Assembly: GCA_963708025.1 (NCBI GenBank) | Contig: CAVPSB010000029.1 | Location: forward strand, 64,001-128,000 | Reading direction: 5' to 3' | DNA from: an uncultured Candidatus Rokubacteria bacterium | GTDB lineage: Bacteria; Methylomirabilota; Methylomirabilia; Rokubacteriales; DASRDR01 | Length of the DNA stretch: 64,000 nt | Part shown: piece after piece, positions 1 through 64,000 of the stretch | Layout of the letters: every line of letters begins with the position of its first letter | Numbering within the stretch: position 1 is the first letter of the stretch | Position numbers and translations under genes: made by a program | Notes under the pieces: model-generated | What the model was told of the DNA's origin: nothing | The model's input: the letters and a program-made list of their open reading frames with translations, nothing else | Databases searched by the model: none

Positions 1-888
1 GCGGGCGTGCTCGTCGGCCAGGAGCGCCTCGGTCCGCTCACACAGCCACTTCACCGGTCGGCCGACCCGTCGCGCCGCCCACAGCACGAGCCGGTGCTCG
101 GCGTACTGCCAGCCCTTGGCGCCGAAGCCGCCGCCGACGTCGCCGGCCACCACGCGGACCCGGGGCTCGGAGACCCCCAGGATCCGCGCCAGCGCGCCGC
201 GGACGCGGTGGGGGTACTGGACGTCGGCGTACAGGGTGTAGCGGCCCTCGCCCGGATCGTAGTCGCCGACGGCGCCCCGCGGCTCGAGGTACTGGGCGTG
301 CACGCGGGTGATGACGTAGCGGCGCCGGACGACGTGGCGGGCGCGCCGGAAGGCGGCATCGGTCGCCGCCGCGTCGCCGACCTCGAAGACGTTCGACACG
401 TTGTCGGGGCACTCGTCCCACACCGGCGGGCTCCCCGGCTGCGCGGCGTCCGCGGTCGCCGTCACCGAGGGCAGGGGATCGTAGCCGACGGCGACTCGCT
501 CGGCGGCGTCCTGGGCCTGGGCGAGGGTCACGGCGACGACGAGGGCGATCGGGTCGCCCACGTGGCGGACCCGGTCGCGCACCAGCCCGGGGTGGGTTGG
601 CGCGAACATCGGCGAGCCGTCCGGCCGCTTCCGGGCCAGCGTGGTGGCGGTGGTGCCGAGCCGGTCCCGGGCGAGGTCCTCGCCGGTGAGGACTTCGAGC
701 ACCCCGGGGGCGCCCACCGCCGCCGACGTGTCGATCGAGCGAACGCGCGCGTGGGCGTGCGGCGAGCGCACGACGACCGCGTACGCCTGCCGCGGGAGCA
801 CGACGTCGGCGATGTACCGCCCCTGTCCCCGGAGGAGGCGCGGGTCCTCGAAGCGGGAGACGGGCTGGCCGATGCCGAACGGGCCCAT
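1..888 (-). CDS. Xanthine dehydrogenase/CoxL-like molybdopterin-binding large subunit (5' part; runs off the window)
   Basis: Manual translation from ATG at 888: MGPFGIGQPVSRFEDPRLLRGQGRYIAD...VRSPHAHARVRSID...VRHVGDPIALVVA...YLEPRG...DVGGGFGAKG. These are Ald_Xan_dh motifs; absent from the ORF track because there is no stop in the window. Confidence 0.9.
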   Translation of the reverse strand, partial: MGPFGIGQPVSRFEDPRLLRGQGRYIADVVLPRQAYAVVVRSPHAHARVRSIDTSAAVGAPGVLEVLTGEDLARDRLGTTATTLARKRPDGSPMFAPTHPGLVRDRVRHVGDPIALVVAVTLAQAQDAAERVAVGYDPLPSVTATADAAQPGSPPVWDECPDNVSNVFEVGDAAATDAAFRRARHVVRRRYVITRVHAQYLEPRGAVGDYDPGEGRYTLYADVQYPHRVRGALARILGVSEPRVRVVAGDVGGGFGAKGWQYAEHRLVLWAARRVGRPVKWLCERTEALLADEHAR

Positions 889-1155
889 CAGCGGCCGCGC
901 ATCACTCGCACCGGATCGGTCCGCCGGCGGCGGATGTCCGGTGTCGCGTCGATCGACTGGTTGTCGGCGATCAGGATTGCTCCCCTGGGGGCTGGCGGAC
1001 CAGGCCCGTTCCGCCCGATGGTGCGGGGCCGGTGCGGGTTGTGTCAAGAGCGCGGCCCCTGCCCTGGCGGCGGGCTGCACGTGGGGGCGCCGGGGTGTCG
1101 ATCTCGAGCCGGCCCGTTCGACCCGATCTGGTACAGTCCCGCGGTCCCCTCCGGG

Positions 1156-2085
1156 TCAATCCCAGAGGCGGGTGGAGAAGTAGCGCTCGCCGAGGTCGTT
1201 GAAGAGGGTCACGAAGCGGCCGTGCCGCTCGCGGCGGGCGACGCGCTCCACGCCGGCCAGGTAGGCGCCGGACGACTGCCCGACGAAGAAGCCGGCGCCG
1301 GCCAGCCGGACGCACATGGCGTAGGCCTCGTCGCTCGTGACGGGAACGCGCTCGTCGATCAGGCTCTCGTCGAGGTTGGCGGGCACGATGTCCTCGGGGC
1401 TGCCGAGGGGCTTGAGCCCCTCGATGCCGGGGAAGGTGTCCGGCACGACGCAGACGAGCCGGATGGCGGGGTCGTGCTCCCTGAGGCGGCGGCCGAGGCC
1501 GGTCAGCGTCCCGCCGGTGCCGACGCCGACGACCAGGTGGGTGAGGCGGCCGCCGGTCTGGGTCAGGATCTCCTCGGCGGTCGTCTCGTAGTGGGCGCGC
1601 CAGTTGTCGGGGTTCGCGTACTGGTCGCAGAAGAAGTAGCGATCGGGGTCCGCCTGGTACCGGCGGTGGACCTCCCGCAGGGCCTCGTCGTAGCCCAGGA
1701 GCCCGTCGGTGAAGACGAGGCGGGCGCCGTGGGCCCGGAGCCGCTTCTTGCGCTCGACGCTGGCGTTGTCCGGGATCACGATCTCGACCGGCACCCCGAC
1801 GATCCGGCCGATCATCGCGTAGGCGATGCCGGCGTTGCCGGAGGAGCTGTCGAGCAGGGTCTGGCCGGGCCGGAGTCGTCCCTTGGCGAGCGCCCCCAGC
1901 ACCATCCGCAGCACGGGGCGGTCCTTGAGCGAGCCGCCGGGGTTGAGCGACTCCATCTTGGCCCAGACCTCGACGTCGGGCAGCTCCTCGCGGAAGATGT
2001 CCACCGGCACCAGCGGCGTGTTCCCCACTGCCCGGAGGACCGGGTAGCGGTCGAGCAGCGGTTGAACGACCGGGTCCCAGGGCAT
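1156..2085 (-). CDS. PLP-dependent cysteine synthase family protein (CysK/CysM-like)
   Basis: VGNTPLV, KMESLNPGGSLKDR, SSGNAG and GVGTGGT motifs. Confidence 0.92.
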   Translation of the reverse strand: MPWDPVVQPLLDRYPVLRAVGNTPLVPVDIFREELPDVEVWAKMESLNPGGSLKDRPVLRMVLGALAKGRLRPGQTLLDSSSGNAGIAYAMIGRIVGVPVEIVIPDNASVERKKRLRAHGARLVFTDGLLGYDEALREVHRRYQADPDRYFFCDQYANPDNWRAHYETTAEEILTQTGGRLTHLVVGVGTGGTLTGLGRRLREHDPAIRLVCVVPDTFPGIEGLKPLGSPEDIVPANLDESLIDERVPVTSDEAYAMCVRLAGAGFFVGQSSGAYLAGVERVARRERHGRFVTLFNDLGERYFSTRLWD

Positions 2086-2106
2086 GCTTCTAGTCTGCCA
2101 GACGGC

Positions 2107-2334
2107 TCAAGCCCGGGCCGGCAGGCCGTGAAGGGCAAGGGCGTTCTCGGAGAGGATCCGCCGGCCGGCCGCGCGCGCCTCCTCGAGGGTGAGCTCGCCG
2201 CGCTCCACCAGCCAGCCCAGCGCCTCGCCCAGCGCGGCCCGCGTCCAGTCCGCGGCGAGCCCGAACAGCTCGGGGAGCCCGCCCACGTCCGATCCGTAGA
2301 GGAGCTTGCTGGCCGGCGCCAGGGCGAGGTTCTC
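2107..2334 (-). pseudogene. C-terminal remnant of an amidohydrolase family protein (FluG N-domain-like)
   Basis: Frame reads ENLALAPASKLLYGSDVGGLPELFGLAADWTRAALGEALGWLVERGELTLEEARAAGRRILSENALALHGL...*. The KLLYGSD and ILxENA motifs mark an amidohydrolase C-terminus; an in-frame stop lies just upstream. Confidence 0.7.
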
Positions 2335-2370
2335 GCCCGTCCACGATGCTCAGGTCCGAGAGGTCGACGA

Positions 2371-2718
2371 TCACGCCGGGCCTGCCTCCTGCTTCCTCAG
2401 CACCTCCCAGGCCGACCGCTGCACGGCCGTCCACGGCTCTCGCGTCCACGCCGACCCGACGGCCGCGGTAACGGAGTGGGCCGTCCCGGCGGGGTAGAAC
2501 GTCCCCCGCCAGCCCTGGGTGCCGTACCGGGTCAGCTGGAGGTCGTAGCCCTGCCGTACCATGCCGGCGACGATGCGGCCGATCCCCGGCCAGCCGCCCA
2601 GCCACCGGCGCAGGCCGACGACGAGCGCCGGCTCCCGGCCGGCCGGATAGCGGAACTCGAGGGCCGTGAGCATGGTGAACAGGACGCGGCGGCGCTGCTC
2701 CAGCTCGCGAGTCGTCAC
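2371..2718 (-). CDS. Hypothetical protein (Trp-rich, ~115 aa)
   Basis: GTG start directly after the NFACT-R gene; protein-like composition (LRRWLGGWPGIGRIVAGMVRQGYDLQLTRYG). Confidence 0.65.
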   Translation of the reverse strand: MTTRELEQRRRVLFTMLTALEFRYPAGREPALVVGLRRWLGGWPGIGRIVAGMVRQGYDLQLTRYGTQGWRGTFYPAGTAHSVTAAVGSAWTREPWTAVQRSAWEVLRKQEAGPA

Positions 2719-2722
2719 CGGA

Positions 2723-3112
2723 TCACCTCGTCCCCTGGCTGTCCGGGTTCCGGGACACCCGCACCGTCGTCCAGCGCTCGAGCACGACCTCGCCGGCCGG
2801 CGCGCCTCGCCGCTTGCGGACATCGGACACCCGGCTCAGGTGGACGGTGGCGTGGCGCTGGTTCCGGGCCTTCGAGTACCAGGCGGCCAGCGCCGCCGCC
2901 TGCTCGACCACCGTCGCGGGAAGCTCCGGCAGGTGCTCCGGGTTCCGGATGACCACGTGGCTGCCCGGCACCCCGCCGGCGACGTGCAGCCAGAAGTCCT
3001 CGGGCGCCGCGATTTCGAGCGTGAGGACGTCGTTCTCCTCGTCGCCGCGACCCACCAGCACCTCGAAGCCGTCGATCGTGAAGGTCCGGTAGGGGCGGCC
3101 CTTGCCCGCCAC
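2723..3112 (-). CDS. Stand-alone NFACT RNA-binding domain protein (DUF814/NFACT-R)
   Basis: VGRGDEEND.LT, DFWLHV...PGSHVVI and AAALAAWYSKAR motifs. Confidence 0.85.
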   Translation of the reverse strand: MAGKGRPYRTFTIDGFEVLVGRGDEENDVLTLEIAAPEDFWLHVAGGVPGSHVVIRNPEHLPELPATVVEQAAALAAWYSKARNQRHATVHLSRVSDVRKRRGAPAGEVVLERWTTVRVSRNPDSQGTR

Positions 3113-3281
3113 GCGCTCAGCCCCGGCCGGCTCGCGTCAGAGCAGGAAGGACCACGCGTTGATCCCGAGGAGGGCCACCGGAGACGTCCCGCGACAGACC
3201 CGCTCCGTCGCTCCCAGCCGGAAGACGTCCATATGTGGCTACGTTCCGGCCGAGGCTACGCGGCGCCCCGGGGTCGTGTCA

Positions 3282-3329
3282 AGCACGCTCCTCTGACAGC
3301 ACGCTCCTCTGACAGCACGGCCCTCTGAG
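3282..3329. repeat. 16-bp tandem repeat x3 (AGCACGCTCCTCTGAC; third copy diverged)
   Basis: Read directly at 3282-3297, 3298-3313 and 3314-3329. Confidence 0.85.
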
Positions 3330-3580
3330 GTGGCCCTTTGAGGTGCCACGGTCCCGCGCGGTCCCGTTTGGTACTCGCAGCCCGACCGGCCAGGCTGTTG
3401 AGGCTCTGGCCGCCTGCGCGACCCGGTGGGTCGATCCTGTTCGGCGCCTCTGAGGCAGCGATCCGGCCTAGGGTGGCCACATGCCAGAAGTTCGCGGGGT
3501 TGCGGTCGGCCTCCCGGTTGGCATGCTCTTGCATTATTGGTCGGGCCACTCGGGTCGGAGGGCCAGAGAGGGGACCGGCC

Positions 3581-3883
3581 ATGACCAGTGCGAATGCTCC
3601 ACTTCTTCCGACGGGTGCCGCTCGCGGCCCTCATCGCGACCCTGTCGTGGGGGCCATCAGGATCGGGATCGGGGGCCGACGGCGACAGCGGCACGATCGC
3701 CCCCGCCGCTCGGAGCGCGAGCGGGCCTGCGCCCGGTGTGAGCGCGCGTTCCAGCCAACCCCCGTGCGCCGGCTGACGTGCCAGAGCTGCTACCTCGCGA
3801 ACACCGACGTCGATCCCGTGGTGTCGCGCGGCGAGCCGACGCGGTCGATGGGCCGCTCGAGCACCGGGGCTCAGGACGGCTAG
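3581..3883 (+). CDS. Possible small zinc-ribbon protein (CARC...CQSC)
   Basis: Purine-rich RBS before the ATG; two CxxC motifs; ends 7 nt before the next gene. Confidence 0.4.
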   Translation: MTSANAPLLPTGAARGPHRDPVVGAIRIGIGGRRRQRHDRPRRSERERACARCERAFQPTPVRRLTCQSCYLANTDVDPVVSRGEPTRSMGRSSTGAQDG

Positions 3884-3890
3884 ACACGAG

Positions 3891-4310
3891 ATGGCCGGTA
3901 GTCACGCGCCACGCCTCCTGGTCGTCAGCGATGACCTCGCGCTCCGTCGGGGGCTCTGCAATCTGCTCACGGTCCTCGACTGCGATGCGGAGGCTGCCAG
4001 CGATGGCCACGACGCACTCGCCCGCCTCGCGTCCTCCGACTACCACGTCGTGTGTCTCCATGTGCGTCGCGGCGGCGTGTCGGCGTGGGACGCCGCGGCC
4101 ACGATTCGGCGCCTCGCCCCGGCGACCCGGATTCTCCTCTTTACCGACATGCGTGGCGCCCTGGATCACCAGCGCGCCGGCCGAGCCGGCGTGGCGCTCG
4201 TCCGGGTTCCCATCGCCCTGCACGAGCTGACCGCGGCGCTCCGTCAGGCGCTGGCATCCACCGAAGATCGGGCTGGACACTCCATGGCCCGCCAGGCTGA
4301 CCCCTCGTGA
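3891..4310 (+). CDS. Atypical single-domain response regulator receiver
   Basis: LLVVSDD...AASDGHDALARL...ILLFT receiver pattern; His at the phospho-Asp position (VVCLHV). Confidence 0.7.
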   Translation: MAGSHAPRLLVVSDDLALRRGLCNLLTVLDCDAEAASDGHDALARLASSDYHVVCLHVRRGGVSAWDAAATIRRLAPATRILLFTDMRGALDHQRAGRAGVALVRVPIALHELTAALRQALASTEDRAGHSMARQADPS

Positions 4311-4342
4311 GGCTGAATCTCGGCCTCGGGGAAGGTCATCGC

Positions 4343-4726
4343 ATGGCACCGCAGGGGTCCCGTGTCCTCCTCATCGACGACTCTCGCACCGCCCGCGCCA
4401 CCCTGGCGCGCGCCCTCGAGGACGCCGGCTTCGAGACGGCGACCGTCGGGGACGCGGCCGAGGCCCTCGACGCCCTGGCGCAGCGGCACTTCTACGTGGT
4501 CGTGGCCGACTACCAGCTTCCGGGCGTCACCGGTCTCGAGCTCCTGGCCATCCTCCGCGGGGAGGATCCGGCGCGGCCCCTGATCCTCTACTCGGCTTCG
4601 ATGACGCCCGACATCGCCGCCCAGGCGCGCGACTTCCGGGTCACAGCGATGCTGCGGTCGCCGGTCGCCCCGGCGATGCTCGTGGCGGCGGTCCAGGCGG
4701 CGCTCCAGCCGAAGACCCTGGCCTGA
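4343..4726 (+). CDS. Single-domain response regulator receiver (CheY-like)
   Basis: VLLIDDS, VVVADYQLPGVTGLELL and LILYSA motifs. Confidence 0.85.
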   Translation: MAPQGSRVLLIDDSRTARATLARALEDAGFETATVGDAAEALDALAQRHFYVVVADYQLPGVTGLELLAILRGEDPARPLILYSASMTPDIAAQARDFRVTAMLRSPVAPAMLVAAVQAALQPKTLA

Positions 4727-4890
4727 CCGCGGCCCCGGTCGGCCCGGCCGGATCGCAAGCATCGCGCGCCGCCGCCTCGCCGCTGCCGAGCAGAAACAGG
4801 TGACGAGGCGGTGAGTCTACCCTGGCAAGCGCACTCCTTTCCGCATATGCACGAGCCATGGACAGGAACGTGAAGGCGGGCGCGCCCGAT

Positions 4891-5154
4891 GATCTCGCCC
4901 ACCGGGCCGAACGCGCCCTCCGGCACGAGCTGGTCGAGCATGTTGAAGGACTGCATCGCCACCGTGAGGCCGATGCCCGAGGTGAGGTACGAGCCCAGGA
5001 ACCGCGTGTGGCACGCCTTCCCGCGGATCACGCCGTCGTTCCCGCAGTAGAGGAAGCGGACGAGCTGGATCGCGTCGGCCTTGCACCGCCGGTGGATCTC
5101 GCGGATCCGCCGGCCGGCCGCGTTCCTGGCCTTGCCGCCCTTGGCGGTGGCCAT
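4891..5154 (-). pseudogene. N-terminal fragment of a glutamine synthetase-like (gamma-glutamyl ligase/FluG-type) protein
   Basis: AGGAGGG RBS; IQLVRFLYCGNDGVIRGKA...GIGLTVAMQSFNMLDQLVPEGAFGPVGEI, after which similarity stops abruptly. Confidence 0.75.
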
Positions 5155-5231
5155 CGTGGCGCCCTCCTCTCCCGGTTGACCGGGGGATCGTAGCACGCCG
5201 GCGAACGGCTCATCTGGCGTACAATCGCGGC

Positions 5232-6278
5232 GTGGCCGGCGAGCCGGACTTCCTGGAGGCCATCGAGCGCCTGCACGCCCGCGGGGTCACCGACGGGCTG
5301 CCGGTCATCCCGCCGACCCCCGAGCTGGTGCGGCGCTTCGTCGAGGTGAGCGGCCGGCCGGGGGACGAGCTGGTCGCCGTCGTGCCGCCGAACATGGGAC
5401 GCGGCACCGTCGAGAAGCTCGCCGTCAACGCGGTGCTGGCGGGGGCGCGCCCGGAGTACATGCCGGCCATCCTCGCCGCCGTCCGCGCGATGTGCGCGGA
5501 GCCCTTCGCGCTCCACGGGGTGGCGGCGACGACCAACTTCGCCTCGCCGCTCCTGATCCTCAACGGGCCGGTCCGGAAGGAGCTCGACGTCAACTGCGCC
5601 GCCGGCGTCTTCGGGTCGGGCTGGCGGGCCAACGCCACCATCGGGCGGACGATCCGCCTGGTCATGGTGAACCTGGGCGGCGCCCGACCGGGCGTCATCT
5701 CGATGTCCACGTTCGGGCACCCCGGCCGCTACACCTACTGCATCGGCGAATACGAGGAGGCCAGCCCGTGGCCGCCGCTCCACGTCGAGCGCGGGTTCGC
5801 CCCTGACGACAGCACCGTGGCCGTCTTCGCCGCCGAGGCGCCCCACGGTGTCTACGACCACTGGAGCCGCCGGGGGCACCAAGTCCTCAACTCGATCGCG
5901 GCCAGCCTCTCCGCGACCTGGAACTACAAGCTCACCGGCTACGGCGATACGCTGGTCGTCCTCTCGCCCGAGCACACTCGCACGCTGGCCGACGACGGCT
6001 GGGACAAGCCCCGCATGCGCCAGTACCTCTGGGAGCGCTGTCAGCTCCCGGTGCGGGAGCTGATCCCGGACGACGAGTGGGGCGAAGGCCTGCCGGAGAG
6101 CGTCCGGGCGAAGTTCGCCGATCCGGCGCACGACGAGACCCGCATTCCGAAGTTCCGCAGCCCGGACAACCTGGTCATCCTGGTGGCCGGCGGCACCGCC
6201 GGGCGGTTCTCGGCGGTCATCCCCGGCTTCACGTTCCCTGGCGGCAGTCAGCTCGTGATCGAGAAGATCACGTCATAG
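5232..6278 (+). CDS. Conserved protein usually encoded next to UGSC (seleno)proteins
   Basis: TDGLPVIPPT, TVEKLAVNAVLAGARPEYMP, NGPVRKEL and RANATIGR motifs. Confidence 0.85.
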   Translation: MAGEPDFLEAIERLHARGVTDGLPVIPPTPELVRRFVEVSGRPGDELVAVVPPNMGRGTVEKLAVNAVLAGARPEYMPAILAAVRAMCAEPFALHGVAATTNFASPLLILNGPVRKELDVNCAAGVFGSGWRANATIGRTIRLVMVNLGGARPGVISMSTFGHPGRYTYCIGEYEEASPWPPLHVERGFAPDDSTVAVFAAEAPHGVYDHWSRRGHQVLNSIAASLSATWNYKLTGYGDTLVVLSPEHTRTLADDGWDKPRMRQYLWERCQLPVRELIPDDEWGEGLPESVRAKFADPAHDETRIPKFRSPDNLVILVAGGTAGRFSAVIPGFTFPGGSQLVIEKITS

Positions 6279-6288
6279 GAGGACCGTC

Positions 6289-6813
6289 ATGGCCGAGTTC
6301 CTGGACCCCACCGACTCCGTCGCGGTACCGCGCCGCCGCGCCCCCCGGCTCCCGAGCCTGGAGGGCAAGACGGTCGTCCTCCTCGACATCTCGAAGCCGA
6401 AGGGGAACTTCTTCCTGGACCGCATCGAGGAGCTGCTACGGGCCGAGGCGCGACCCCGGGCGGTGCTCCGGGTGGCCAAGCCGACCTTCGCCAAGCCGGC
6501 GCCCGACGCCCTGCGCCGAGAGCTCTTGACCTCGGCCGACGCCGTCATCGAGGCCCTCGCCGACTGAGGGTCCTGCACAACGTGCAGTGTGCACGACGGC
6601 GTCTTCTTCGAGGATCAGGGCAAGCCGACCGCCACGGTGATCACCACGGAGTTCGTCCGCGCCGCCCACGCCCAGGCGGAGGCGCTGGGGCTGGCCGGCT
6701 ACCGGCCCGTCGTCATCGCGCACCCGATCCAGCCGCTCCTGCGGGACGAGGTGCGGGCGCTGGCCGACAAGGCCTGGGAGGAGATCCGCGAGCGCCTGAC
6801 CGGTGCGGCCTAG
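6289..6813 (+). CDS. UGSC-family selenoprotein (Sec at TGA 6565-6567; 174 aa)
   Basis: ORFs 6289-6567 and 6589-6813 are in one frame, joined by ...EALAD-TGA-GSCTTCSVHD, the U-G-S-C motif; AGGAGG RBS. Confidence 0.88.
6570..6597 (+). promoter_or_regulatory. Candidate bacterial SECIS hairpin
   Basis: GTC-C-TGCACA / loop ACGTGCAG / TGTGCA-C-GAC immediately 3' of the TGA. Confidence 0.5.
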
Positions 6814-6860
6814 CCGGGAACCCGGGGGGGAGTCACCTCAAAGCGTCGCTTCCCGGGCGG

Positions 6861-7859
6861 CTAGCCGACCAAGTCTCCTCGCGGTACAGTCGAACCGGCC
6901 GGCTTCAGATCGACATACCCGGCCAATAAGAGAAGGAAGACCTCCCACACCTCGGCCAGGCTCTTGGTCTGGAAGATACGGGCACGGGCGCTGGCCGCGT
7001 GGGCCAGCCCTTCGGTGTACCAGGCCAGGTGCTTCTGCATCTGTGAGAGCGCGTACCGGCCAAAGCACTGCTCCTGGATCAGGGCCATGTGCCGGCGGAT
7101 GACGCGATCCTTGTAGGCGCGCTTGTCCTCGGCCCCCAGCGCGTCGAAGCCCTCGTCAAAGATCCACGGACTGCCCAGCGCGCCGCGGCCGATCATCACC
7201 GACTCGCAGCCCGTCTCGGCGACCATGCGCCGCGCCTCGGCCATGGAGCGCACGTCGCCATTGCCGGTCACTGGGATGCCCACGGCCTCCACGACTTCGG
7301 CGATGATGGACCACGGCGCCTTCCCCGTGAAGCGCTGCGAGCGCGTGCGCGGGTGCACGGTGATGGCATCCACGCCTTCCGCCTCGGCCATCCGCGCCAC
7401 CTCGACGGCGTTCAGGTGCTCGTCGTCCCAGCCGCCGCGGATCTTGATGGTGAAGGGGACCGAGATCGACCGGCGCATGGCGCGCAGGAGCTGCGCCGTG
7501 CCCGACACGTCCTTCATGAGCGCGGCGCCCTTGCCCTTGCCCGTGATCTTGCGCATGGGGCAGCCCATGTTGAAGTCGATGATGTCGGCGCCGAGCTCCT
7601 CGCAGCGGACTGCCGCGCGGGCGAGGGCCTGCGGGTCGCACCCGAGGAGCTGCATCGCCAGCGGCCGCTCCTGCGGGTAGTACGCCGCCATTTCGCCGGC
7701 GCGCGGCGTGTCCATCAGGATCGCGAAGGCGTCGATCTCCTCGGTGGTCGTGAGCCCGCTGCCGCACTCCTTGGCGATGAGCCGGAAGGGTGCGTTGGAG
7801 ATGGCCGCCATGGGCGCCAGGCGGCAGAGCTGGGCGATCTCGATCTGACCGATCTTCAT
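6861..7859 (-). CDS. dusB: tRNA-dihydrouridine synthase (DusB-like)
   Basis: LAPMA, DFNMGCP, TIKIRGGWD, VHPRT, GNGDV and VMIGRGALG motifs. Confidence 0.9.
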   Translation of the reverse strand: MKIGQIEIAQLCRLAPMAAISNAPFRLIAKECGSGLTTTEEIDAFAILMDTPRAGEMAAYYPQERPLAMQLLGCDPQALARAAVRCEELGADIIDFNMGCPMRKITGKGKGAALMKDVSGTAQLLRAMRRSISVPFTIKIRGGWDDEHLNAVEVARMAEAEGVDAITVHPRTRSQRFTGKAPWSIIAEVVEAVGIPVTGNGDVRSMAEARRMVAETGCESVMIGRGALGSPWIFDEGFDALGAEDKRAYKDRVIRRHMALIQEQCFGRYALSQMQKHLAWYTEGLAHAASARARIFQTKSLAEVWEVFLLLLAGYVDLKPAGSTVPRGDLVG

Positions 7860-8063
7860 GAAGGAGGCGGGCTCAGACCCGGCTCACCAAGCACGCCGCG
7901 GTGACGGCGCCGCGGCCGACGCCGGCCGCCTGGCCCCGCCACGTCGAGGCGAATCCGACGGACCTCTGGGTTCATTCGTGTGCCCGACTACCTCGCCAGC
8001 CGGGGCCACCGCGCTCCCCCAGGGATGGCGAGAACGCGGGGCACCGCGGCGAAGCGGGAGCCG

Positions 8064-8618
8064 CTACTTCACCGGGATCATCAGGTGCTGATACGGTGTG
8101 CCCGGCCACATCACATACGGCTTCCGCGGGTCCTCGGCACTCTTCGGGTACGTGTCCGCCATCGGACCGGGATTGAAGATCATGACGTGCGCGCCGGTGT
8201 CAACCCACTTCTTACCGGCCGCCGGCTTCGTGGCGTACGGGTCGTCGTTGCTCGCGTCCGAGCCGCCCATCAGCATGTACCCGAAGCCGACCCCGGCCGG
8301 CGGCTGGGTCTTGCCCATCCACGCCTTGGCCCATTCCATCCCGGCCTTGTCGAGGCACATCGGGTCGTTGCCTGGAGTCGTGTGGTTGTCCGGCATGCAG
8401 GTGAAGGACCCCTTCCCCTCGCGAAGCACCTTCATCTGGCCCTTCTCGTCCATGTCCACGATGGTCGCCTCCTGGGCGACCGCCTTGGGAGCCGCCGACA
8501 TCGCGTTGGCGATCTTCTCCTTGTCGGTCTTGGGAGGGGCATGCTTGGGCTGAGCGATCCCCACGCCGGCCAGAGCGACGACGGTCAAGAGGCTGATCGG
8601 GATAGCGCGTAGCGTCAT
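8064..8618 (-). CDS. Exported conserved hypothetical protein
   Basis: Signal peptide; GGAGG RBS; FTCMPD...PMCLD...GFGYMLMGG...YQHLMIPV. Confidence 0.8.
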   Translation of the reverse strand: MTLRAIPISLLTVVALAGVGIAQPKHAPPKTDKEKIANAMSAAPKAVAQEATIVDMDEKGQMKVLREGKGSFTCMPDNHTTPGNDPMCLDKAGMEWAKAWMGKTQPPAGVGFGYMLMGGSDASNDDPYATKPAAGKKWVDTGAHVMIFNPGPMADTYPKSAEDPRKPYVMWPGTPYQHLMIPVK

Positions 8619-8796
8619 GGGTCACCTCCGCTGGAATTGAGCCTCACGTACGTGCGTTCCGTCCGACAACAATTATGGCCGAGCACGGTCAGTGGTCAAC
8701 ATCGAAAATGTGGCGGCGATCCCGGTCAAGAATGGAGGTCGTCGCATGGCCGAGGGGGTAGCCAACATAGTGCCCCGTGCTCGGCCGCGACGGGGG

Positions 8797-9046
8797 TTAA
8801 TTGTAGATGTTCAGCGCTTTGAGGACGGCGATCAGGATCACGGCGCCGATGATGCTGATGATCCAGGCGCCCACCGAGCCGACCGTCACGATCCCGAGCG
8901 CTCCTGCCAGCCAGTGGCCGAGCCGCGGCGCCGACGATCCCCACGACGATGTTGGCGATGATGCCCATCTGCGCGTTGGTCTTCATGAGGAGGCTGGCCA
9001 GCCAGCCGACCACTCCGCCGATGATGAGGGTCACGATCAGGCTCAT
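8797..9046 (-). CDS. GlsB/YeaQ/YmgE transglycosylase-associated membrane protein (one +1 frameshift near 8922)
   Basis: [22 protein letters not shown]...[10 protein letters not shown] / [10 protein letters not shown]...[18 protein letters not shown]; length is 3n+1. Confidence 0.85.
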
Positions 9047-9510
9047 AGTCCCTCCTTTTCGGAGACCGGCTCGTTCGAGCGAGGAATCAGCGGCCCAATC
9101 ATAGCGCAATTCGCCCGAGGCGGGTGCCGGCGAGTTCCGGGGAACACGTGTTCTACCCGCGGGCGATGCCCTCGACGAGGCGCACGTCCGCGGCGGAGAG
9201 CTCGAGCTCGAGGGGGGTACGAGGAGGGACAGGCCTGAGGCCGGTGGTGCCGGGAGGCCGGTTCGACCCCTGTTGCACCGCGTTCCGCGGGGTGGTCAGG
9301 GCCCGCCGCAGGACGCGATCCAGGTCCTCCTCCAGGGCCCAGTCCGTGTTCTGCCGGGTGCGCTCGCGCACGTCGAGGAGCGCGGGGACGGCGATGGTCG
9401 CCCCCGAGGCGCTCGAGGGCCGCGAGTACCTCAGCGATCTCCGCGTCCGCGCGGGCCACGTCGGCCTTGAAGCGCTCGGGATCGGTCGGGGGACAGGCGA
9501 GCCTGCGCGC

Positions 9511-9675
9511 CTAGCTCTTTTTCGACGTCTGCGCCATGAAGCCGCCCAGCTGCGGCATGACCTTCGTGCCCTTGCACTTCGGGCACTTCACGTTCCCCTT
9601 CTCCCGCTCGGCGATGGTCATGATGAGCTCGAAGGGTTTCCTACACGTCTCGCACATGAACTCATAGCGTGGCAT
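9511..9675 (-). CDS. FmdB-family zinc-ribbon protein
   Basis: Manual translation: MPRYEFMCETCRKPFELIMTIAEREKGNVKCPKCKGTKVMPQLGGFMAQTSKKS*; GAGGAG RBS. Confidence 0.9.
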   Translation of the reverse strand: MPRYEFMCETCRKPFELIMTIAEREKGNVKCPKCKGTKVMPQLGGFMAQTSKKS

Positions 9676-9738
9676 GGTTGACTCCTCGTTCTTGTCTGGC
9701 GCCCATGCCGTCCCAACACACGATTCCGGGCCCAGCCC

Positions 9739-10563
9739 TCAGGCTACAAACGGCGGGATGGGCGGAACCTCGAGAAGCTGTTCCTTCACGTCGATGACGC
9801 CAGGGACGGCTCGCGCCACCTCAGTCGCCTTCTCCAGGGCGGCCGTGCCCTCGAGCCGGATGACGCCCTGCTCGGCCTCCACAGTGATCCGGTACTTGCG
9901 TGTCTCCGGGTGCGCCGCCAGGGCGGCCCGCACCCGAGACGCCAGCGCCCGATCGCGCACGGCCTGGCGCGACGCCTCCGTCGCAGTCAACTCCGGCTGG
10001 TGCAAGAGCCCGATAATGAGGCCAACTCCCGCTTCGAACGAGAGCTTCTCGGTGGTGATCACGAGATCGTACAGCGCCGGATCGCTCCAATTCACGTCGA
10101 AGAGGTACCGCATCCGACCGGACTTCTCCCGGTCGGTCCGCCGCACGAACTCGGCCGCCGCCCGGGCGTCCACGCTCTCCCCCTCGTCCGCCATCTTCTT
10201 CATCACCCGTCGAACCCGCAGGTCGAAGGGTCCCCGCACGAACACGCGCAATACGTGCGCGATCCCCTGGAGGAGCACCTGTCCGCTCCGGCCCATGATC
10301 ACGGCGTTGTCCTGCTCCGCCACATCCAGCACGGCCGACTGGAGAACCGTGATGTAGTGACGCGTCTCCACGTCGAACCGCTCGAGGAATGAGGGCTTCG
10401 TCTCGTCGAGTTGCGCCAGCCTTCCCTCGAGGCACCCGTACCGTAGCGCCGCGTGCGAGATCATGTCCTGGTCCACGTACCGATATTCCAACCGCTCGGC
10501 CAGTGCCATGCCGATCACGGACCCGCCCGCGCCCATTTCGTGGGAGATCGTCACAATGGCCAC
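9739..10563 (-). CDS. Cytidylate kinase-like protein with a C-terminal BON domain
   Basis: IVTISHEMGAGG, VIMGR and YDLVI motifs; DRALASRVRAAL...ITVEAEQGVIRLEG...VPGVIDV (BON). Confidence 0.85.
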   Translation of the reverse strand: MAIVTISHEMGAGGSVIGMALAERLEYRYVDQDMISHAALRYGCLEGRLAQLDETKPSFLERFDVETRHYITVLQSAVLDVAEQDNAVIMGRSGQVLLQGIAHVLRVFVRGPFDLRVRRVMKKMADEGESVDARAAAEFVRRTDREKSGRMRYLFDVNWSDPALYDLVITTEKLSFEAGVGLIIGLLHQPELTATEASRQAVRDRALASRVRAALAAHPETRKYRITVEAEQGVIRLEGTAALEKATEVARAVPGVIDVKEQLLEVPPIPPFVA

Positions 10564-10569
10564 ACCACA

Positions 10570-11316
10570 CCTCCGATCCAGGCGGAGCGCCGCGAGTCTC
10601 GCCCCGGCGTGAAGGATCCCCGGCGGGGTGCCGCCCCGAAGCTTGCCCGCCGACGGTCACCCGTGCCCCCAAGACTCTGAGCGCCCTTCGACTCCCGCTC
10701 GGCCGGGCTCGGTGGTGGACCACGACGCGCCCGGCTCGCCCCCTTCTTCGCGGCCGAGTCCACCGGCGGCCTCGCGATCTTCGGTCCAGGGCCCGCGCCA
10801 TCCCCCCAGCGTGAAGCTGTGCAGCCACCCAAGGGGCGGCCCTCGAGATCCTCAGGCGGCCCCAGCGTGCGTGCCTCCGAGACAGCGGAGTGCGTCACCG
10901 CCATCGGTGCAGTTCTCCGCCGACGGCGTTGCACTCATGCCGACCAACGTGCCCCCTCTCGAGGTGGCATGCCCCACCACTGTATCTTGCGGCCGTACAG
11001 GGAGGACACGCCTCTAGAAGTCCCACGGCCTCATAGTCGTCACCGAGCGGCGAACATCCCCTGCGGCTTCTGAGGCTGACCTCAGTTCGGGACCTCCGCC
11101 CCCCCCCCCTTCGACGGCCTTCGGCCTGTGGCCGGGGGGAGGGGGGAGCCGGAGGACCCCATTCCTTCACACGCTCTCGGTCTGTTCCGGCTCGGTGGAG
11201 AGACATACGCCCTCGCCAGCCATCTCAGTGGCTGAACGAGGGCGTCAGTAGGTTGTCCGGTGACCCGATCCAGGGGCATCGCTGCCTCCCCCGAGGGTCG
11301 GACGGTCACGGTTGTG
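10570..11316 (-). ncRNA. Candidate long structured leader or ncRNA (~750 nt)
   Basis: No credible ORF; many hairpins, with G-U pairs that form only on the minus strand; sigma70-like promoter upstream. Confidence 0.4.
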
Positions 11317-11322
11317 AGGAAG

Positions 11323-11351
11323 ACGCTACTGCGTTACGCAAAGCACGTCAA
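11323..11351 (-). promoter_or_regulatory. Sigma70-like promoter TTGACG-17 bp-TAGCGT
   Basis: Minus strand reads TTGACG TGCTTTGCGTAACGCAG TAGCGT. Confidence 0.55.
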
Positions 11352-11527
11352 GCCCTTTGCTGTCGCCGGGCTGAACCATTCCTCCTTTACACGGAATCGC
11401 CGTACGTTCCCCACACCCCGCAGGAATATTGTCTGACACTGCCTACGTCGGCGGGCCTGGCGCCATGAAGGATCTTGTCCAAGAGACCGACGCGGGCCGC
11501 CGCCCGCCGAAGGCTCAGGCGGCCGGT

Positions 11528-12583
11528 CTAGGCGTGGTGATGAGGATGGCCGCGCTCGTAGTGGGCGCGGAGGAGATCGAGGCCGAAGTCGCGCTTCGGG
11601 TCGTGCCAGACCGAGTGGATGTGGTTCGCGTTGTTCTGGGTATTGTCGTACTCGATCAGCAGGGTCGGCCCGTGCAGCCGATAGTAGTGGGCCCGGCCCG
11701 GCTCGATCGGCCCCGCCCACGCGAAGTGGATCCGCTCGAGTCCGGCCTCGCGCATCCGCCGCAGCTCCTGCTCGGCCAGCTCGCCACGCATGTTGCGCGC
11801 GTACTCCTCGATGAGCTTCGCGGCCAGGCCGCGCTGGTCACCGGTCATGTCCGCCAGGGCCAGCCCCGCGGGCGCGGCCAGGCTGTCGGAGCGGCCCGGG
11901 CCGGTCACGATGTCGCCGAGGGACTGCGCGGCGATGACGGTGCGGGCGCGCTGGGCGTCGGTCAGGCTCCGGGCGAGGGCGCGCCCCAGATCCTGCTCGG
12001 CGGCGAGCGCGCGCAGCCCCTGCCGCGGGCCCGACGGCACCTCGGCGGGATTCGCGCCCATGAAGGCCGGGGTCACCGCCACCGGCTGGCCGGGGACGAG
12101 GGTGAAGTTGAGCGAGAGATGGTGGCCCTCGGCGCGCCAGCCCCAGGGGGCGGCGGCGCCCGGGTTGCCGAAGACAGTGAAGGCGTAGTTCTCGGGATCG
12201 CGCGAGAGCCCGAAGGTCTCGATCCGGCGCAGCACCTCTTCGAGCTGGATGACGTTCACCGCCTTGCCGTAGCCCGCGGCGCTGAGGCTCGCCTTCATCA
12301 GCTCGTGCGCCGCGGCCCGCGCGGGCGCCGGCATCGCCTTGAAGGGCACGCCTTCACGGCCGCGCGGGACGTAGTGCCAGTTGAGCCGTTCCTTGTCGCC
12401 GAAGGCGAACACGGCGCGCTTCCGCGCCTCGGCGGGGAGCGCGCCCAGGAAGGTTAGCGCGGCGGCCGCCATGGCCGCCGGCGCCGCGTCGCTGGCCTGG
12501 GCGAGCGCCGGACGCGGGAGCGCGCCGGCGGCTGCGCTCGCCGCCAGCCCGTGCAGCAGCCGGCGGCGGCTGAGGTGAGCCAT
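11528..12583 (-). CDS. DUF3500 domain protein with a Tat signal
   Basis: SRRRLL Tat motif; WGWRAEGHHLSLNFT, YYRLHGPTLLIEYDN and NHIHSVWHDP motifs. Confidence 0.88.
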   Translation of the reverse strand: MAHLSRRRLLHGLAASAAAGALPRPALAQASDAAPAAMAAAALTFLGALPAEARKRAVFAFGDKERLNWHYVPRGREGVPFKAMPAPARAAAHELMKASLSAAGYGKAVNVIQLEEVLRRIETFGLSRDPENYAFTVFGNPGAAAPWGWRAEGHHLSLNFTLVPGQPVAVTPAFMGANPAEVPSGPRQGLRALAAEQDLGRALARSLTDAQRARTVIAAQSLGDIVTGPGRSDSLAAPAGLALADMTGDQRGLAAKLIEEYARNMRGELAEQELRRMREAGLERIHFAWAGPIEPGRAHYYRLHGPTLLIEYDNTQNNANHIHSVWHDPKRDFGLDLLRAHYERGHPHHHA

Positions 12584-12586
12584 GGG

Positions 12587-13240
12587 CTAGGAGTACTTGA
12601 CCGTGCAGCCGTACGCGCGGGTGACCGGCGTCTTCACCGCCTGGCCGGACGCCACCGCCTCGAGCGCGGCGCGCACGTAGTTGTTCGCGCCCTGCACGTC
12701 GGCGCGCCGCGAAGTCGGCCGGTCGTCGATGGCGCCGGCGTAGACGAGCGTGCCAGCCTTGTCCACCACGTACATGTGCGGGGTATTGGTCGCGCCGTAG
12801 AGCTTACCGGCCGCGCCCTTGGTGTCCAGCAGCACCGCGGTGGGCGCCGCCTTGCGCGAGGTGGTCAGCTCGTCGGCCTGAGCCGGCGTGACGTAGCCCT
12901 GCGTTCCCGGCACCGAGGAGATCACGGTGAGCCACACCACGCCCTGCCCGGTGGCCTCGCGCTGCAGGCCCTGCATGTTGCCGGACTCGTAGTGCTTCCG
13001 GACGTAGGGGCAGTCGTGATTGGTCCACTCCAGCACGACCACTTTCCCCTTCTGCGCGGCGAGACTCATGGGCGAGCCGTTGGTGGCGCTGACCGTGAAG
13101 TCCGGAGCAGGCTGGCCGACCTTCGCGGTCGAGGCCCACGCCGGCAGCGTGGCGGCGAGGGAGGAAGCGGCGCCGGCCACGACGAGGCCGGTACCGGTGC
13201 GGGCCAGGAAGCGGCGACGGCTCAGCAGTTCAGGCGTCAT
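12587..13240 (-). CDS. Tat-exported thioredoxin-like/AhpC-TSA redoxin
   Basis: SRRRFL; APDFT; VVLEWTNHDCPYVRKHY; YAGAIDD; C-terminal YGCTVKY; start overlaps the DsbD stop. Confidence 0.88.
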   Translation of the reverse strand: MTPELLSRRRFLARTGTGLVVAGAASSLAATLPAWASTAKVGQPAPDFTVSATNGSPMSLAAQKGKVVVLEWTNHDCPYVRKHYESGNMQGLQREATGQGVVWLTVISSVPGTQGYVTPAQADELTTSRKAAPTAVLLDTKGAAGKLYGATNTPHMYVVDKAGTLVYAGAIDDRPTSRRADVQGANNYVRAALEAVASGQAVKTPVTRAYGCTVKYS

Positions 13241-15375
13241 AGCGTCTCCTTGTCGATAGCTTCGATGATGGTGCCTTCGCTCAGGATCTGCGGGAGCACC
13301 CGGGGCTCCGGCGCGGCCGTCTGGCCGGACCGGGCGGGATAGACGACGTAGAGCGGAACACCGCTGCGGCCGAAGGAGCCGAGCACCGAGGCGATCTCGG
13401 CGCTGCGGCTGGTCCAGTCGGCCTTGAGGTAGACCACGCCCTGGCGGGCGAAGGCCTCGGCCACCGCGGGCGAGCGGAGCGCCACGCGCTCGTTCACCAG
13501 GCAGGTGATGCACCAGGCCGCGGTGAAGTTCACGAAGACCGGCTTTCCCTGCGCGCGCAGCTCGGCCAGCCGCTTCGGGGAGAAGGGCTCCCACCGGACG
13601 CCCTCGGCGAGGCCGCCGGTGGACGCCGCCGGCGGGCTCGCCGCGGCGAACGGCGCCAGCGCGATGGCCACCGCGACACTGCCGAGCGCGATGCCGGTGG
13701 CGGCGCGGCGCCAGCGCGGCGCGGCGGCGCGCCCGGCGTGATGCACCCACGCGGCGAAGCCGATCAGCAGCAGGCCCACCAGCACGAGCGCCACGCCGTC
13801 CGGGCCGGTCTGGCGGCTCACCACCCAGACCAGCCACGCCACCGAGGCGTAGAGCGGGAAGGCGAGGGCCTGCGCGATCCGCGCCATCCAGGGTCCCGGC
13901 CGGGGCAGGAGCCGGCGCCACGCCGGCACCAGGCTCAGCGCGAGGAAGGGCAGGGCCAGGCCGAGGCCGAGCGCCTCGAAGACGGCGAGCGCGGCGGCCG
14001 GCGGCTGGGTGAGCGCGTAGCCCACCGCCACCCCCATGAATGGCGCGGTGCAGGGGGTGGCGGCCACGGTGGCGAGCGCGCCGGTGAAGAAGGAGCCCGC
14101 GTAGCCGGGACGGGTCGCGAGGCCCTGGCCCATGCCCGTGAAGCGGCCGCCGATGACTACGAGGCCGGAGAGGCTGAGCGCCAGGGTGAAGAGCACGTAC
14201 GCCAGCACGGTGACGACCAGCGGGGACTGGAGCTGGAAGCCCCAGCCGATCTGGGCGCCGCCAGCGCGGAGCGCGAGCAGCGCGCCCGCCACCACGGCAA
14301 AGGACGCCAGCACGCCCGCGGTGTAGGCGAGCCCGTGCCGGCGCACGACGGATGCCCTCGCCTCGGCGTGTCCGACGAGCGCCAAGGCCTTCAGGGACAG
14401 CACCGGGAGCACGCATGGCATGAGGTTCAGGATGAGGCCGCCGGCCAGGGCCAGCCCCATCGCGGCCAGGAGCGACAGCGACGGCCCCGCCCCGGAGCTC
14501 CCGCCGGCCACCGCCGTGATGGCGAAGGCCTGGCTCACCGGGCCCTGGTCGAGCTTCTCCCGGATCACCAGCACACCGTCCAGGTCCGCGGCGGCGCCAT
14601 CGGGCAGGAGCCCGCGCGCTGCGCGCAGCGTGATCCCGTTCCTGCCGATGGTGACCTCCTGGGGCGCCGCGTGGTCGATCACGCCCCAGCGGCCCGGGAA
14701 GAACCAGACCTCGGCGATGCGGTCGGCGACGAGCCCGGGGGCGGCCACCTCGATGCTCACGGTCTCGGCGGTCGCGTGAAGAGCGGCGGGCCAGGGGCTC
14801 GGCGCCGGGACCGCGCGCCGCGCCCGTTGGATCAGGGGCGCTCCCGTCGCGTCCGGGGCGGGCTTGCCGGCGATCACCGGAAGCGTCAGCGCCACGTCCG
14901 CCTCTTCCGGGATGCAGATCTTCTCGCAGACCAGCCACGCGACGTGCGCGCGCAGGGCGGTCGGCGTGCCCGGCGCGAGCGCGGCGGGCGCGGTCAGCCG
15001 CGTGAGCAGCACGACCTCGTCAGCGTAGCCGTAGCTCATCAGCGGCGCGACCGGCACGCGCTCGGGCTGCGGGAAGACGAGCGGGCTGGCTTGCCAGCCC
15101 GCGGGCAGCGCCCAGTCCACGGTGGGCGGCTCGCCGGAGTCGCCCGGATTGGTCCAGTAGGTGTGCCAGCCGGGCGCGATGCGCTGCCGGAGCCCCACCC
15201 AGAAAGACGAGCCGGGCTCGATGGACGCGGCCTCGCTGAGCAGGGTGACGGAGACCTTGGGCGGACCGGGAGGCGCGGGGTTCTTGACGGTTGGCGTGCG
15301 CGCCGGCTGGGCGGCCAGCCCGGATCCGGCCAGCATGCCCACGATGAGCGCGGCGACGAGGAGCCGGATCGCCAT
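13237..15375 (-). CDS. dsbD: DsbD/ScsB-like protein-disulfide reductase (N-domain + CcdA + thioredoxin)
   Basis: GWHTYWTNPGDSG, CEKIC, LNLMPCVLPVLSLK, ATPCTAPFMG and TAAWCITC motifs. Confidence 0.9.
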   Translation of the reverse strand: MAIRLLVAALIVGMLAGSGLAAQPARTPTVKNPAPPGPPKVSVTLLSEAASIEPGSSFWVGLRQRIAPGWHTYWTNPGDSGEPPTVDWALPAGWQASPLVFPQPERVPVAPLMSYGYADEVVLLTRLTAPAALAPGTPTALRAHVAWLVCEKICIPEEADVALTLPVIAGKPAPDATGAPLIQRARRAVPAPSPWPAALHATAETVSIEVAAPGLVADRIAEVWFFPGRWGVIDHAAPQEVTIGRNGITLRAARGLLPDGAAADLDGVLVIREKLDQGPVSQAFAITAVAGGSSGAGPSLSLLAAMGLALAGGLILNLMPCVLPVLSLKALALVGHAEARASVVRRHGLAYTAGVLASFAVVAGALLALRAGGAQIGWGFQLQSPLVVTVLAYVLFTLALSLSGLVVIGGRFTGMGQGLATRPGYAGSFFTGALATVAATPCTAPFMGVAVGYALTQPPAAALAVFEALGLGLALPFLALSLVPAWRRLLPRPGPWMARIAQALAFPLYASVAWLVWVVSRQTGPDGVALVLVGLLLIGFAAWVHHAGRAAAPRWRRAATGIALGSVAVAIALAPFAAASPPAASTGGLAEGVRWEPFSPKRLAELRAQGKPVFVNFTAAWCITCLVNERVALRSPAVAEAFARQGVVYLKADWTSRSAEIASVLGSFGRSGVPLYVVYPARSGQTAAPEPRVLPQILSEGTIIEAIDKETL

Positions 15376-15386
15376 CGTGACCGAAC

Positions 15387-15485
15387 CTAGGGGCGCGGCT
15401 TCACCTTCTCGAAGAGCGGCAGGTACTGGCCGTACCCTTCCTCCTCGAGCTTGGCGACGGGGATGAACCGCAGCGCCGCCGAGTT
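15387..15485 (-). pseudogene. msrB: C-terminal remnant of methionine sulfoxide reductase B
   Basis: NSAALRFIPVAKLEEEGYGQYLPLFEKVKPRP*, the tail that follows RYC(I/M) in MsrB/MsrAB. Confidence 0.75.
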
Positions 15486-15492
15486 GAAAGGC

Positions 15493-17829
15493 TCACACCT
15501 TCAGCTGATCGCGGATGGGCAGACGCCGGATCCGCTTGCCCGTCGCCGCGAAGATCGCGTTGCACAGGGCCGGCGGGATCGGCGGCACGCCGGGCTCGCC
15601 CACGCCGCCGAGGGGCCGGTCGAAGTCCCCGGGGATGAGGTGCACCCGGATCTCGCGGGGGGCGTCGGCCAGGCGGGTGACCCCGTAGTCGTGGAAGTTG
15701 CTCTGCTCCACCCGGCCCGCCTTGAAGCTGATCTCGCCCAGCGTCGCGACGCCGACACCCATCACGCACGCGCCCTCCATCTGCGCGCGCACTCGCTCCG
15801 GGTTGATGGCGGCGCCACAGTCCACCGCGATGTCCACTCGCGGGATCGTCAGCTCACCCTTGTCGTTGACCGCGACCTCCACGACCGCCGCCACGTAGGT
15901 CACGAAGCTGTAATGCGCGGCGATGCCCAGTCCACGGCCCTTGGGCAGCGTCCGGCCCCAGCGCGCCTCGCGCGCCGCCGTTTGCACGACGCGCCGCAGG
16001 CGGCCGGTGTCCACGGGATAGCGCTCGGGCGACTCGTCGTGGTTCCAGGCATCGGACAGGCTCTGTGGCGTCATCCAGCGGGCCGGGCCGATCACGTCCA
16101 GCAGGAAGTCCTTCGGGTCACGACCCGCCGCCGCGGCCAGCTCGGCGACGAAGGACTGGACCGCGAACGCATGGGGGATGTTCGAGACCGATCGGAACCA
16201 GCCGATGCGCGTGTGGGCGGTGGCCTCCGGGTTCTCGATGCGGACGTTGGGAATCGCGAACGGGACGTTGATGACCCCCATGCCGAGCTCGAACGCATCC
16301 TCCTGCTTCGCGTCGGCCTCGAACGTTGACTTGATCGTCGGCGCGACGCTGCGGTGCAGCCAGGCCACCGGCTTGCCGCTGGCATCGACGCCGGCCTCCA
16401 GGTGCTCGACCGACACCGTGTGGAAGTAGGAATGGTGCAGGTCGTCCTCGCGCGTCCAGGTCACCTTGACCGGCTTGCCGTTGACCGCCTTGGACAGGAC
16501 GGCCGCCTCGATGGCGAAATCGGGCTTGGACTTGCGTCCGAAGCCGCCGCCCAGCAGCGTGACGTGCACGGTCACGTCGGCCGCCGACATGCCCAGCCGC
16601 TTCGCCACCAGGTCCCGGGCAGCCTGGGGAGACTGGAAGCAGCCCCACACCTCGCACTTGCCCTGCACGATCCGGACGGTCGCGGCGGGCGGCTCCATGG
16701 TCGCGTGGGCCAGGTGCGGGGCGTAGTACTCGGCCTGGAGGCGGCGCGCGGCGCCGGCCATGCCCGAGTCGACGTCGCCATCGTTGCGCACGACCTTCCC
16801 GGGCTTGCGCGCGGCTTCCTCGAGCGTCGCCTTGAAGGCCACCGAGTCGTACCCCGCGTTCGGGCCGTCGTCCCACGCGATCTTCAGCGCCTTGAGACCC
16901 TGCATGGCCGCCCAGGTGTTGCTCGCGATGACTCCGACGCCGCCCAGCGGATTGAACTCGGCGGGCGGCGCGCTGCCCTCGATCTCCACCACCTTCACCA
17001 CGCCCGGAACCTTGAGCGCCTCGGCCGCGTCGTAGCTCGCCACCTTGCCGCGATACACCGGCGGACGGGCCACGACCGCGTAGAGCATGCCGTCCAGTCG
17101 CGTGTCGATGCCGTACTGCGCCTTGCCGGTGACGATGTCGCGGCCGTCGACCAGCTTCAGCTCACCCTTGCCGATGTAGCGGAACTGCGCCGGATCCTTG
17201 AGGCGCAGTGTCTCCCGCGCCGGGACGGGCAGGCTGGCCGCGGCCTTGGCGAGCGATCCGTACCCGGCGCGCCGGCCCGTCGGGCGATGCACGACCTCGT
17301 GGTTCTTCGCCTCCACTTCCTTCACGGGGACGTTCCAGCGCGCGGCGGCGGCCGCTTCGAGCATGGTGCGGGCCGCGGCGCCGCAGCGGCGCATGGGGTC
17401 GAAGAAATGCCGCGTGCTGCGCGAGCCATCGGTGTCCTGGTTGCCGAAGCGCTGCTCGTCACCGGGCGCCTGCGCGACGCGCACGCGCTTCCAGTCGGCT
17501 TCGAGCTCGTCGGCCACGATCATCGGCATGCCGGTCCGCACGCCCTGTCCCATCTCGGAACGGTGGCACACGATGGTCACGGTGCCGTCCTCGGCGATGG
17601 CGACGAACGCGAGCGGATCGTCGACCCAGCCGTGCGGCATGCCGTCGGCCCCGTACTTGGGCGGCTCGGCACCGCGCAGGCGGGCCGGATATCCGAGTGC
17701 CAGCACCAGTCCACCGAGTGCGGACACTCCCTGGAGGAACCGGCGCCGGCTCACGTTGGCGATCACCAGCGGCTCGTCGCGCAGCGCATCGGCCGTCGTG
17801 CGGGACATCGGACCGCGTGACCCGTTCAT
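15493..17829 (-). CDS. iorB: Isoquinoline 1-oxidoreductase beta-like molybdopterin subunit (Tat)
   Basis: [46 protein letters not shown] motifs. Confidence 0.9.
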
Positions 17830-18294
17830 GGGTTCGCTCCTTGCCTGGCCGCCGCCTGCTTGACGGCGGCCCGAATGCGCCCGTACGTGCCACAGCGGCA
17901 GATGTTGCCGTTCATGGCCTGGTCGATGTCGGCATCGGTCGGCTTCGGCTTGCTCTTGAGCAGCGCCGTCGCCGACATGATCTGCCCGGCCTGGCAGTAG
18001 CCGCATTGCGGCACGCCGATCTCGATCCACGCCGTCTGCACCGCCTGGCCGACCTTGTCCGCGCCGATCGCCTCGATGGTCGTGATCTTCTTGTTCGCCA
18101 CCGCGGAAATCGGCGTCACACACGAGCGCATCGGCTGGCCGTTGACGTGCACGGTACAGGCGCCACACAGCGCCATCCCGCAGCCGAACTTGGTCCCGGT
18201 CAGCCCCAGGTGGTCACGTAGCGTCCACAACAAGCGGGGTATCCGGGGGCAGGTTGACGTCGTAGCGCCTGCCGTTGACGGTGACTGGGGTCAT
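17826..18294 (-). CDS. iorA: 2Fe-2S small subunit, IorA-like (one +1 frameshift near 18235)
   Basis: [20 protein letters not shown] / [28 protein letters not shown]...QCGYCQAG...NICRCG. Confidence 0.88.
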
Positions 18295-18436
18295 GGCGAT
18301 TCTCCTCTCATCACCTGGACGATCGAGGGCCACTTCGCGGGCGGGGCGGAGACTCTACAGGGGCGGGCACTCCTTGCCGTCCGGCTATCATGACCCGCGA
18401 GGCCTTGTCAAGCGGCGTGCTGGAAACGCCGGGTTT

Positions 18437-18952
18437 CTAGCCGGGGAAGCGCCAGAGGCGGCCGGCGGGGGGCTCGTCCGAGAGCCGGAACTGGGGCAGA
18501 AGGAAGTCGGGGGCGAGCGGCTGGAAGCAGACCGCGACGCGCGCGCCGATGGCGACGCGCTCCTCGGGCTCCGGCCGGAAGTCGGGCGTGACGAGGTTCG
18601 CCACCAGGCGGAGGCCCTCGTCGGGCGTCGGCGCGCCGCGCTGCTCGTCCAGCTCGACGACCACCACGGGGTAGGGCGCCCACTCGCGAAAGCCGGGCTG
18701 GATGGCCTGGACCACGATCTCGTAGCTGTAGATCGTGCCGCCCCCGGACACCGGCTGCCACGTCCACCGCAGCGAGCCGCACCAGGGGCAGCCGACGCCC
18801 GGCGGGTAGCGGAGGAGCCGGCAGTCCTCGCAGCGGCGGACGACCAGCCGGCCCGTCGCCGCGGCCTCGAAGTAGCCGCGCCACTCCGAGTCGGTCTCGG
18901 GGACGATCAGCGCCATCCCGCGATACTCGACCCGCGCGGGCAGCCCGGCCAT
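18437..18952 (-). CDS. DUF35 Zn-ribbon/OB-fold protein (ChsH2-like)
   Basis: RCEDC...YPP...CPWCG, GTIYSY and PYPVVVVELDE motifs; adjacent to a thiolase. Confidence 0.88.
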   Translation of the reverse strand: MAGLPARVEYRGMALIVPETDSEWRGYFEAAATGRLVVRRCEDCRLLRYPPGVGCPWCGSLRWTWQPVSGGGTIYSYEIVVQAIQPGFREWAPYPVVVVELDEQRGAPTPDEGLRLVANLVTPDFRPEPEERVAIGARVAVCFQPLAPDFLLPQFRLSDEPPAGRLWRFPG

Positions 18953-18956
18953 CGCG

Positions 18957-20169
18957 CTACCGCCTCAGGATCAGGGCGCTGCCCGTCGCCGGGGTCGCCC
19001 AGCCCATGTTCATGGAGATCTCGGCGTCCCGGACCTGGCGGCAGCCGCCCGGGCGGTGGTCGTAGGTGTGGACGCCCTTCGCGGCGTCCGGGCAGTAGTC
19101 GTCGGCCGCCCCCCGGAGCTGGCGGACGTTCTCGATCACCATGCTCATCCCGTGGGTGTACCCCTCGCAGAGGTGGCCGCCGCTGGTGTTGTTCGGGCGC
19201 GCGCCGCCCAGCTCGATGGCGCCGCTCGCCACGTAGGCCCCGCCCTCGCCCTTCGTGCAGAACCCGAACTCCTCGAGCTGCAGCATCGCGGTGAAGGTGA
19301 AGGCGTCGTAAGCGCCGGTCACGTCCACGTCGGCCGGCTCGATGCCGGCCCCGGGGAAGACCACCTCCCGGGTGTGGACGCCGGCTACCTGGGTGATCCG
19401 GCCGTTGTAGAGGTAGTCGGCGCGCGGCTTGGACACCCGGCCGGCGGCGGCCATGACGTGGATCGGCCGCGCCCGGCAGTCCCGGGCCCGCTCGGCCGAG
19501 GTCAGCACCAGCGCGGTGGCGTTGTCGGTCTCCACGCAGCAGTCCAGCAGGTGGAGCGGCTTGACGATCCAGCGCGAGGCGAGCACCTCGTCCACGGTCA
19601 CCGGCGTCTTGAGGAGCGCCTTCGGGTTGCACGCGGCGTGCTTGGAGTGGGCGACCTTGACGTGGGCGACCTGGGCCGAGGTCGTCCCGTACTCGTACAT
19701 GTGGCGCATGAATGTCGGGGCGAAGCGCTGGCCGGCGCTCATCATGCCGTAGGGCCGGTCGGCCAGCTCGAGGCCCCGGACCGGCGCCGCCGCCCGCGCC
19801 CCCGTCCCGCCGATCCGCACCTCGGTGTAGCCGTTCATGGCGCGGAAGAGCACGACGGCCCGGCAGAGACCGACCTCCATGAGCCCGAGGGCGTAGGCGA
19901 CCAGCCCCTCGGTGCTGCTGCCGCCCCCGATCACGTCGGCGAAGGTGTTGAGCCGGAGCCCGAGGTCGGCCGCCACCGCGGTCGAGGGCGTCGAGTCGTT
20001 GGAGTGGTACGAGAGCATCCCGTTCGACTTCGTCGGACCGCAGCCCGGCGTCGGCGAGCGCCTTCGACACGGCCTCCACCGCGAGCGCGCGGGTCGAGCG
20101 TCCGGAGGCGCGACTGTACTCGGTCTCGCCGACGCCCACGATGCAGTAGCGGTCGCGGATCCCGGCCAT
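18957..20169 (-). CDS. Thiolase-like/lipid-transfer (SCP-x type) protein (one frameshift near 20020)
   Basis: IVGVGETEYSR, HAACNPKA, LLDCCVETD, YDAFT and NTSGGHLCEGY motifs across two frames. Confidence 0.85.
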
Positions 20170-20234
20170 CCGGGTCATGGCGCCCTATCTTACACGGCGG
20201 GCGCGGTCGCCGGGACCGCATTCCCCGGCGAGGC

Positions 20235-20350
20235 GGGGCGAGCAGGTTGGCGCGAGCCGAGGGAGCGGCATCGCCGAAGGCCCAGGCGGTCGTTCCCCCG
20301 ACGTCGAAGACGAGCCCGCTGAGCAAGGGCCCCAGCGACGAGGTGGGGCT
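20235..20350 (-). repeat. Degenerate copy of the 3' end of the MFS gene
   Basis: Translates PTSSLGPLLSGLVFDV...AWAFG versus PTSSLGPVLGGLVFDV...AWAFG at about 21085-21205. Confidence 0.8.
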
Positions 20351-20351
20351 G

Positions 20352-20768
20352 TCAGTCGAGGGGATGGCGCCAGCGGAGACCGGGGAACCGAGCGTAGTCA
20401 CGGTCAGCCGTTACCCACTCGGCCCCGGACTCGATGGCGAGGGCCGCGAGGTAGCATCGGGCACGAGGCTCGCTCGCGCGCCGGCCCCTCGGCAGAGCCG
20501 AGTGAAGATCGCCCAGCGTCGCTCGCCGGGAGAGACAGAGAGGCAGTTCGGGTGGGCGAGGTCCGTGATCAGGCGTATCGAGCGGAGTCGGATCACGGAA
20601 CACGCGGGGATGCGTGACAACCCCGAGGAAGCCACTGAGGACGAGATCCGTCATGCCGTACGCGGTGTCCGACTGCATGACGTCTCCCAGCCAGGCCCGA
20701 TACCGCGCATGCTCCGGCGCATCGAGCCGGTGGGCGTAGACGAGGACGTTAACGTCGATCAGGAACAG
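20352..20768 (-). pseudogene. vapC: VapC PIN-domain toxin with two compensating frameshifts
   Basis: LIDVNVLVYAHR...VVTHPRVF; the segment RWAIFTRLC...LVPDA lies in another frame; YLAALAIE...TADRDYARFPGLRW. Confidence 0.8.
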
Positions 20769-21006
20769 CCGCGGGCTCCGTCAGGTCGAGCAGTGCAGCG
20801 CTGTCGTCGAGGTCGACTCCAGGCTGGAGGCCGCCAACCCCGAAGGTCGTGAGTTCGACCCGCCCGGGACGACCCGCGCGCCGGCGGCGGGCGAGCGCTT
20901 CCCTGAGGGCGTCCTCGACGAGGGCCGTCATCGTCGTGCCCGACGCGGCGGCGAGCTTCTTGAGCCGCGCGATCAGATCGTCAGGAAGGTTGATCGTCGT
21001 ACGCAT
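20749..21006 (-). CDS. vapB: VapB-like ribbon-helix-helix antitoxin
   Basis: MRTTINLPDDL...LVEDALREAL...PGVDLDDSAALLD; overlaps vapC. Confidence 0.85.
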   Translation of the reverse strand: MRTTINLPDDLIARLKKLAAASGTTMTALVEDALREALARRRRAGRPGRVELTTFGVGGLQPGVDLDDSAALLDLTEPAAVPDRR

Positions 21007-21030
21007 GCATCAAAGCATACGGTCGATGCA

Positions 21031-22266
21031 TCACGATGGCAACTCGGTCACCGGCTCGGGGGCTCTCCCCGGCGGCCGGGCTAGGGCGAGCAGGCCGAGC
21101 GCGAGCAGGTTGAGGACCGCGGCGCCGCCGAAGGCCCAAGCGTAGCTCCGGGTGACGTCGAAGACGAGGCCGCCCAGCACGGGCCCCAGCGACGACGTGG
21201 GGCCGGCGATCCCGAAGATCAGGCCGACGAGGCTGCCCGAGTGCGCCGGGCCGAAGAAGTCGCCGATGATCGCCGGCATCAGCGCGGTGACCGCCCCGTA
21301 GGCGAAGCCGTAGACCCCCGACGCGGCGAAGAGGCTCGGGGCGCCCGTCGGCAGCGCCAGGCCGACGAAGGCGAGCGCCTGGAGGGCGAGCGAGACGGCG
21401 AGCGCCGCCCGGCGGCCGATCCGATCGGAGACGGCGCCCATGGTCAGACGCCCCGCCAGGGAGCCGGCGCCGAGGGCCGACAGCGCGGTGGCGCCGGCGG
21501 CGGGCGAGAGCCCGAGGTCCTGCGCCAGCGGGACCAGGTGCACCGGCGCCATGAAGACCGGGATCCAGGTGGCGGTGTAGACGCCGGCCAGTGCCAGGAA
21601 CGACGGGTGGCGGAGGGCGCGCCGCACGGGCCAGCTCGGGGCTCCGGGCTCGGCCGCCCGGTCCCCGGCCGGCGCGCCGCCGTAGGGCCGGAGGCCGCGG
21701 GCGGCCGGGTCCCGGACGAGGAGCCGGGAGAGCCCGGCGAGCGTCAGCGCGAGCCCGGCGCCGAGGGTCAGGTAGGTGGCGCGCCAGCCGGCGCGGTCGA
21801 TGAGCAGGGCGATCAGGCGCGGGCAGACCAGGACACCCACGCCGGCGCCGGCCATGACGAGGCCCACCGCGGTGCCGCGGCGGGCGGTGAACCACCGGAC
21901 GGCGGTCGAGCTGCACGGCACGTAGGCGGTGCTCATGCCGAGGCCGGCCACGAAGTACGTCGCGTAGAGCGGCGCTAGCGAACGGACCGTGCCCGAGGCG
22001 CCGAGCCCGAGCCCGAGGAGCAGCCCGCCCAGGGCGACGACGCGCTGCGGCCCCCAGCGGTCAGTGAGCCGGCCTGCGATCAGCCCCGTGAATGAGTACG
22101 TGCCCGCGTAGAGCGAGAAGACGCCGGCCAGCGCGGCCCGGCTCCAGCCGAACTCGGCGGTGAGCGCGGCGAAGAAGAGGCCGAAGGCGTACTGGACGCC
22201 GTAGGTGAGGAACATCACCATGAAGCCGGCCGCGACGACCACCCACCCGTAGTGCAGTCGGCTCAT
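21031..22266 (-). CDS. MFS transporter (OFA/MCT-like)
   Basis: YGWVVVAAG, GRLTDRWGPQR and GAVSDRIGRR motifs; multiple hydrophobic segments. Confidence 0.9.
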   Translation of the reverse strand: MSRLHYGWVVVAAGFMVMFLTYGVQYAFGLFFAALTAEFGWSRAALAGVFSLYAGTYSFTGLIAGRLTDRWGPQRVVALGGLLLGLGLGASGTVRSLAPLYATYFVAGLGMSTAYVPCSSTAVRWFTARRGTAVGLVMAGAGVGVLVCPRLIALLIDRAGWRATYLTLGAGLALTLAGLSRLLVRDPAARGLRPYGGAPAGDRAAEPGAPSWPVRRALRHPSFLALAGVYTATWIPVFMAPVHLVPLAQDLGLSPAAGATALSALGAGSLAGRLTMGAVSDRIGRRAALAVSLALQALAFVGLALPTGAPSLFAASGVYGFAYGAVTALMPAIIGDFFGPAHSGSLVGLIFGIAGPTSSLGPVLGGLVFDVTRSYAWAFGGAAVLNLLALGLLALARPPGRAPEPVTELPS

Positions 22267-22353
22267 CCCTGCCGCTCTTCGACTGGATGGAGATGCCCCG
22301 GAGGAGACTCCCTCCGGCCCTAACGTCCTGAGGGGACCGAGGTCATAGAAGGC

Positions 22354-22578
22354 GGGGGCAGGGCCGAGGAGCGAGCAGCGCCCACAGGCCGAAGGCCGTC
22401 CGAGAGACGCAGGGAGTCGCCGACCGCAGGCGTATGCCGCATACGCCGAGGATCGGCGACGAACCGAGGACGACCATAGGTCGGGACGGACGCCCAAGGG
22501 CCGAAGGCCGTCCGACCGTCGTAGGCCGAGCGCGTCTCGACCGAGATGGACATTGCGAAGCTCATCGGCCCTGCCCCC
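22354..22578. mobile_element. MITE/REP-like element with 14-bp terminal inverted repeats
   Basis: GGGGGCAGGGCCGA (22354-22367) / TCGGCCCTGCCCCC (22565-22578); internal GGCCGAAGGCC hairpins and GCGTATGCCGCATACGC. Confidence 0.65.
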
Positions 22579-23051
22579 TACATCGTGTCGTGGGCGTGGG
22601 GGTGGAGGAGTCTCGCCTCGATCCGGCCGAGCACCTCCAGGATGAGCAGGGCCAGGACGGTGCCGACGAGCGGGACCCAGATCAAGCCCGCGCCCACCGC
22701 CAGGCCGATCGCCGCCGCGATCCAGACCGAGCTGGCCGTGGTCAGGCCCTTGACCAGCCCCTGGCCCTCCAGCTTGATGATCGCGCCGGCGCCGATGAAC
22801 CCGATGCCGGTGGCGATCCCCTGGATCACGCGCGTGATGTCGGCGGCCGCCGCGCCCGCCTCGAGCGGCGCCAGCACGAACAGGGCGGAGCCCAGGGAGA
22901 CCAGCATGTGAGTGCGGAGCCCGGCCGTCTTGCCGAGCCGCCCGCGTTCCCAGCCGAGCGCGCCCCCGAACAGGGCGGCCAGGGTCAGCCGGACGGCGAC
23001 GCGGAGCGCCGCCCCGAAATCGGGGTTCTGGATGATCGCGTCCAGCGACAC
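22578..23051 (-). CDS. mgtC: MgtC/SapB family membrane protein
   Basis: GWER...AGLRTHMLV, GIGFIGAG and GLTTASSVW motifs. Confidence 0.9.
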   Translation of the reverse strand: MSLDAIIQNPDFGAALRVAVRLTLAALFGGALGWERGRLGKTAGLRTHMLVSLGSALFVLAPLEAGAAAADITRVIQGIATGIGFIGAGAIIKLEGQGLVKGLTTASSVWIAAAIGLAVGAGLIWVPLVGTVLALLILEVLGRIEARLLHPHAHDTM

Positions 23052-23081
23052 GTGTCCCCCCTCCCCGGTCGCTCGCCGCCG

Positions 23082-25889
23082 CTATCGGCCGCGGCGATCG
23101 GCGCCCGCGCCGTGCCTGACCAGGACCTCCCGCAGGTACTTTCCGGTGTACGACGCGGCGACCTGGGCCACGACCTCCGGCGACCCCTCGGCCACGATCT
23201 CGCCGCCGGCCTCCCCCGCCTCGGGACCGAGGTCCAGGATCCAGTCGGCGCTCTTGATGACGTCGAGGTGGTGCTCGACGACCAGGACCGTGTTCCCGGC
23301 GTCGACGAGCCGCTGGAGGACGCCGAGGAGCCGCCGGATGTCGTCGAGGTGCAACCCGGTCGTGGGCTCGTCGAGAATGTAGAGGACGTCCCGCCCGAGC
23401 CGCGCCCCCAGCTCGGCGGCGATCTTCAAGCGCTGCGCCTCCCCGCCCGAGAGCGTCGTGGCCGGCTGCCCGAGCCGCAGGTACCCGAGCCCGACCTCCT
23501 GGAGGACCTGGAGCCGCCGGACGAGGGCCGGCACGGCCCCGAACAGCTCGACGGCCTCGTCCACGGTGAGCTGGAGCACCTGGCTCACGTCCTTGCCCCG
23601 GTACGTGACCTCGCGGACCTCGGCGCGGTAGCGCCGGCCCTCGCAGGCCTGGCAGGTGACGTAGACGTCCTCGAAGAAGTACATCTCGAGCTTCTCGAAG
23701 CCGTCGCCCTCGCACGTCTCGCAGCGCCCGCCCGGCACGTTGAACGAGAAGTGACCGGGGCCGAACCCGAGGGTCTTGGCCCGGGGCAGCCCGGCGAAGA
23801 GCTTGCGGATCTCGTCGAACGCCTTGATGTAGGTCACCGGGTTCGACCGGGGTGTCCGGCCGATCGGCTCCTGGTCGATGAGCTTCACGCCGCCGAGGTG
23901 CTCGAGGCCCGTGAGCGCGTCGTACGCCCCCGGACTGTCGAACTCGGCCTTGAAGGCCCGCGCTACCGCCCGGTACAGGGTGTCGTGGACGAGCGTGGAC
24001 TTGCCGGAGCCCGAGACGCCGGTGACGCAGGTGAGCGTGTGGAGCGGGATGCGGGCCGTGATGGCCTTGAGGTTGTGCTGGCGGGCGCCGACCAGGGCGA
24101 GCCAGCGGCCGCTCCCGTCCCGGCGGCCGAGCGGGAGCGGGATCGTCTCACGACCCGACAGATAGCGGGCGGTCAGCGACCGCGGATCGCGGGCGAACTC
24201 GTCGCGCGGCCCGGCGAAGATGACCTCGCCCCCCCGCTCGCCGGAGCCCGGGCCCAGCTCCACGCAGTAGTCGGCCGCCTCGATGAAGCTCCGGTCGTGC
24301 TCGACCACGACGACGGTGTTCCCGGCGTAGGCCAGCTCGCGACACAGCTCGGCCAGCCGGCTCACGTCCCGGGCGTGGAGGCCGATGGAGGGCTCGTCCA
24401 GGACGTACAGCGTGCCGACGAGCTGGGCGCCAAGCTGGGTGGCCAGGGCGATCCGCTGGGCCTCGCCGCCGGAGAGCGTGCGCGTCTGGCGGTCGAGCGC
24501 GAGGTAGCCGAGCCCCACCCGCCGGAGGAACGCTAGCTTCGCCTGGAGCCGGGCGCGAACGTCGCGCGCCACCTCGGTCTCCCACGCCGTCAGCCCGAGC
24601 CCGTCGAGCCAGGCGGCGACGTCGTCCACCGTCCGGCGGCAGAGCTCGGCGATGGTGAGGCCGTCCACGGTGACGGCGAGCGCCTCCGGCCGGAGCCGCG
24701 CCCCGCGGCACGTCGGGCAGGGTGCCTGGCTGCGATAGCGCGAGAGGAACACGCGGACGTGGAGCTTGTAGCGATACCCCTCGATCTCCTCGAAGAAGCC
24801 CCGGACCCCGCAGAAGTCGTCGTCGCCGTCCTGGACCCATCGCCGCGCCGCCTCGGGCAGCTCCCGGTAGGGGACCTTGACGTCCACCTTGCGGCGGCGG
24901 GCGGTCCGCATCAGCTCCTTCTGGTACCACTCCCCGGACGGGTGTCGCCACGGCTGGACCGCGCCGTCGGCGAGCGAGAGGGTCGGATCCGGCACCACCC
25001 GGCTCTCGTCGTAGCGGAGGAGGTGGCCGAAGCCGCGACACTCGGGGCACGCGCCGACCGGGTGGTTGAAGGAGAAGAGGAGCGGCTGGGGGCGCTCGAT
25101 CGCCTGCCCGCAGGCGTGACAGCCGAAGCGGTCGCCGTAGCGGTGAAGGGCGGGTGGCTGACCGTCGCGGAGGACCTCCACCACCGCGCGCCCGCCCCCC
25201 TCGCGGAAGGCCTGCTCCAACGAGCCGGCCATCCGGCTCTGGCGTGCGGGTTCCAGGGGCAGCCGGTCGAGGACGACGAGGAGCTCGGGGTGGCCGGTCA
25301 GATCGACGGCCGGCAGCGGCGTCAGCGGCTGGATCTCGTCACCGATCTTCACCCGCACGAAGCCGCGGGCGGCGAGGCGCCCCAGGAACTCCGCGGCCGG
25401 CTCCTTGGTCGGGACGGGGAGCGGGAACATGACGAGGGCGCGCGCGCCGGGCCAGGCGCGGCACAGCTCGTCGGCGACCCGGTCGGGGGCGTCGGCCCGC
25501 GCCTCCCGGCCGCAGCGGGGGCAGTGGACGCGGCCGATCCTCGCGTAGAGGAGGCGCAGGTAGTCGGCCAGCTCGGTGGCGGTCCCGACGGTGGAGCGGG
25601 CCGTGCGTACGGGATTCTTCTGCTCCAGCGCGATGGCCGGCCGGATGTGCTCTACCTGGTTGACGTCGGGCCGGTCGATCCGCTCGAGGAACATCCGCGC
25701 GTAGGACGAGAGCGACTCGACGAAGCGCCACTGGCCCTCGGCGAAGATCGTGTCAAAGGCGAGCGAGGACTTCCCGGACCCCGAGACGCCGGTCACGACC
25801 GTGAGCTGGTCGTGCGGCAGCGCGAGCGAGACGTTCTTCAGGTTGTTCTGTCGGGCTCCGTGGATCCGGAGCCATGAGGACTGCGCCAT
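23082..25889 (-). CDS. uvrA: Excinuclease ABC subunit UvrA (possibly a paralog)
   Basis: GARQNNLK; two GVSGSGKS Walker A motifs; two LSGGEAQR motifs; zinc fingers; [10 protein letters not shown]. Confidence 0.93.
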
Positions 25890-26022
25890 GCCGTCGAACC
25901 CCCTGAGGGGCGATTGTACCGCGACCCGGAGGCGGCGGCGAGGAGCGGAGGCCGAGTCTCTCGCGCGCGACGGGCGGATCGAGCCCGACCTTCGAGCTCT
26001 TGGCGAGCTCTTGGCGACGCCT

Positions 26023-26176
26023 TGAACCAATGCCGACGACTCTGACTCCATCACCCGTCGGCTTCTCGCAACCCTCGGACTCGGGCCACGCGGCCGTGAC
26101 GTTCGGCTTCGAGCCGCGGCTTCGCCGCGGCCTCCGAGGGGGGGCTTCGGGGGGGCTTCCGAGACCCCCCGGAAGT
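26023..26176 (-). repeat. Dispersed ~150-bp palindromic repeat, copy 1
   Basis: Reverse complement aligns by eye with 41252-41393. Confidence 0.8.
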
Positions 26177-26177
26177 C

Positions 26178-27379
26178 TTAGTCGCGCAGGAACTTCCGGA
26201 TGGTCTCCCCGGCCTTGGCGACGGCGAGGACGCCGTCCAGGTGGCCGCCGTCCCCCTCGATCTCGACGTACTCGACCGACTTTCCCTCCTTCTTCAGGAG
26301 CGCCATCGCCTGCTTCGAGTAGTCGGGGAACAGCAGCAGGTCCGACGACGCCGGGATCAGGAGGACCCTGGCCTTCACGTCGCGGAGGCCTTCCGGGAGC
26401 GACCCCTTGTGTCCCGTGACGAAGAGCTGATTGGCCTTCACCAGATAGAGGAAGTGGTTGGCGTCGGACACCTTGGCCCGCGCCGCGGCGGTCCTGTCCA
26501 GGACGTCCTCGACCGCGAACTTGTTCTCCCAGCCCCTGGCCGGGTCACGGTCGGCGGCCGCCCACTTGCGACCGAACGCCTTCTCGGCCCAGCCGTAGTG
26601 GCGGGCGTGGAGGGTGACCGTCTTGAGCGCCAGCGCCAGGCCTTCGAGCGGCGCTTCCTTGTCGTAGTAGTCACCCCGGTTCCACCGGGGATCCATGAGG
26701 ATGGGCGCCGCCCAGATGTTGAGCCAGCCGATCATGTAGGCGTTGGCTTCGACGGCGCCGATGACCGGGATGACGCGCTCGACCATGTCGGGATAGGCGG
26801 CGGCCCATTCGAAGCTCTGGAGGGCTCCCATGGAGGCGCCGGTGACGGCGTGGAGCTTCTTGACGCCGAGCGAGTCGAGGAGCGCCTTCTGGACGTTGAC
26901 GAAGTCGCGGATGGTGACGACGGGGAACGTCATCCCGTACGGCCGGCCGGTGTCGGGATCGATCGAGGCCGGACCGGTGGTGACGGTGTTCGGTCCTTGG
27001 TGTTGAGGTTCACCAGCGTGTCCGCGCTGATGACGAAGAACCGGTCGGTGTCGATCGGCTTTCCGGACCCGATGATGGCGTCCCAGTAGCCCGGCGCCGC
27101 GTCGCTCGCCTGGTACTTGCCGGCGGCGTGGGAATTGCCGGAGAAGAAGTGGGCGACCAGGACGACGTTGTCCCGGGCGGCGTTCAGCGTCCCGTAGCTC
27201 TCGTAGCCGACGCGGACGTTCTTGATGGTCTGGCCGCCCACCGTGGTGTAGGACGGCATGGTGAAGACCTTCTTCTCCACGGGGCCGTCGTACGCCCAGC
27301 CGGGGGCGGCGACGGCGAGGCCGATCAGCACGAGCGCGAGCGCGGGGAGCGAGCGGGCGGCGTGGACGAGGCGAGTCAT
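26178..27379 (-). CDS. MetX-like (homoserine O-acetyltransferase family) alpha/beta hydrolase with a signal peptide (one frameshift near 26993)
   Basis: YGTLNAARDNVVLVAH, GYWDAIIG, FPVVTIRDFV, GASMGALQ and GGHLDG motifs; N-terminal signal peptide. Confidence 0.85.
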
Positions 27380-27514
27380 GGGGATTCCTCCACTTCTGTC
27401 CGGCGTCGGACATCCGGGCGGGGCTGCGGCTGGCCCGGACCCTAGCAGACGGCGCGCGCCGATGTCAATGGATCGTCCTGCCGCCCCTCGTGGTCATGAT
27501 CATGGCTCCTTACG

Positions 27515-27530
27515 TGGCATTACTTGTGCA
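27515..27530 (+). promoter_or_regulatory. Sigma54-like promoter TGGCATTACTTGTGCA
   Basis: GG-N10-GC spacing; upstream of DUF302-SHOCT. Confidence 0.45.
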
Positions 27531-27736
27531 CACCGAGACCACTGTGGATCGATCTGGACGAGAGATCCGGAAGCCCGGTCGGTCGCCATCGGTTCGGCGT
27601 CCCCCGTGCGCATGGTGGCACCCCGGTGCACCAGTTCCCGCCTGGGCGGGTAGAGTCTGCGGCCGGAATGGAGGAGTTGGCCATGCCACGGCCCCGACCG
27701 TTGCGGTGGTCCAGCACGTGAAACAGGAGGACAGCC

Positions 27737-28120
27737 ATGCTTCACATCGTTGAGTCGCGCAAGCCGCTGGATCGGGTCGCGAAGGACTTCGTCGAAGCCG
27801 CAGCTCGCCACAAGTTCGGCGTACTGGGCGTTCACGATCTCAAGGCCAAGATGGCCGAGAAGGGCGTGACGTTCGACCACGAGTGCCGGATCTTCGAGGT
27901 CTGCAACCCGCACCAGGCCAAGAAGGTGCTCGACACCAACCTGGCGATCTCGACCGCCCTGCCGTGCCGGGTCTCGGTCTACGAGGAGGGCGGGATCACG
28001 AAGCTCGCCACGATCAAGCCGACGGCCATGATCGCGCTGTACGGGAACCCTGAGCTCAAGGGAGTCGCCGAGGACGTGGAGACGACCCTCGACCGGATCA
28101 TGGCGGAGGCCGCCCAATAG
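27737..28120 (+). CDS. DUF302 domain protein
   Basis: FGVLGVHDL, IFEVCNP and LPCRVSVYE motifs. Confidence 0.9.
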   Translation: MLHIVESRKPLDRVAKDFVEAAARHKFGVLGVHDLKAKMAEKGVTFDHECRIFEVCNPHQAKKVLDTNLAISTALPCRVSVYEEGGITKLATIKPTAMIALYGNPELKGVAEDVETTLDRIMAEAAQ

Positions 28121-28161
28121 GAGGCCACGGCGGTACCACGCAGCTGACACGGAGGTCCGTG

Positions 28162-28536
28162 ATGGAGAGAAACACGGTCCGTGGGACGAACCTCACCGGA
28201 AGACCCCCGTCATGGAAGACGCTGGCCGGCGGACTGTGTGGCGGGCTGAGTGGCATCGCCGCCCTCCCCATCAGCGCGTGGGCGCAGGAGCGCCCGTGGG
28301 GCTGGGGCTGGCATCCGATGTGGGGGGTATGGGGAGCGTGGGGCGTCGGCATGATGCTGTTCATGCTTGCGTTCTGGGTCCTGGTGATCGTGGGCGTGGT
28401 GCTGGGGATCCGTTGGCTGGCGACCCAGGGACGCGAGTCGCGAGCTGACACCGCGCTGGAGATCCTGCGGCAGCGCTACGCGCGGGGCGAGATCAACAAG
28501 GAGGAGTTCGAGGCCAAGAAGCGGGATCTGAGCTGA
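28162..28536 (+). CDS. SHOCT domain membrane protein
   Basis: WG/M-rich segment, one TM helix, ALEILRQRYARGEINKEEFE. Confidence 0.88.
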   Translation: MERNTVRGTNLTGRPPSWKTLAGGLCGGLSGIAALPISAWAQERPWGWGWHPMWGVWGAWGVGMMLFMLAFWVLVIVGVVLGIRWLATQGRESRADTALEILRQRYARGEINKEEFEAKKRDLS

Positions 28537-28732
28537 TCGGTCTCCGAGGGTCGGTGCACCAGGCGGGGTATGTGGCCAGGTAGGCAGCGCCCCGTCGGTG
28601 GGGCACCGCCGCCCCACCTGCTGTTCGGATGCCCCACTCCCCGCCCTGACCGGGTGCCGGGGCGTCGGTGATCCCCTCCGCCTCGTCAATGCTGGAGGAC
28701 AGTTGGCGGGCCCTTACCGACGCGGGTCCGAT

Positions 28733-28749
28733 CTGGCAAGCACTTTGCT
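28733..28749 (+). promoter_or_regulatory. Sigma54 promoter CTGGCAAGCACTTTGCT
   Basis: Matches TGGCA-N6-TTGC (GG-N10-GC); a near-identical motif lies at 38972-38988. Confidence 0.7.
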
Positions 28750-28791
28750 CGAACCATGATCGACATGCGTTTCGGACGAGGTGCTCCAGCC

Positions 28792-29016
28792 ATGCGCGCC
28801 GCGGGGTTCATTGCCCTGCTCCTCATCGCGGCCTCGATCCCCTGCCTTGTCCATGCCGATTCCGGTGACTCCGATGATCTCTGCCTCAGCTTCGGCCCGC
28901 TCGTCGGGCCGATCGCGGTGCCCCTCCTTCTCCCGGCCGGTGACTCTCACGCGGCTCCCGTGACCGTTCACCAGGCCGTGCCGGTCAACCTGCCCGTTCC
29001 CCCGCCCGAGGCCTGA
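28792..29016 (+). CDS. Small leader ORF: signal peptide, C-x12-C, C-terminal LPVPPPEA
   Basis: Paralog of 38714-38944; first ORF after the sigma54 site (alternative starts at 28756 and 28765). Confidence 0.7.
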   Translation: MRAAGFIALLLIAASIPCLVHADSGDSDDLCLSFGPLVGPIAVPLLLPAGDSHAAPVTVHQAVPVNLPVPPPEA

Positions 29017-29133
29017 CGCCCCCGGACCCGCGCGCTCGAACGCGCGGGTGAACCGACTCGAACGACACAGGCCGGCGCCGCGCCGCGCGCCGCCGGCCAT
29101 CCGAGGGCCATCTCGGGCGCAAAGGGGGCGCTG

Positions 29134-30075
29134 GTGTTCGATCACCATGAAGTCCGCCCGGCTCGCCGACCGGCCGCACGGCCGGTCCGGACGACGGGTC
29201 GGGGTCTGCTCGTCGCGGTGGCGACGCTCGCCGTCCTGGGCACCGCCGGGGCGGGGGCGCAGACGCCGCCTCACGGGATGCCGGGGTCGCTGCCGGGCCC
29301 CGGCGCGGAGATGGCCCACGACCGGCCCTTCTACCGGGAGGGGACGTTCCACGCGCTCGTCGGCGCCGTCCTGATCGGCGGCGCCCTCGTCGCCTACCGG
29401 TTCCTACGTTCCCGGCCGCGCTGGCGTGCCAGGCCGGCCGGGTTCGTGAGCGAGGCCGTCCTGGCGGTCAACCTCATGGACTCCACCCACCTGGCGACGC
29501 ACTACGGCGAGGCGGTGGCCCTGCGTGCGCGGAATGCCCTGGAGGAACAGGTTCGCCGCCTGACCGAGGCGACGCGCGCGTTCCTCGAGACGACCGGCGA
29601 CGGCTGCCTCGTGACGTTCCCGGCCGTGACGCCCGCGCTCGAGTCGGCCGTCGCGCTCGTCCGGGAGCGGCACGAGGGGCCGACCGACCTGGGGCCGGCA
29701 GGCCGGCTCGAGGTCCGGGTCGGCGTGACGTACGGCGAGATCCTCCTCGACGCGCGCGGTGTCCGCCATGGCACCGCCATCAACAAGGCCTATCGGCTCC
29801 TCAGCGTGAAGGCCAAGGATCTCGTCGAGCTGAAGGGCGACGCCGAGGGGACGGCGCTGTCCGAGCGGACCCGGATCCTGGTCGATGAGGACGCGGCGCA
29901 GGAGGTGGGCCGCACCGTGGGACTCGGGTTCGTCGGTTACGCCCGGCTGAGGGGCTTCACCGGCCTCCACGGTCTGTACGAGGCGAGATGGCGGGCTGGC
30001 ACCCAGCCGACCCCGCCCGCCGGCGCCGCGGACCCGCAGGGCCGGGCCTCCGGCCCGCACGGAGGCATCCTGTGA
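29134..30075 (+). CDS. Membrane-anchored degenerate class III nucleotidyl cyclase
   Basis: VNLMDST, ETTGDG, VRVGVTYG, GTAINKAYRL and LRGF motifs; the true start is uncertain. Confidence 0.75.
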   Translation: MFDHHEVRPARRPAARPVRTTGRGLLVAVATLAVLGTAGAGAQTPPHGMPGSLPGPGAEMAHDRPFYREGTFHALVGAVLIGGALVAYRFLRSRPRWRARPAGFVSEAVLAVNLMDSTHLATHYGEAVALRARNALEEQVRRLTEATRAFLETTGDGCLVTFPAVTPALESAVALVRERHEGPTDLGPAGRLEVRVGVTYGEILLDARGVRHGTAINKAYRLLSVKAKDLVELKGDAEGTALSERTRILVDEDAAQEVGRTVGLGFVGYARLRGFTGLHGLYEARWRAGTQPTPPAGAADPQGRASGPHGGIL

Positions 30076-33000
30076 GCGACACGCATCGGGGACGGATGGA
30101 CAGCCCGCCCGCCGGCCGCGGCAACATCAGCCGCTGGTCCATCGAGCATCCCTACGCGATCATCGCCTTCTACCTCGGCGTGGCGCTGCTCTCCCTGCTG
30201 GTGGTCGTCGTCCAGATGCCGCGGCGCATGATGCCCTACGTCGAGAGTCCGCTGGTCGGCGTCGTCTCGATGATGCCGGGGCTCTCCGCCGAGGAGATGG
30301 AGATCTACTTCTCCAAGCCCATCGAGGAGCGGATGGTGGACCTCAAGAACGTCCACTTCGTCCGCTCGACCTCCCAGGAGGGGTTCTCGATCGTCACCGT
30401 GGAGTTCTGGTACGGCACCGACATGAGGAAGGCGCTGTTCGACGTCCAGTCGCTGATGAACGTCGTCCAGGCCGACCTCCCCATGACGGGGGCGAACCTC
30501 AAGCCGTCGTGGGTCCTGGCGATCGACCCCCTGAACATCCCGGTCCTGTCGCTGGCCGTCACCGGGGAGGGCTACGAGCCCGTGCAGCTCCGCACGCTGG
30601 TCGAGAACGAGGTGGTCAACCGCCTGAAGGTCGTCAAGGACGTCTACTCGGTGGTGCCGTTCGGCGGGCAGAAGCTCCAGATGCAGGTGCTCGTCGACCG
30701 CGAGCGGCTCGCGGCCTACCGGATGTCGCTCCCCGACCTCAAGCGCATGCTCGACATGCAGAACCAGTCCCGGCCGGCGGGGACGCTCACGTTCCAGGAC
30801 CGCGAGATCCTGGTCCGGACCGACGCCCGCGCCCGCGCTCCCGAGCAGGTCGCCGCCTACCCGATCGGCAGCATGGAGGGCCGGACCGTCTACCTGCGAG
30901 ACGTCGCGGAGGTCGTGAACGGCCCCCGCGAGCAACGCAGCCTCTACCGCTTCAACGGGAAGGAGGCCATCGAGATCTCGGTCGTCCAGCAGCCGGACGC
31001 CAGCTCGGTGCGGGTGATCGAGGGCGTCAAGGCCAAGCTCGCGGAGATCCAGCGTGACTTCCCCGGGCTCCGGTTCGAGGTGGCCTACGACAACGCCACG
31101 TTCGTCGGCTATCTCATGCGGAACATGGTCGAGGAGCTGGTGGTGGCGGTGCTCCTCACCGGGCTGGTGGTCCTCGTCTTCCTGGGGAACGTCCGGGGCA
31201 CGCTCATCTCGGTCGTGACCATTCCGATCTCGCTCGGCATGGCCCTGCTGGCGATGGTGCCCTTCGGCATGACGCTGAACAGCTCGACCCTCATCGGGCT
31301 CCTGCTCTCGATCGGGCGGCTGGTGGACGACTCGATCATCGACCTCCACTCGATCGAGCGCCACCTGCGGATGGGGAAGTCGCCGAAGGACGCCGCGGTG
31401 GACGGGATCACCGAGGTCCGGCTGGCCGTCCTGGCCATCACGCTCATGGTCTGCGTGGCGCTCCTGCCCCTGGCCTTCTCGGGCGGCATCGTGCAGTACA
31501 TGTTCGAGGGGATCGTCTGGCCGATCGTCTTCGCCCTGCTCGCGTCGGCCGTGGTCTCGTTCACCCTGACCCCGCTCCTGGCCGCGCACCTCTTCGGCCC
31601 GCACGGCGACGGGACGCGGGCATCGCGGCTCCAGCGCTGGGTGCTCGACCCCTCGCAGCGGCTCCTGGACCGGCTCGAGACCCGCTACCGCGGGGGCCTC
31701 GGGTGGGCGCTCCGCAATCGCTTCCTGGTGCTGGCCGGCGCGGTCGCGACGATCCTGGTCGGGGTCGCGCTCTACCCGCGGATCGGCAGCGAGATGATGC
31801 CGCTGGCCGACGTCTCCCAGGCGTACGCGCTGCTGGAGGCGGCGCCGGGGACCTCGTTCGCCCGGACGTCCGACATCGCGGCCGAGGTGGAGCGCCTGCT
31901 CCTCCGGCAGCCGGAGGTGGTCAAGGTCTCCTCGGAGGTCGGCTTCGAGCCGGGCGGCACCTACTTCACCGGCTACAGCATGGGGGCCGTCAATGCCGCC
32001 GGCCTGATGATCACCCTCACGGACTCCTCGAAGCGCCGGCGCGACATCTGGCAGGTGATCGACGCGGTGCGGGACGAGGCCGTCCGGACGATCCCGGGGA
32101 TCCGGCGCCTGGCCATCAAGGAGATGGGCGCCGACGTCATGGCGTCGAGCGCCGCGCCCATCCAGGTCATCGTCTACGGCCCCGAGCTCGAGAAGCTGCA
32201 CGAGCTCGGGGAGCAGGCGCGCCAGCTCGCCGAGCAGATCCCGGGCTTCTCCCAGGTGTCGACCTCGTGGGCCCACACCCTGCCCCAGCTCCACGTCGTG
32301 GTGGACCGCGCCCGCGCCCAGGAGATCGGCCTCTCCGTGGAGGAGGTGGCCGACCAGGCCTACTACGCGCTCAAGGGCGGGCTCACCAACGAGTTCTACC
32401 GGCTGGACAACAAGCGCCTGTTCACGATCCTGCTCCGCTATCGCGGGGACCAGCGGCGCGACTCGAGCGACCTCCAGCAGGTCAAGATCGTGGGCAAGAA
32501 CGGCGAGGTGGTGCCCCTGGCCTCGGTCGCCCGCGTCGAGGAGCGTCCCGGGGCGACGCTGATCGAGCACGACAACTTCCGCCGGGTCGTCAGCGTGCTC
32601 GGGTTCTATCGCAAGGGCGGCCCGCCGAGCATGGAGCTGTCGATGGACCTGCTCATGGCGGCCCACGGGAAGCTCGACTTCCCGCCGGGCTACGGCATGG
32701 AGCTGCGGGGCGACATGACCCAGATGGAAGAGTCGTTCGCGCGGCTGCTCCGCGGCCTCTACCTGGCGGTGATCTTCATGTTCCTGCTGCTCGTGGCCCA
32801 GTTCCGGAGCCTGATCGAGCCGCTGAACATGGTCTTCTCGCTCTCGCTCATGCTCACCGCGATCGTGGCCGGCCTGCTGCTGAACCGGCAGACCTTCTCC
32901 ACCGTCTCCATCCTGGCGGTGGTGATCCTGGCCGGCATGATGATGACGGTCGCGGTGCTGCTGATCGACCTCGTGCTCAAGCTGCGGGCCCAGGGCCTGC

Positions 33001-33296
33001 CGCGCGACGAGGCGATCCTGACGGCCGGGCCCATCCGGCTCCGGCCGATCCTGATGACGTCCCTCATCACCGTCGTCGTGCTGATCCCGGTCGCGCTCTT
33101 CCCGCGGACCGGGATCGACGCCTACGCGCCGCTGGCGACCGTGGTGATCGCCGGCCTCTCGGTGGGGACCGTGCTGGCCCTGTTCGTCGTCCCGGTGGTC
33201 CACACCTACACGGACGACCTCGCCCGGCTCACGGCGGCCGCGTGGCGGCGCCTCACCGGGCGGCGCCCCGCCCGCCCGGAGAAGGTGTCGACGTGA
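30072..33296 (+). CDS. RND efflux permease (AcrB/CusA superfamily)
   Basis: PGLSAEEME, GRLVDDSI and RLRPILMTS motifs; ~1075 aa. Confidence 0.93.
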   Translation: MSDTHRGRMDSPPAGRGNISRWSIEHPYAIIAFYLGVALLSLLVVVVQMPRRMMPYVESPLVGVVSMMPGLSAEEMEIYFSKPIEERMVDLKNVHFVRSTSQEGFSIVTVEFWYGTDMRKALFDVQSLMNVVQADLPMTGANLKPSWVLAIDPLNIPVLSLAVTGEGYEPVQLRTLVENEVVNRLKVVKDVYSVVPFGGQKLQMQVLVDRERLAAYRMSLPDLKRMLDMQNQSRPAGTLTFQDREILVRTDARARAPEQVAAYPIGSMEGRTVYLRDVAEVVNGPREQRSLYRFNGKEAIEISVVQQPDASSVRVIEGVKAKLAEIQRDFPGLRFEVAYDNATFVGYLMRNMVEELVVAVLLTGLVVLVFLGNVRGTLISVVTIPISLGMALLAMVPFGMTLNSSTLIGLLLSIGRLVDDSIIDLHSIERHLRMGKSPKDAAVDGITEVRLAVLAITLMVCVALLPLAFSGGIVQYMFEGIVWPIVFALLASAVVSFTLTPLLAAHLFGPHGDGTRASRLQRWVLDPSQRLLDRLETRYRGGLGWALRNRFLVLAGAVATILVGVALYPRIGSEMMPLADVSQAYALLEAAPGTSFARTSDIAAEVERLLLRQPEVVKVSSEVGFEPGGTYFTGYSMGAVNAAGLMITLTDSSKRRRDIWQVIDAVRDEAVRTIPGIRRLAIKEMGADVMASSAAPIQVIVYGPELEKLHELGEQARQLAEQIPGFSQVSTSWAHTLPQLHVVVDRARAQEIGLSVEEVADQAYYALKGGLTNEFYRLDNKRLFTILLRYRGDQRRDSSDLQQVKIVGKNGEVVPLASVARVEERPGATLIEHDNFRRVVSVLGFYRKGGPPSMELSMDLLMAAHGKLDFPPGYGMELRGDMTQMEESFARLLRGLYLAVIFMFLLLVAQFRSLIEPLNMVFSLSLMLTAIVAGLLLNRQTFSTVSILAVVILAGMMMTVAVLLIDLVLKLRAQGLPRDEAILTAGPIRLRPILMTSLITVVVLIPVALFPRTGIDAYAPLATVVIAGLSVGTVLALFVVPVVHTYTDDLARLTAAAWRRLTGRRPARPEKVST

Positions 33297-33387
33297 GCCT
33301 CCGGGCACGGTCCGCGGCGGCGATCCAGGGAAGCCCAGCGCCAGAGCCTGGCGCGCAACCCATCGTCGAGCTGGCAGGGAGGACGCG

Positions 33388-34919
33388 ATGAACATCGACG
33401 GCGTGGACCGGGACGATCTGCGGACGCCCGGATCCGACGGCGAGCACGCGGTCGTGGGCCGGCGCGCCCGCGGGCGGGGACCCGTTCGGCGCACCGTTGC
33501 GGTCCTGGTGGGCCTCGCGCTCGTCGCGGCGGCAGGCGCGTGGGCGTACTACGCGAACATGGCCGCCGGCCGGCCGGCGATGGACATGACGATGCCGGTG
33601 AGCGGCGGCGCGGCGGCCTTCCCGGTCGTGCTGACCCCGGTCGAGCGCGGGCCGATCACCGGCACCGTGACGTACACGGGGAGCGTGGCGGCCTTCAACG
33701 AGGAAGAGATCTACCCCCGCGTGACCGGACGGATCGTCGAGATGGCGGTCTATCCCGGGGACGCCGTCCGGGCGGGGCAGGTGGTCGCCCGGCTCGATGA
33801 CGTGGAGTTGAGCTCCCGGGCGCGGGAGGCGGCCGCCAGCGCGACGGCGGCGGAGGCCAACCTGGCCCAGATGGAGGCCGACGTCCTGGCGGCCGGGCAC
33901 GGCGTCACCCAGATGGACCGCGAGCTCGCGATGGTCGAGGCGGAGGTCGAGTACCAGGAGCAGCTCGCCGCCCGGGAGGAGCGGCTGTTCCGCGTGGGAG
34001 CGGTCTCCCGCCAGGACGTCGAGAGCGCTCGCGCCATGGTCGCCGCCGCCCGGGCCAAGGTCGCGGCGGCCCGGGCGCGGGCCGAGCAGGCCAAGGCGAT
34101 GGAGGTGAGCGCTCTCCGCAAGCGGGACGCGATGACGGCCATGGCGAGCATGAGCCGGGCCCAGCTCCGCACGGCGGAGGTCGTGCGCGACTACGTGACC
34201 ATCGTGGCGCCGAGCGCCGGCTACGTCGTGAAGCGCCTGGTGGCCCCGGGCGTCCTCGTCCAGCCCGGGATGGCCATTCTGAAGATCGCCCAGCTCGACC
34301 GCGTGCGCCTGCAGGCGAACGTCGGAGAGAAAGACGTCGGGTCGATCCGGGTCGGGGCGCCGGTGACGGTCACGTCGACCGACGGCCGGCCGCCCGTGGC
34401 CACGGGCGTGACCGCGGTCTTCCCCTTCGTCAACCAGGGCCCGCGGACCGCGGTGGTGGAGGCGCTCGTGGACAACGCGGGCCGCCGGTTCCTGCCGGGC
34501 CAGTACGTGACCATGCAGTTCGTGACCGGGGAGCGCCCGGAGGCCCTCAGCGTGCCGCGCGGGGCGGTCGCCCGGATGGGCGGCAAGGCCCGCGTGTGGG
34601 TCGTGGCCGACGGGCGGGCCGAGCCGCGGGAGGTGACGACGGGCCTCGAGACCCCGGAGCGGGTGGAGATCGCGGGAGGCCTTCGCGGGGACGAGCGGGT
34701 CGTCGCGCGCGGCCACGAGGGCCTCTACGCCGGGGCCCGGGTCAGCGACGTGGCGAAAGGCGCCGCGGCAGCCGGCGGGGCCGGCGCACCGGTCACTCCC
34801 TCGCATGGCGGGGCGGGGGCCGGAGCCGCGCACGGCGGCCGCCGGCACCGGCGCCATCCGCCACGCCCCCTCAGCCAGCTGGTCAACCAAAGGAGGCGCC
34901 CCATGGCACCACGCACTGA
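33388..34919 (+). CDS. RND periplasmic adaptor (MFP); probable frameshift near 34838
   Basis: PRVTGRIVEMAVYPGDAVRAGQ, IVAPSAGYV and FLPGQYV motifs; the alternative frame ends ...KEAPHGTTH* at 34919, overlapping the TolC start. Confidence 0.85.
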
Positions 34920-36266
34920 GCGGATGGTGAGACGGTGGACGCGTGTGGCGGCAGGGTCGATCCTCGGCCTGCTCGCCGCTGGATCCGTGGCGGCGCAAGG
35001 GTTGCCGCCGCTCCCCCGGGTGGACGCGCCGCTGACGATGGAGCAGGCCGTGGACCTGGCGCTCCAGAAGAGCCTGCGCGTCCGGGCGGCCCAGGCCGAC
35101 TCCCGCACGATGGAGTCGATGCGCCGGGAGGCCCAGGCGCCGTTCTGGCCGCAGCTCTCCGCCAACGGCTACGCGAACGACCAGAACCTCGCCCCCAACG
35201 TCTACTCGTCCGCCGGCACGACGATGGCCCGGAATACCCAGGTCTTCCTGGCCGACCAGACGGGGGACGCGAACCTGACCGCGATGTATTCGCTCTTCTC
35301 GGGCGGGCGGGACTACTACGGCTACAAGGCGGCCGCCGCCCGGGCCGACGCCTCCCGCCAGATGCTCCGCGGCGCCGAGATCGACGTCGCCATGCAGGCC
35401 CGGCTGGACTACATCGCGGCCCTGCGCGAGGCGGAGAATGTCGGCGTCACCGGCGACCTCGTCCGCCAGGTCGAGGAGCGGCTCCGGGTGACCCGCGAGG
35501 CGTTCGACGCCGGCCGGGTGCCGCGATACTACGTGCTCCGCGACGAGGCCGAGCTGGCGAACACCGTCCAGATGGACGCCATGGCCCGGAGCCGGGCCGG
35601 CCAGGCGCTGATCGCCCTGAAGACCACGCTCGGGATCGACCTCGCCTCCACCATCGCGCTCGCCGACCGACTCGCCTACACGCCGGTCCCGGTGTCGGTG
35701 GAGGAGGCGATCCGCGGCGCCAGCGACGCGCATCCCGAGGTGCGGGCGGCCTCCAAGCAGCGGCAGGCGGCGGAAGCCGACGTGCGGGCGGCCTACGGCA
35801 ACTACTTCCCGCAGGTGAGCGTGGCCGCCATGTACGACTGGGTCAAGACGAAGACCAGCGGGTCGAACGACTCCGACCAGGGCTACTCGGTCGGCCTCGT
35901 CGTCACCCTGCCGATCTTCGACGGCTTCATGCGCGAGAACGCCGTCCGGACGGCCAAGGCCAAGCTCGACCGGACGCTCCAGGCCGAGGGGCTCGCCCGC
36001 CAGCAGATCGCGAAGGAGGTGTCCCAGGCCGCGCTGATGCTCGCCGCGGCCGAGAAGAGCGTGGAGGCGAGCGGTAAGGGACTCGAGCAGGCCGAGGAGG
36101 AGGCCCGGATCGTGCAGGAGCGCTTCGCCGCCGGGCGGGGCATCCAGCTCGAGATCCTGGACGCGCAGGCGAGCCGGACGCGCGCCCGCTTCAACGCGGT
36201 CGCCGCGCTGCCGAGTACCAGACGGCGCTCGCCATGTGGCGCCGCGCCATCGGCGAGATCCGATGA
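34903..36266 (+). CDS. TolC-family outer membrane protein (frameshift near 36210)
   Basis: AAGGAGG RBS plus signal peptide; LTMEQAVDLAL, YFPQVSV and LPIFDG motifs; the shifted frame ends AEYQTALAMWRRAIGEIR*. Confidence 0.85.
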
Positions 36267-36320
36267 GCCGAGCAATCGGCCGAGCGAAGGAGGCCGGTGG
36301 CACATGAGAGGAGAAGGCAA

Positions 36321-36647
36321 ATGAAACGGACGGGTGCAAGTCTGATCGGCGCAGGGGCCATGGTGCTGGCACTCGTCGCTGGCGCGGCGTGGGCCGAGAC
36401 CAAGATCACCGTCACGCGCGAGGAGAGCAAACCCCAGAAGGTCGAGGTCAAGGTTGGGGAGGAGGTGCGCTGGGTGAATGCCTCCGGCGGCACCGCCCAC
36501 ATCGCGTTCGGCGGCGTCGATGGCGTCCAGTTCTACCTCGGCAAGGAGGGACGCGTGAAGTTCGACAAGCCGGGAACGTACGACTACACCGTGCACATCT
36601 CGGGCATCAAGGCGCATGCCCACACCGGAGCTGTCGTCGTGAAGTAG
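36321..36647 (+). CDS. Small exported cupredoxin-fold protein lacking the type-1 Cys
   Basis: PQKVEVKVGEEVRWVN...H...FDKPGTYDY...GAVVVK. Confidence 0.75.
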   Translation: MKRTGASLIGAGAMVLALVAGAAWAETKITVTREESKPQKVEVKVGEEVRWVNASGGTAHIAFGGVDGVQFYLGKEGRVKFDKPGTYDYTVHISGIKAHAHTGAVVVK

Positions 36648-36673
36648 GGACTCCGGGACCGGGCCGTCCAACG

Positions 36674-36754
36674 GCCTTCCCAATCGAACGCCGGGTCGAC
36701 CACGGCGGCCTTGGGTACGAGACCGGCGTCGTCCCGATCGTCGCGGGAGAGGTT
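36674..36754 (-). pseudogene. Short GlgX (glycogen debranching enzyme)-like fragment
   Basis: NLSRDDRDDAGLVPKAAVVDPAFDWEG resembles the GlgX D.RDSA...PK.VVVD..FDW segment. Confidence 0.5.
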
Positions 36755-36816
36755 CCCCGGGACGACCGGAACGTCTCCATGGCGACCCTCCTCACCTGCC
36801 AATCCAAATTCGCGGG

Positions 36817-37770
36817 TCATGGTCTGATGTCCCGTTCAAACGAGCGGACCAGGGCCCAGACTCGCTCGGGCTCCCGGAGCAGCACCTGGTGATCGGCCCC
36901 GGGTAATGCGACGAAGCGGGCGTTCGGGCGGGTGGCGGCCAGCGCCCGGGCCGCCGCGAGCGGCGCGACCTGGTCATCCTGCCCGTGGATGAACAGCACG
37001 GGTGTCGCCACCGTGCGCATCAGAGCCGTGGCATCGGTGCCGAGGATCGTCTCGTGGAGCGTGCCGGAGAGAGAGCCCCAGGTGTGGCGCATCGAGTCGG
37101 TGTAGACGTCCTCGGGCAGGCCGACCCACGCGGCCAGCCAGGGCCAGGCGTAGAGCGCCCGGAGGTAGTGGGCGACGCGCAGCGACGGACTGCCGGCGAG
37201 CATCTGGCGAAACAGCCAGGACCGGCGGCCGAGCCGGGCCAGGGCGTCGGCCTCGTCCCGATAGAGGGGGAGCCCGATGAGGACGGCGCCCTGGAACCAC
37301 GCCGGGCGGCGACTGACCAGGCCCAGCGCTACGACCGCGCCCAGCGAGTGCCCGACCAGCCAGCCGTCCCCCCGGTCGAACCCACGCTGCCGCAGAAGGT
37401 GCTCGAGGGCCGCGAGGTGGTCGTCGAGGCCATACCGGGCGCGGGGCTTCGGCGACTCGCCGAAGCCCAGGAGATCGGGGATGAGCAAGGTGTGGTCGCC
37501 GAGCAGCGGGGCGACCCGATCGACCCAGTAGCGCCCCGAGCCGGCCAGGCCGTGCACGAGGACCATGCGTCGCGGCCCCTGGCCGACCTCGACCGCACGA
37601 AGCTCGGTCGCGGTCGGGTCGAACGGCGGCGCCGTGGCCTCCTGCCAGTAGTTCCACGCCCCGAAACCCGCGAGCGCGGCCACCGCGAGGCCGAGCGCGA
37701 TCAGGCCCCGGCGGAGGGCCGTCCACCGCCGGGCGGTGACGGACGTCGGCCGCGGGACGAGAGGCATCAT
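36817..37770 (-). CDS. Alpha/beta hydrolase with an N-terminal membrane anchor
   Basis: VHGLAG, PDLLGFGES, GHSLG, HGQDD and GADH motifs. Confidence 0.88.
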   Translation of the reverse strand: MMPLVPRPTSVTARRWTALRRGLIALGLAVAALAGFGAWNYWQEATAPPFDPTATELRAVEVGQGPRRMVLVHGLAGSGRYWVDRVAPLLGDHTLLIPDLLGFGESPKPRARYGLDDHLAALEHLLRQRGFDRGDGWLVGHSLGAVVALGLVSRRPAWFQGAVLIGLPLYRDEADALARLGRRSWLFRQMLAGSPSLRVAHYLRALYAWPWLAAWVGLPEDVYTDSMRHTWGSLSGTLHETILGTDATALMRTVATPVLFIHGQDDQVAPLAAARALAATRPNARFVALPGADHQVLLREPERVWALVRSFERDIRP

Positions 37771-37993
37771 GCGAGCTGGCGGCGGAGTCGCCAGAGCCCG
37801 AGCCCGAAGATCGCGAACCCGAGGGTCGCCATGGCCAGCGCCTGGGACCAGAACGCCGTCAGGCCGGCGCCCTTGTGAGGAAGATGAGGATCCCGGCGTC
37901 CGGAGCCGGCCGCCCGAGCCAGAGCCACGCGGCGACTCCGGCGCCGGCCAGGGCCACCACGGCCGCGGCCGGCGCCCACCGTCTCGTCGTCAC
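37767..37993 (-). pseudogene. Fusion scar: HlyD-like N-terminus joined to an ABC-2 permease C-terminus
   Basis: VTTRRWAPAAAVVALAGAGVAAWLWLGRP... then IFL/KGAGLTAFWSQALAMATLGFAIFGLGLWRLRRQLA*. Confidence 0.55.
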
Positions 37994-38009
37994 GGGTTTC
38001 CCGGCCTTC

Positions 38010-38399
38010 CTACGGCTTCTGCGCGCCCATCATCTCGGTCATCCGCTTCTGCATGTCCGCCATGCGCTCCCGCATCTTCGGCATGTCGGACATCATGCCC
38101 GGCCCCATCCCCTTGCCGGTGGATGCCATGCCTCCCATCATCGTGCCCATCTCCTTCATCATCTCGCCCATCTGCTTCATCTGCTCCGGGGACATCTGGC
38201 CCCGCGCCATCCGGTCGCCCATCTGCTCCATCAGCCCGCTCATCTGCTGCATCATCCCGGTCATCTGCGGGTGCATGCCCATCATGCCGGGGCCCATCGC
38301 GCCGCCGGGAGGTGGCGCGGGCTGCTGAGCGAGTGAGGTGGCCACGCCGAGGAACACGACTCCGAGAATCGCCATCGCCGTCTTCACGGTTGCCTCCAT
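38010..38399 (-). CDS. Exported Met-rich protein (candidate Cu(I)/Ag(I) binder)
   Basis: Signal peptide; about 30 Met in 129 aa. Confidence 0.8.
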   Translation of the reverse strand: MEATVKTAMAILGVVFLGVATSLAQQPAPPPGGAMGPGMMGMHPQMTGMMQQMSGLMEQMGDRMARGQMSPEQMKQMGEMMKEMGTMMGGMASTGKGMGPGMMSDMPKMRERMADMQKRMTEMMGAQKP

Positions 38400-38460
38400 G
38401 GACGAGTGATGCCGCGCCTGGTTCGTCGAGCGCAGCCCCTCGCCGGGCCGGGTCGTTGTT

Positions 38461-38607
38461 TCACGCCTTCACGTACTGCGCGGGCGCCTTCTCGAACTTG
38501 GCCTTGCAGGCGCCCGAGCAGAAGTAGTAGGTCTGCCCCTGGTGGGTGGCCGTCGCGGCCGCGGCCTTTTCGTCGACGGCCATCCCGCACACCGGATCCC
38601 TCGTCAT
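38461..38607 (-). CDS. YHS/TRASH domain protein
   Basis: MTRDPVCGMAVD...YYFCSGACKAKF; GGAGG RBS. Confidence 0.92.
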   Translation of the reverse strand: MTRDPVCGMAVDEKAAAATATHQGQTYYFCSGACKAKFEKAPAQYVKA

Positions 38608-38713
38608 GATCGAACCTCCTTCCAATCGTCGGTCGAGCGCCCCACGTGAAGAGTCTCCTCTCCCGATGGTGATTCCCGTGGGCCCTCTGGTCTGAGGGCG
38701 ATCGAGGCCGGGG

Positions 38714-38944
38714 TCAGGCCTTGGGAGGCGGAGCGGGCAGATCGAGGCTGAACAGGGGAGTGGCGCCGGGCGGCTCGAGCGCAACCATTCCCACCAGGCC
38801 ACGGGGAGGGCCGAGATCGGGGGCGCGCGTGACGGCCACGACGACCAGGCACAGGTCCTCACCCGCCGACTCGGATCCGTCGAGGAGACACGTACCGAGG
38901 ACCAGAAGCAGGGTCACCGCGAAGAGGGCAGTCAGCCGGGTCAT
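38714..38944 (-). CDS. Small leader ORF: signal peptide, C-x12-C, C-terminal LPAPPPKA
   Basis: Paralog of 28792-29016; first ORF after the sigma54 site. Confidence 0.7.
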   Translation of the reverse strand: MTRLTALFAVTLLLVLGTCLLDGSESAGEDLCLVVVAVTRAPDLGPPRGLVGMVALEPPGATPLFSLDLPAPPPKA

Positions 38945-38971
38945 CGCGTGCATCGCTCCGGTCAACGGCGA

Positions 38972-38988
38972 AGCAACCGGCTTGCCAG
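38972..38988 (-). promoter_or_regulatory. Sigma54 promoter CTGGCAAGCCGGTTGCT
   Basis: GG-N10-GC; shares CTGGCAAGC...TTGCT with the 28733 site. Confidence 0.7.
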
Positions 38989-39120
38989 CCTCGACGTGTC
39001 GGATCGCAAGCTCACGGGTCTTCAGCGGTTCTCCGGCACCGGCCGCTGAGCCGCGGCCTGGACACGCGTGGGGCGCCGGCTCACCACTGGGGCGACCGCG
39101 CCCCACCGGGCGACCCCGCG

Positions 39121-39642
39121 TCAATGGTGCTGCTCGTGGCCGCCCTGAGCGCCGCCCCCGCCCGGGGGCCGGAGGGCACGCAGGAAGGCAACGAGATCGA
39201 TCACCTCCTGAACGGTGACCGAGTCGTTATAGGACGGCATCTTCGAGGAGCCATCCGGCGCCTCGTAGCCCTTGCCCCGCTCGATCACCGCGCTCGGGTT
39301 GATGATCGCCTCCGCGAAGTATTCCGGCTCGTGGAGCGGCCCCATCATGGACAGCTCCGGCCCCACCTTGTCCGGCTCACTCGGCACCGGGAATGGGTTC
39401 CCCCGCACCTCGTGGCAGCTGTAGCACTCGAGCTTCTCGAACAGCGCGCGTCCCTTGGCGGGATCTCCCTTCGGCCAGGCGAACCGCCAGCCGGCCGGCG
39501 TGCCGTGCTCACCTTGGCCCTGACCCGGGACCGAGGGCGTCGACGACCCCTGACCCTGATTGGCGGGTGCGAGCCAGGTCGCCGAGAGGAGGCTCACGAT
39601 GCCGACCGCGACCAGGAGCGGGAATGTCCGTCTGCGTTGCAT
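39121..39642 (-). CDS. Monoheme cytochrome c
   Basis: Signal peptide; GDPAKGRALF...CYSCH, VGPELS and SKMP motifs. Confidence 0.88.
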   Translation of the reverse strand: MQRRRTFPLLVAVGIVSLLSATWLAPANQGQGSSTPSVPGQGQGEHGTPAGWRFAWPKGDPAKGRALFEKLECYSCHEVRGNPFPVPSEPDKVGPELSMMGPLHEPEYFAEAIINPSAVIERGKGYEAPDGSSKMPSYNDSVTVQEVIDLVAFLRALRPPGGGGAQGGHEQHH

Positions 39643-39729
39643 GCGCCCCTCCGGGAAACGCGGGAGTCGGGTCCAGCGGACGCGCGAACGTCCGCGCGCC
39701 GATCGTTGCGAGGGCCGGGCGGTCGGGAT

Positions 39730-40074
39730 CTAGTTCAGGAGCGCGGCGTGCAGGAGGAAGCGAGGCGGCCGGAGGACCGGCACCGGCACGGAGGGAGAGT
39801 GATCGGCCGGCGCGGGCGCGCTCGCGACCCCCGGGGCCTGGGCCCAGCCGAGGAGGACCGCGGGGGCGCCGACGGTGGCGCCGGGCGGGGTCTCGCAGTC
39901 CGCATGGTGGTCCGCGGCGGAGCCGAGCTCCGAGGAGGCCGTCGCGAGTGCCGCGGCGATGGCGCCGACGCCTTCACCGGGCTCCGGCTCGGCACACGTG
40001 TGCCCCGCCGCGGTGGCCATTGCCGCCAGCAGGACGACCAGGCGGAGGGTCCCTCTTGCCCCTCGGTGCCGCAT
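39730..40074 (-). CDS. Small exported/leader ORF ending RPPRFLLHAALLN
   Basis: Hydrophobic N-terminus, HTC and HHADC motifs, Pro/Ala linker; TTGACA upstream. Confidence 0.55.
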   Translation of the reverse strand: MRHRGARGTLRLVVLLAAMATAAGHTCAEPEPGEGVGAIAAALATASSELGSAADHHADCETPPGATVGAPAVLLGWAQAPGVASAPAPADHSPSVPVPVLRPPRFLLHAALLN

Positions 40075-40184
40075 GGAAGGAGCATCCCGCCCCACCCGGC
40101 TTCCTGTCAAGGCTGCCCGCGGTGGGTGCTGCGGTGGGCAGGGCATCGGCGACGGCCCGGACCGAGCGGGAGGTCGCTGGCGGC

Positions 40185-40213
40185 TTGACACCCCGGCGGA
40201 GCTCGGCTATCGT
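40185..40213 (+). promoter_or_regulatory. Sigma70 promoter TTGACA-17 bp-TATCGT
   Basis: Exact -35 box with a 17-bp spacer, upstream of the Fur/PerR gene. Confidence 0.65.
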
Positions 40214-40227
40214 CGAGGCTGTCGTTG

Positions 40228-40247
40228 TTAGGAACGATTCTCATTAC
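40228..40247. promoter_or_regulatory. Fur/Per-box-like operator TTAGGAACGATTCTCATT
   Basis: AT-rich imperfect palindrome just downstream of the promoter in GC-rich DNA. Confidence 0.55.
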
Positions 40248-40272
40248 CAACCAGGATGGAGCCGAATTCCCG

Positions 40273-40782
40273 GTGAGAGGCAATCCCGGTCGTACCGCCG
40301 CCCGGCCCGCTCCCGAGCCGCGCGCGGACGCCACGCTCCGGACGGACCTCGCCCGCCGCGGGATGCGGCTGACGGATCAGCGCCGGCTGATCCTGACCGC
40401 CGTCCAGGCGACCGACTCGCATCCGACCGCGGAGTGGGTGCACGAGGCGGTCCGGAGACGGCTGCCGCGGGTCAGCCTGGCGACGGTGTACCGCAACCTG
40501 CGTCTCCTCGCGCGCCACGGCTTGCTGACCGAGATCCAGAACGGGCCCAGCATCCGCTTCGACGCGCGGGTCCACCGGCACCACCACTTCACCTGCGCCG
40601 CCTGCCGGCGCATCTTCGACCTGGACGAGCCTGTCGATGCCCGGCTGGAAGCCCGCGTGGCGGCGCGGACCGGCTTTCGTGTCTCGCACCACCGCATCGA
40701 GTTCTTCGGCCTGTGCGACGGGTGCACGTCCCGACGGGCGCGGCGACCGCCACGCGGCCGGGACGCGTCCGTGGTCCGGTAG
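40273..40782 (+). CDS. perR: Fur-family regulator (PerR-like)
   Basis: RLTDQRRLIL, HPTAE, SLATVYRNL, HHHFTCAAC and GLCDGC motifs; start uncertain. Confidence 0.88.
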   Translation: MRGNPGRTAARPAPEPRADATLRTDLARRGMRLTDQRRLILTAVQATDSHPTAEWVHEAVRRRLPRVSLATVYRNLRLLARHGLLTEIQNGPSIRFDARVHRHHHFTCAACRRIFDLDEPVDARLEARVAARTGFRVSHHRIEFFGLCDGCTSRRARRPPRGRDASVVR

Positions 40783-40804
40783 TCCAACAACGAGGAGGGT
40801 CGTC

Positions 40805-41251
40805 ATGGCGAAGGCACTCAAGGGCACCAAGAGTCACACCAATCTCAAGGAGGCGTTCGCGGGCGAGTCCCAGGCGAACCGGCGCTACCTCTACTTCGCG
40901 CGGGTCGCGGACATCGAGGGGTTCCCCGACATGGGCGGCCTCTTCCGGGACACCGCGGAGGCGGAGACGGGCCACGCGTTCGGCCACCTCGACTTCCTCA
41001 AGGAAGTCGGGGACCCGGTGACCGATGTGGCATTCGGTCGGACCGAGCAGAACCTCAAGTCGGCCATCGAAGGCGAGACGTACGAATACACCCAGATGTA
41101 CCCCGGCATGGCCAAGACCGCGCGCGAGGAAGGCCTCGCCGAGCTGGCCGAGTGGTTCGAGACGCTGGCCAAGGCGGAGAAGTCGCACGCCGGGCGCTTC
41201 AACAAGGGTCTCCAGGCGATCGCCGGCCGCGAGCCGGCCGACGCGATCTGA
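40805..41251 (+). CDS. rbr: Rubrerythrin (short type, no rubredoxin domain)
   Basis: NLKEAFAGESQANRRY, ETGHA, GETYEYTQMYPG and AEKSH motifs. Confidence 0.93.
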   Translation: MAKALKGTKSHTNLKEAFAGESQANRRYLYFARVADIEGFPDMGGLFRDTAEAETGHAFGHLDFLKEVGDPVTDVAFGRTEQNLKSAIEGETYEYTQMYPGMAKTAREEGLAELAEWFETLAKAEKSHAGRFNKGLQAIAGREPADAI

Positions 41252-41393
41252 GAAGATTCGGGGGGGTCTCGGAAGACCCCCCCGATGCCGCGCCCTCGGA
41301 GGCGAAGCGGAACGCCAGGGCCGCGTGGCGGAAGCCAGAGGGTTGCGGGAAGCCGACCGGGGGTGGGAAGGGGAGCCGCCGGCATCGGTTCAC
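41252..41393 (+). repeat. Dispersed ~150-bp palindromic repeat, copy 2
   Basis: Matches the reverse complement of 26023-26176. Confidence 0.8.
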
Positions 41394-41469
41394 AGACTCT
41401 CAGAGCGGGCGGCGCCGCGGAGCCACGCGAGACGAGGTCCCGCGGTGGTTGCGGGGCGGAGAAGCACGC

Positions 41470-42744
41470 ATGAGCGCGTTCGACATCCGGGCTCCCGAGT
41501 TCTGGAGCCAGCCCGCGCTCGATACCGAGCTGCGGCGCGTCTTCGACATCTGCCACGGCTGCCGCCGCTGCCTGCCTCTCTGTCCTTCCTTCAAGGACCT
41601 GATGCGCTCGCTGGACCGGGACGAGGTCAACGGTGAGGTCGATCGACTCCCGGCCCCCGACATGCAGCGGGTGGTGGACCTCTGTTACCAGTGCAAGCTC
41701 TGCTACAACCACTGCCCGTACACGCCACCCCACCGCTGGGCGATCGACTTTCCCCGCGTGATGCTGCGGGCCCGGGCCGTCGCCGCCCGGGAGCGGGGCG
41801 GCGTCACGCTCCAGGATCGGATGCTCGGCAACACGGAGCTGATCGGACGCGTGGGTGGCGCCACCGCCCCGCTGTCCAACTGGGCGAACACGAACCCGGC
41901 CAACCGCGCGCTCATGCAGGCGACCGTCGGCATCCACAAGGACCGGAACCTGCCGCCGTTCAACCGCCAGTCCTTCAGCCGCTGGTTTGCGGCGCACCCG
42001 GCGACCTCGGCCGCGCCGGCGGCCGCCCGGGTGGCCCTCTTTGCCACGTGCCCCGTCGAGTACCACTATCCGGCGGTGGGGCGGGCGGCGGTCGCGGTGC
42101 TGCGGCACAACCGGGTGGACGTGACCCTGCCGGCCCAGCGCTGCTGCGGGATGCCCTACCTCGACGGCGGGGCGGTGGACGAGGCGCGTCGGCTGATCGA
42201 CGAGAACGTGCGGAGCCTGGGCGCCGTGGCGCGCGAAGGGCGCGAGGTCGTGGTGCCGGGCCCCACCTGCTCGTACATGATGAAGCAGGAGTGGCCACTC
42301 CTGGCCACCGATCGGGAGACGGCCCGGGTGGTGGCCGACCACACCCGGGATCTCTTCGAGTACCTGGCCCGGCTCCACGCCGGCGGGAGGCTCGACACCG
42401 CGTTCCCGAGCCGGCCCGGCAGGGTCGCCTACCAGATCCCGTGTCACCTCCGGGCCCAGAACATGGGGACCAAGTCCGCCGACGTGCTGCGCCTGACGGG
42501 AGCCCAGGTGACCGTGATCGAGCGATGCTCGGCCGTCGACGGGACCTGGGGGTTCAAGCGCGAGTACTACGAGCTGTCGATGAAGGTGGCCGAGCCCCTG
42601 TTTCGCGACGTCGAGGCGGTCCAGCCGGACCGGACGGCGAGCGACTGCCCGCTGGCCGGTCTCCAGGTCGTGCAGGGGACCGGCCGGCGGGTCCAGCACC
42701 CCATCGAGATCATGGCCGAAGCTTACGGCCTGTCCACGGAGTGA
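41470..42744 (+). CDS. Rubrerythrin-associated Fe-S oxidoreductase (GlpC/CCG family)
   Basis: CHGCRRCLPLCPSF, CYQCKLCYNHCP, CCGMP and PCH motifs. Confidence 0.9.
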   Translation: MSAFDIRAPEFWSQPALDTELRRVFDICHGCRRCLPLCPSFKDLMRSLDRDEVNGEVDRLPAPDMQRVVDLCYQCKLCYNHCPYTPPHRWAIDFPRVMLRARAVAARERGGVTLQDRMLGNTELIGRVGGATAPLSNWANTNPANRALMQATVGIHKDRNLPPFNRQSFSRWFAAHPATSAAPAAARVALFATCPVEYHYPAVGRAAVAVLRHNRVDVTLPAQRCCGMPYLDGGAVDEARRLIDENVRSLGAVAREGREVVVPGPTCSYMMKQEWPLLATDRETARVVADHTRDLFEYLARLHAGGRLDTAFPSRPGRVAYQIPCHLRAQNMGTKSADVLRLTGAQVTVIERCSAVDGTWGFKREYYELSMKVAEPLFRDVEAVQPDRTASDCPLAGLQVVQGTGRRVQHPIEIMAEAYGLSTE

Positions 42745-42749
42745 GAGCG

Positions 42750-43343
42750 GTGAAGAAGATCGAGCTCGACGACGTGAAGAACCTCTACGAGTACGAGAAG
42801 ATCCGGGATGCCGTCCGGCGCGAGATCATCGCCCTGAAAGCGCGGCGGCGGGTCGCGGTGGGCGACCGCCTGTCGCTCCTGTTCGAGAACCGGCTGACGG
42901 TGCTGTTCCAGATCCAGGAGATGATCCGGGCCGAGCGGATCGTCGCCGACGAGCGCGTGCAGGACGAGATCGACGTCTACAACGAGCTGATCCCCGGGCC
43001 GGGGGAGCTGTCGGCGACGCTGATGATCGAGATCGAGGACAAGGAGCGGATCAAGCCCGAGCTGGACCGGTTCATGGGCATCGACGAGGGCGACCACGTG
43101 TGGCTCCAGATCGGGCACGGCGACGCGTCCTGGGCCGTGTCGGGGCTGTTCGAGGCCGGGCACTCCAAGGAGGACAAGCTGGCCGCCGTCCACTTCGTCC
43201 GCTTCGCGGTGCCGCCGGCGGCTCGGGCCGCCCTCGCCGTCGGCCCGGCGGCCATCGCGGTCGAGCACCCGAACTACCGGGCGCGGACGGAGCTATCGAC
43301 CGAGCTGAGGGCGGCGCTGGCCGAGGATCTCGGCCAGCAATGA
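42750..43343 (+). CDS. DUF3501 family protein
   Basis: FENRLTVLFQIQEMIRAE, YNELIP, LSATLMIE and AVHFVRF motifs. Confidence 0.9.
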   Translation: MKKIELDDVKNLYEYEKIRDAVRREIIALKARRRVAVGDRLSLLFENRLTVLFQIQEMIRAERIVADERVQDEIDVYNELIPGPGELSATLMIEIEDKERIKPELDRFMGIDEGDHVWLQIGHGDASWAVSGLFEAGHSKEDKLAAVHFVRFAVPPAARAALAVGPAAIAVEHPNYRARTELSTELRAALAEDLGQQ

Positions 43344-43678
43344 GCCGGCGGGCGCCTCTTCTCGCGCTGCTGGGGGCCGTGCTGCTGCTGGTCGCCTGCG
43401 AGGAGCAGAAGCAGGCCACGCCCGGCCCGGGCGAGGGCGATCCCAACCTCGGGCGCCAGGTCTTCCTGGCGCAGTGCACCGTGTGCCACGGCAGCGATCC
43501 CGCGCAGCGGGGGCCCATGGGACCGCCGATCAAGGGGGCCTCGCGGGAGCTGCTCGAGGCCCGGATCCTCCGCGCGAGCTACCCGCCCGGCTACACCCCG
43601 AAGCAGAACACCGCGGTGATGCAGCCCATGCCCCAGGCCGCCTCGCACATCCCCGACCTGGCGGCCTACCTCCGCTGA
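43340..43678 (+). CDS. Cytochrome c lipoprotein
   Basis: Lipobox LVAC; CTVCH; ATGA overlap with DUF3501. Confidence 0.88.
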   Translation: MSRRAPLLALLGAVLLLVACEEQKQATPGPGEGDPNLGRQVFLAQCTVCHGSDPAQRGPMGPPIKGASRELLEARILRASYPPGYTPKQNTAVMQPMPQAASHIPDLAAYLR

Positions 43679-43684
43679 AAGACC

Positions 43685-43851
43685 GGAGGGGGCCTCGACG
43701 GCCCCCTCCGGGACCTTCCCCCGGACCGGATTGCGGCGGCAAAGCCGCCGCTCGAAGTGGAACGCCCTGGCGGTGAGCCAGATCCAACGCGCTGCGAGAA
43801 ACCGGGGAGGAACGGGAGGGGAGCGGACCTCCCCTCCCGCCATCGGAGAGG
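43685..43851 (+). repeat. Palindrome cluster / diverged copy 3 of the dispersed repeat
   Basis: GGAGGGGGCC-TCGAC-GGCCCCCTCC; GCGGCGGC-AAA-GCCGCCGC-TCGAAGTGGAACGCC; CGGGAGGGGAG-CGGAC-CTCCCCTCCCG. Confidence 0.7.
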
Positions 43852-43862
43852 AACCGGCCGGC

Positions 43863-44561
43863 CTACCGCATGAACTCGAAGAGCAGGTAGAAGATCAGGG
43901 CCAGGACGAAGCCGGCCCAGAGGGTGCCGGAGACGGTAGCCAGGGGCTTGGCCGCCCCCTTGCCCGGCGTGCCCATCAGCGCGTTGACCTCGCAGGCGAC
44001 CATGACGATCCCGGCGATGATCCAGAAGGCGAGGCCGGACCGCGGCATCGGCAGCGCCAGGTGCGAGGCCGCGCCCATGTAGAAGAGCATCGGGATCGAG
44101 AGCATCGTGTTGGTCCGCGACGCGAGCCCGGCGCGAGCACCGGCCCCCGCTGCCGCCGGGTTCGCCGGCCGGCCCGCTCCCGTGTCGATCGCGTTCTGGA
44201 TGACGATCTTCTGGTTCGGCCAGATCACGAACCAGACGTTGGCCCACATCAAGCTGCCGAGAAGCCCGCCCAGCAGGATCGCCCAGCTGTAGGAGCCGGC
44301 GGCGAAGCCGCGGCGCCCCACCTGGTCGAGCAGGTAGAGCCACCCCGAGAGGAACGTGATCATCGCGCCCCAGCGGAACCACCAGAGCGCCCGGGGAACG
44401 AGCTTCTGGACCGCGCCGCTCCGGACCGGCGCCTCGGTCTCCGCGAAGAACGGCGTCTGGACGAAGTTGAAGTAGTAGAGCAGGCCGATCCACGTGATGC
44501 CGGCCAGGAAGTGGATCCACCTCAGAATGAACAGCCATCCTTCGGTCGTCAGCAGGGCCAT
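43863..44561 (-). CDS. PuuD/DUF989-like (Urate_ox_N) membrane protein
   Basis: RWIHFLAGITWIGLLYYFNFVQ, NVWFVIWPNQK and SRTNTMLSIPML motifs. Confidence 0.85.
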   Translation of the reverse strand: MALLTTEGWLFILRWIHFLAGITWIGLLYYFNFVQTPFFAETEAPVRSGAVQKLVPRALWWFRWGAMITFLSGWLYLLDQVGRRGFAAGSYSWAILLGGLLGSLMWANVWFVIWPNQKIVIQNAIDTGAGRPANPAAAGAGARAGLASRTNTMLSIPMLFYMGAASHLALPMPRSGLAFWIIAGIVMVACEVNALMGTPGKGAAKPLATVSGTLWAGFVLALIFYLLFEFMR

Positions 44562-45175
44562 GGACTCCTCCCTCTCGGCCTACGCCCAGGTGAGCATCGA
44601 GATCGCCGCATCGACACCGGTCGGTGGGGTTGCCAGAGCCGTTGGAAGCTCCTTCGGGATCGTTCGGTGCCGCGCCGCCCGCACGTCCACCGCGTCTTCA
44701 GCCTCACTCCCCGGGGGTGGTCAACGAGGGCCCGAAGTCGGGCTGATTACACTCCATCCGGCCGGCGACTGTCAACCGGCCACCCGATCGCGGCCAATGG
44801 CGCCTACGGGCCGCGGACGGCGTATCGGCCCAAGACACCGCGGCGGACCGGACGCCTGCCGCTGGACGGGCCGTGGCGTCCGAGCAGTCGTGCCCCGGGG
44901 GAAACCCGCATGGACTCGCGAAGGGCGGCCGGTCGTCCTGCTGGCATCTCGATTGCGTGAGGACCAGGAAGAATACCTTACGGGCAGCGTCCCAGGCCCG
45001 GGCACTGCCTTTCTCCCCAAAGGGCCGATTTCGGGCCCTTTGGGGGGACCGAGCCATGATGTGTCTGAGGAGCCGGCGTCCCACCCCCCGGTGGTTTCCC
45101 GGCGATCAAACGGGCATGGGCTCACGGGACCATCGGCAATCTACTTGCTGACTGGGGGCAAAGGAGTGGACGGAG

Positions 45176-45580
45176 ATGAAATCGGGGCAAAATCGTCGAA
45201 GACTCCATGACTCGCCTCTGGACGATCTCGAGCGCTTGTTGAGGGAGAGGCATGCAAAGCTGACCCAGAGTCGCGCGGAAATCGTTGCGCAGCAGCGCGC
45301 CGAGGCGGCGGAGCGTTCCCCTGACACCGGCCTCTCGGCGAGTCAGACGCTGCGCGGGGAGCTTCAAGCGGCCCTTGTGGATCGCCAGAATCACCAGCTG
45401 GCTGCCGTCGAAGCGGCGTTGGAGAGACTGGCCCGGGGAGAATACGGGATCTGCGGTGACTGCGGCGGGCTCATCGGGACAGGGCGCCTCCGGGTGCTGC
45501 CTTTCGCCCAGCGGTGCACCGCCTGTGAGTCACGGGATGATTCGCGGGTTGAGCGGCACGCTCGATCGGTTGCGGGGTGA
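45176..45580 (+). CDS. TraR/DksA C4 zinc-finger protein
   Basis: ALERLARGEYGICGDCGGLI...RLRVLPFAQRCTAC. Confidence 0.85.
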   Translation: MKSGQNRRRLHDSPLDDLERLLRERHAKLTQSRAEIVAQQRAEAAERSPDTGLSASQTLRGELQAALVDRQNHQLAAVEAALERLARGEYGICGDCGGLIGTGRLRVLPFAQRCTACESRDDSRVERHARSVAG

Positions 45581-45965
45581 CCCAGAGGCCGTAGCGGCGA
45601 CGGGTGCAGTGGTCAACGCTCATCACCGTGGCTGTCGTCGGCTCCCCGAAGGGACTTCCGTCTTCCCGCCAGCGCGGCGACCAGTACGCGATGCCATCCT
45701 GAACAGTCCTCTAAGAATTCCCCTTCAACATCTAGGAACCCCCCTTCGCATCTGGGAAGGCGTCTTCGCCTCGCGGAAGCCGCTGTGGCCTCAGGGTTCC
45801 GAGAAGAGCTCCTGGAACATCAACCCGGAGGCCGAGGCAACACGGGCCGCCGAAGCCTGGCTGACGCGGTGGAGCGCTCCGCCGACGGGATAAACCTTGC
45901 GGAGTGCTGCGAGGAACCGCTCGTTGGCGCGCGACGTCTCCGCCGCCTAGGTCAGCGCGGTCTTT

Positions 45966-47912
45966 TCATAGCCGCGGGCCGTTCCGTCCGTTCCCTCCGT
46001 TCCCTCCGTTCCCTCTGGTCGTGCGCGCCCCCGGTCGGTTCGAGGTCCCAGAAGAGGCGTTGGACCGATCCGGGACCTGTCCGAGGAGCGCGATGAGCTC
46101 ATCGTAGCCTCGGCGGGAGGCTCCTGGCGGTGGCTCATTACCGGGAGCGGAACCGCCCGGTTGGTCTTCCGGGGCCGGGCCGGTTCGCGAGGGATGCGCG
46201 GTTCTCCACCTCGCGTACATGAGGGCGGTCCACCCCATCCTGTCCGTGACCGCCGGATCTGCGCCCGCGTGGAGCAGCCGCCGGACCAGGTCCATGTGCC
46301 CCTGCCAGGTCGCATACATGAGAGCCGTCCAGCCGGCATCGGTTCGGGCATTGACGTCAGCGCCACGCTCGAGCAGCGGCTGGAGGAGCACGGAACGGTT
46401 GTTGTTCGCCGCCATCATCAACGGGGTGACCCCCGCGCGATCCCGGGCGTTGACGTTGGCGCCGTGCTTGAGCAGGGTTCGGACGATCCCGGCATGGCCG
46501 TGGATGATGGCGACCATGAGGGGGGTCAGCCCGTTCTCGTCCCACGGGTTGGGCGAGACATTCGCGCGCAGCCGCGCACTCACTGCCTCGAGATTCCCCG
46601 CCTCGGCGCTGTTCAGTAGCGCGCGTTCCTCGGGCGAAAGCGGGGGCTCCGCCATCCCCGCCGCCGGCCGGCTCGCCGCTCGGCGTGTCGGCGCACCTCG
46701 CTCGCGTTTCACGCGATCCTGCAGGGGGGTCACCGCCACCGGTCGCGGCGCGGACCCCCCTGCCGTGGGAGAGAGCGCGGTCCGCGCAACGGCTGCCGCT
46801 CGTACTCCGCGTTCGCCCAGGGTCGGGGGCGCGAGAGGCTGGATCGAGACCACCGGCGGCTCGGATCCTGTTCTGGCCACGCGGGGCGGAACGAGGCCGG
46901 GGGCGGTCGTGAGCCTCGGATGAGCCGCCTGCGTGCCGAGGAACAGGCACAGGCACACCAGCCCGAGCTCCGCCCAGCCGACCCTCGGGATCAAGGCAGT
47001 TCGGAGTCTGCGAACGACGCCCGCCGGCCACCTCGGCTCGCGCTTCGTCTCGGGCTCGGTCGCCTCGATCGAGGCCGCTTGCGCCTCGGGCTGGCCGGAT
47101 GCCTGCGGCGACACCAGGTCGAGGACACCCGCAGCTTCGTCGACGCCCGCCGCAGAGACGGTCGTCTCCCGGGACTCGTAGACGCGCGTGAGCGCGGCAT
47201 CGCAGATCTGGCCGATCAGTCGGGGCAGACCCTGGGCATAGAGCGCCACCCGCTCGAGGGCCTCGGGCGAAAACAAGTCGCCCCGCTCGGCGCCAGCTCG
47301 GCGCAGTCGCCACTGGACGTACGGACCCACCTCTTCGGTGGAGAGCGGCCCCAGCGCGACGCGCGTGGCGAATCCTGGGCCGTGACGCGTCGTCAGCCTG
47401 TCGAGCGTGGCCTCCAGCTCGGCGTCGCCGGCCAGCAAGATCTGCAACCGTCTATCTCGACTCGAGCCGAGCTGGGTTAGAGCGTGGAGACTCGCCAGCA
47501 CATCTGGACTCAGGAGCTGGGCCTCGTCGATGGAAACCACGACGAGATCGCCCGTCGTGTCCTCCACCGCAAGGTACGCGTTGAGCTTGTCCAGGCACTG
47601 CGGCGGGGTGTCTCCGGCGACCAGGATGCCCAGGTACTGGCAGAGCGACGTGGTCATCTCGTCGAACGTCTCGGCGACATGGCATGACAACACGCGAACA
47701 CCCGCAGCCTCGAGGTCTTGAATGACTCGACGGAGCAGGGTCGTCTTCCCGGTCCCGGGCTCGCCAGTCAACGCGATGAGAGCCTCGCGCGCGCGACTCG
47801 TGGCGAGCAGGCGGACCAACGCGCCTTGGTGGGGCGCCCCCGGGTAGAGGAAGGATGGATCCGAAGTGACGGGGAACGGGCGCTCCCGAAGGCCGAAGTA
47901 GGCGTTGTACAC
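45966..47912 (-). CDS. ExeA/GspA-like AAA ATPase fused to C-terminal ankyrin repeats
   Basis: YNAYFGLRERPF, GEPGTGKTT, IDEAQ and GLPRLI motifs; GLTPLMVA, GVTPLMMA and GWTALMYA ankyrin repeats. Confidence 0.88.
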   Translation of the reverse strand: MYNAYFGLRERPFPVTSDPSFLYPGAPHQGALVRLLATSRAREALIALTGEPGTGKTTLLRRVIQDLEAAGVRVLSCHVAETFDEMTTSLCQYLGILVAGDTPPQCLDKLNAYLAVEDTTGDLVVVSIDEAQLLSPDVLASLHALTQLGSSRDRRLQILLAGDAELEATLDRLTTRHGPGFATRVALGPLSTEEVGPYVQWRLRRAGAERGDLFSPEALERVALYAQGLPRLIGQICDAALTRVYESRETTVSAAGVDEAAGVLDLVSPQASGQPEAQAASIEATEPETKREPRWPAGVVRRLRTALIPRVGWAELGLVCLCLFLGTQAAHPRLTTAPGLVPPRVARTGSEPPVVSIQPLAPPTLGERGVRAAAVARTALSPTAGGSAPRPVAVTPLQDRVKRERGAPTRRAASRPAAGMAEPPLSPEERALLNSAEAGNLEAVSARLRANVSPNPWDENGLTPLMVAIIHGHAGIVRTLLKHGANVNARDRAGVTPLMMAANNNRSVLLQPLLERGADVNARTDAGWTALMYATWQGHMDLVRRLLHAGADPAVTDRMGWTALMYARWRTAHPSRTGPAPEDQPGGSAPGNEPPPGASRRGYDELIALLGQVPDRSNASSGTSNRPGARTTRGNGGNGGNGRNGPRL

Positions 47913-48022
47913 GTTACTCAGACGTTCGGGCGGCCGGCCGCCCGCGGTGTTCAGCCCGCCCGAGCACTCCATTCCAGCTCCCGTGTCAAGCAGTTCCTCG
48001 TCGGTTCGAGGCGCAGCTTCGT

Positions 48023-48734
48023 TTAGGTGTGGATGACCGCTTCGACGCGCCGGTTTCGGGCGCGGCCAGCCGGGTTGTCGGTGCCATCGGGTTTTTGGTT
48101 CGGAGCGATGGGGCGCGACTTGCCGTACGCCTCGACCGCGAGGCGGTCTCGGCGCACCCCTTGCCCGATCAGCTCGCGGGCGACCGTCTCCGCCCGGCGG
48201 CGCGAGAGGGCGAGGTTGTACGCCTCGGTGCCAACGTAGTCGGCGTACCCCTCGAGGACGACCTTTCGGTCCTGCGCCCGCGGGTGATTGAGCACGAATG
48301 CGATTCGCTCCACGACCCATCGCGCCTCGGCGTCGAGGTCTGCCCGGTCGAAAGCGAAGTGCGCCATGGGCAGCGTGATCACGACGCCCCGCGGAGTCTC
48401 ACGGATCTCAGGGACCGCGTCGCCCGCGGACGGCAGGGCCGGTCCCGACGGAGCCGTCGCGGATCTCCCGGTCGCGGATCCCCCGGTCGCGGATCCCCCG
48501 GTCGCCGAGCGGCCGACGCCTTGCTTGCGCAGCTCCTCCATCAGCTCACGGTTGGTGAAGGGGGTGGTGGACGGACCTGGGGTGGTTGACGGACCTGGGC
48601 TGGTGAGTCGGAGCGGCCGATGACCCGGGAGTGGCCGCCGGGGCACCTGCGATCTCGGGCTGCGTCACAGGCCTCCGTGCGCAGCCATCGAGCAGAACGA
48701 TGGCGAGCGCCAGAACCCCGAAGAGTCGCCGCAT
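48023..48734 (-). CDS. OmpA-family lipoprotein (frameshift near 48640; GGSAT and PGPSTT repeats)
   Basis: Lipobox-like LDGC; FAFDRADL, EGYADYVG..YNLALSRRRAETV and RARNRRVE motifs. Confidence 0.82.
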
Positions 48735-48885
48735 GCCGATCGGCTCCTGATCGGCGACCGGCGTCGCCGACCGTCAGCCCTCCCCAGTGAAGGGATGATA
48801 GCAGGGCGGGCTGGACGTGCACAAGGACATCCAAGTGCCCGGACCCAAAGGGCGTGCCGCACATGCAGGTCTTCGGAACGACCAA

Positions 48886-49518
48886 TCAGAAGAAACCCGC
48901 GACCCGATAATAGAGGTGCGCAAGCGCCTCCTGAAGCACCAGGCGCATCACCTCCAGGCGGCCCTCGGGACTTCGGGACCATCCCCGAAGCGTGTCGGGT
49001 GCCGGCAACACCACGAAGCCGGCTCGCTCGAACACTCTCTTCGCCCTCCCCATGCCTTCCCAGTCCACGATGAGGAGCACACGGTGAACGCCCCGCGCCC
49101 CCAGCAGACTGCGCATCCTGGCCGCTTCTTCCCGTGTTGTGTGGGCCGTCGTCTCGGTCAAGAGGGCTTCGCTCGGTACGCCAAGCCGTCGAGCGAGCCC
49201 GGCCCGGACCTCCGCTTCGGCGGGGCGAGACGTTTCTGCAGGGCCGGAAAAGACGAGCAGTGGCGCAAGGCGCCGTTGATACAGAAGGATGCCGTGCATG
49301 GTTCGACGCATGGAATTGTCGCCCAGTGTGCCGTCGGCTCGGACGCCATCGGCACCGAGCACGACTATCGCATCGGCAGGCTCGAGCCTCGGCCAGTATC
49401 CCATGGCGTGACTCAGGAGATCGGGCAGGGGCGTGAAGGCCGCGGCCATGAAGAGCGCCAGGACGAGCAGCCCCACGAGACGTAATGCGGTGGTCGGATG
49501 CTTCGCGCCGCTCGACAC
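48886..49518 (-). CDS. YdcF/ElyC/SanA (DUF218) family protein
   Basis: ADAIVVLG, LVFSG, ETTAHTTREEA and MGRAKRVF motifs. Confidence 0.82.
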   Translation of the reverse strand: MSSGAKHPTTALRLVGLLVLALFMAAAFTPLPDLLSHAMGYWPRLEPADAIVVLGADGVRADGTLGDNSMRRTMHGILLYQRRLAPLLVFSGPAETSRPAEAEVRAGLARRLGVPSEALLTETTAHTTREEAARMRSLLGARGVHRVLLIVDWEGMGRAKRVFERAGFVVLPAPDTLRGWSRSPEGRLEVMRLVLQEALAHLYYRVAGFF

Positions 49519-49826
49519 GAGTCGGTTACTCGACCGCTGGGGCGCTGGTGGCGACGCCTACCGTGGGTCCGGATTTCGCTGGAGCGCTCGTCGGCGTCGG
49601 CGACGACACGCTCCAGTCCACCGAGCACGGCTGGGCCACGGTCCCGACCGTGAACCATCACGACCCACACCTTCGCCGTCTCGGTACTGATGATGAGCGT
49701 TCGGCCGCCGCCTAGCATGGCACGGGCTCCGCCACCTGAGGCCGCCGGCAAGCGTCTCGACGCCACCGCCAGCATATCCTGCGCGGTGAGCCCGACGTGC
49801 ACCGGCGGCCGATTTCCGGTCGGGCC

Positions 49827-50205
49827 TTACCGGCCGCCTCTCGTCGGTCGCGGTTTTGTTCTTACTCTTTTCCTGCCCGGCGTCCGCCTGCCCGGCGTCG
49901 GCCTCTTCTTGGGCTTCCTGGACGGTCTCTCGTAGACATCGATGTCTTCGTCCCTGTAATAGAGCCGAAAGCCGGCGGTGTCCCAGAGGTCACGCTCCGG
50001 AACTGTCAGGGGTCTCCGGCGGGGTTGCCGGCGCCGATCGGCATCCACAGGCAGGCCCTCCGCACGCCGCTCTGCCCGTCGGCGGTCGAGGATCACCTCG
50101 AACCCGCTCGTCTGACTGGAAGTTTCGACGCAAGTCCGCGTACAGTTCGCGTCGCTCCTGTTGCACGATGATGAGCCACCGAGGGAGCTGAGTCTTGTCA
50201 GTCAC
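49827..50205 (-). CDS. Arg-rich hypothetical protein with DRR/ERR motifs (frameshift near 50097)
   Basis: WLIIVQQERRELYADLRRNFQSDERVR / VILDRRRAERR...DRRR. Confidence 0.6.
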
Positions 50206-50665
50206 TGAAGATCACCTCCGTGCCGTGGGCGCCTCAGCGCCAGTTGTCACCGACGTAGGCGCTGGTATGCCGAACTGCCACGTGCCACTGATGGCCATCG
50301 GGGCTGGAGCGCATGGGCTCGCCAGATTCGATGGACGGTGCTACGTGCGATACGCCGACGAGGGACGCGCACATCGCGGCTCGTCCGGTGCCGAGCCTGG
50401 CGCCGGCGGTCTCGAGCGTGGGCCCGACGACCTGCGCCCGCGTCCGGGCGCTCACCGTCGGCAGCGGGCCTGACCGCGCCGCTCGTGCAGCCCTGCCCCT
50501 CTTCTTCCGAGAACCGCTGGGCGCATCCGGTGTGGCCGGTCCACGTTGCCGCCTCCACGCCCGACCCAGGTCGAGCTTGATACGATTCGCCTCGGTCAGT
50601 ACGATGGGGCGAGGCTGGTTGGGAATCGCTCCCTCCCCAAATGCCATGGCCTATACTAACCAATA

Positions 50666-50813
50666 CTAGTGTCCCGTCCCAGAGATTCGATGGCAAATTC
50701 GGGCCAGGATCTCGTCGGCCGTCTTCGTCCGGATGAAAGGCATGGGCTCCGCGTTGATAACGGCGATGGTACTGCCGGATCGCCGCTTCGAGGGCCGGCG
50801 TGCTTCGATGCAC
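50666..50813 (-). mobile_element. IS630-family transposase 3' remnant with element end
   Basis: HRSTPALEAAIRQY / NAEPMPFIRTKTADEILARICHRISGTGH*; terminates in ...GGGACACTAG. Confidence 0.75.
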
Positions 50814-51532
50814 GTCGCGGCAAAATCCGCCTCGGCTCGGACGACGACGACGTGCAGTGCGGATTCGTAAGTGAGCGCGACGCTCGTGTCCCTCCGCTCG
50901 TGCAAGGCGAGCAGCCGAAACGCGGGATCTTCGGCCAGGGGTCTGCGTAGCCCGCCGGGCAGTTGTAGACGGACTGACGGAACAGATCAGGCAGGGGAAT
51001 TGGCGGTCGCGTCCGGTGCGGGGTCGTGAGGTGTCGCTCGATTAGGTTCAGGATCTTGGCCGAGCCTCTCGGTGTTCCTGCATGCAGCGGTAGGCCGCCG
51101 CAGGATTCCCGGACTCGAGATGCGGGCTGACCTCGGATGGAATGGGGCAGCGGGGTGCCCAGAGTGTGAAAAGATTTTCCTCAAAGGGGCGTCCCTCCAT
51201 CCCCCCGGGCATCCCAGTCGGACGCTCACAGCCCGCATCGGGGCTGTTTCATCAATGAATTCCGATTCTTCGTAAGATGCTCTCGTCCGCGGGCGCCGCG
51301 CTCGTGGATGGAGGTTGCTCGAAGCTTTCGGCTCCCGTCATTGGCATTTGTCTTGCGCTAACGCTCTCGTGCAATGGGGATCGGGAAGGACGCTGCTGCG
51401 CGACACGACAGAGATGGGGAGGGCGCGAATCACCACCAACGGGCTCGTTGACAGTCCGCATGCCGCGAGGGAGCGACTGGGACGGCCGATCAGCGGGAGC
51501 CGCGAATCGCGCGGCACCTGCCGGCGACTGAC

Positions 51533-52375
51533 GTGACGACGGCGGTCTATACACCGGATCCCCAACTCCGGAGACCGGGCCGACTGGTTCACGAGATGAT
51601 TCGTGACCTGTCCGCCTCCCGGGAGCTGGCCTGGCGTATCTGCGCCCGTAACATAACCGCCCAGTATCGGCAGACCGCTCTGGGGTACGTCTGGGCGGTC
51701 GTCCCCCCCCTGATGACCAGCCTCGTCTTCATTCTGCTCGATTCCTCGAACCTCCTGAGGACGGGCGACACCGGCATTCCCTATCCCGTGTACGTCTTGA
51801 TGGGAACTGTGTCATTTAGCTTCTTTCTCGATGCGCTCAACGCCCCCCTGGCGGCGGTCGGCGGATCGCGCGGGGTGCTGGCGAAGATCAACTTTCCTCG
51901 GGAGGCACTCCTGCTCGCCGCGGTGGGACAGGTACTCTTCAGCTTCGCCGTGAAGCTCGCGCTGGTCGCGGCGGTCTTGCTGGCGTTTCGAGTCCCGGTG
52001 CAGCCGACGGCAGCACTGGCAGCGGTTCCCCTGGCGGGGCTGTTGATGATGGGCGTCGCGCTCGGAGTTCTGCTCATTCCCATCGGCGCGCTGTTCCAGG
52101 ACGTCGTGCACGGCCTGGCCATGGTGGGCACTGGCCTCGTGTTCTTGACGCCCGCCGCCTATCCGCCTCCCCGCCACGGCCTCCTCGGTGTCCTGACGGC
52201 CTGGAATCCGCTGACCCCGCTGATCATGGCGGCCCGTGACTTGGTCGTGCTCGGGTCGAGCAGCTATATGGTGCCCATGATCATCGTTGTGCTGGTCACG
52301 ATGGTGGTGCTCCTTCTGGCCTGGGTTGTGTTCCGGTTGGCCATGCCGATCCTCATCGAACGAATGGGGAGCTGA
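51533..52375 (+). CDS. wzm: Polysaccharide ABC transporter permease
   Basis: QYRQTALGYVWAVVPP, KINFPRE, FLTPAAYP and NPLT motifs. Confidence 0.92.
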   Translation: MTTAVYTPDPQLRRPGRLVHEMIRDLSASRELAWRICARNITAQYRQTALGYVWAVVPPLMTSLVFILLDSSNLLRTGDTGIPYPVYVLMGTVSFSFFLDALNAPLAAVGGSRGVLAKINFPREALLLAAVGQVLFSFAVKLALVAAVLLAFRVPVQPTAALAAVPLAGLLMMGVALGVLLIPIGALFQDVVHGLAMVGTGLVFLTPAAYPPPRHGLLGVLTAWNPLTPLIMAARDLVVLGSSSYMVPMIIVVLVTMVVLLLAWVVFRLAMPILIERMGS

Positions 52376-53826
52376 TGAGCGGAGAGGTACTCATCGAGGT
52401 CGAGGGAATCTGGAAGAAGTTCTGCCGCCGCCTCAGGCATTCGCTATGGTACGGCCTGAGTGATCTCGCAAGGGAGATGACAGCTCGGCCTCATCGCGGG
52501 ACCAACCTGCGAGCCAACGAGTTCTGGGCACTCCGGGACGTGTCGTTCTCAGTGCGGCGGGGCGAGATGATGGCTTTGATCGGTCGGAATGGCGCCGGGA
52601 AGAGCACGCTGCTGAAGATGCTCAACGGAATCATGCGGCCGGACCAGGGGCGAATCACCATGCGTGGGAGGGTCCAGGCGCTGATCGAGCTGGGCGCGGG
52701 ATTCAGCCCCATTCTGTCCGCCCGGGAGAACGTGTACATCAATGCCGCCGTGTTGGGGATGCGACGGGCGGACGTCGATCGAGCGCTTCCGGAGATCATT
52801 GACTTTGCGGGCTTAGAGGACTTCGTGGAGACGCCGCTGCAAAGCTTCAGCTCGGGGATGAAGGCTCGGCTCGCCTTTGCCGTGGCGACACAGCTGGACC
52901 CGGATGTGCTGCTCATCGATGAGGTTCTCGCCGTCGGCGACATGGCGTTCCAGGAAAAGTGCATGCGTCGGATGGAAGCGTTTCGCCGATCGAACAAGGC
53001 GATCATCTTTGTCACTCACAGCCTCTATCAGGTCGAGGCCATGTGTAACAGAGCGTTGTGGCTCGACGACAGCGGCGTGGTCTGCTATGGCGCCGCCAGC
53101 GATGTGGTCCGGGCATATCTGGATGCCCAGGAAAAGCGAGCCATCGCCGAGGCCCACGCGGAGGGAGTCGCGTACCAAGCGCGAGCGATCGCCGCCACCC
53201 GGACATACTTTCAAGCGAGAGACGAGGAGAGGGCGAAGGTAACCCGAGACGCGCTGTCCCGCAGTGAGCCGGTCCAGGGTCGAGCCGCCCAGATCCTTGA
53301 GCCCGCCCGAAGTGAGCCGATCCAGATTCGAGCCGTCGAGATCCTGGATGGAACAGGCCAACCTTGTACCGAACTTCCGTTCCTATCCGATCTGAGGGTG
53401 CGCATTCAATACGAAGCAATGGAGCCCATCGAGCGACCGCTCTTCGGCCTGAAATTCTTCACCGAGGAGCGCGACGTCTTCGAAGCCAGCATGCTGGCGG
53501 ACGGGCCCGGCCCGGAGCAGGTGGAGGGTCCGGGAGTCGTTGAGTGTCGGATCCCGCGGCTTCCACTTACGCCAAAGGCCTATCGGGTGGTGCTCAGCGG
53601 TTTCCGGTCCGGGGCTGCATTCGCGGAGGTCATGACCATGCGCACGGTCGCCCATTTTCGGGTGACCGACGAGGGAATGGGCCGCGTGTCGATGCGGGGC
53701 CCTCTGGCGCTGACTCATTTGCGTCAAGGATCACCGGTGTACGTGCCGCGAACGTGGCACTTCTACAACGGTCACGGGGGTGAACCTGTCGCCACCGTGG
53801 AGGCGTATGTCGCCGAGTCTCGATGA
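52375..53826 (+). CDS. wzt: Polysaccharide ABC transporter ATPase with a C-terminal Wzt_C domain
   Basis: FWALRDVSF, GRNGAGKST, FSSGMKARLAF and DEVLAVGD motifs. Confidence 0.93.
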   Translation: MSGEVLIEVEGIWKKFCRRLRHSLWYGLSDLAREMTARPHRGTNLRANEFWALRDVSFSVRRGEMMALIGRNGAGKSTLLKMLNGIMRPDQGRITMRGRVQALIELGAGFSPILSARENVYINAAVLGMRRADVDRALPEIIDFAGLEDFVETPLQSFSSGMKARLAFAVATQLDPDVLLIDEVLAVGDMAFQEKCMRRMEAFRRSNKAIIFVTHSLYQVEAMCNRALWLDDSGVVCYGAASDVVRAYLDAQEKRAIAEAHAEGVAYQARAIAATRTYFQARDEERAKVTRDALSRSEPVQGRAAQILEPARSEPIQIRAVEILDGTGQPCTELPFLSDLRVRIQYEAMEPIERPLFGLKFFTEERDVFEASMLADGPGPEQVEGPGVVECRIPRLPLTPKAYRVVLSGFRSGAAFAEVMTMRTVAHFRVTDEGMGRVSMRGPLALTHLRQGSPVYVPRTWHFYNGHGGEPVATVEAYVAESR

Positions 53827-53946
53827 TTAGACGATCCTGGTTGGGCAAACCTCGGGTGAGCGCCTGGGCGAGCTTCAGGTTGGCTACGACCTGTTCAACA
53901 ACTGGCTTGAACACCACATGCTAGAAGCTCAGGACTCTACGACCCG

Positions 53947-55260
53947 ATGAGTAGGCTAAGCGAAGTCGCCCGGCTCGCGGGCCGGCTCTTTGGAGCCGTA
54001 GGAGGGCGTCCGAGAATTCTTCTCCTCAACGACACGCGCGACCAGAACAATTGGGGAAGTGTCGCCCTGACGGAGGCACTGCTCGCTATTCTGAAAGATG
54101 CCTGCCCGGAGATGGAGCTGCGATGCATTCCCTCGATCAGCCTCTGGAGCTCCACGTCTCCGCGTGGCGCGACGACCATGGTGCTGCCCGAGCTCGCGGA
54201 CGACTATGAGGAGACGGCTTCCGCGTGGCAGTCGGGGCGAGGGGGACCCGAAGCGGATGCGTTCATCCGGCAAGTTCAATGGGCGGATCTGGTGATTTAC
54301 AATGGTGAGGGCAGCATATACCGGCGGAACCACAGCGCCGTCAAAGCGCTGTTCATGTCCTGGTACGCGCGCAAGATCCTCGCCAAGCCCTGTGCGTATC
54401 TGAACGGGGGACTGCATCTCACGCACGTCGAGCCGTTTCTCCCACCCATGGCGCGCAAGACGCTGCTCGAGCTCGACGCGGTAACCATCCGCGAAAGCTG
54501 GTCGTTCAAGTGTGCGCAGGAATTCGTACCAGGCGTCGAAGCGGAGCTCCTACCCGATTCGGTATTCTACTACGCTTGCCAATCCACTGCGGCTCCGGTG
54601 CCGACACGCGCCCCGAAGGATCTGGCGTCGGAGGATTACTTCTGCGTGGCGGGAGGACAGATGCCGCACTCTCTAGTACGCGGCAAAGACGCTCCTCTCT
54701 GCCGTCTCATTCAGGCGCTGCAGAGGAAGGGATTGAGGGCGATTATCCTGGCGCGGGAGGACGAGGACCAGTACCTCGCCCGAGTCGCCGAGATGTGCGG
54801 ATGCACCTTCTATGGTCGCGAGCTGGGAGTGGGCGAAGTGCAGGACGTCCTCCGCTCCGCCGCATTGCAGCTCAGCGGCCGTTATCACCACTTCATCTTT
54901 GGCGCTCTCTGGGGCGTTCCATCGATCGGGTTTTCAGCCATGTCCCATAAAGTTCAGGGCCTTGCCGAGTGGTTCGGGCCCTTGCTCAAGCCAGTGCGCA
55001 ACAGCACCATGCTAGGGATGGAATGGGAAGAGACGATGGCTCAGGCCGAATCCTATCTGGCGGGTGGAGTTCAGTTCCGGCAGCAGATCGCACACCGCGC
55101 CCGCGAACTGGGGGAGTTGACCCGGCGCTACGGAGCCATCGCCGCTTCACTGGCCAGTCGTCCTACTCAGGCGACAGCGTTCGAGCGGAGCAAAGGGCGT
55201 TCGATCGCCTCGAACGGCGGGACCGGCTCATCGAGCGATCCGCGCCGAACTTCTGAATAG
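53947..55260 (+). CDS. Polysaccharide pyruvyl transferase family protein
   Basis: NWGS, VTIRE..S, PDSVF, SGRYH and HKVQG motifs. Confidence 0.75.
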   Translation: MSRLSEVARLAGRLFGAVGGRPRILLLNDTRDQNNWGSVALTEALLAILKDACPEMELRCIPSISLWSSTSPRGATTMVLPELADDYEETASAWQSGRGGPEADAFIRQVQWADLVIYNGEGSIYRRNHSAVKALFMSWYARKILAKPCAYLNGGLHLTHVEPFLPPMARKTLLELDAVTIRESWSFKCAQEFVPGVEAELLPDSVFYYACQSTAAPVPTRAPKDLASEDYFCVAGGQMPHSLVRGKDAPLCRLIQALQRKGLRAIILAREDEDQYLARVAEMCGCTFYGRELGVGEVQDVLRSAALQLSGRYHHFIFGALWGVPSIGFSAMSHKVQGLAEWFGPLLKPVRNSTMLGMEWEETMAQAESYLAGGVQFRQQIAHRARELGELTRRYGAIAASLASRPTQATAFERSKGRSIASNGGTGSSSDPRRTSE

Positions 55261-55770
55261 TTCGGCGAATGAGAACTGAACACGTGTCCCTCTGGGATGC
55301 GAGCGATGGACCCGGGACTCTTCGCGTGTGTGCGCGGTGATGGCATGCTGGTCGAAGTTCCGTGCCGCCAGAACGTCGGTGACAATCTCGTCCGACTACG
55401 CGAGGAATGCGCAGGTAAGGGGTCGAGCACCAGCGGCTCGCATCTGTCGGCAACGACCATAACGATCTAGCATACGTCTGCACGCCGAGATCGGCTTGAG
55501 CTACCACGGCGACCTCTCCATCGGCAACCGTTCGATCGACGCCCCTGTCGTCGCGGGCTGCGACGCACGAAATGTCCAACAACCACACCAGATCCTCTTG
55601 CCCCACTCGAGGTCAGGGCGGTTGCCCGGAAGACGCGATCGCATGAGCGTGAGCACAGTCGAAGAAATCGAGGCGGCGGCGTCCTTGGATCGCTCGAGAC
55701 TCATCCTGCCACACCGCACCGGCGTCTATCCTGCATGCCTCTTCGCTTCGCAGGGAAGCCCGATCCACCC

Positions 55771-57411
55771 ATGAGGCTACTCGACACGCTGCGCGGCCTT
55801 GCGACGAGGAGGGGCTCTGCTGCCAGAGCCTGCGACACTCCCGACCTACTGGTCCGATTCAAAGCGCTGATGACCACCCGGAAGCCGCGTCTATCGGCAT
55901 CCGAAAAGCTGTTTCCCCGCGTAGGGTTCGCCTCCTTTGGCGCTGGGGCCAATCACCTCGTCATCGATTGTCTGCTCGCCCACGCGCTCCAACTTCGTGG
56001 AGCCGCCTGCCAACTGCTGGTTTGCGATCTACCGGAACTTCCCGGCTGCGACGAACGCCTTATCGTATCCGAGAACAACCATCGCTGCGCAGGCTGCATC
56101 TCACCCAAGCTTCCGTTCCTGGAAGCGTCCGGCCTGGACTGGGTAAGACTGAGCGGCTTCCTCGACGATCCCGCCGCCACTCTGACCTTGGCCGCCGAGG
56201 CCGTTGGCGCTTGCACCGACGACGAGCTCACACGGTTCGAGTACGAGGGCTGGAAGCTGGGCGAGTGGCTTGGGTCTTCCGTCGCCTCTTTTCTTCGGAG
56301 CGATAGCCACGGAATGCGTCCCGAGGTGATCGAGGCTCGCCGCCGCTACCTGACAAGTGGCATCGTGGCCCTCATCGCTGCCCGCCGCTGGATCGATACG
56401 TGGCGTCCCGATATCCTCATCGTCATCAGCGGCCGCCACATTTTCTGGCGCGCAGCCAGGGAGGTCGCGCAGTCCAGGGGGATCAAGGTGGTGTCTCGCG
56501 AGATGTTCAACGAAGACTTCGACTGTCACATCTATGCGGTCAATTCGAGTTGCGAGGATCCCGCGATGCCCGACGCCTGGGCTCAAGCTCGCGACACGCC
56601 GCTCACCGCCTCGCAGGAAAGGCTAGTGGCCGGATATCTGAAGGGGCTTCCCGCCTATGCCCGTCAGGTGGCAAACGATCCCGTGCTCGAAACGCGGACG
56701 TCGGCCATCCGAACCGAACTCGGGCTGGCCCCGGATCGACGCATGATTGTCCTCTTCACGAATGTGACATGGGATCTGTTCGTCGCCGAGCGGGACTCCG
56801 CATTCGACGGGCAGATGCAGTGGATCGCCGCCACCCTCGATTTCATCCGGCGGCACCCGGAACTCGATCTCGTCGTGCGCGCACACCCCGCGGAGATCGT
56901 GCCGAAGTTTCGCACACGCGGACGCATTGTCCGCCAGATCGAGGAAGCATTCGCTCCTCTTCCTCAGAATCTGCGCATGGTCGGGCCCGAGAGCGCTATC
57001 TCTTCGGACGTGCTCCGGGCGATGGCTTCTCTGAATCTCGTCTACTGCGCTTCGGTGGGTCTGGAAGCGGTCATTGCCGGTCAGCCGGTGCTGATCTGCG
57101 GGAATCCGTACTACGCGCGGAAAGGGTTCACGATCGATGTGGAGTCGCCTGGACACTACGATCGCCTTCTGGAGGATCATGCCGCGGGAAGAGCGCCCAC
57201 TTCGCCCTCCGCGAGCGTGGATCTGGCCCGGAGATTCCTGTACCTGTTCAGATTCCGTTATGGGATGCGGATGGGGCTGACCACCGACGACGTGACGGCG
57301 ACCGCGCTGAAGGTTCGCAGTTTCGATCGACTGGAGCCCGGCGTGTCGCTCCCATTGGACACGGCGTGCGATGGCATTCTCCACCGCGATGAGATTCTTC
57401 TCCCTAGCTAA
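55771..57411 (+). CDS. Capsule biosynthesis/GT-B-like protein (KpsS/Capsule_synth-like)
   Basis: VVRAHPAE and SVGLEAVIAGQPVLICGNPYY motifs; N-terminal Cys cluster. Confidence 0.6.
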   Translation: MRLLDTLRGLATRRGSAARACDTPDLLVRFKALMTTRKPRLSASEKLFPRVGFASFGAGANHLVIDCLLAHALQLRGAACQLLVCDLPELPGCDERLIVSENNHRCAGCISPKLPFLEASGLDWVRLSGFLDDPAATLTLAAEAVGACTDDELTRFEYEGWKLGEWLGSSVASFLRSDSHGMRPEVIEARRRYLTSGIVALIAARRWIDTWRPDILIVISGRHIFWRAAREVAQSRGIKVVSREMFNEDFDCHIYAVNSSCEDPAMPDAWAQARDTPLTASQERLVAGYLKGLPAYARQVANDPVLETRTSAIRTELGLAPDRRMIVLFTNVTWDLFVAERDSAFDGQMQWIAATLDFIRRHPELDLVVRAHPAEIVPKFRTRGRIVRQIEEAFAPLPQNLRMVGPESAISSDVLRAMASLNLVYCASVGLEAVIAGQPVLICGNPYYARKGFTIDVESPGHYDRLLEDHAAGRAPTSPSASVDLARRFLYLFRFRYGMRMGLTTDDVTATALKVRSFDRLEPGVSLPLDTACDGILHRDEILLPS

Positions 57412-57427
57412 GCCCTCTGCTTGGCGA

Positions 57428-58361
57428 GTGAGCCGCCGGCGTGTCGAGACCCGAAAGTTCATCTTTCTCTATCACCGGATTGCCTCTCCACAGCACGATC
57501 CCTTCGCGCTGGCGGTCCCGGAGAGCTGGTTTCAGGATCACTTGGACATCCTGAGGTCCCACTGCCGGCTGGTGACCCTCGACGAGATCCTCGACACCGG
57601 TGCTGCCAACTCCCCCATACTCGCTTCGATCAGCTTCGACGATGGGTATACCGACAACCTGACGACGGCGTCGCCGATCCTGCGCCTGGCGGGGATCCCC
57701 GCCACGTTCTTCATCTGCACCGGCTGTCTGGGCGATGTACGAGGATTCTGGTGGGACCGCCTTGCGAGCGCGATTGCTGCCGCGGATACGCTCTCGTCCG
57801 AATCTGCGCCCATGAAGATGCTCTCGGTGACGGATGATTTGAGCAGCCCCGAAGCTCGGAGGAAGGCGACGCTGGAGATCGCTGCGCGCCTGCAACGCAT
57901 GCACCCCTCCGATAGGGACCGGGTCGTGGCGGATCTCGAGAACGTCCTGCTCGCCGGAGGCAGCGGCAAAACCGAACCGTGCCCGGTCCTGGATGAGGCT
58001 GGAGTGCGGGAACTCGGCTCGCAACCGCTTGCACAGCTCGGCGCACATACGCACAGTCACGCGATGCTGTCCATGCTCACGCGTGAGGAACAGCTCGCTG
58101 AGATCAATCGTAGCGTCACGAAACTCCAGGACATCACCGGGACAAGACCCCGGTTCGTCGCGTATCCGTACGGGGGCGAGCAGGACTACAACACAGATTC
58201 GTGTCTGGCAGCCAGGGACGCGGCGCTACGAGGCGGCGTTCGTCAACCACGCGGCCCGATTCGATCCCAAGGGCCAGCCCTATCGCGTTCCCCGGTACTA
58301 CGTGCCACCCCTCCCGGCCGACGAGTTTCGCACCTGGTTGCGTGGAATCCTACGCGCGTGA
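57428..58361 (+). CDS. Polysaccharide deacetylase (frameshift near 58225)
   Basis: LYHRI, SFDDGY, ATFFI, GAHTHSH and AYPYG motifs. Confidence 0.85.
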
Positions 58362-59051
58362 AAGGCCTTCGACGCATCGCTCGCATGCTGCGCAGAGGAT
58401 TTCGCGTGGCCCGAGGGCGTCTGCTCCTCGCCGGAGGCGTTCAGCCCGTGAGCCGAACCTTCGGGTACGAGCGCGGACAGCCCATTCATCGATACTATGT
58501 GCAGCGATTCTTCGAGAGCCACTCGAGCCAGATCCGGGGCCGCTGTCTGGAATTTCACGATCCCGGGTATGTCCGCACCTACGGTGAAGGGAGGCCGTCG
58601 CGGATAGACGTACTCGATCTGAGCGCGGAGAACCCGCACGCGACCATCGTCGCGGACATGACCAAGCCGAACGACCTCCCCTCCGACACGTTCGACTGCA
58701 TCGTGTGCGTGCATGTTCTCCACCTCGTGTACGAGGCCGACGTCTTTACGAAGGAGCTTCATCGTCTCCTCGCTCCCGGAGGGCACGCTGCTTCTCGCAG
58801 TGCCGGGAACGTCCATGATCGATCCAAACTGGACTGAATACCGACGCTGGACCGGTCTAGGCGTCCAGACTTTGCTCCGCCAGTTCTTTCGCCCCTCCGA
58901 CATCGTGGTCGAAACGTACGGCAACTCGCTGGCCGCGGCGGCCGAGATGAGGGGTCTCGCCTCGGACGAAATCGCACCATGGGAATTGAACGCCAAGGAC
59001 GATCTCTTTCAGGTAGAGGTGTGCGGCCTAGCCGTCAAATCCAATGCTTGA
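58358..59051 (+). CDS. Class I SAM-dependent methyltransferase (frameshift near 58780)
   Basis: FGYERGQPIHRYY and FDCIVCVHVLH...LAPGG / TLLLAVP...VETYGN motifs. Confidence 0.8.
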
Positions 59052-59063
59052 CGGGATCCGCAT
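59025..59063 (+). repeat. 38-39-bp direct repeat, copy 1
   Basis: GGCCTAGCCGTCAAATCCAATGCTTGACGGGATCCGCAT. Confidence 0.9.
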
Positions 59064-59151
59064 AGAGGCGACGTTGGGCGCTCCGGACGCGTGGGGATTC
59101 GGGGCCCAGGGCCGAGCGGTGGTGGGGAGTTCCGTCACAAGGGGGGGAACC

Positions 59152-60048
59152 ATGAAGCTATACTTGGATCGTGAGAAACTCCTGGAGGTTGCCCGCACGA
59201 ACAGAGGGCGGTACGCGACCGCCGAGCCGTTCCCCCACGTCGTCCTCGATGGGCTGTTTCCCGAAGAGGCCCTGGACGGTGTCCTGCGGGAGTTCCCCGA
59301 GCCGGAGAGTCCCGTCTGGAAGGAATACAAGAACTATCACGAGGGGAAACTCGAGACCCAGGGCGAGGGGAACATCGGTGCCTTCACCTCGCTCCTGCTG
59401 TATCAGTTCAATTCAGCGCCGTTCCTGCAGTTTCTCGAGGAGCTGACTGGGATCAAGAATGTCATTCCCGATCCTTACTTTTACGGGGGCGGCCTGCATC
59501 AGATCCCGCGCGGCGGCAAGCTTGGGATCCACGCAGATTTCAGCAGCCATGGCAGGCTTCTCCTGGATCGACGGGTAAACGTCCTGATCTATCTGAACCG
59601 CGAGTGGAAGGACGAGTATGGCGGGCACTTGGAGCTCTGGGCGCGGGACATGTCCCAGTGCGTTCAGAAGGTCCTGCCGATTTACAACCGGACCGTCGTC
59701 TTCAGCATCACGGACTGGGCGTTCCACGGCCATCCGGAGGCTCTCACCTGCCCGGAAGGCATGACCCGGAAGTCCATCGCCCTCTACTACTTCACCAATG
59801 GACGCCCACCCGGAGAAACGAGACCGGACAAGCTCTCCACGCAGTTCGAACAGCGTCCCGGAGAAGTCGTGCCGCCGGGGACGATCTTCTCGCGCGGTCA
59901 GCACTATACGGGTGTCAAGGGGTCGAGCATTTCGCCGCAACAGCACCCCAAGGCCTCCGGTCTGCGTCCCGGTGCCAAGTGGGTCGTCAAGAAGGTGACG
60001 CCGCCGATCATCATCGACCTGGGACGGTACTTGATCGGGAGGCGCTAG
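59152..60048 (+). CDS. 2OG-Fe(II) oxygenase
   Basis: PFPHVVLD, GGGLH, IHAD, GGHLELW, FHGHP and RKSIALYY motifs. Confidence 0.9.
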   Translation: MKLYLDREKLLEVARTNRGRYATAEPFPHVVLDGLFPEEALDGVLREFPEPESPVWKEYKNYHEGKLETQGEGNIGAFTSLLLYQFNSAPFLQFLEELTGIKNVIPDPYFYGGGLHQIPRGGKLGIHADFSSHGRLLLDRRVNVLIYLNREWKDEYGGHLELWARDMSQCVQKVLPIYNRTVVFSITDWAFHGHPEALTCPEGMTRKSIALYYFTNGRPPGETRPDKLSTQFEQRPGEVVPPGTIFSRGQHYTGVKGSSISPQQHPKASGLRPGAKWVVKKVTPPIIIDLGRYLIGRR

Positions 60049-60072
60049 ATCCGCAAGTAGGAACTGAGCCCA

Positions 60073-60705
60073 ATGCACGACAACAGCCAGCTCATGTTTG
60101 ACCGCTACGCCAAGCCGTATTTCACCCCCGGCCAGCGCGTGCTCGAGATCGGGGCGACGCTGGACACATCGACCTACCGACGGTCGGTCGGCCTGCCCTC
60201 GATCACATGGGAGACGCTGGAGCTGACGGAGTGGGGATCACGACTGCCAGGCGTGACGTATGTCGCATTGGACGAATATCGCTATCCGATTCCCGAAAAC
60301 ACCTTTGACATCGTGGTATCGGCGAACGTGGCCGAGCATGTGCGGCAACTCTGGGCTTGGATGGCCGAGCTACGGCGGATCGTGAAGCCCGGCGGACTCA
60401 TCATCACCGTCGCGCCAATCTCGTGGCCGTATCACGACGCGCCGGGCGATTGCTGGCGCCTGTATCCCGAGGCCATGCGCGCGCTGTGTGACTACACCGA
60501 TCTGAAGCTCGAGCTTTGCGAGTTTGACTCGCTGGAGGCCGCTCGCTACTGCCGCGTGTGGCCAGGTCGCGGGCGGATCAGCGCGATCGGGGCCTCGCGA
60601 CGGCGGTATGCCTGTTTCCGCGTGCTCTCGTGGTTGGGCTACGCTGTGGAGGTCGCCTATGACCTGATTGCGGTCGCGCGCAAACCGACCGAGGTTGCAG
60701 GATAG
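60073..60705 (+). CDS. SAM-dependent methyltransferase
   Basis: VLEIG, FDIVVS...EHV, KPGG and YHDAPGDCWR motifs. Confidence 0.88.
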   Translation: MHDNSQLMFDRYAKPYFTPGQRVLEIGATLDTSTYRRSVGLPSITWETLELTEWGSRLPGVTYVALDEYRYPIPENTFDIVVSANVAEHVRQLWAWMAELRRIVKPGGLIITVAPISWPYHDAPGDCWRLYPEAMRALCDYTDLKLELCEFDSLEAARYCRVWPGRGRISAIGASRRRYACFRVLSWLGYAVEVAYDLIAVARKPTEVAG

Positions 60706-60805
60706 AACCACATCACGGGGCGACCCGATCGGTTGTCGGCCGGGTCGAAACCGCCATCAGCCAACCTTGTCGATCACGCCACAGGTCTCCGAAAGTCGAG
60801 GCATG

Positions 60806-60843
60806 GGCCTAGCCGTCAATTCAATGCTTGACGGGATCCGCAT
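60806..60843 (+). repeat. 38-39-bp direct repeat, copy 2
   Basis: GGCCTAGCCGTCAATTCAATGCTTGACGGGATCCGCAT. Confidence 0.9.
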
Positions 60844-62026
60844 CCTTGCCGTCCATCACGATCCTGGGCTCAATGGGGCTGCACTTCTCTTTCAGTCAGT
60901 CCTCGAAGGGCTGGCGAAAGACCATGGCGCTTCCGTCTGGACGAGGTTCCCACGAGAAGGTCCCATCGTTGCCCGCGCCCGAGAACTCGGCCCGGTACAC
61001 GTGGCTGATTCACCGCCGGCCGCGCGAGCACGCATATTCTTCGCCCGGGTCGCACGCCGCCTGGGCTGTCGAACCCTTCGGGAGTGGAGGATAGCGTGCG
61101 ACCTGATCTTCGCAAACTCGGTTGAGTCGCTGGCAACCGTCGAGCGAATTCAGGTTCGGGATGGAACTCCATTGGTAGTCTACGTGCACGAGTCGCATTT
61201 CTTGCTCCAGAAGGGCGATTTTCAGGCGACAACTCGGATGTTGCGACGGGCGAGTCTGATCTTCGCCGTTTCTGCCGCCGTTCGCAAGACGCTGGAGGAC
61301 GTGATCCAACCCTCAGCAAGGATCGCCATCGTAAGCGGGTTCCTGCCTGAGCGTCCGGGTACGGGAGAGTCAACTGAACTCCCGCCCGCCGTGCACGCCG
61401 CGGTCTGCTCCGGCGCCAAGATCATTGGAGGAGTGGGAACGATCGCCTGGTACAAGGGAACGGACCTGTTCGTCGCGGCCGCCCGCCGGATTCGCCAGTT
61501 GCTGCCGCAGCAACAGCTCAGATTCATATGGATCGGCGAGGAAGGGTACCCGGAGGCACGTCGTCTACTGGAGCACGATATCAAGCGGGCAGAGCTCGAG
61601 GGGGTCGTGATTCTCCCGGGCGGGACGAAGGACCCCACCTCATTCTTTCAATCGCTGTCACTCTTCCTGCTGCCGTCCAGAGAGGATTCCTGGCCCCTGG
61701 TCATGCTGGAAGCAGCTACGGCAGGCGTTCCGATGGTATGTTTCCAGAACTCGGGGGGCGCCGAACAGTTCGTGGCGACCGGGGGAGGAACCGCTGTCCC
61801 ATACCTGGACGTGGAGGCAATGGCACAGGCTGCGGCTCGCTACCTGTCGGACCCCGACCTGATGGCCCGGGATTCCCGCGTCGCCCGCGAGATCGGGCGT
61901 TCGGTCACTGGCAAAGAACAAACCCGAAAGATCGCCTCCGAGCTCGCAGCGATGCTCGCTTCACGACCCCCGAGGGCGGCGACGGCGCGCGATTTCAAGG
62001 GTCAGCAGATTGGGCCACTCGGCTGA
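60824..62026 (+). CDS. Glycosyltransferase family 4
   Basis: YVHE, KGTDLF and PSREDSWPLVMLEA motifs. Confidence 0.88.
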   Translation: MLDGIRILAVHHDPGLNGAALLFQSVLEGLAKDHGASVWTRFPREGPIVARARELGPVHVADSPPAARARIFFARVARRLGCRTLREWRIACDLIFANSVESLATVERIQVRDGTPLVVYVHESHFLLQKGDFQATTRMLRRASLIFAVSAAVRKTLEDVIQPSARIAIVSGFLPERPGTGESTELPPAVHAAVCSGAKIIGGVGTIAWYKGTDLFVAAARRIRQLLPQQQLRFIWIGEEGYPEARRLLEHDIKRAELEGVVILPGGTKDPTSFFQSLSLFLLPSREDSWPLVMLEAATAGVPMVCFQNSGGAEQFVATGGGTAVPYLDVEAMAQAAARYLSDPDLMARDSRVAREIGRSVTGKEQTRKIASELAAMLASRPPRAATARDFKGQQIGPLG

Positions 62027-62619
62027 CGGGTATGCTTGGTGGTGACCTATACGAACTGCTGCCAAAGGGCCGAGGTGGCCAATTCCCTCGTTTTGCAGGG
62101 CCTCTCGGGACCTTGCGGATTCGACGGCGAGAGATTTCAGAATCTCCGCAAGAATGGTTCGAAGGGGTTGCCCGGGGGTGCCGGGGCTTGCTCGCCTGAG
62201 GGAGGCTGGCGTGACGGAATCGGCTGATCGCCAAGGCGTTTGGAGAGCGATTCTGTACTTCCTGATGCGCGCGTGGTACATCTCTTGCTAACACGGTCCC
62301 GCGGAGGTCTCTGGGCCGGGCGTCAGGACGTCCCAAGCATGGGAGGCTGGGAGATGGACGAGCGCAAGGGGGGGGGACTTCCTGGAGCCCGAAGTGGTTG
62401 AGCACGAGGAGACGCTCGCGGAGATTACTCAGCAGAATAGTCGGCTATGGCGCCGATTGAGTTCGACTTCCCCCGCGCCCGACGGGATCGATCGGCAACT
62501 GCCTGCAAGTGATGTCACGGCTCGCGCAGGAGGGCTTCGAATGCAGCTCTCCCGAGCGCTCACTCCCCAGGCAGTCAAACGTAGGGCGTGCTCGATGCGC
62601 CTTTCACCAACTCCGGGGT

Positions 62620-62939
62620 CCCGGCCGCGCCCGCTCGAGCCAGTTCCTCGGGCGCCCGTGTCACGAGGGCGCTCAAAGTGCTGCCCGTTGATCGCGCGCG
62701 GGTCCGATTCGCCGCACCAGGCCGACGGGCAGTTTGACGGTGAACACCAGGGTTGGCTCCGGGAGCGGCATCTCCTGCGGATGGTGTTGAGCCCCATCGA
62801 CGTAGCGCCGGGCTTGCCGCAGCGACACGTGGTACCGCTGGACGAGCATGCTCAGGACCGCCGGGACGGAGAAACGGCGCAGCAGCACCAATGCCCGATG
62901 GGCATACTGCCTGGCCTGGGCCCGCCGGCGCCCGCTCAT
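62620..62939 (-). pseudogene. Degraded small DNA-binding ORF of the kind that precedes recombinase-type mobile elements
   Basis: RYHVSLRQARRYV...PEPTLVFTVKLPVGLVRR / ARSTGSTLSALVTRA; family assignment is from recall only. Confidence 0.45.
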
Positions 62940-63054
62940 TTGCCGTTACTGTATGATCCTTTACGTCCTTACTCCGTGAAACTTTCGGCGGCCTCGCCGC
63001 GGGCAGGCGAACACGCGGTCCCAGACGAAGTTCGCACGGGCAGGTGGAGACCGA

Positions 63055-63858
63055 ATGACCAGACGGCCGCTTGATGCCGCACTGGCTCGTGCTGTGAAGC
63101 TGAGACTGCTGCGCATGCACTACGAAGCCGGTGTCGGACATATCGGCGGAAATCTTTCGGCCATCGACATTCTGCTGAGTCTGCATCATCACGTGATGCA
63201 GCCGGATGATCGCTTCGTTCTCTCCAAGGGGCATGCCGCCGGCGCCCTGTACGTCACGCTGTGGTCGCTCGGAGTGCTGGACGAGGCGGAGCTGACATCG
63301 TTCCACAAGGACAACACGCGTCTGTCGGGTCATCCCCCCGCCGAGGGGATTCCCGCCATCGCATTTGCCACGGGAAGCCTCGGGCATGGCCTCGGGCTTG
63401 CCGCGGGTCTCGCGTTGGCCAAGCGACTCACCGGCCAGTCGGGACATGTCTTTTGCCTGACTTCGGATGGCGAATGGAACGAAGGGTCGGCCTGGGAGTC
63501 GTTGATCTTCGCCCATCATCATCGGCTTAACAATCTCACGTTCATCATCGACGTGAACGGCCTGCAAGGCTTTGGCACGACGCGGGAAGTGGCCGACCTC
63601 GAGCCACTGGCCGACAAGTTTCGCGCGTTCGGACTGCATACCACGGAGGTGGATGGGCACGACATCAGTGCCCTGGGTAAAGTCCTGATTCCCGACGACA
63701 CGGACCAGGGCCCGCGCGCCATCGCCGCCAAGACACGCAAGGGGTGCGGTGTCTCGTTCATGGAAGGACGGATGGAGTGGCACTATCTGCCGCTGACGGC
63801 GGCGCAATACGAGGACGCCGTGAAGGACATCGAGCGATGCAACGACGAATCCGGATGA
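63055..63858 (+). CDS. Transketolase N-terminal (TPP-binding) subunit
   Basis: GHIGG, DRFVLSKGH, LSGHP, TGSLGHG and SDGEWNEG motifs. Confidence 0.92.
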   Translation: MTRRPLDAALARAVKLRLLRMHYEAGVGHIGGNLSAIDILLSLHHHVMQPDDRFVLSKGHAAGALYVTLWSLGVLDEAELTSFHKDNTRLSGHPPAEGIPAIAFATGSLGHGLGLAAGLALAKRLTGQSGHVFCLTSDGEWNEGSAWESLIFAHHHRLNNLTFIIDVNGLQGFGTTREVADLEPLADKFRAFGLHTTEVDGHDISALGKVLIPDDTDQGPRAIAAKTRKGCGVSFMEGRMEWHYLPLTAAQYEDAVKDIERCNDESG

Positions 63859-63883
63859 CCCGCCCAGGGCGACGCGGCGAGGC

Positions 63884-64000
63884 ATGAGGGACGTCTTCTG
63901 CAAGGCACTGGTGGAGGCCGCCGGGAAGCCCGACTTCGTCTTCCTCACCGGGGATCTCGGGTTTCGCGCGCTGGAGCCGCTGCGCCATGCCCTGGCCACG
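63884..64000 (+). CDS. Transketolase C-terminal subunit (partial)
   Basis: MRDVFCKALVEAAGKPDFVFLTGDLGF. Confidence 0.8.
   Translation, partial: MRDVFCKALVEAAGKPDFVFLTGDLGFRALEPLRHALAT

Follow-up and report, generated by a model that had tools for sequence, protein, structure and literature searches.

Two convergent operons in the window (the whole stretch of 64,000 nt that was analysed) begin in the same way, with a sigma-54 type promoter, a small open reading frame and an intergenic spacer, and a palindrome lies upstream of each promoter. The features, with coordinates in the window, are the following:

28599-28616, + strand: enhancer-like palindrome A, TGGGGCACCGCCGCCCCA, 134 nt upstream of the -24 element A
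28733-28749, + strand: sigma-54 type -24/-12 promoter element A, CTGGCAAGCACTTTGCT, 11/12 consensus positions
28792-29016, + strand: peptide A, 74 aa, ATG with GAGG upstream
29017-29133, + strand: intergenic spacer A, 117 nt; GC hairpin at 29026-29049, further hairpin near 29071-29099
29134-36647, + strand: operon A, downstream of peptide A
29134-30075, + strand: membrane protein with a cyclase-homology domain (operon A; GTG start at 29134)
29988-33296, + strand: RND pump (operon A; Pfam)
33388-36324, + strand: MFP and OEP within a single 978-aa ORF (operon A; Pfam HlyD, OEP)
36297-36647, + strand: cupredoxin-like 116-aa protein (operon A)
36817-38607, - strand: operon B, downstream of peptide B
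36817-37770, - strand: alpha/beta hydrolase (Pfam), possibly part of operon B
38010-38399, - strand: Met-rich periplasmic protein (operon B)
38461-38607, - strand: YHS-domain protein (operon B; Pfam)
38608-38713, - strand: intergenic spacer B, 106 nt; hairpin at 38706-38675
38714-38953, - strand: ORF of peptide B, 79 aa (76 aa if it starts at ATG 38944)
38988-38972, - strand: sigma-54 type -24/-12 promoter element B, CTGGCAAGCCGGTTGCT, 11/12 consensus positions
39088-39105, - strand: enhancer-like palindrome B, TGGGGCGCGGTCGCCCCA, 117 nt upstream of the -24 element B

Both GG-N10-GC elements and both small ORFs lie where an earlier note on this DNA had placed them. Peptide A, which would be 86 or 83 aa long if it began at an upstream ATG (28756 or 28765, respectively), contains CLVHADSGDSDDLC and runs from a hydrophobic N-terminus through Cys18 (28843-28845), an acidic loop, Cys31 (28882-28884) and a 39-aa spacer to PPP (28999-29007), E, A and the stop, its C-terminus reading LPVPPPEA. 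Peptide B contains CLLDGSESAGEDLC and has the same order, with a hydrophobic N-terminus, a Cys-x12-Cys acidic loop, a 40-aa spacer, then PPP, K, A and the stop (LPAPPPKA). The second Cys is 43 residues from the stop in peptide A and 44 in peptide B, as the earlier note had counted. The pairwise BLASTP match between the two is weak (E 0.041), and their kinship is therefore drawn from the family profile rather than from this match.

That the two peptides belong to a distinct conserved family, as had been proposed, is borne out by a profile search of 1.84 billion representatives, which returned 29 clusters at E<=1e-3, and by the occurrence of the family in 50/251 genomes of the phylum. Nearly all of these clusters (27/29) are 65-128 aa long with the match ending at or beside the C-terminus; the remaining pair is a 111-aa protein aligned at profile positions 7-55 only and a 2699-aa protein with no scored stretch. 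Neither Pfam nor NCBIfam has a model that matches the family, which by these comparisons is a conserved, previously unannotated set of peptides of ~75 residues, predicted to be membrane-targeted. The nearest Atlas clusters by language-model features are labelled Candidatus Rokuibacteriota, a lead only.

In an alignment of 32 sequences only C18, C31 and the PPP are invariant. Across 41 unique members both Cys are likewise invariant, as is the PPP save for one divergent member with LPP. The Cys-Cys loop, acidic or His-containing, varies from 10 to 18 aa, so that the C-x12-C spacing given earlier as a family constant does not hold. The spacing that is conserved is that from Cys2 to PPP, 39-41 aa in 40/41 members with variable sequence (38 aa in the one outlier, where the Cys is probably mis-assigned). 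The tail after PPP is not constant either (2-11 aa), the PPP standing two residues before the stop, or 5-11 in a divergent branch. The genome also encodes EF-P.

All 41 unique members have a -24/-12 element, 92-147 nt before the Cys1 codon, and at least 10/12 sigma-54 consensus positions are matched in 38/41 of them, against a background of 55 such sites in 860 kb (both strands, true sites included). In the window, the Cys1 codon lies 109 nt after promoter element A and 97 nt after element B, with transcription predicted to start at ~28760 and ~38961, respectively; RNA-library contigs from two studies start at 28772/28774, near promoter A, which is a weak hint only. Some 90-135 nt further upstream of the family -24/-12 elements lies a TGGGGC-N6-GCCCCA enhancer-like palindrome, found as a perfect GGGGC-N6-GCCCC in 11/41 loci (at -89 to -136, with a spacer of 6 in every case), and the word CGCCCCA occurs in 22/39 family upstream regions vs 1/37 control regions. 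The composite pattern of enhancer and promoter occurs three times in the 8.17-Mb genome and not once in a reversed control; a third such promoter in this genome (G000) heads small membrane proteins without a Cys/PPP leader. TGGCA-N7-TGC occurs 5 times in the window vs 1.54 expected, a count reached by 4/100 shuffles, and while this count alone is weak evidence, the comparative data make the case strong. The genome also encodes rpoN and ~30 bEBPs. Sigma-54 control of the peptide family, which the earlier note had put forward, is thus well supported at the level of sequence, and the palindrome upstream of promoter A is presumed to be a bEBP binding site.

The peptide is the first gene of the operon in every family locus, its ORF starting ~10-30 nt from the predicted transcription start, whereas the downstream genes differ between loci and include YHS and Met-rich proteins, RND pumps, P1B-ATPases and a DegP-like protease. 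This supports the view, already taken in the earlier note, that the family heads metal-related (copper, envelope-stress) operons, as judged from predicted gene content. Where two such operons exist there are two copies (in the genomes or clusters G000, G001, G002, G003, L046 and L056). The neighbours named for the window were recovered in part: RND, HlyD, OEP and YHS domains are found by Pfam, but the cupredoxin match is sub-threshold (E 5.7e-4; 20.3 bits vs a cut-off of 27) and the "cyclase" is without a Pfam hit and finds just one weak sequence match in the PDB (3mr7_A, E 1.3e-5). The MFP and TolC-type components are both present, not as separate genes but as a single ORF.

The middle Pro codon of the PPP is the rare CCU (CCT) in 28/41 members. 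CCT makes up 5.5% of the 4115 Pro codons in 166 neighbouring genes and occupies the middle position in 0/16 PPP motifs of other genes, while CCTCC falls within the PPP codons of 30/41 members (in peptide B, 38731-38723, they read CCG CCT CCC); as the 41 members are mutually related, a binomial p-value for this bias overstates the evidence. In the predicted fold of spacer A (MFE -84.9 kcal/mol, z -2.74), the codons for PPP, E and A are paired with the GGGGG Shine-Dalgarno (SD) region before GTG 29134, with 6.2 expected PPP:SD pairs. In spacer B, the CCUCCC of the PPP codons is predicted to pair with GGAAGGAGG, the Shine-Dalgarno of the YHS gene (3.4 expected pairs), whose unpaired probability is 0.31 in the free RNA and 0.49 with a ribosome on the PPP. 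Across loci, equilibrium folding gives an expected 3 bp or more of PPP:SD pairing in only 9/33, neither SD accessibility (Wilcoxon p 0.25) nor PPP:SD cross-pairing (p 0.14) differs from synonymous recodings, the mean z for folds of the whole spacer is -0.09, and RNAalifold found no consensus structure. A conserved hairpin begins ~19 nt past the stop, out of reach for a ribosome on the PPP.

The best explanation of these observations, to which we give an even chance, is that the ORF encodes a cis-acting, CutF-like Cys/PPP leader under sigma-54 control. From the CutF-like architecture, the fixed Cys2-PPP spacing, the one copy per operon and the CCU-CCC bias we infer a putative arrest-peptide role, including metal binding, stalling, cis action and a readout of the peptide; cis action in particular is indicated by the first-ORF position with differing downstream genes, the copy per operon and the codon bias. 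According to this model, each locus would be a transcription unit with a sigma-54 promoter and an upstream enhancer palindrome, the palindromes being bound by an NtrC-type activator common to both loci. The peptide N-terminus would serve as an N-in membrane anchor or signal, with the Cys-bracketed loop facing the periplasm, such that when the ribosome reaches the PPP the Cys pair would just have arrived at the periplasmic side of the translocon. The state of that pair, metal-bound (Cu/Ag type) or oxidised, would set the ribosome dwell time at the PPP, and the length of the pause would set how strongly the genes that follow, for metal efflux, metal binding or the envelope, are expressed. Candidate readouts are pairing of the CCUCC of the PPP codons with the next Shine-Dalgarno, or the conserved hairpin. 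Weighing against this model are the folding results and the hairpin position given above, the LPP of the divergent member, the lack of a DUF2946 match, the hydrophobic segment that follows Cys2 in most members, and the third promoter without such a peptide.

On another view, which we consider possible though on balance unlikely, the ORF encodes a small, stable membrane protein with a role in trans. Such a protein would form a hairpin of two segments, with a Cys/Asp/His metal site in the periplasm and with PPP and the basic residue as a structural cytoplasmic end; as an obligatory member of each sigma-54 regulon operon it would be either a CzcI-like metal buffer or chaperone or an MgrB-like feedback modulator of the regulon's sensor kinase. 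MgrB-type proteins are small membrane peptides with a periplasmic Cys whose genes belong to a two-component regulon; they target the kinase in trans, are not known to carry a C-terminal PPP or to stand first in every operon, and the likeness bears on a trans-acting role only. A two-helix membrane protein fits the hydrophobic segment that follows Cys2 in 38/41 members (17-residue Kyte-Doolittle window >=1.6), but that of peptide B is not hydrophobic (0.54), 2-5 prolines are common in these segments, and AlphaFold2 predicts a single helix for peptide A (residues 2-24; pLDDT 71.6, pTM 0.30). A histidine kinase and a sigma-54 response regulator share the operon in four loci (L039, L040, L047, L051), and the nearest Pfam-bearing Atlas clusters are named "DUF2946 domain-containing protein" or CzcI (0.90, 0.88; lead only); the shared operons, the CzcI name and the non-significant folding tests of SD sequestration are in line with trans action. 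Yet trans action needs neither one copy per operon nor a constant first position, and it leaves unexplained both the synonymous CCU-CCC bias and a length of 40 residues conserved without conservation of sequence. The CutF product, for comparison, escapes detection in vivo or is quickly broken down.

It is improbable, in our estimate, that the translated leader serves without metal sensing to tether the polycistronic mRNA to the translocon through its anchor, the PPP pause prolonging the contact, so that the periplasmic and membrane proteins encoded downstream would be synthesised at the membrane, with the Cys serving folding or turnover. Many of the downstream products examined are membrane proteins or have a predicted signal peptide, the 5' UTR is very short with the ORF first in every locus, and the pause site is invariant, all as tethering would have it; left unexplained are the invariant Cys pair with its acidic or His loop and the restriction to metal-related operons, the third promoter of this type in G000 having no such leader, and we found no bacterial precedent in the literature searched. 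Finally, non-functional ORFs, chance frames in GC-rich DNA conserved through promoter, UTR or RNA elements, might be suspected in a genome of 72% GC with many spurious ORFs, from the GC3 of the peptide ORFs (0.73-0.83 vs ~0.9 in neighbouring genes) and from the weak A-B similarity, but are very hard to reconcile with Cys, Cys and PPP invariant despite varying codons, no indels over 40 codons in the 41 members, the common C-terminal end of 27/29 clusters, dN/dS below 1 in 10/10 pairs (0.25-0.87) and SD-like sequences before the starts, and the peptide ORF appears, by its dN/dS, to be translated.

If the cis-acting leader is real, it would add an operon-specific translational check on top of the sigma-54 transcriptional switch, and such two-tier regulation is plausible. 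By its description, CorSR of Myxococcus xanthus provides a precedent for the transcriptional tier: a two-component system, whose response regulator has a domain for interaction with sigma-54, governs a copper-tolerance cluster containing several putative sigma-54 promoters, and, unlike for the present family, a leader peptide is not mentioned in the description drawn on here (PMC3707914). For the translational tier, SecM, MifM and VemP have in common with our peptides an N-terminal export or insertion signal and a C-terminal arrest site, and their arrest is tuned by translocon events (bioRxiv 10.1101/2025.02.05.636593); as described there, their targets are Sec/YidC components and many use RAPP, whereas here metal and envelope genes follow and the motif is PPP. 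According to the summary in bioRxiv 10.1101/2025.02.05.636593, CruR of Bordetella pertussis (PMC9426467) is a DUF2946-type upstream ORF that makes a downstream copper gene Cu-dependent via translation arrest; Cu lifts the arrest, termination by Rho follows, the signal peptide can be dispensed with and EF-P plays no part.

The closest likeness is to CutF of Rhodobacter capsulatus, which stalls at a C-terminal PPP (PMC9973294; bioRxiv 10.1101/2025.02.05.636593). The contrast drawn in the earlier note with "CxxC and RAPP" leaders does not apply to it, CutF having CxxxC and PPP, so that PPP is common to both rather than a difference. The family is distinct from DUF2946, as had been supposed: the DUF2946 HMM matched 0/32 members at E<=10 and neither window peptide in a genome search at E<=1. 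Besides having no DUF2946 or other Pfam/NCBIfam match and belonging to a different phylum, it departs from CutF, as far as the latter is described in these sources, in its C-x10-18-C motif with an acidic or His loop, in a mostly hydrophobic spacer of strictly fixed length, in sigma-54 promoters with a common enhancer and one copy per operon across the regulon, and in the lack of a clear conserved SD-shielding stem-loop. In common with CutF and "CutF-like" DUF2946 peptides, on the same descriptions, are a small ORF (<150 aa) at the head of a metal operon, an N-terminal export signal, a Cys-based metal motif (putative here), a PPP near the C-terminus, a same-strand downstream gene, usually <100-160 nt away, and RND/OEP/HlyD and copper-protein neighbours. 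The distance from metal motif to PPP is ~40-45 aa in both, being 45 aa in CutF, whose authors place the Cu motif in the periplasmic vestibule of SecY when stalling occurs (PMC9973294). By this analogy, the peptides look like a variant of CutF-type copper-sensing ribosome-stalling leader peptides.

Both sigma-54-type elements (GG-N10-GC) and both small open reading frames that the earlier note had described were found in place, and a palindrome was found upstream of each promoter:

28599-28616: palindrome of promoter A
28733-28749, + strand: 17-mer of promoter A, a sigma-54 -24/-12 element
28792-29016, + strand: peptide A, the leader ORF heading operon A, MRAAGFIALLLIAASIPCLVHADSGDSDDLCLSFGPLVGPIAVPLLLPAGDSHAAPVTVHQAVPVNLPVPPPEA
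39105-39088: palindrome of promoter B
38988-38972, - strand: 17-mer of promoter B, a sigma-54 -24/-12 element
38714-38953, - strand: peptide B, the leader ORF heading operon B, MHAMTRLTALFAVTLLLVLGTCLLDGSESAGEDLCLVVVAVTRAPDLGPPRGLVGMVALEPPGATPLFSLDLPAPPPKA

The similarity between the two peptides was weak (pairwise BLASTP E = 0.041). The GC content of the window is 62-74%, and the pattern TGGCA-N7-TGC occurred in it five times as compared with 1.54 expected, so that the window by itself is not convincing. Searches of the source genome (G000) for paralogues with the single peptides returned self matches only, plus matches at E > 0.1 within long ORFs. Close metagenomic relatives were found for both peptide A (five) and peptide B (two), and a family profile built from these relatives was searched against 1.84 billion representatives. 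This search yielded 29 clusters at E ≤ 1e-3, 27 of which were 65-128 aa long with the match ending at or adjoining the C-terminus; the other two were a 111-aa protein matched at profile positions 7-55 alone and one of 2699 aa for which no stretch was scored. By six-frame search, the family was present in 7/21 genomes of the taxonomic family and in 50/251 genomes of the phylum, several of them with two copies, bearing out the proposal that the peptides form a conserved family. An Exiguobacterium locus returned by the alignment-based search for related loci (38% identity over 40 residues) was taken as chance.

The family is also distinct from the DUF2946-type leaders (PF11162), as had been proposed. 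None of the Pfam and NCBIfam models matched any of 32 members, the DUF2946 profile matched 0/32 members at E ≤ 10, and a six-frame search of G000 with PF11162 at E ≤ 1 matched neither window peptide. In the protein atlas, the nearest clusters were labelled Candidatus Rokuibacteriota, and the nearest Pfam-bearing ones "DUF2946 domain-containing protein" (carrying DUF6769 or DUF6660) and "Cation transporter" (carrying CzcI), labels that serve as leads only. Some members may be within the table of CutF-like proteins of PMC9973294 (File S1); the three text supplements of that paper contain none of the terms "Rokubacteria", "Methylomirabil" and "sigma-54".

To define the anatomy of the family, 57 HMM matches were reduced to 42 unique peptides, 41 of which carry the PPP motif. 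In an alignment of 32 sequences, which was nearly gap-free from the first cysteine (Cys1) to the end, the only invariant columns were the two cysteines and PPP, with L19 and D66 nearly invariant. The distance from the second cysteine (Cys2) to the first proline of PPP was 39-41 aa in 40/41 members, the exception being 38 aa in one member where an adjacent cysteine was probably picked. The 42nd member, the second copy in locus L046 and located before an RND pump, carries LPP at the +40 position where the others have PPP. The stretch between Cys2 and PPP is thus fixed in length, yet its sequence is the least conserved of the peptide. The loop between the cysteines spans 10-18 aa, with 1-6 acidic residues and 0-4 histidines (41 members). 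After PPP, members of the core group have a tail of 2 aa and those of a divergent LDPPP(K/R) group one of 5-11 aa. The earlier note gave C-x12-C as a feature of the family and named cysteine spacing and tail length as points to check; what is conserved is the distance from Cys2 to PPP, and both the loop and the tail (2-11 aa) vary.

The -24/-12 element was present in 41/41 loci, 92-147 nt ahead of the Cys1 codon. Sites matched the consensus TGGCACG-N4-TTGCW at at least 10/12 positions in 38/41 loci (11/12 at both window sites) and at 9/12 in the remaining three, as compared with a background of 55 sites of at least 10/12 in 860 kb on both strands, true sites counted in. An SD-preceded start codon follows the -12 element by ~20-35 nt, and the 5' UTR would therefore be very short. 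Further upstream, a perfect GGGGC-N6-GCCCC palindrome occurred at -89 to -136 in 11/41 loci, always with a spacer of 6, and its half-sites were seen at the same position in most of the remaining loci; the word CGCCCCA was found within the 220 nt upstream of the promoter in 22/39 loci as compared with 1/37 control regions. The 8.17-Mb genome contained three instances of the composite of a palindrome, 60-140 nt and TGGCA-N6-TTGC, two of them the window promoters, as compared with none in the reversed control. G000 encodes rpoN (one Sigma54_DBD match) and ~30 enhancer-binding ATPases (Sigma54_activat matches). Together, the element in 41/41 loci, the shared enhancer motif and these regulators support the claimed sigma-54 control of the leader ORFs. 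A histidine kinase and a response regulator (Sigma54_activat, HTH_8) are encoded behind the peptide in 4/20 large loci; the best match in G000 to the response regulator of one of these (L039) was 52% identical and on another contig, with ~15 more at 42-51%, allowing no assignment of a cognate regulator. Copper genes under sigma-54 control have a precedent in Myxococcus CorSR (PMC3707914).

The third composite site lies on another contig of the same genome (G000:C35:61968-62073, - strand; locus L069, 1050-1620) and combines TGGGGC-N6-GCCCCA with TGGCACCTCTGTTGCT. It heads a 49-aa two-helix membrane protein and then more small proteins of membrane or stress type, with no Cys/PPP peptide, so that the regulon extends beyond the peptide family. 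Two more TGGCA-N6-TTGC matches in the window, at 44942-44956 (+) and 51342-51356 (+), lack the palindrome at the expected upstream distance and may be other sigma-54 promoters.

Contigs from RNA libraries of two studies covered only 28772-28986, with starts at 28772 and 28774, ~24 nt past the GC of promoter A, and none covered 28567-28767. Since such contigs, which derive from a relative ~95% identical, cannot map 5' ends and may include DNA carry-over, these starts give a weak hint of a 5' end near the predicted transcription start. The coverage gaps past the peptide ORF are no evidence of attenuation, because the depth of contigs does not allow one part of a transcript to be ranked against another.

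In 24 loci with long flanks, the peptide was the first ORF after the promoter, and the genes behind it differed. The commonest was a 131-139-aa periplasmic protein of no Pfam family, here called the GHHRE protein (~10 loci); other sets comprised YHS followed by a Met-rich protein and DUF5676, a DegP-like protease with a cupredoxin-like protein and an RND pump (4 loci), or a P1B-ATPase, a kinase with its regulator and a cyclase-homology protein. The homologs thus stand first before YHS, Met-rich, RND and P1B-ATPase genes, in agreement with the earlier note's placing of the peptides at the head of metal operons. An SD-preceded start on the same strand occurred 64-163 nt past the peptide stop in 36/41 loci, narrowing to 64-105 nt (mostly 70-88) in the GHHRE-protein class. 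In genomes or clusters with two such units, each unit has a diverged copy of its own (G000, G001, G002, G003, L046, L056). We are highly confident in the family, in its sigma-54 promoter and enhancer, and in its position heading metal and envelope operons.

Several partner genes are of note in their own right. The GHHRE protein (~135 aa) is marked by the motifs DTHSV.LD and GSGHHRE (L039:9229-9645, L040:9535-9951, L042:8951-9358 and ~7 more loci), and was not found in G000 with one 135-aa partner-protein query. An ICMT/PEMT-type membrane methyltransferase domain occurs alone or fused to a histidine-kinase N-terminus (L039:9658-11574, L040:9964-10638, L041:8145-8993), and this arrangement with a kinase is an unusual sensor module. 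Met-rich periplasmic proteins with many MGxM and MMxxM repeats follow YHS at 38010-38399 (-) of the window and in L042, L044, L046, L041 and L058; a Pfam search of those in these operons gave no match, and they are likely Cu(I)/Ag(I) binders.

Within the window, Pfam identified an RND pump, HlyD and OEP domains, YHS and an alpha/beta hydrolase, with a cytochrome c gene upstream of B. The operon read as cyclase-RND-MFP-TolC-cupredoxin therefore holds for its RND and MFP/OEP members; the "cupredoxin" is a sub-threshold match, and the "cyclase" has no Pfam match and a single weak PDB match (3mr7_A, E = 1.3e-5). The latter gene type (29134-30075, +; L046:11129-12085) encodes a membrane protein whose periplasmic stretch is short and contains His/Met and whose cytoplasmic domain resembles class III cyclases only weakly; it is kept beside the RND pump, yet on either side of the leader peptide depending on the genome. 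An uninterrupted 978-aa frame at 33388-36324 (+) contains HlyD_D23 (residues 93-374) and OEP (residues 772-940) with a signal-like segment between them, and is either a fusion or has an internal start. DUF302 and SHOCT-domain genes lie immediately upstream of promoter A (27737-28536, +), and DUF302 occurs again in the related locus L041. Across 50001-64000, GC drops from ~0.70 to 0.62-0.65 over polysaccharide-biosynthesis genes (ABC/Wzt, pyruvyl transferase, glycosyltransferases, methyltransferases) that may be an acquired island.

The best explanation for the family, to which we give about even credence, is that it acts in cis as a metal-tuned arrest peptide. The fixed 40-aa spacing is what a model of the CutF type predicts, and is hard to explain otherwise. 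Its main rival, which we hold to be possible but clearly less probable, has the peptide act in trans as a stable small membrane protein. With a mean of 2.7 for the 17-residue Kyte-Doolittle window, the N-terminal segment is hydrophobic, as is the stretch after Cys2 in 38/41 members, peptide B being the clearest exception; AlphaFold2 predicted for peptide A one helix (residues 2-24) at low confidence (pLDDT 71.6, pTM 0.30), and dN/dS was 0.25-0.87 in the ten pairs comparable without gaps. As regards a possible lipoprotein or cleavable signal, the residues preceding Cys1 are, we presume, a poor fit to a lipobox.

How an arrest would be read out was addressed at the PPP codons and their surroundings. 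The middle codon is CCT in 28/41 members, as compared with 5.5% of the proline codons in 166 neighbouring genes and 0/16 PPP motifs of other genes; the third is CCC in 29/41, and CCTCC falls inside the PPP codons in 30/41. Peptide B has CCG CCT CCC, and peptide A is without CCU. CCUCC is complementary to GGAGG, and at both window loci and several others the minimum-energy fold pairs the PPP codons with the SD that follows. Folding was tested at 33/41 loci, after dropping L009, L024, L030 and L035 (no start within 200 nt), L036 and L038 (starts uncertain) and both L056 copies. At least three expected PPP:SD pairs were found in 9/33 loci, and masking a ribosome footprint on PPP gave a modest rise in the accessibility of the SD (from 0.34 to 0.39, p = 0.014); across the 33 loci, neither SD accessibility as compared with synonymous recodings (p = 0.25) nor cross-pairing (p = 0.14) was significant. 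The codon bias may alternatively reflect an effect of rare codons on decoding.

A GC hairpin of locus-specific stem sequence recurs at a conserved position, its start lying a median of 19 nt past the stop. Its mean energy was -15.3 kcal/mol as compared with -11.6 in dinucleotide shuffles, and in 11/33 loci at most 1/20 shuffles were equally stable. It is not followed by a U-run, contains no SD and is out of reach of a ribosome on PPP. RNAalifold on a MAFFT alignment of 20 intergenic spacers of the 135-aa-protein class, in which the hairpin was misaligned, gave no consensus structure. A +1 frameshift at CCU-CCC fusing peptide B to YHS was rejected, as in peptide A it meets a stop after ~15 codons and no frame pattern is apparent in the intergenic lengths. 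That the YHS frame is open from within peptide B onward (38461-38862, -; +1 relative to the peptide) is probably due to chance in GC-rich DNA.

More tentatively, and with still less confidence than we give to action in trans, the cis-acting peptide could be a sequence-unrelated counterpart of CutF that serves the whole sigma-54 regulon as a modular "metal gate". The 40-residue spacer, fixed in length and free in sequence, would bring the Cys-loop-Cys sensor to the mouth of the translocon, on its periplasmic side, just as the ribosome arrives at PPP; the arrest codons CCN-CCU-CCC, containing CCUCC, would double as an anti-Shine-Dalgarno silencing the next gene; and the ribosome parked on them would be the output of the sensor and the switch at once. 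This geometry is directly testable through spacer length. The family offers an independent natural data set: its 41 diverse sequences share no more than five invariant residues and a strict 40-aa spacing, while loop and tail vary. It also provides a promoter-plus-leader signature by which a regulon for copper and envelope stress can be annotated in an uncultured phylum of soil and sediment, and flags unannotated partner families, namely the GHHRE protein (periplasmic, 135 aa) and the Met-rich proteins. We did not find described the combination of one leader heading several operons of a regulon with sigma-54 and enhancer control; our literature search found no paper joining DUF2946 with sigma-54, and, among the papers listed, nothing relevant on Rokubacteria, copper and sigma-54 together.

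To our knowledge, metal-sensing arrest peptides are a recent discovery with two proteobacterial cases studied (CutF of Rhodobacter and CruR of Bordetella), whose mechanism and polarity are debated. CutF combines a signal peptide with a Cys motif and, 45 aa further on, a C-terminal PPP (PMC9973294), and its Cu-dependent stalling during export, in which EF-P is involved, opens a stem-loop over the next SD (PMC9973294; bioRxiv 10.1101/2025.02.05.636593). The architecture of the present family is alike, with a putative export signal at the N-terminus, a Cys motif and PPP near the end at a fixed spacing, here ~40 aa. It also agrees with the rule-based description of CutF-like proteins: 65-128 aa, a hydrophobic N-terminus, PPP 2-11 residues before the stop in 41/42 members, and an SD-preceded start 64-163 nt downstream in 36/41. 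The DUF2946 sequence profile does not recognize it, however, and we therefore file the family outside DUF2946 despite this agreement. Peptides that monitor Sec or YidC (SecM, MifM, VemP) sit upstream of an export component, whereas the genes downstream of this family are metal and envelope-stress genes.
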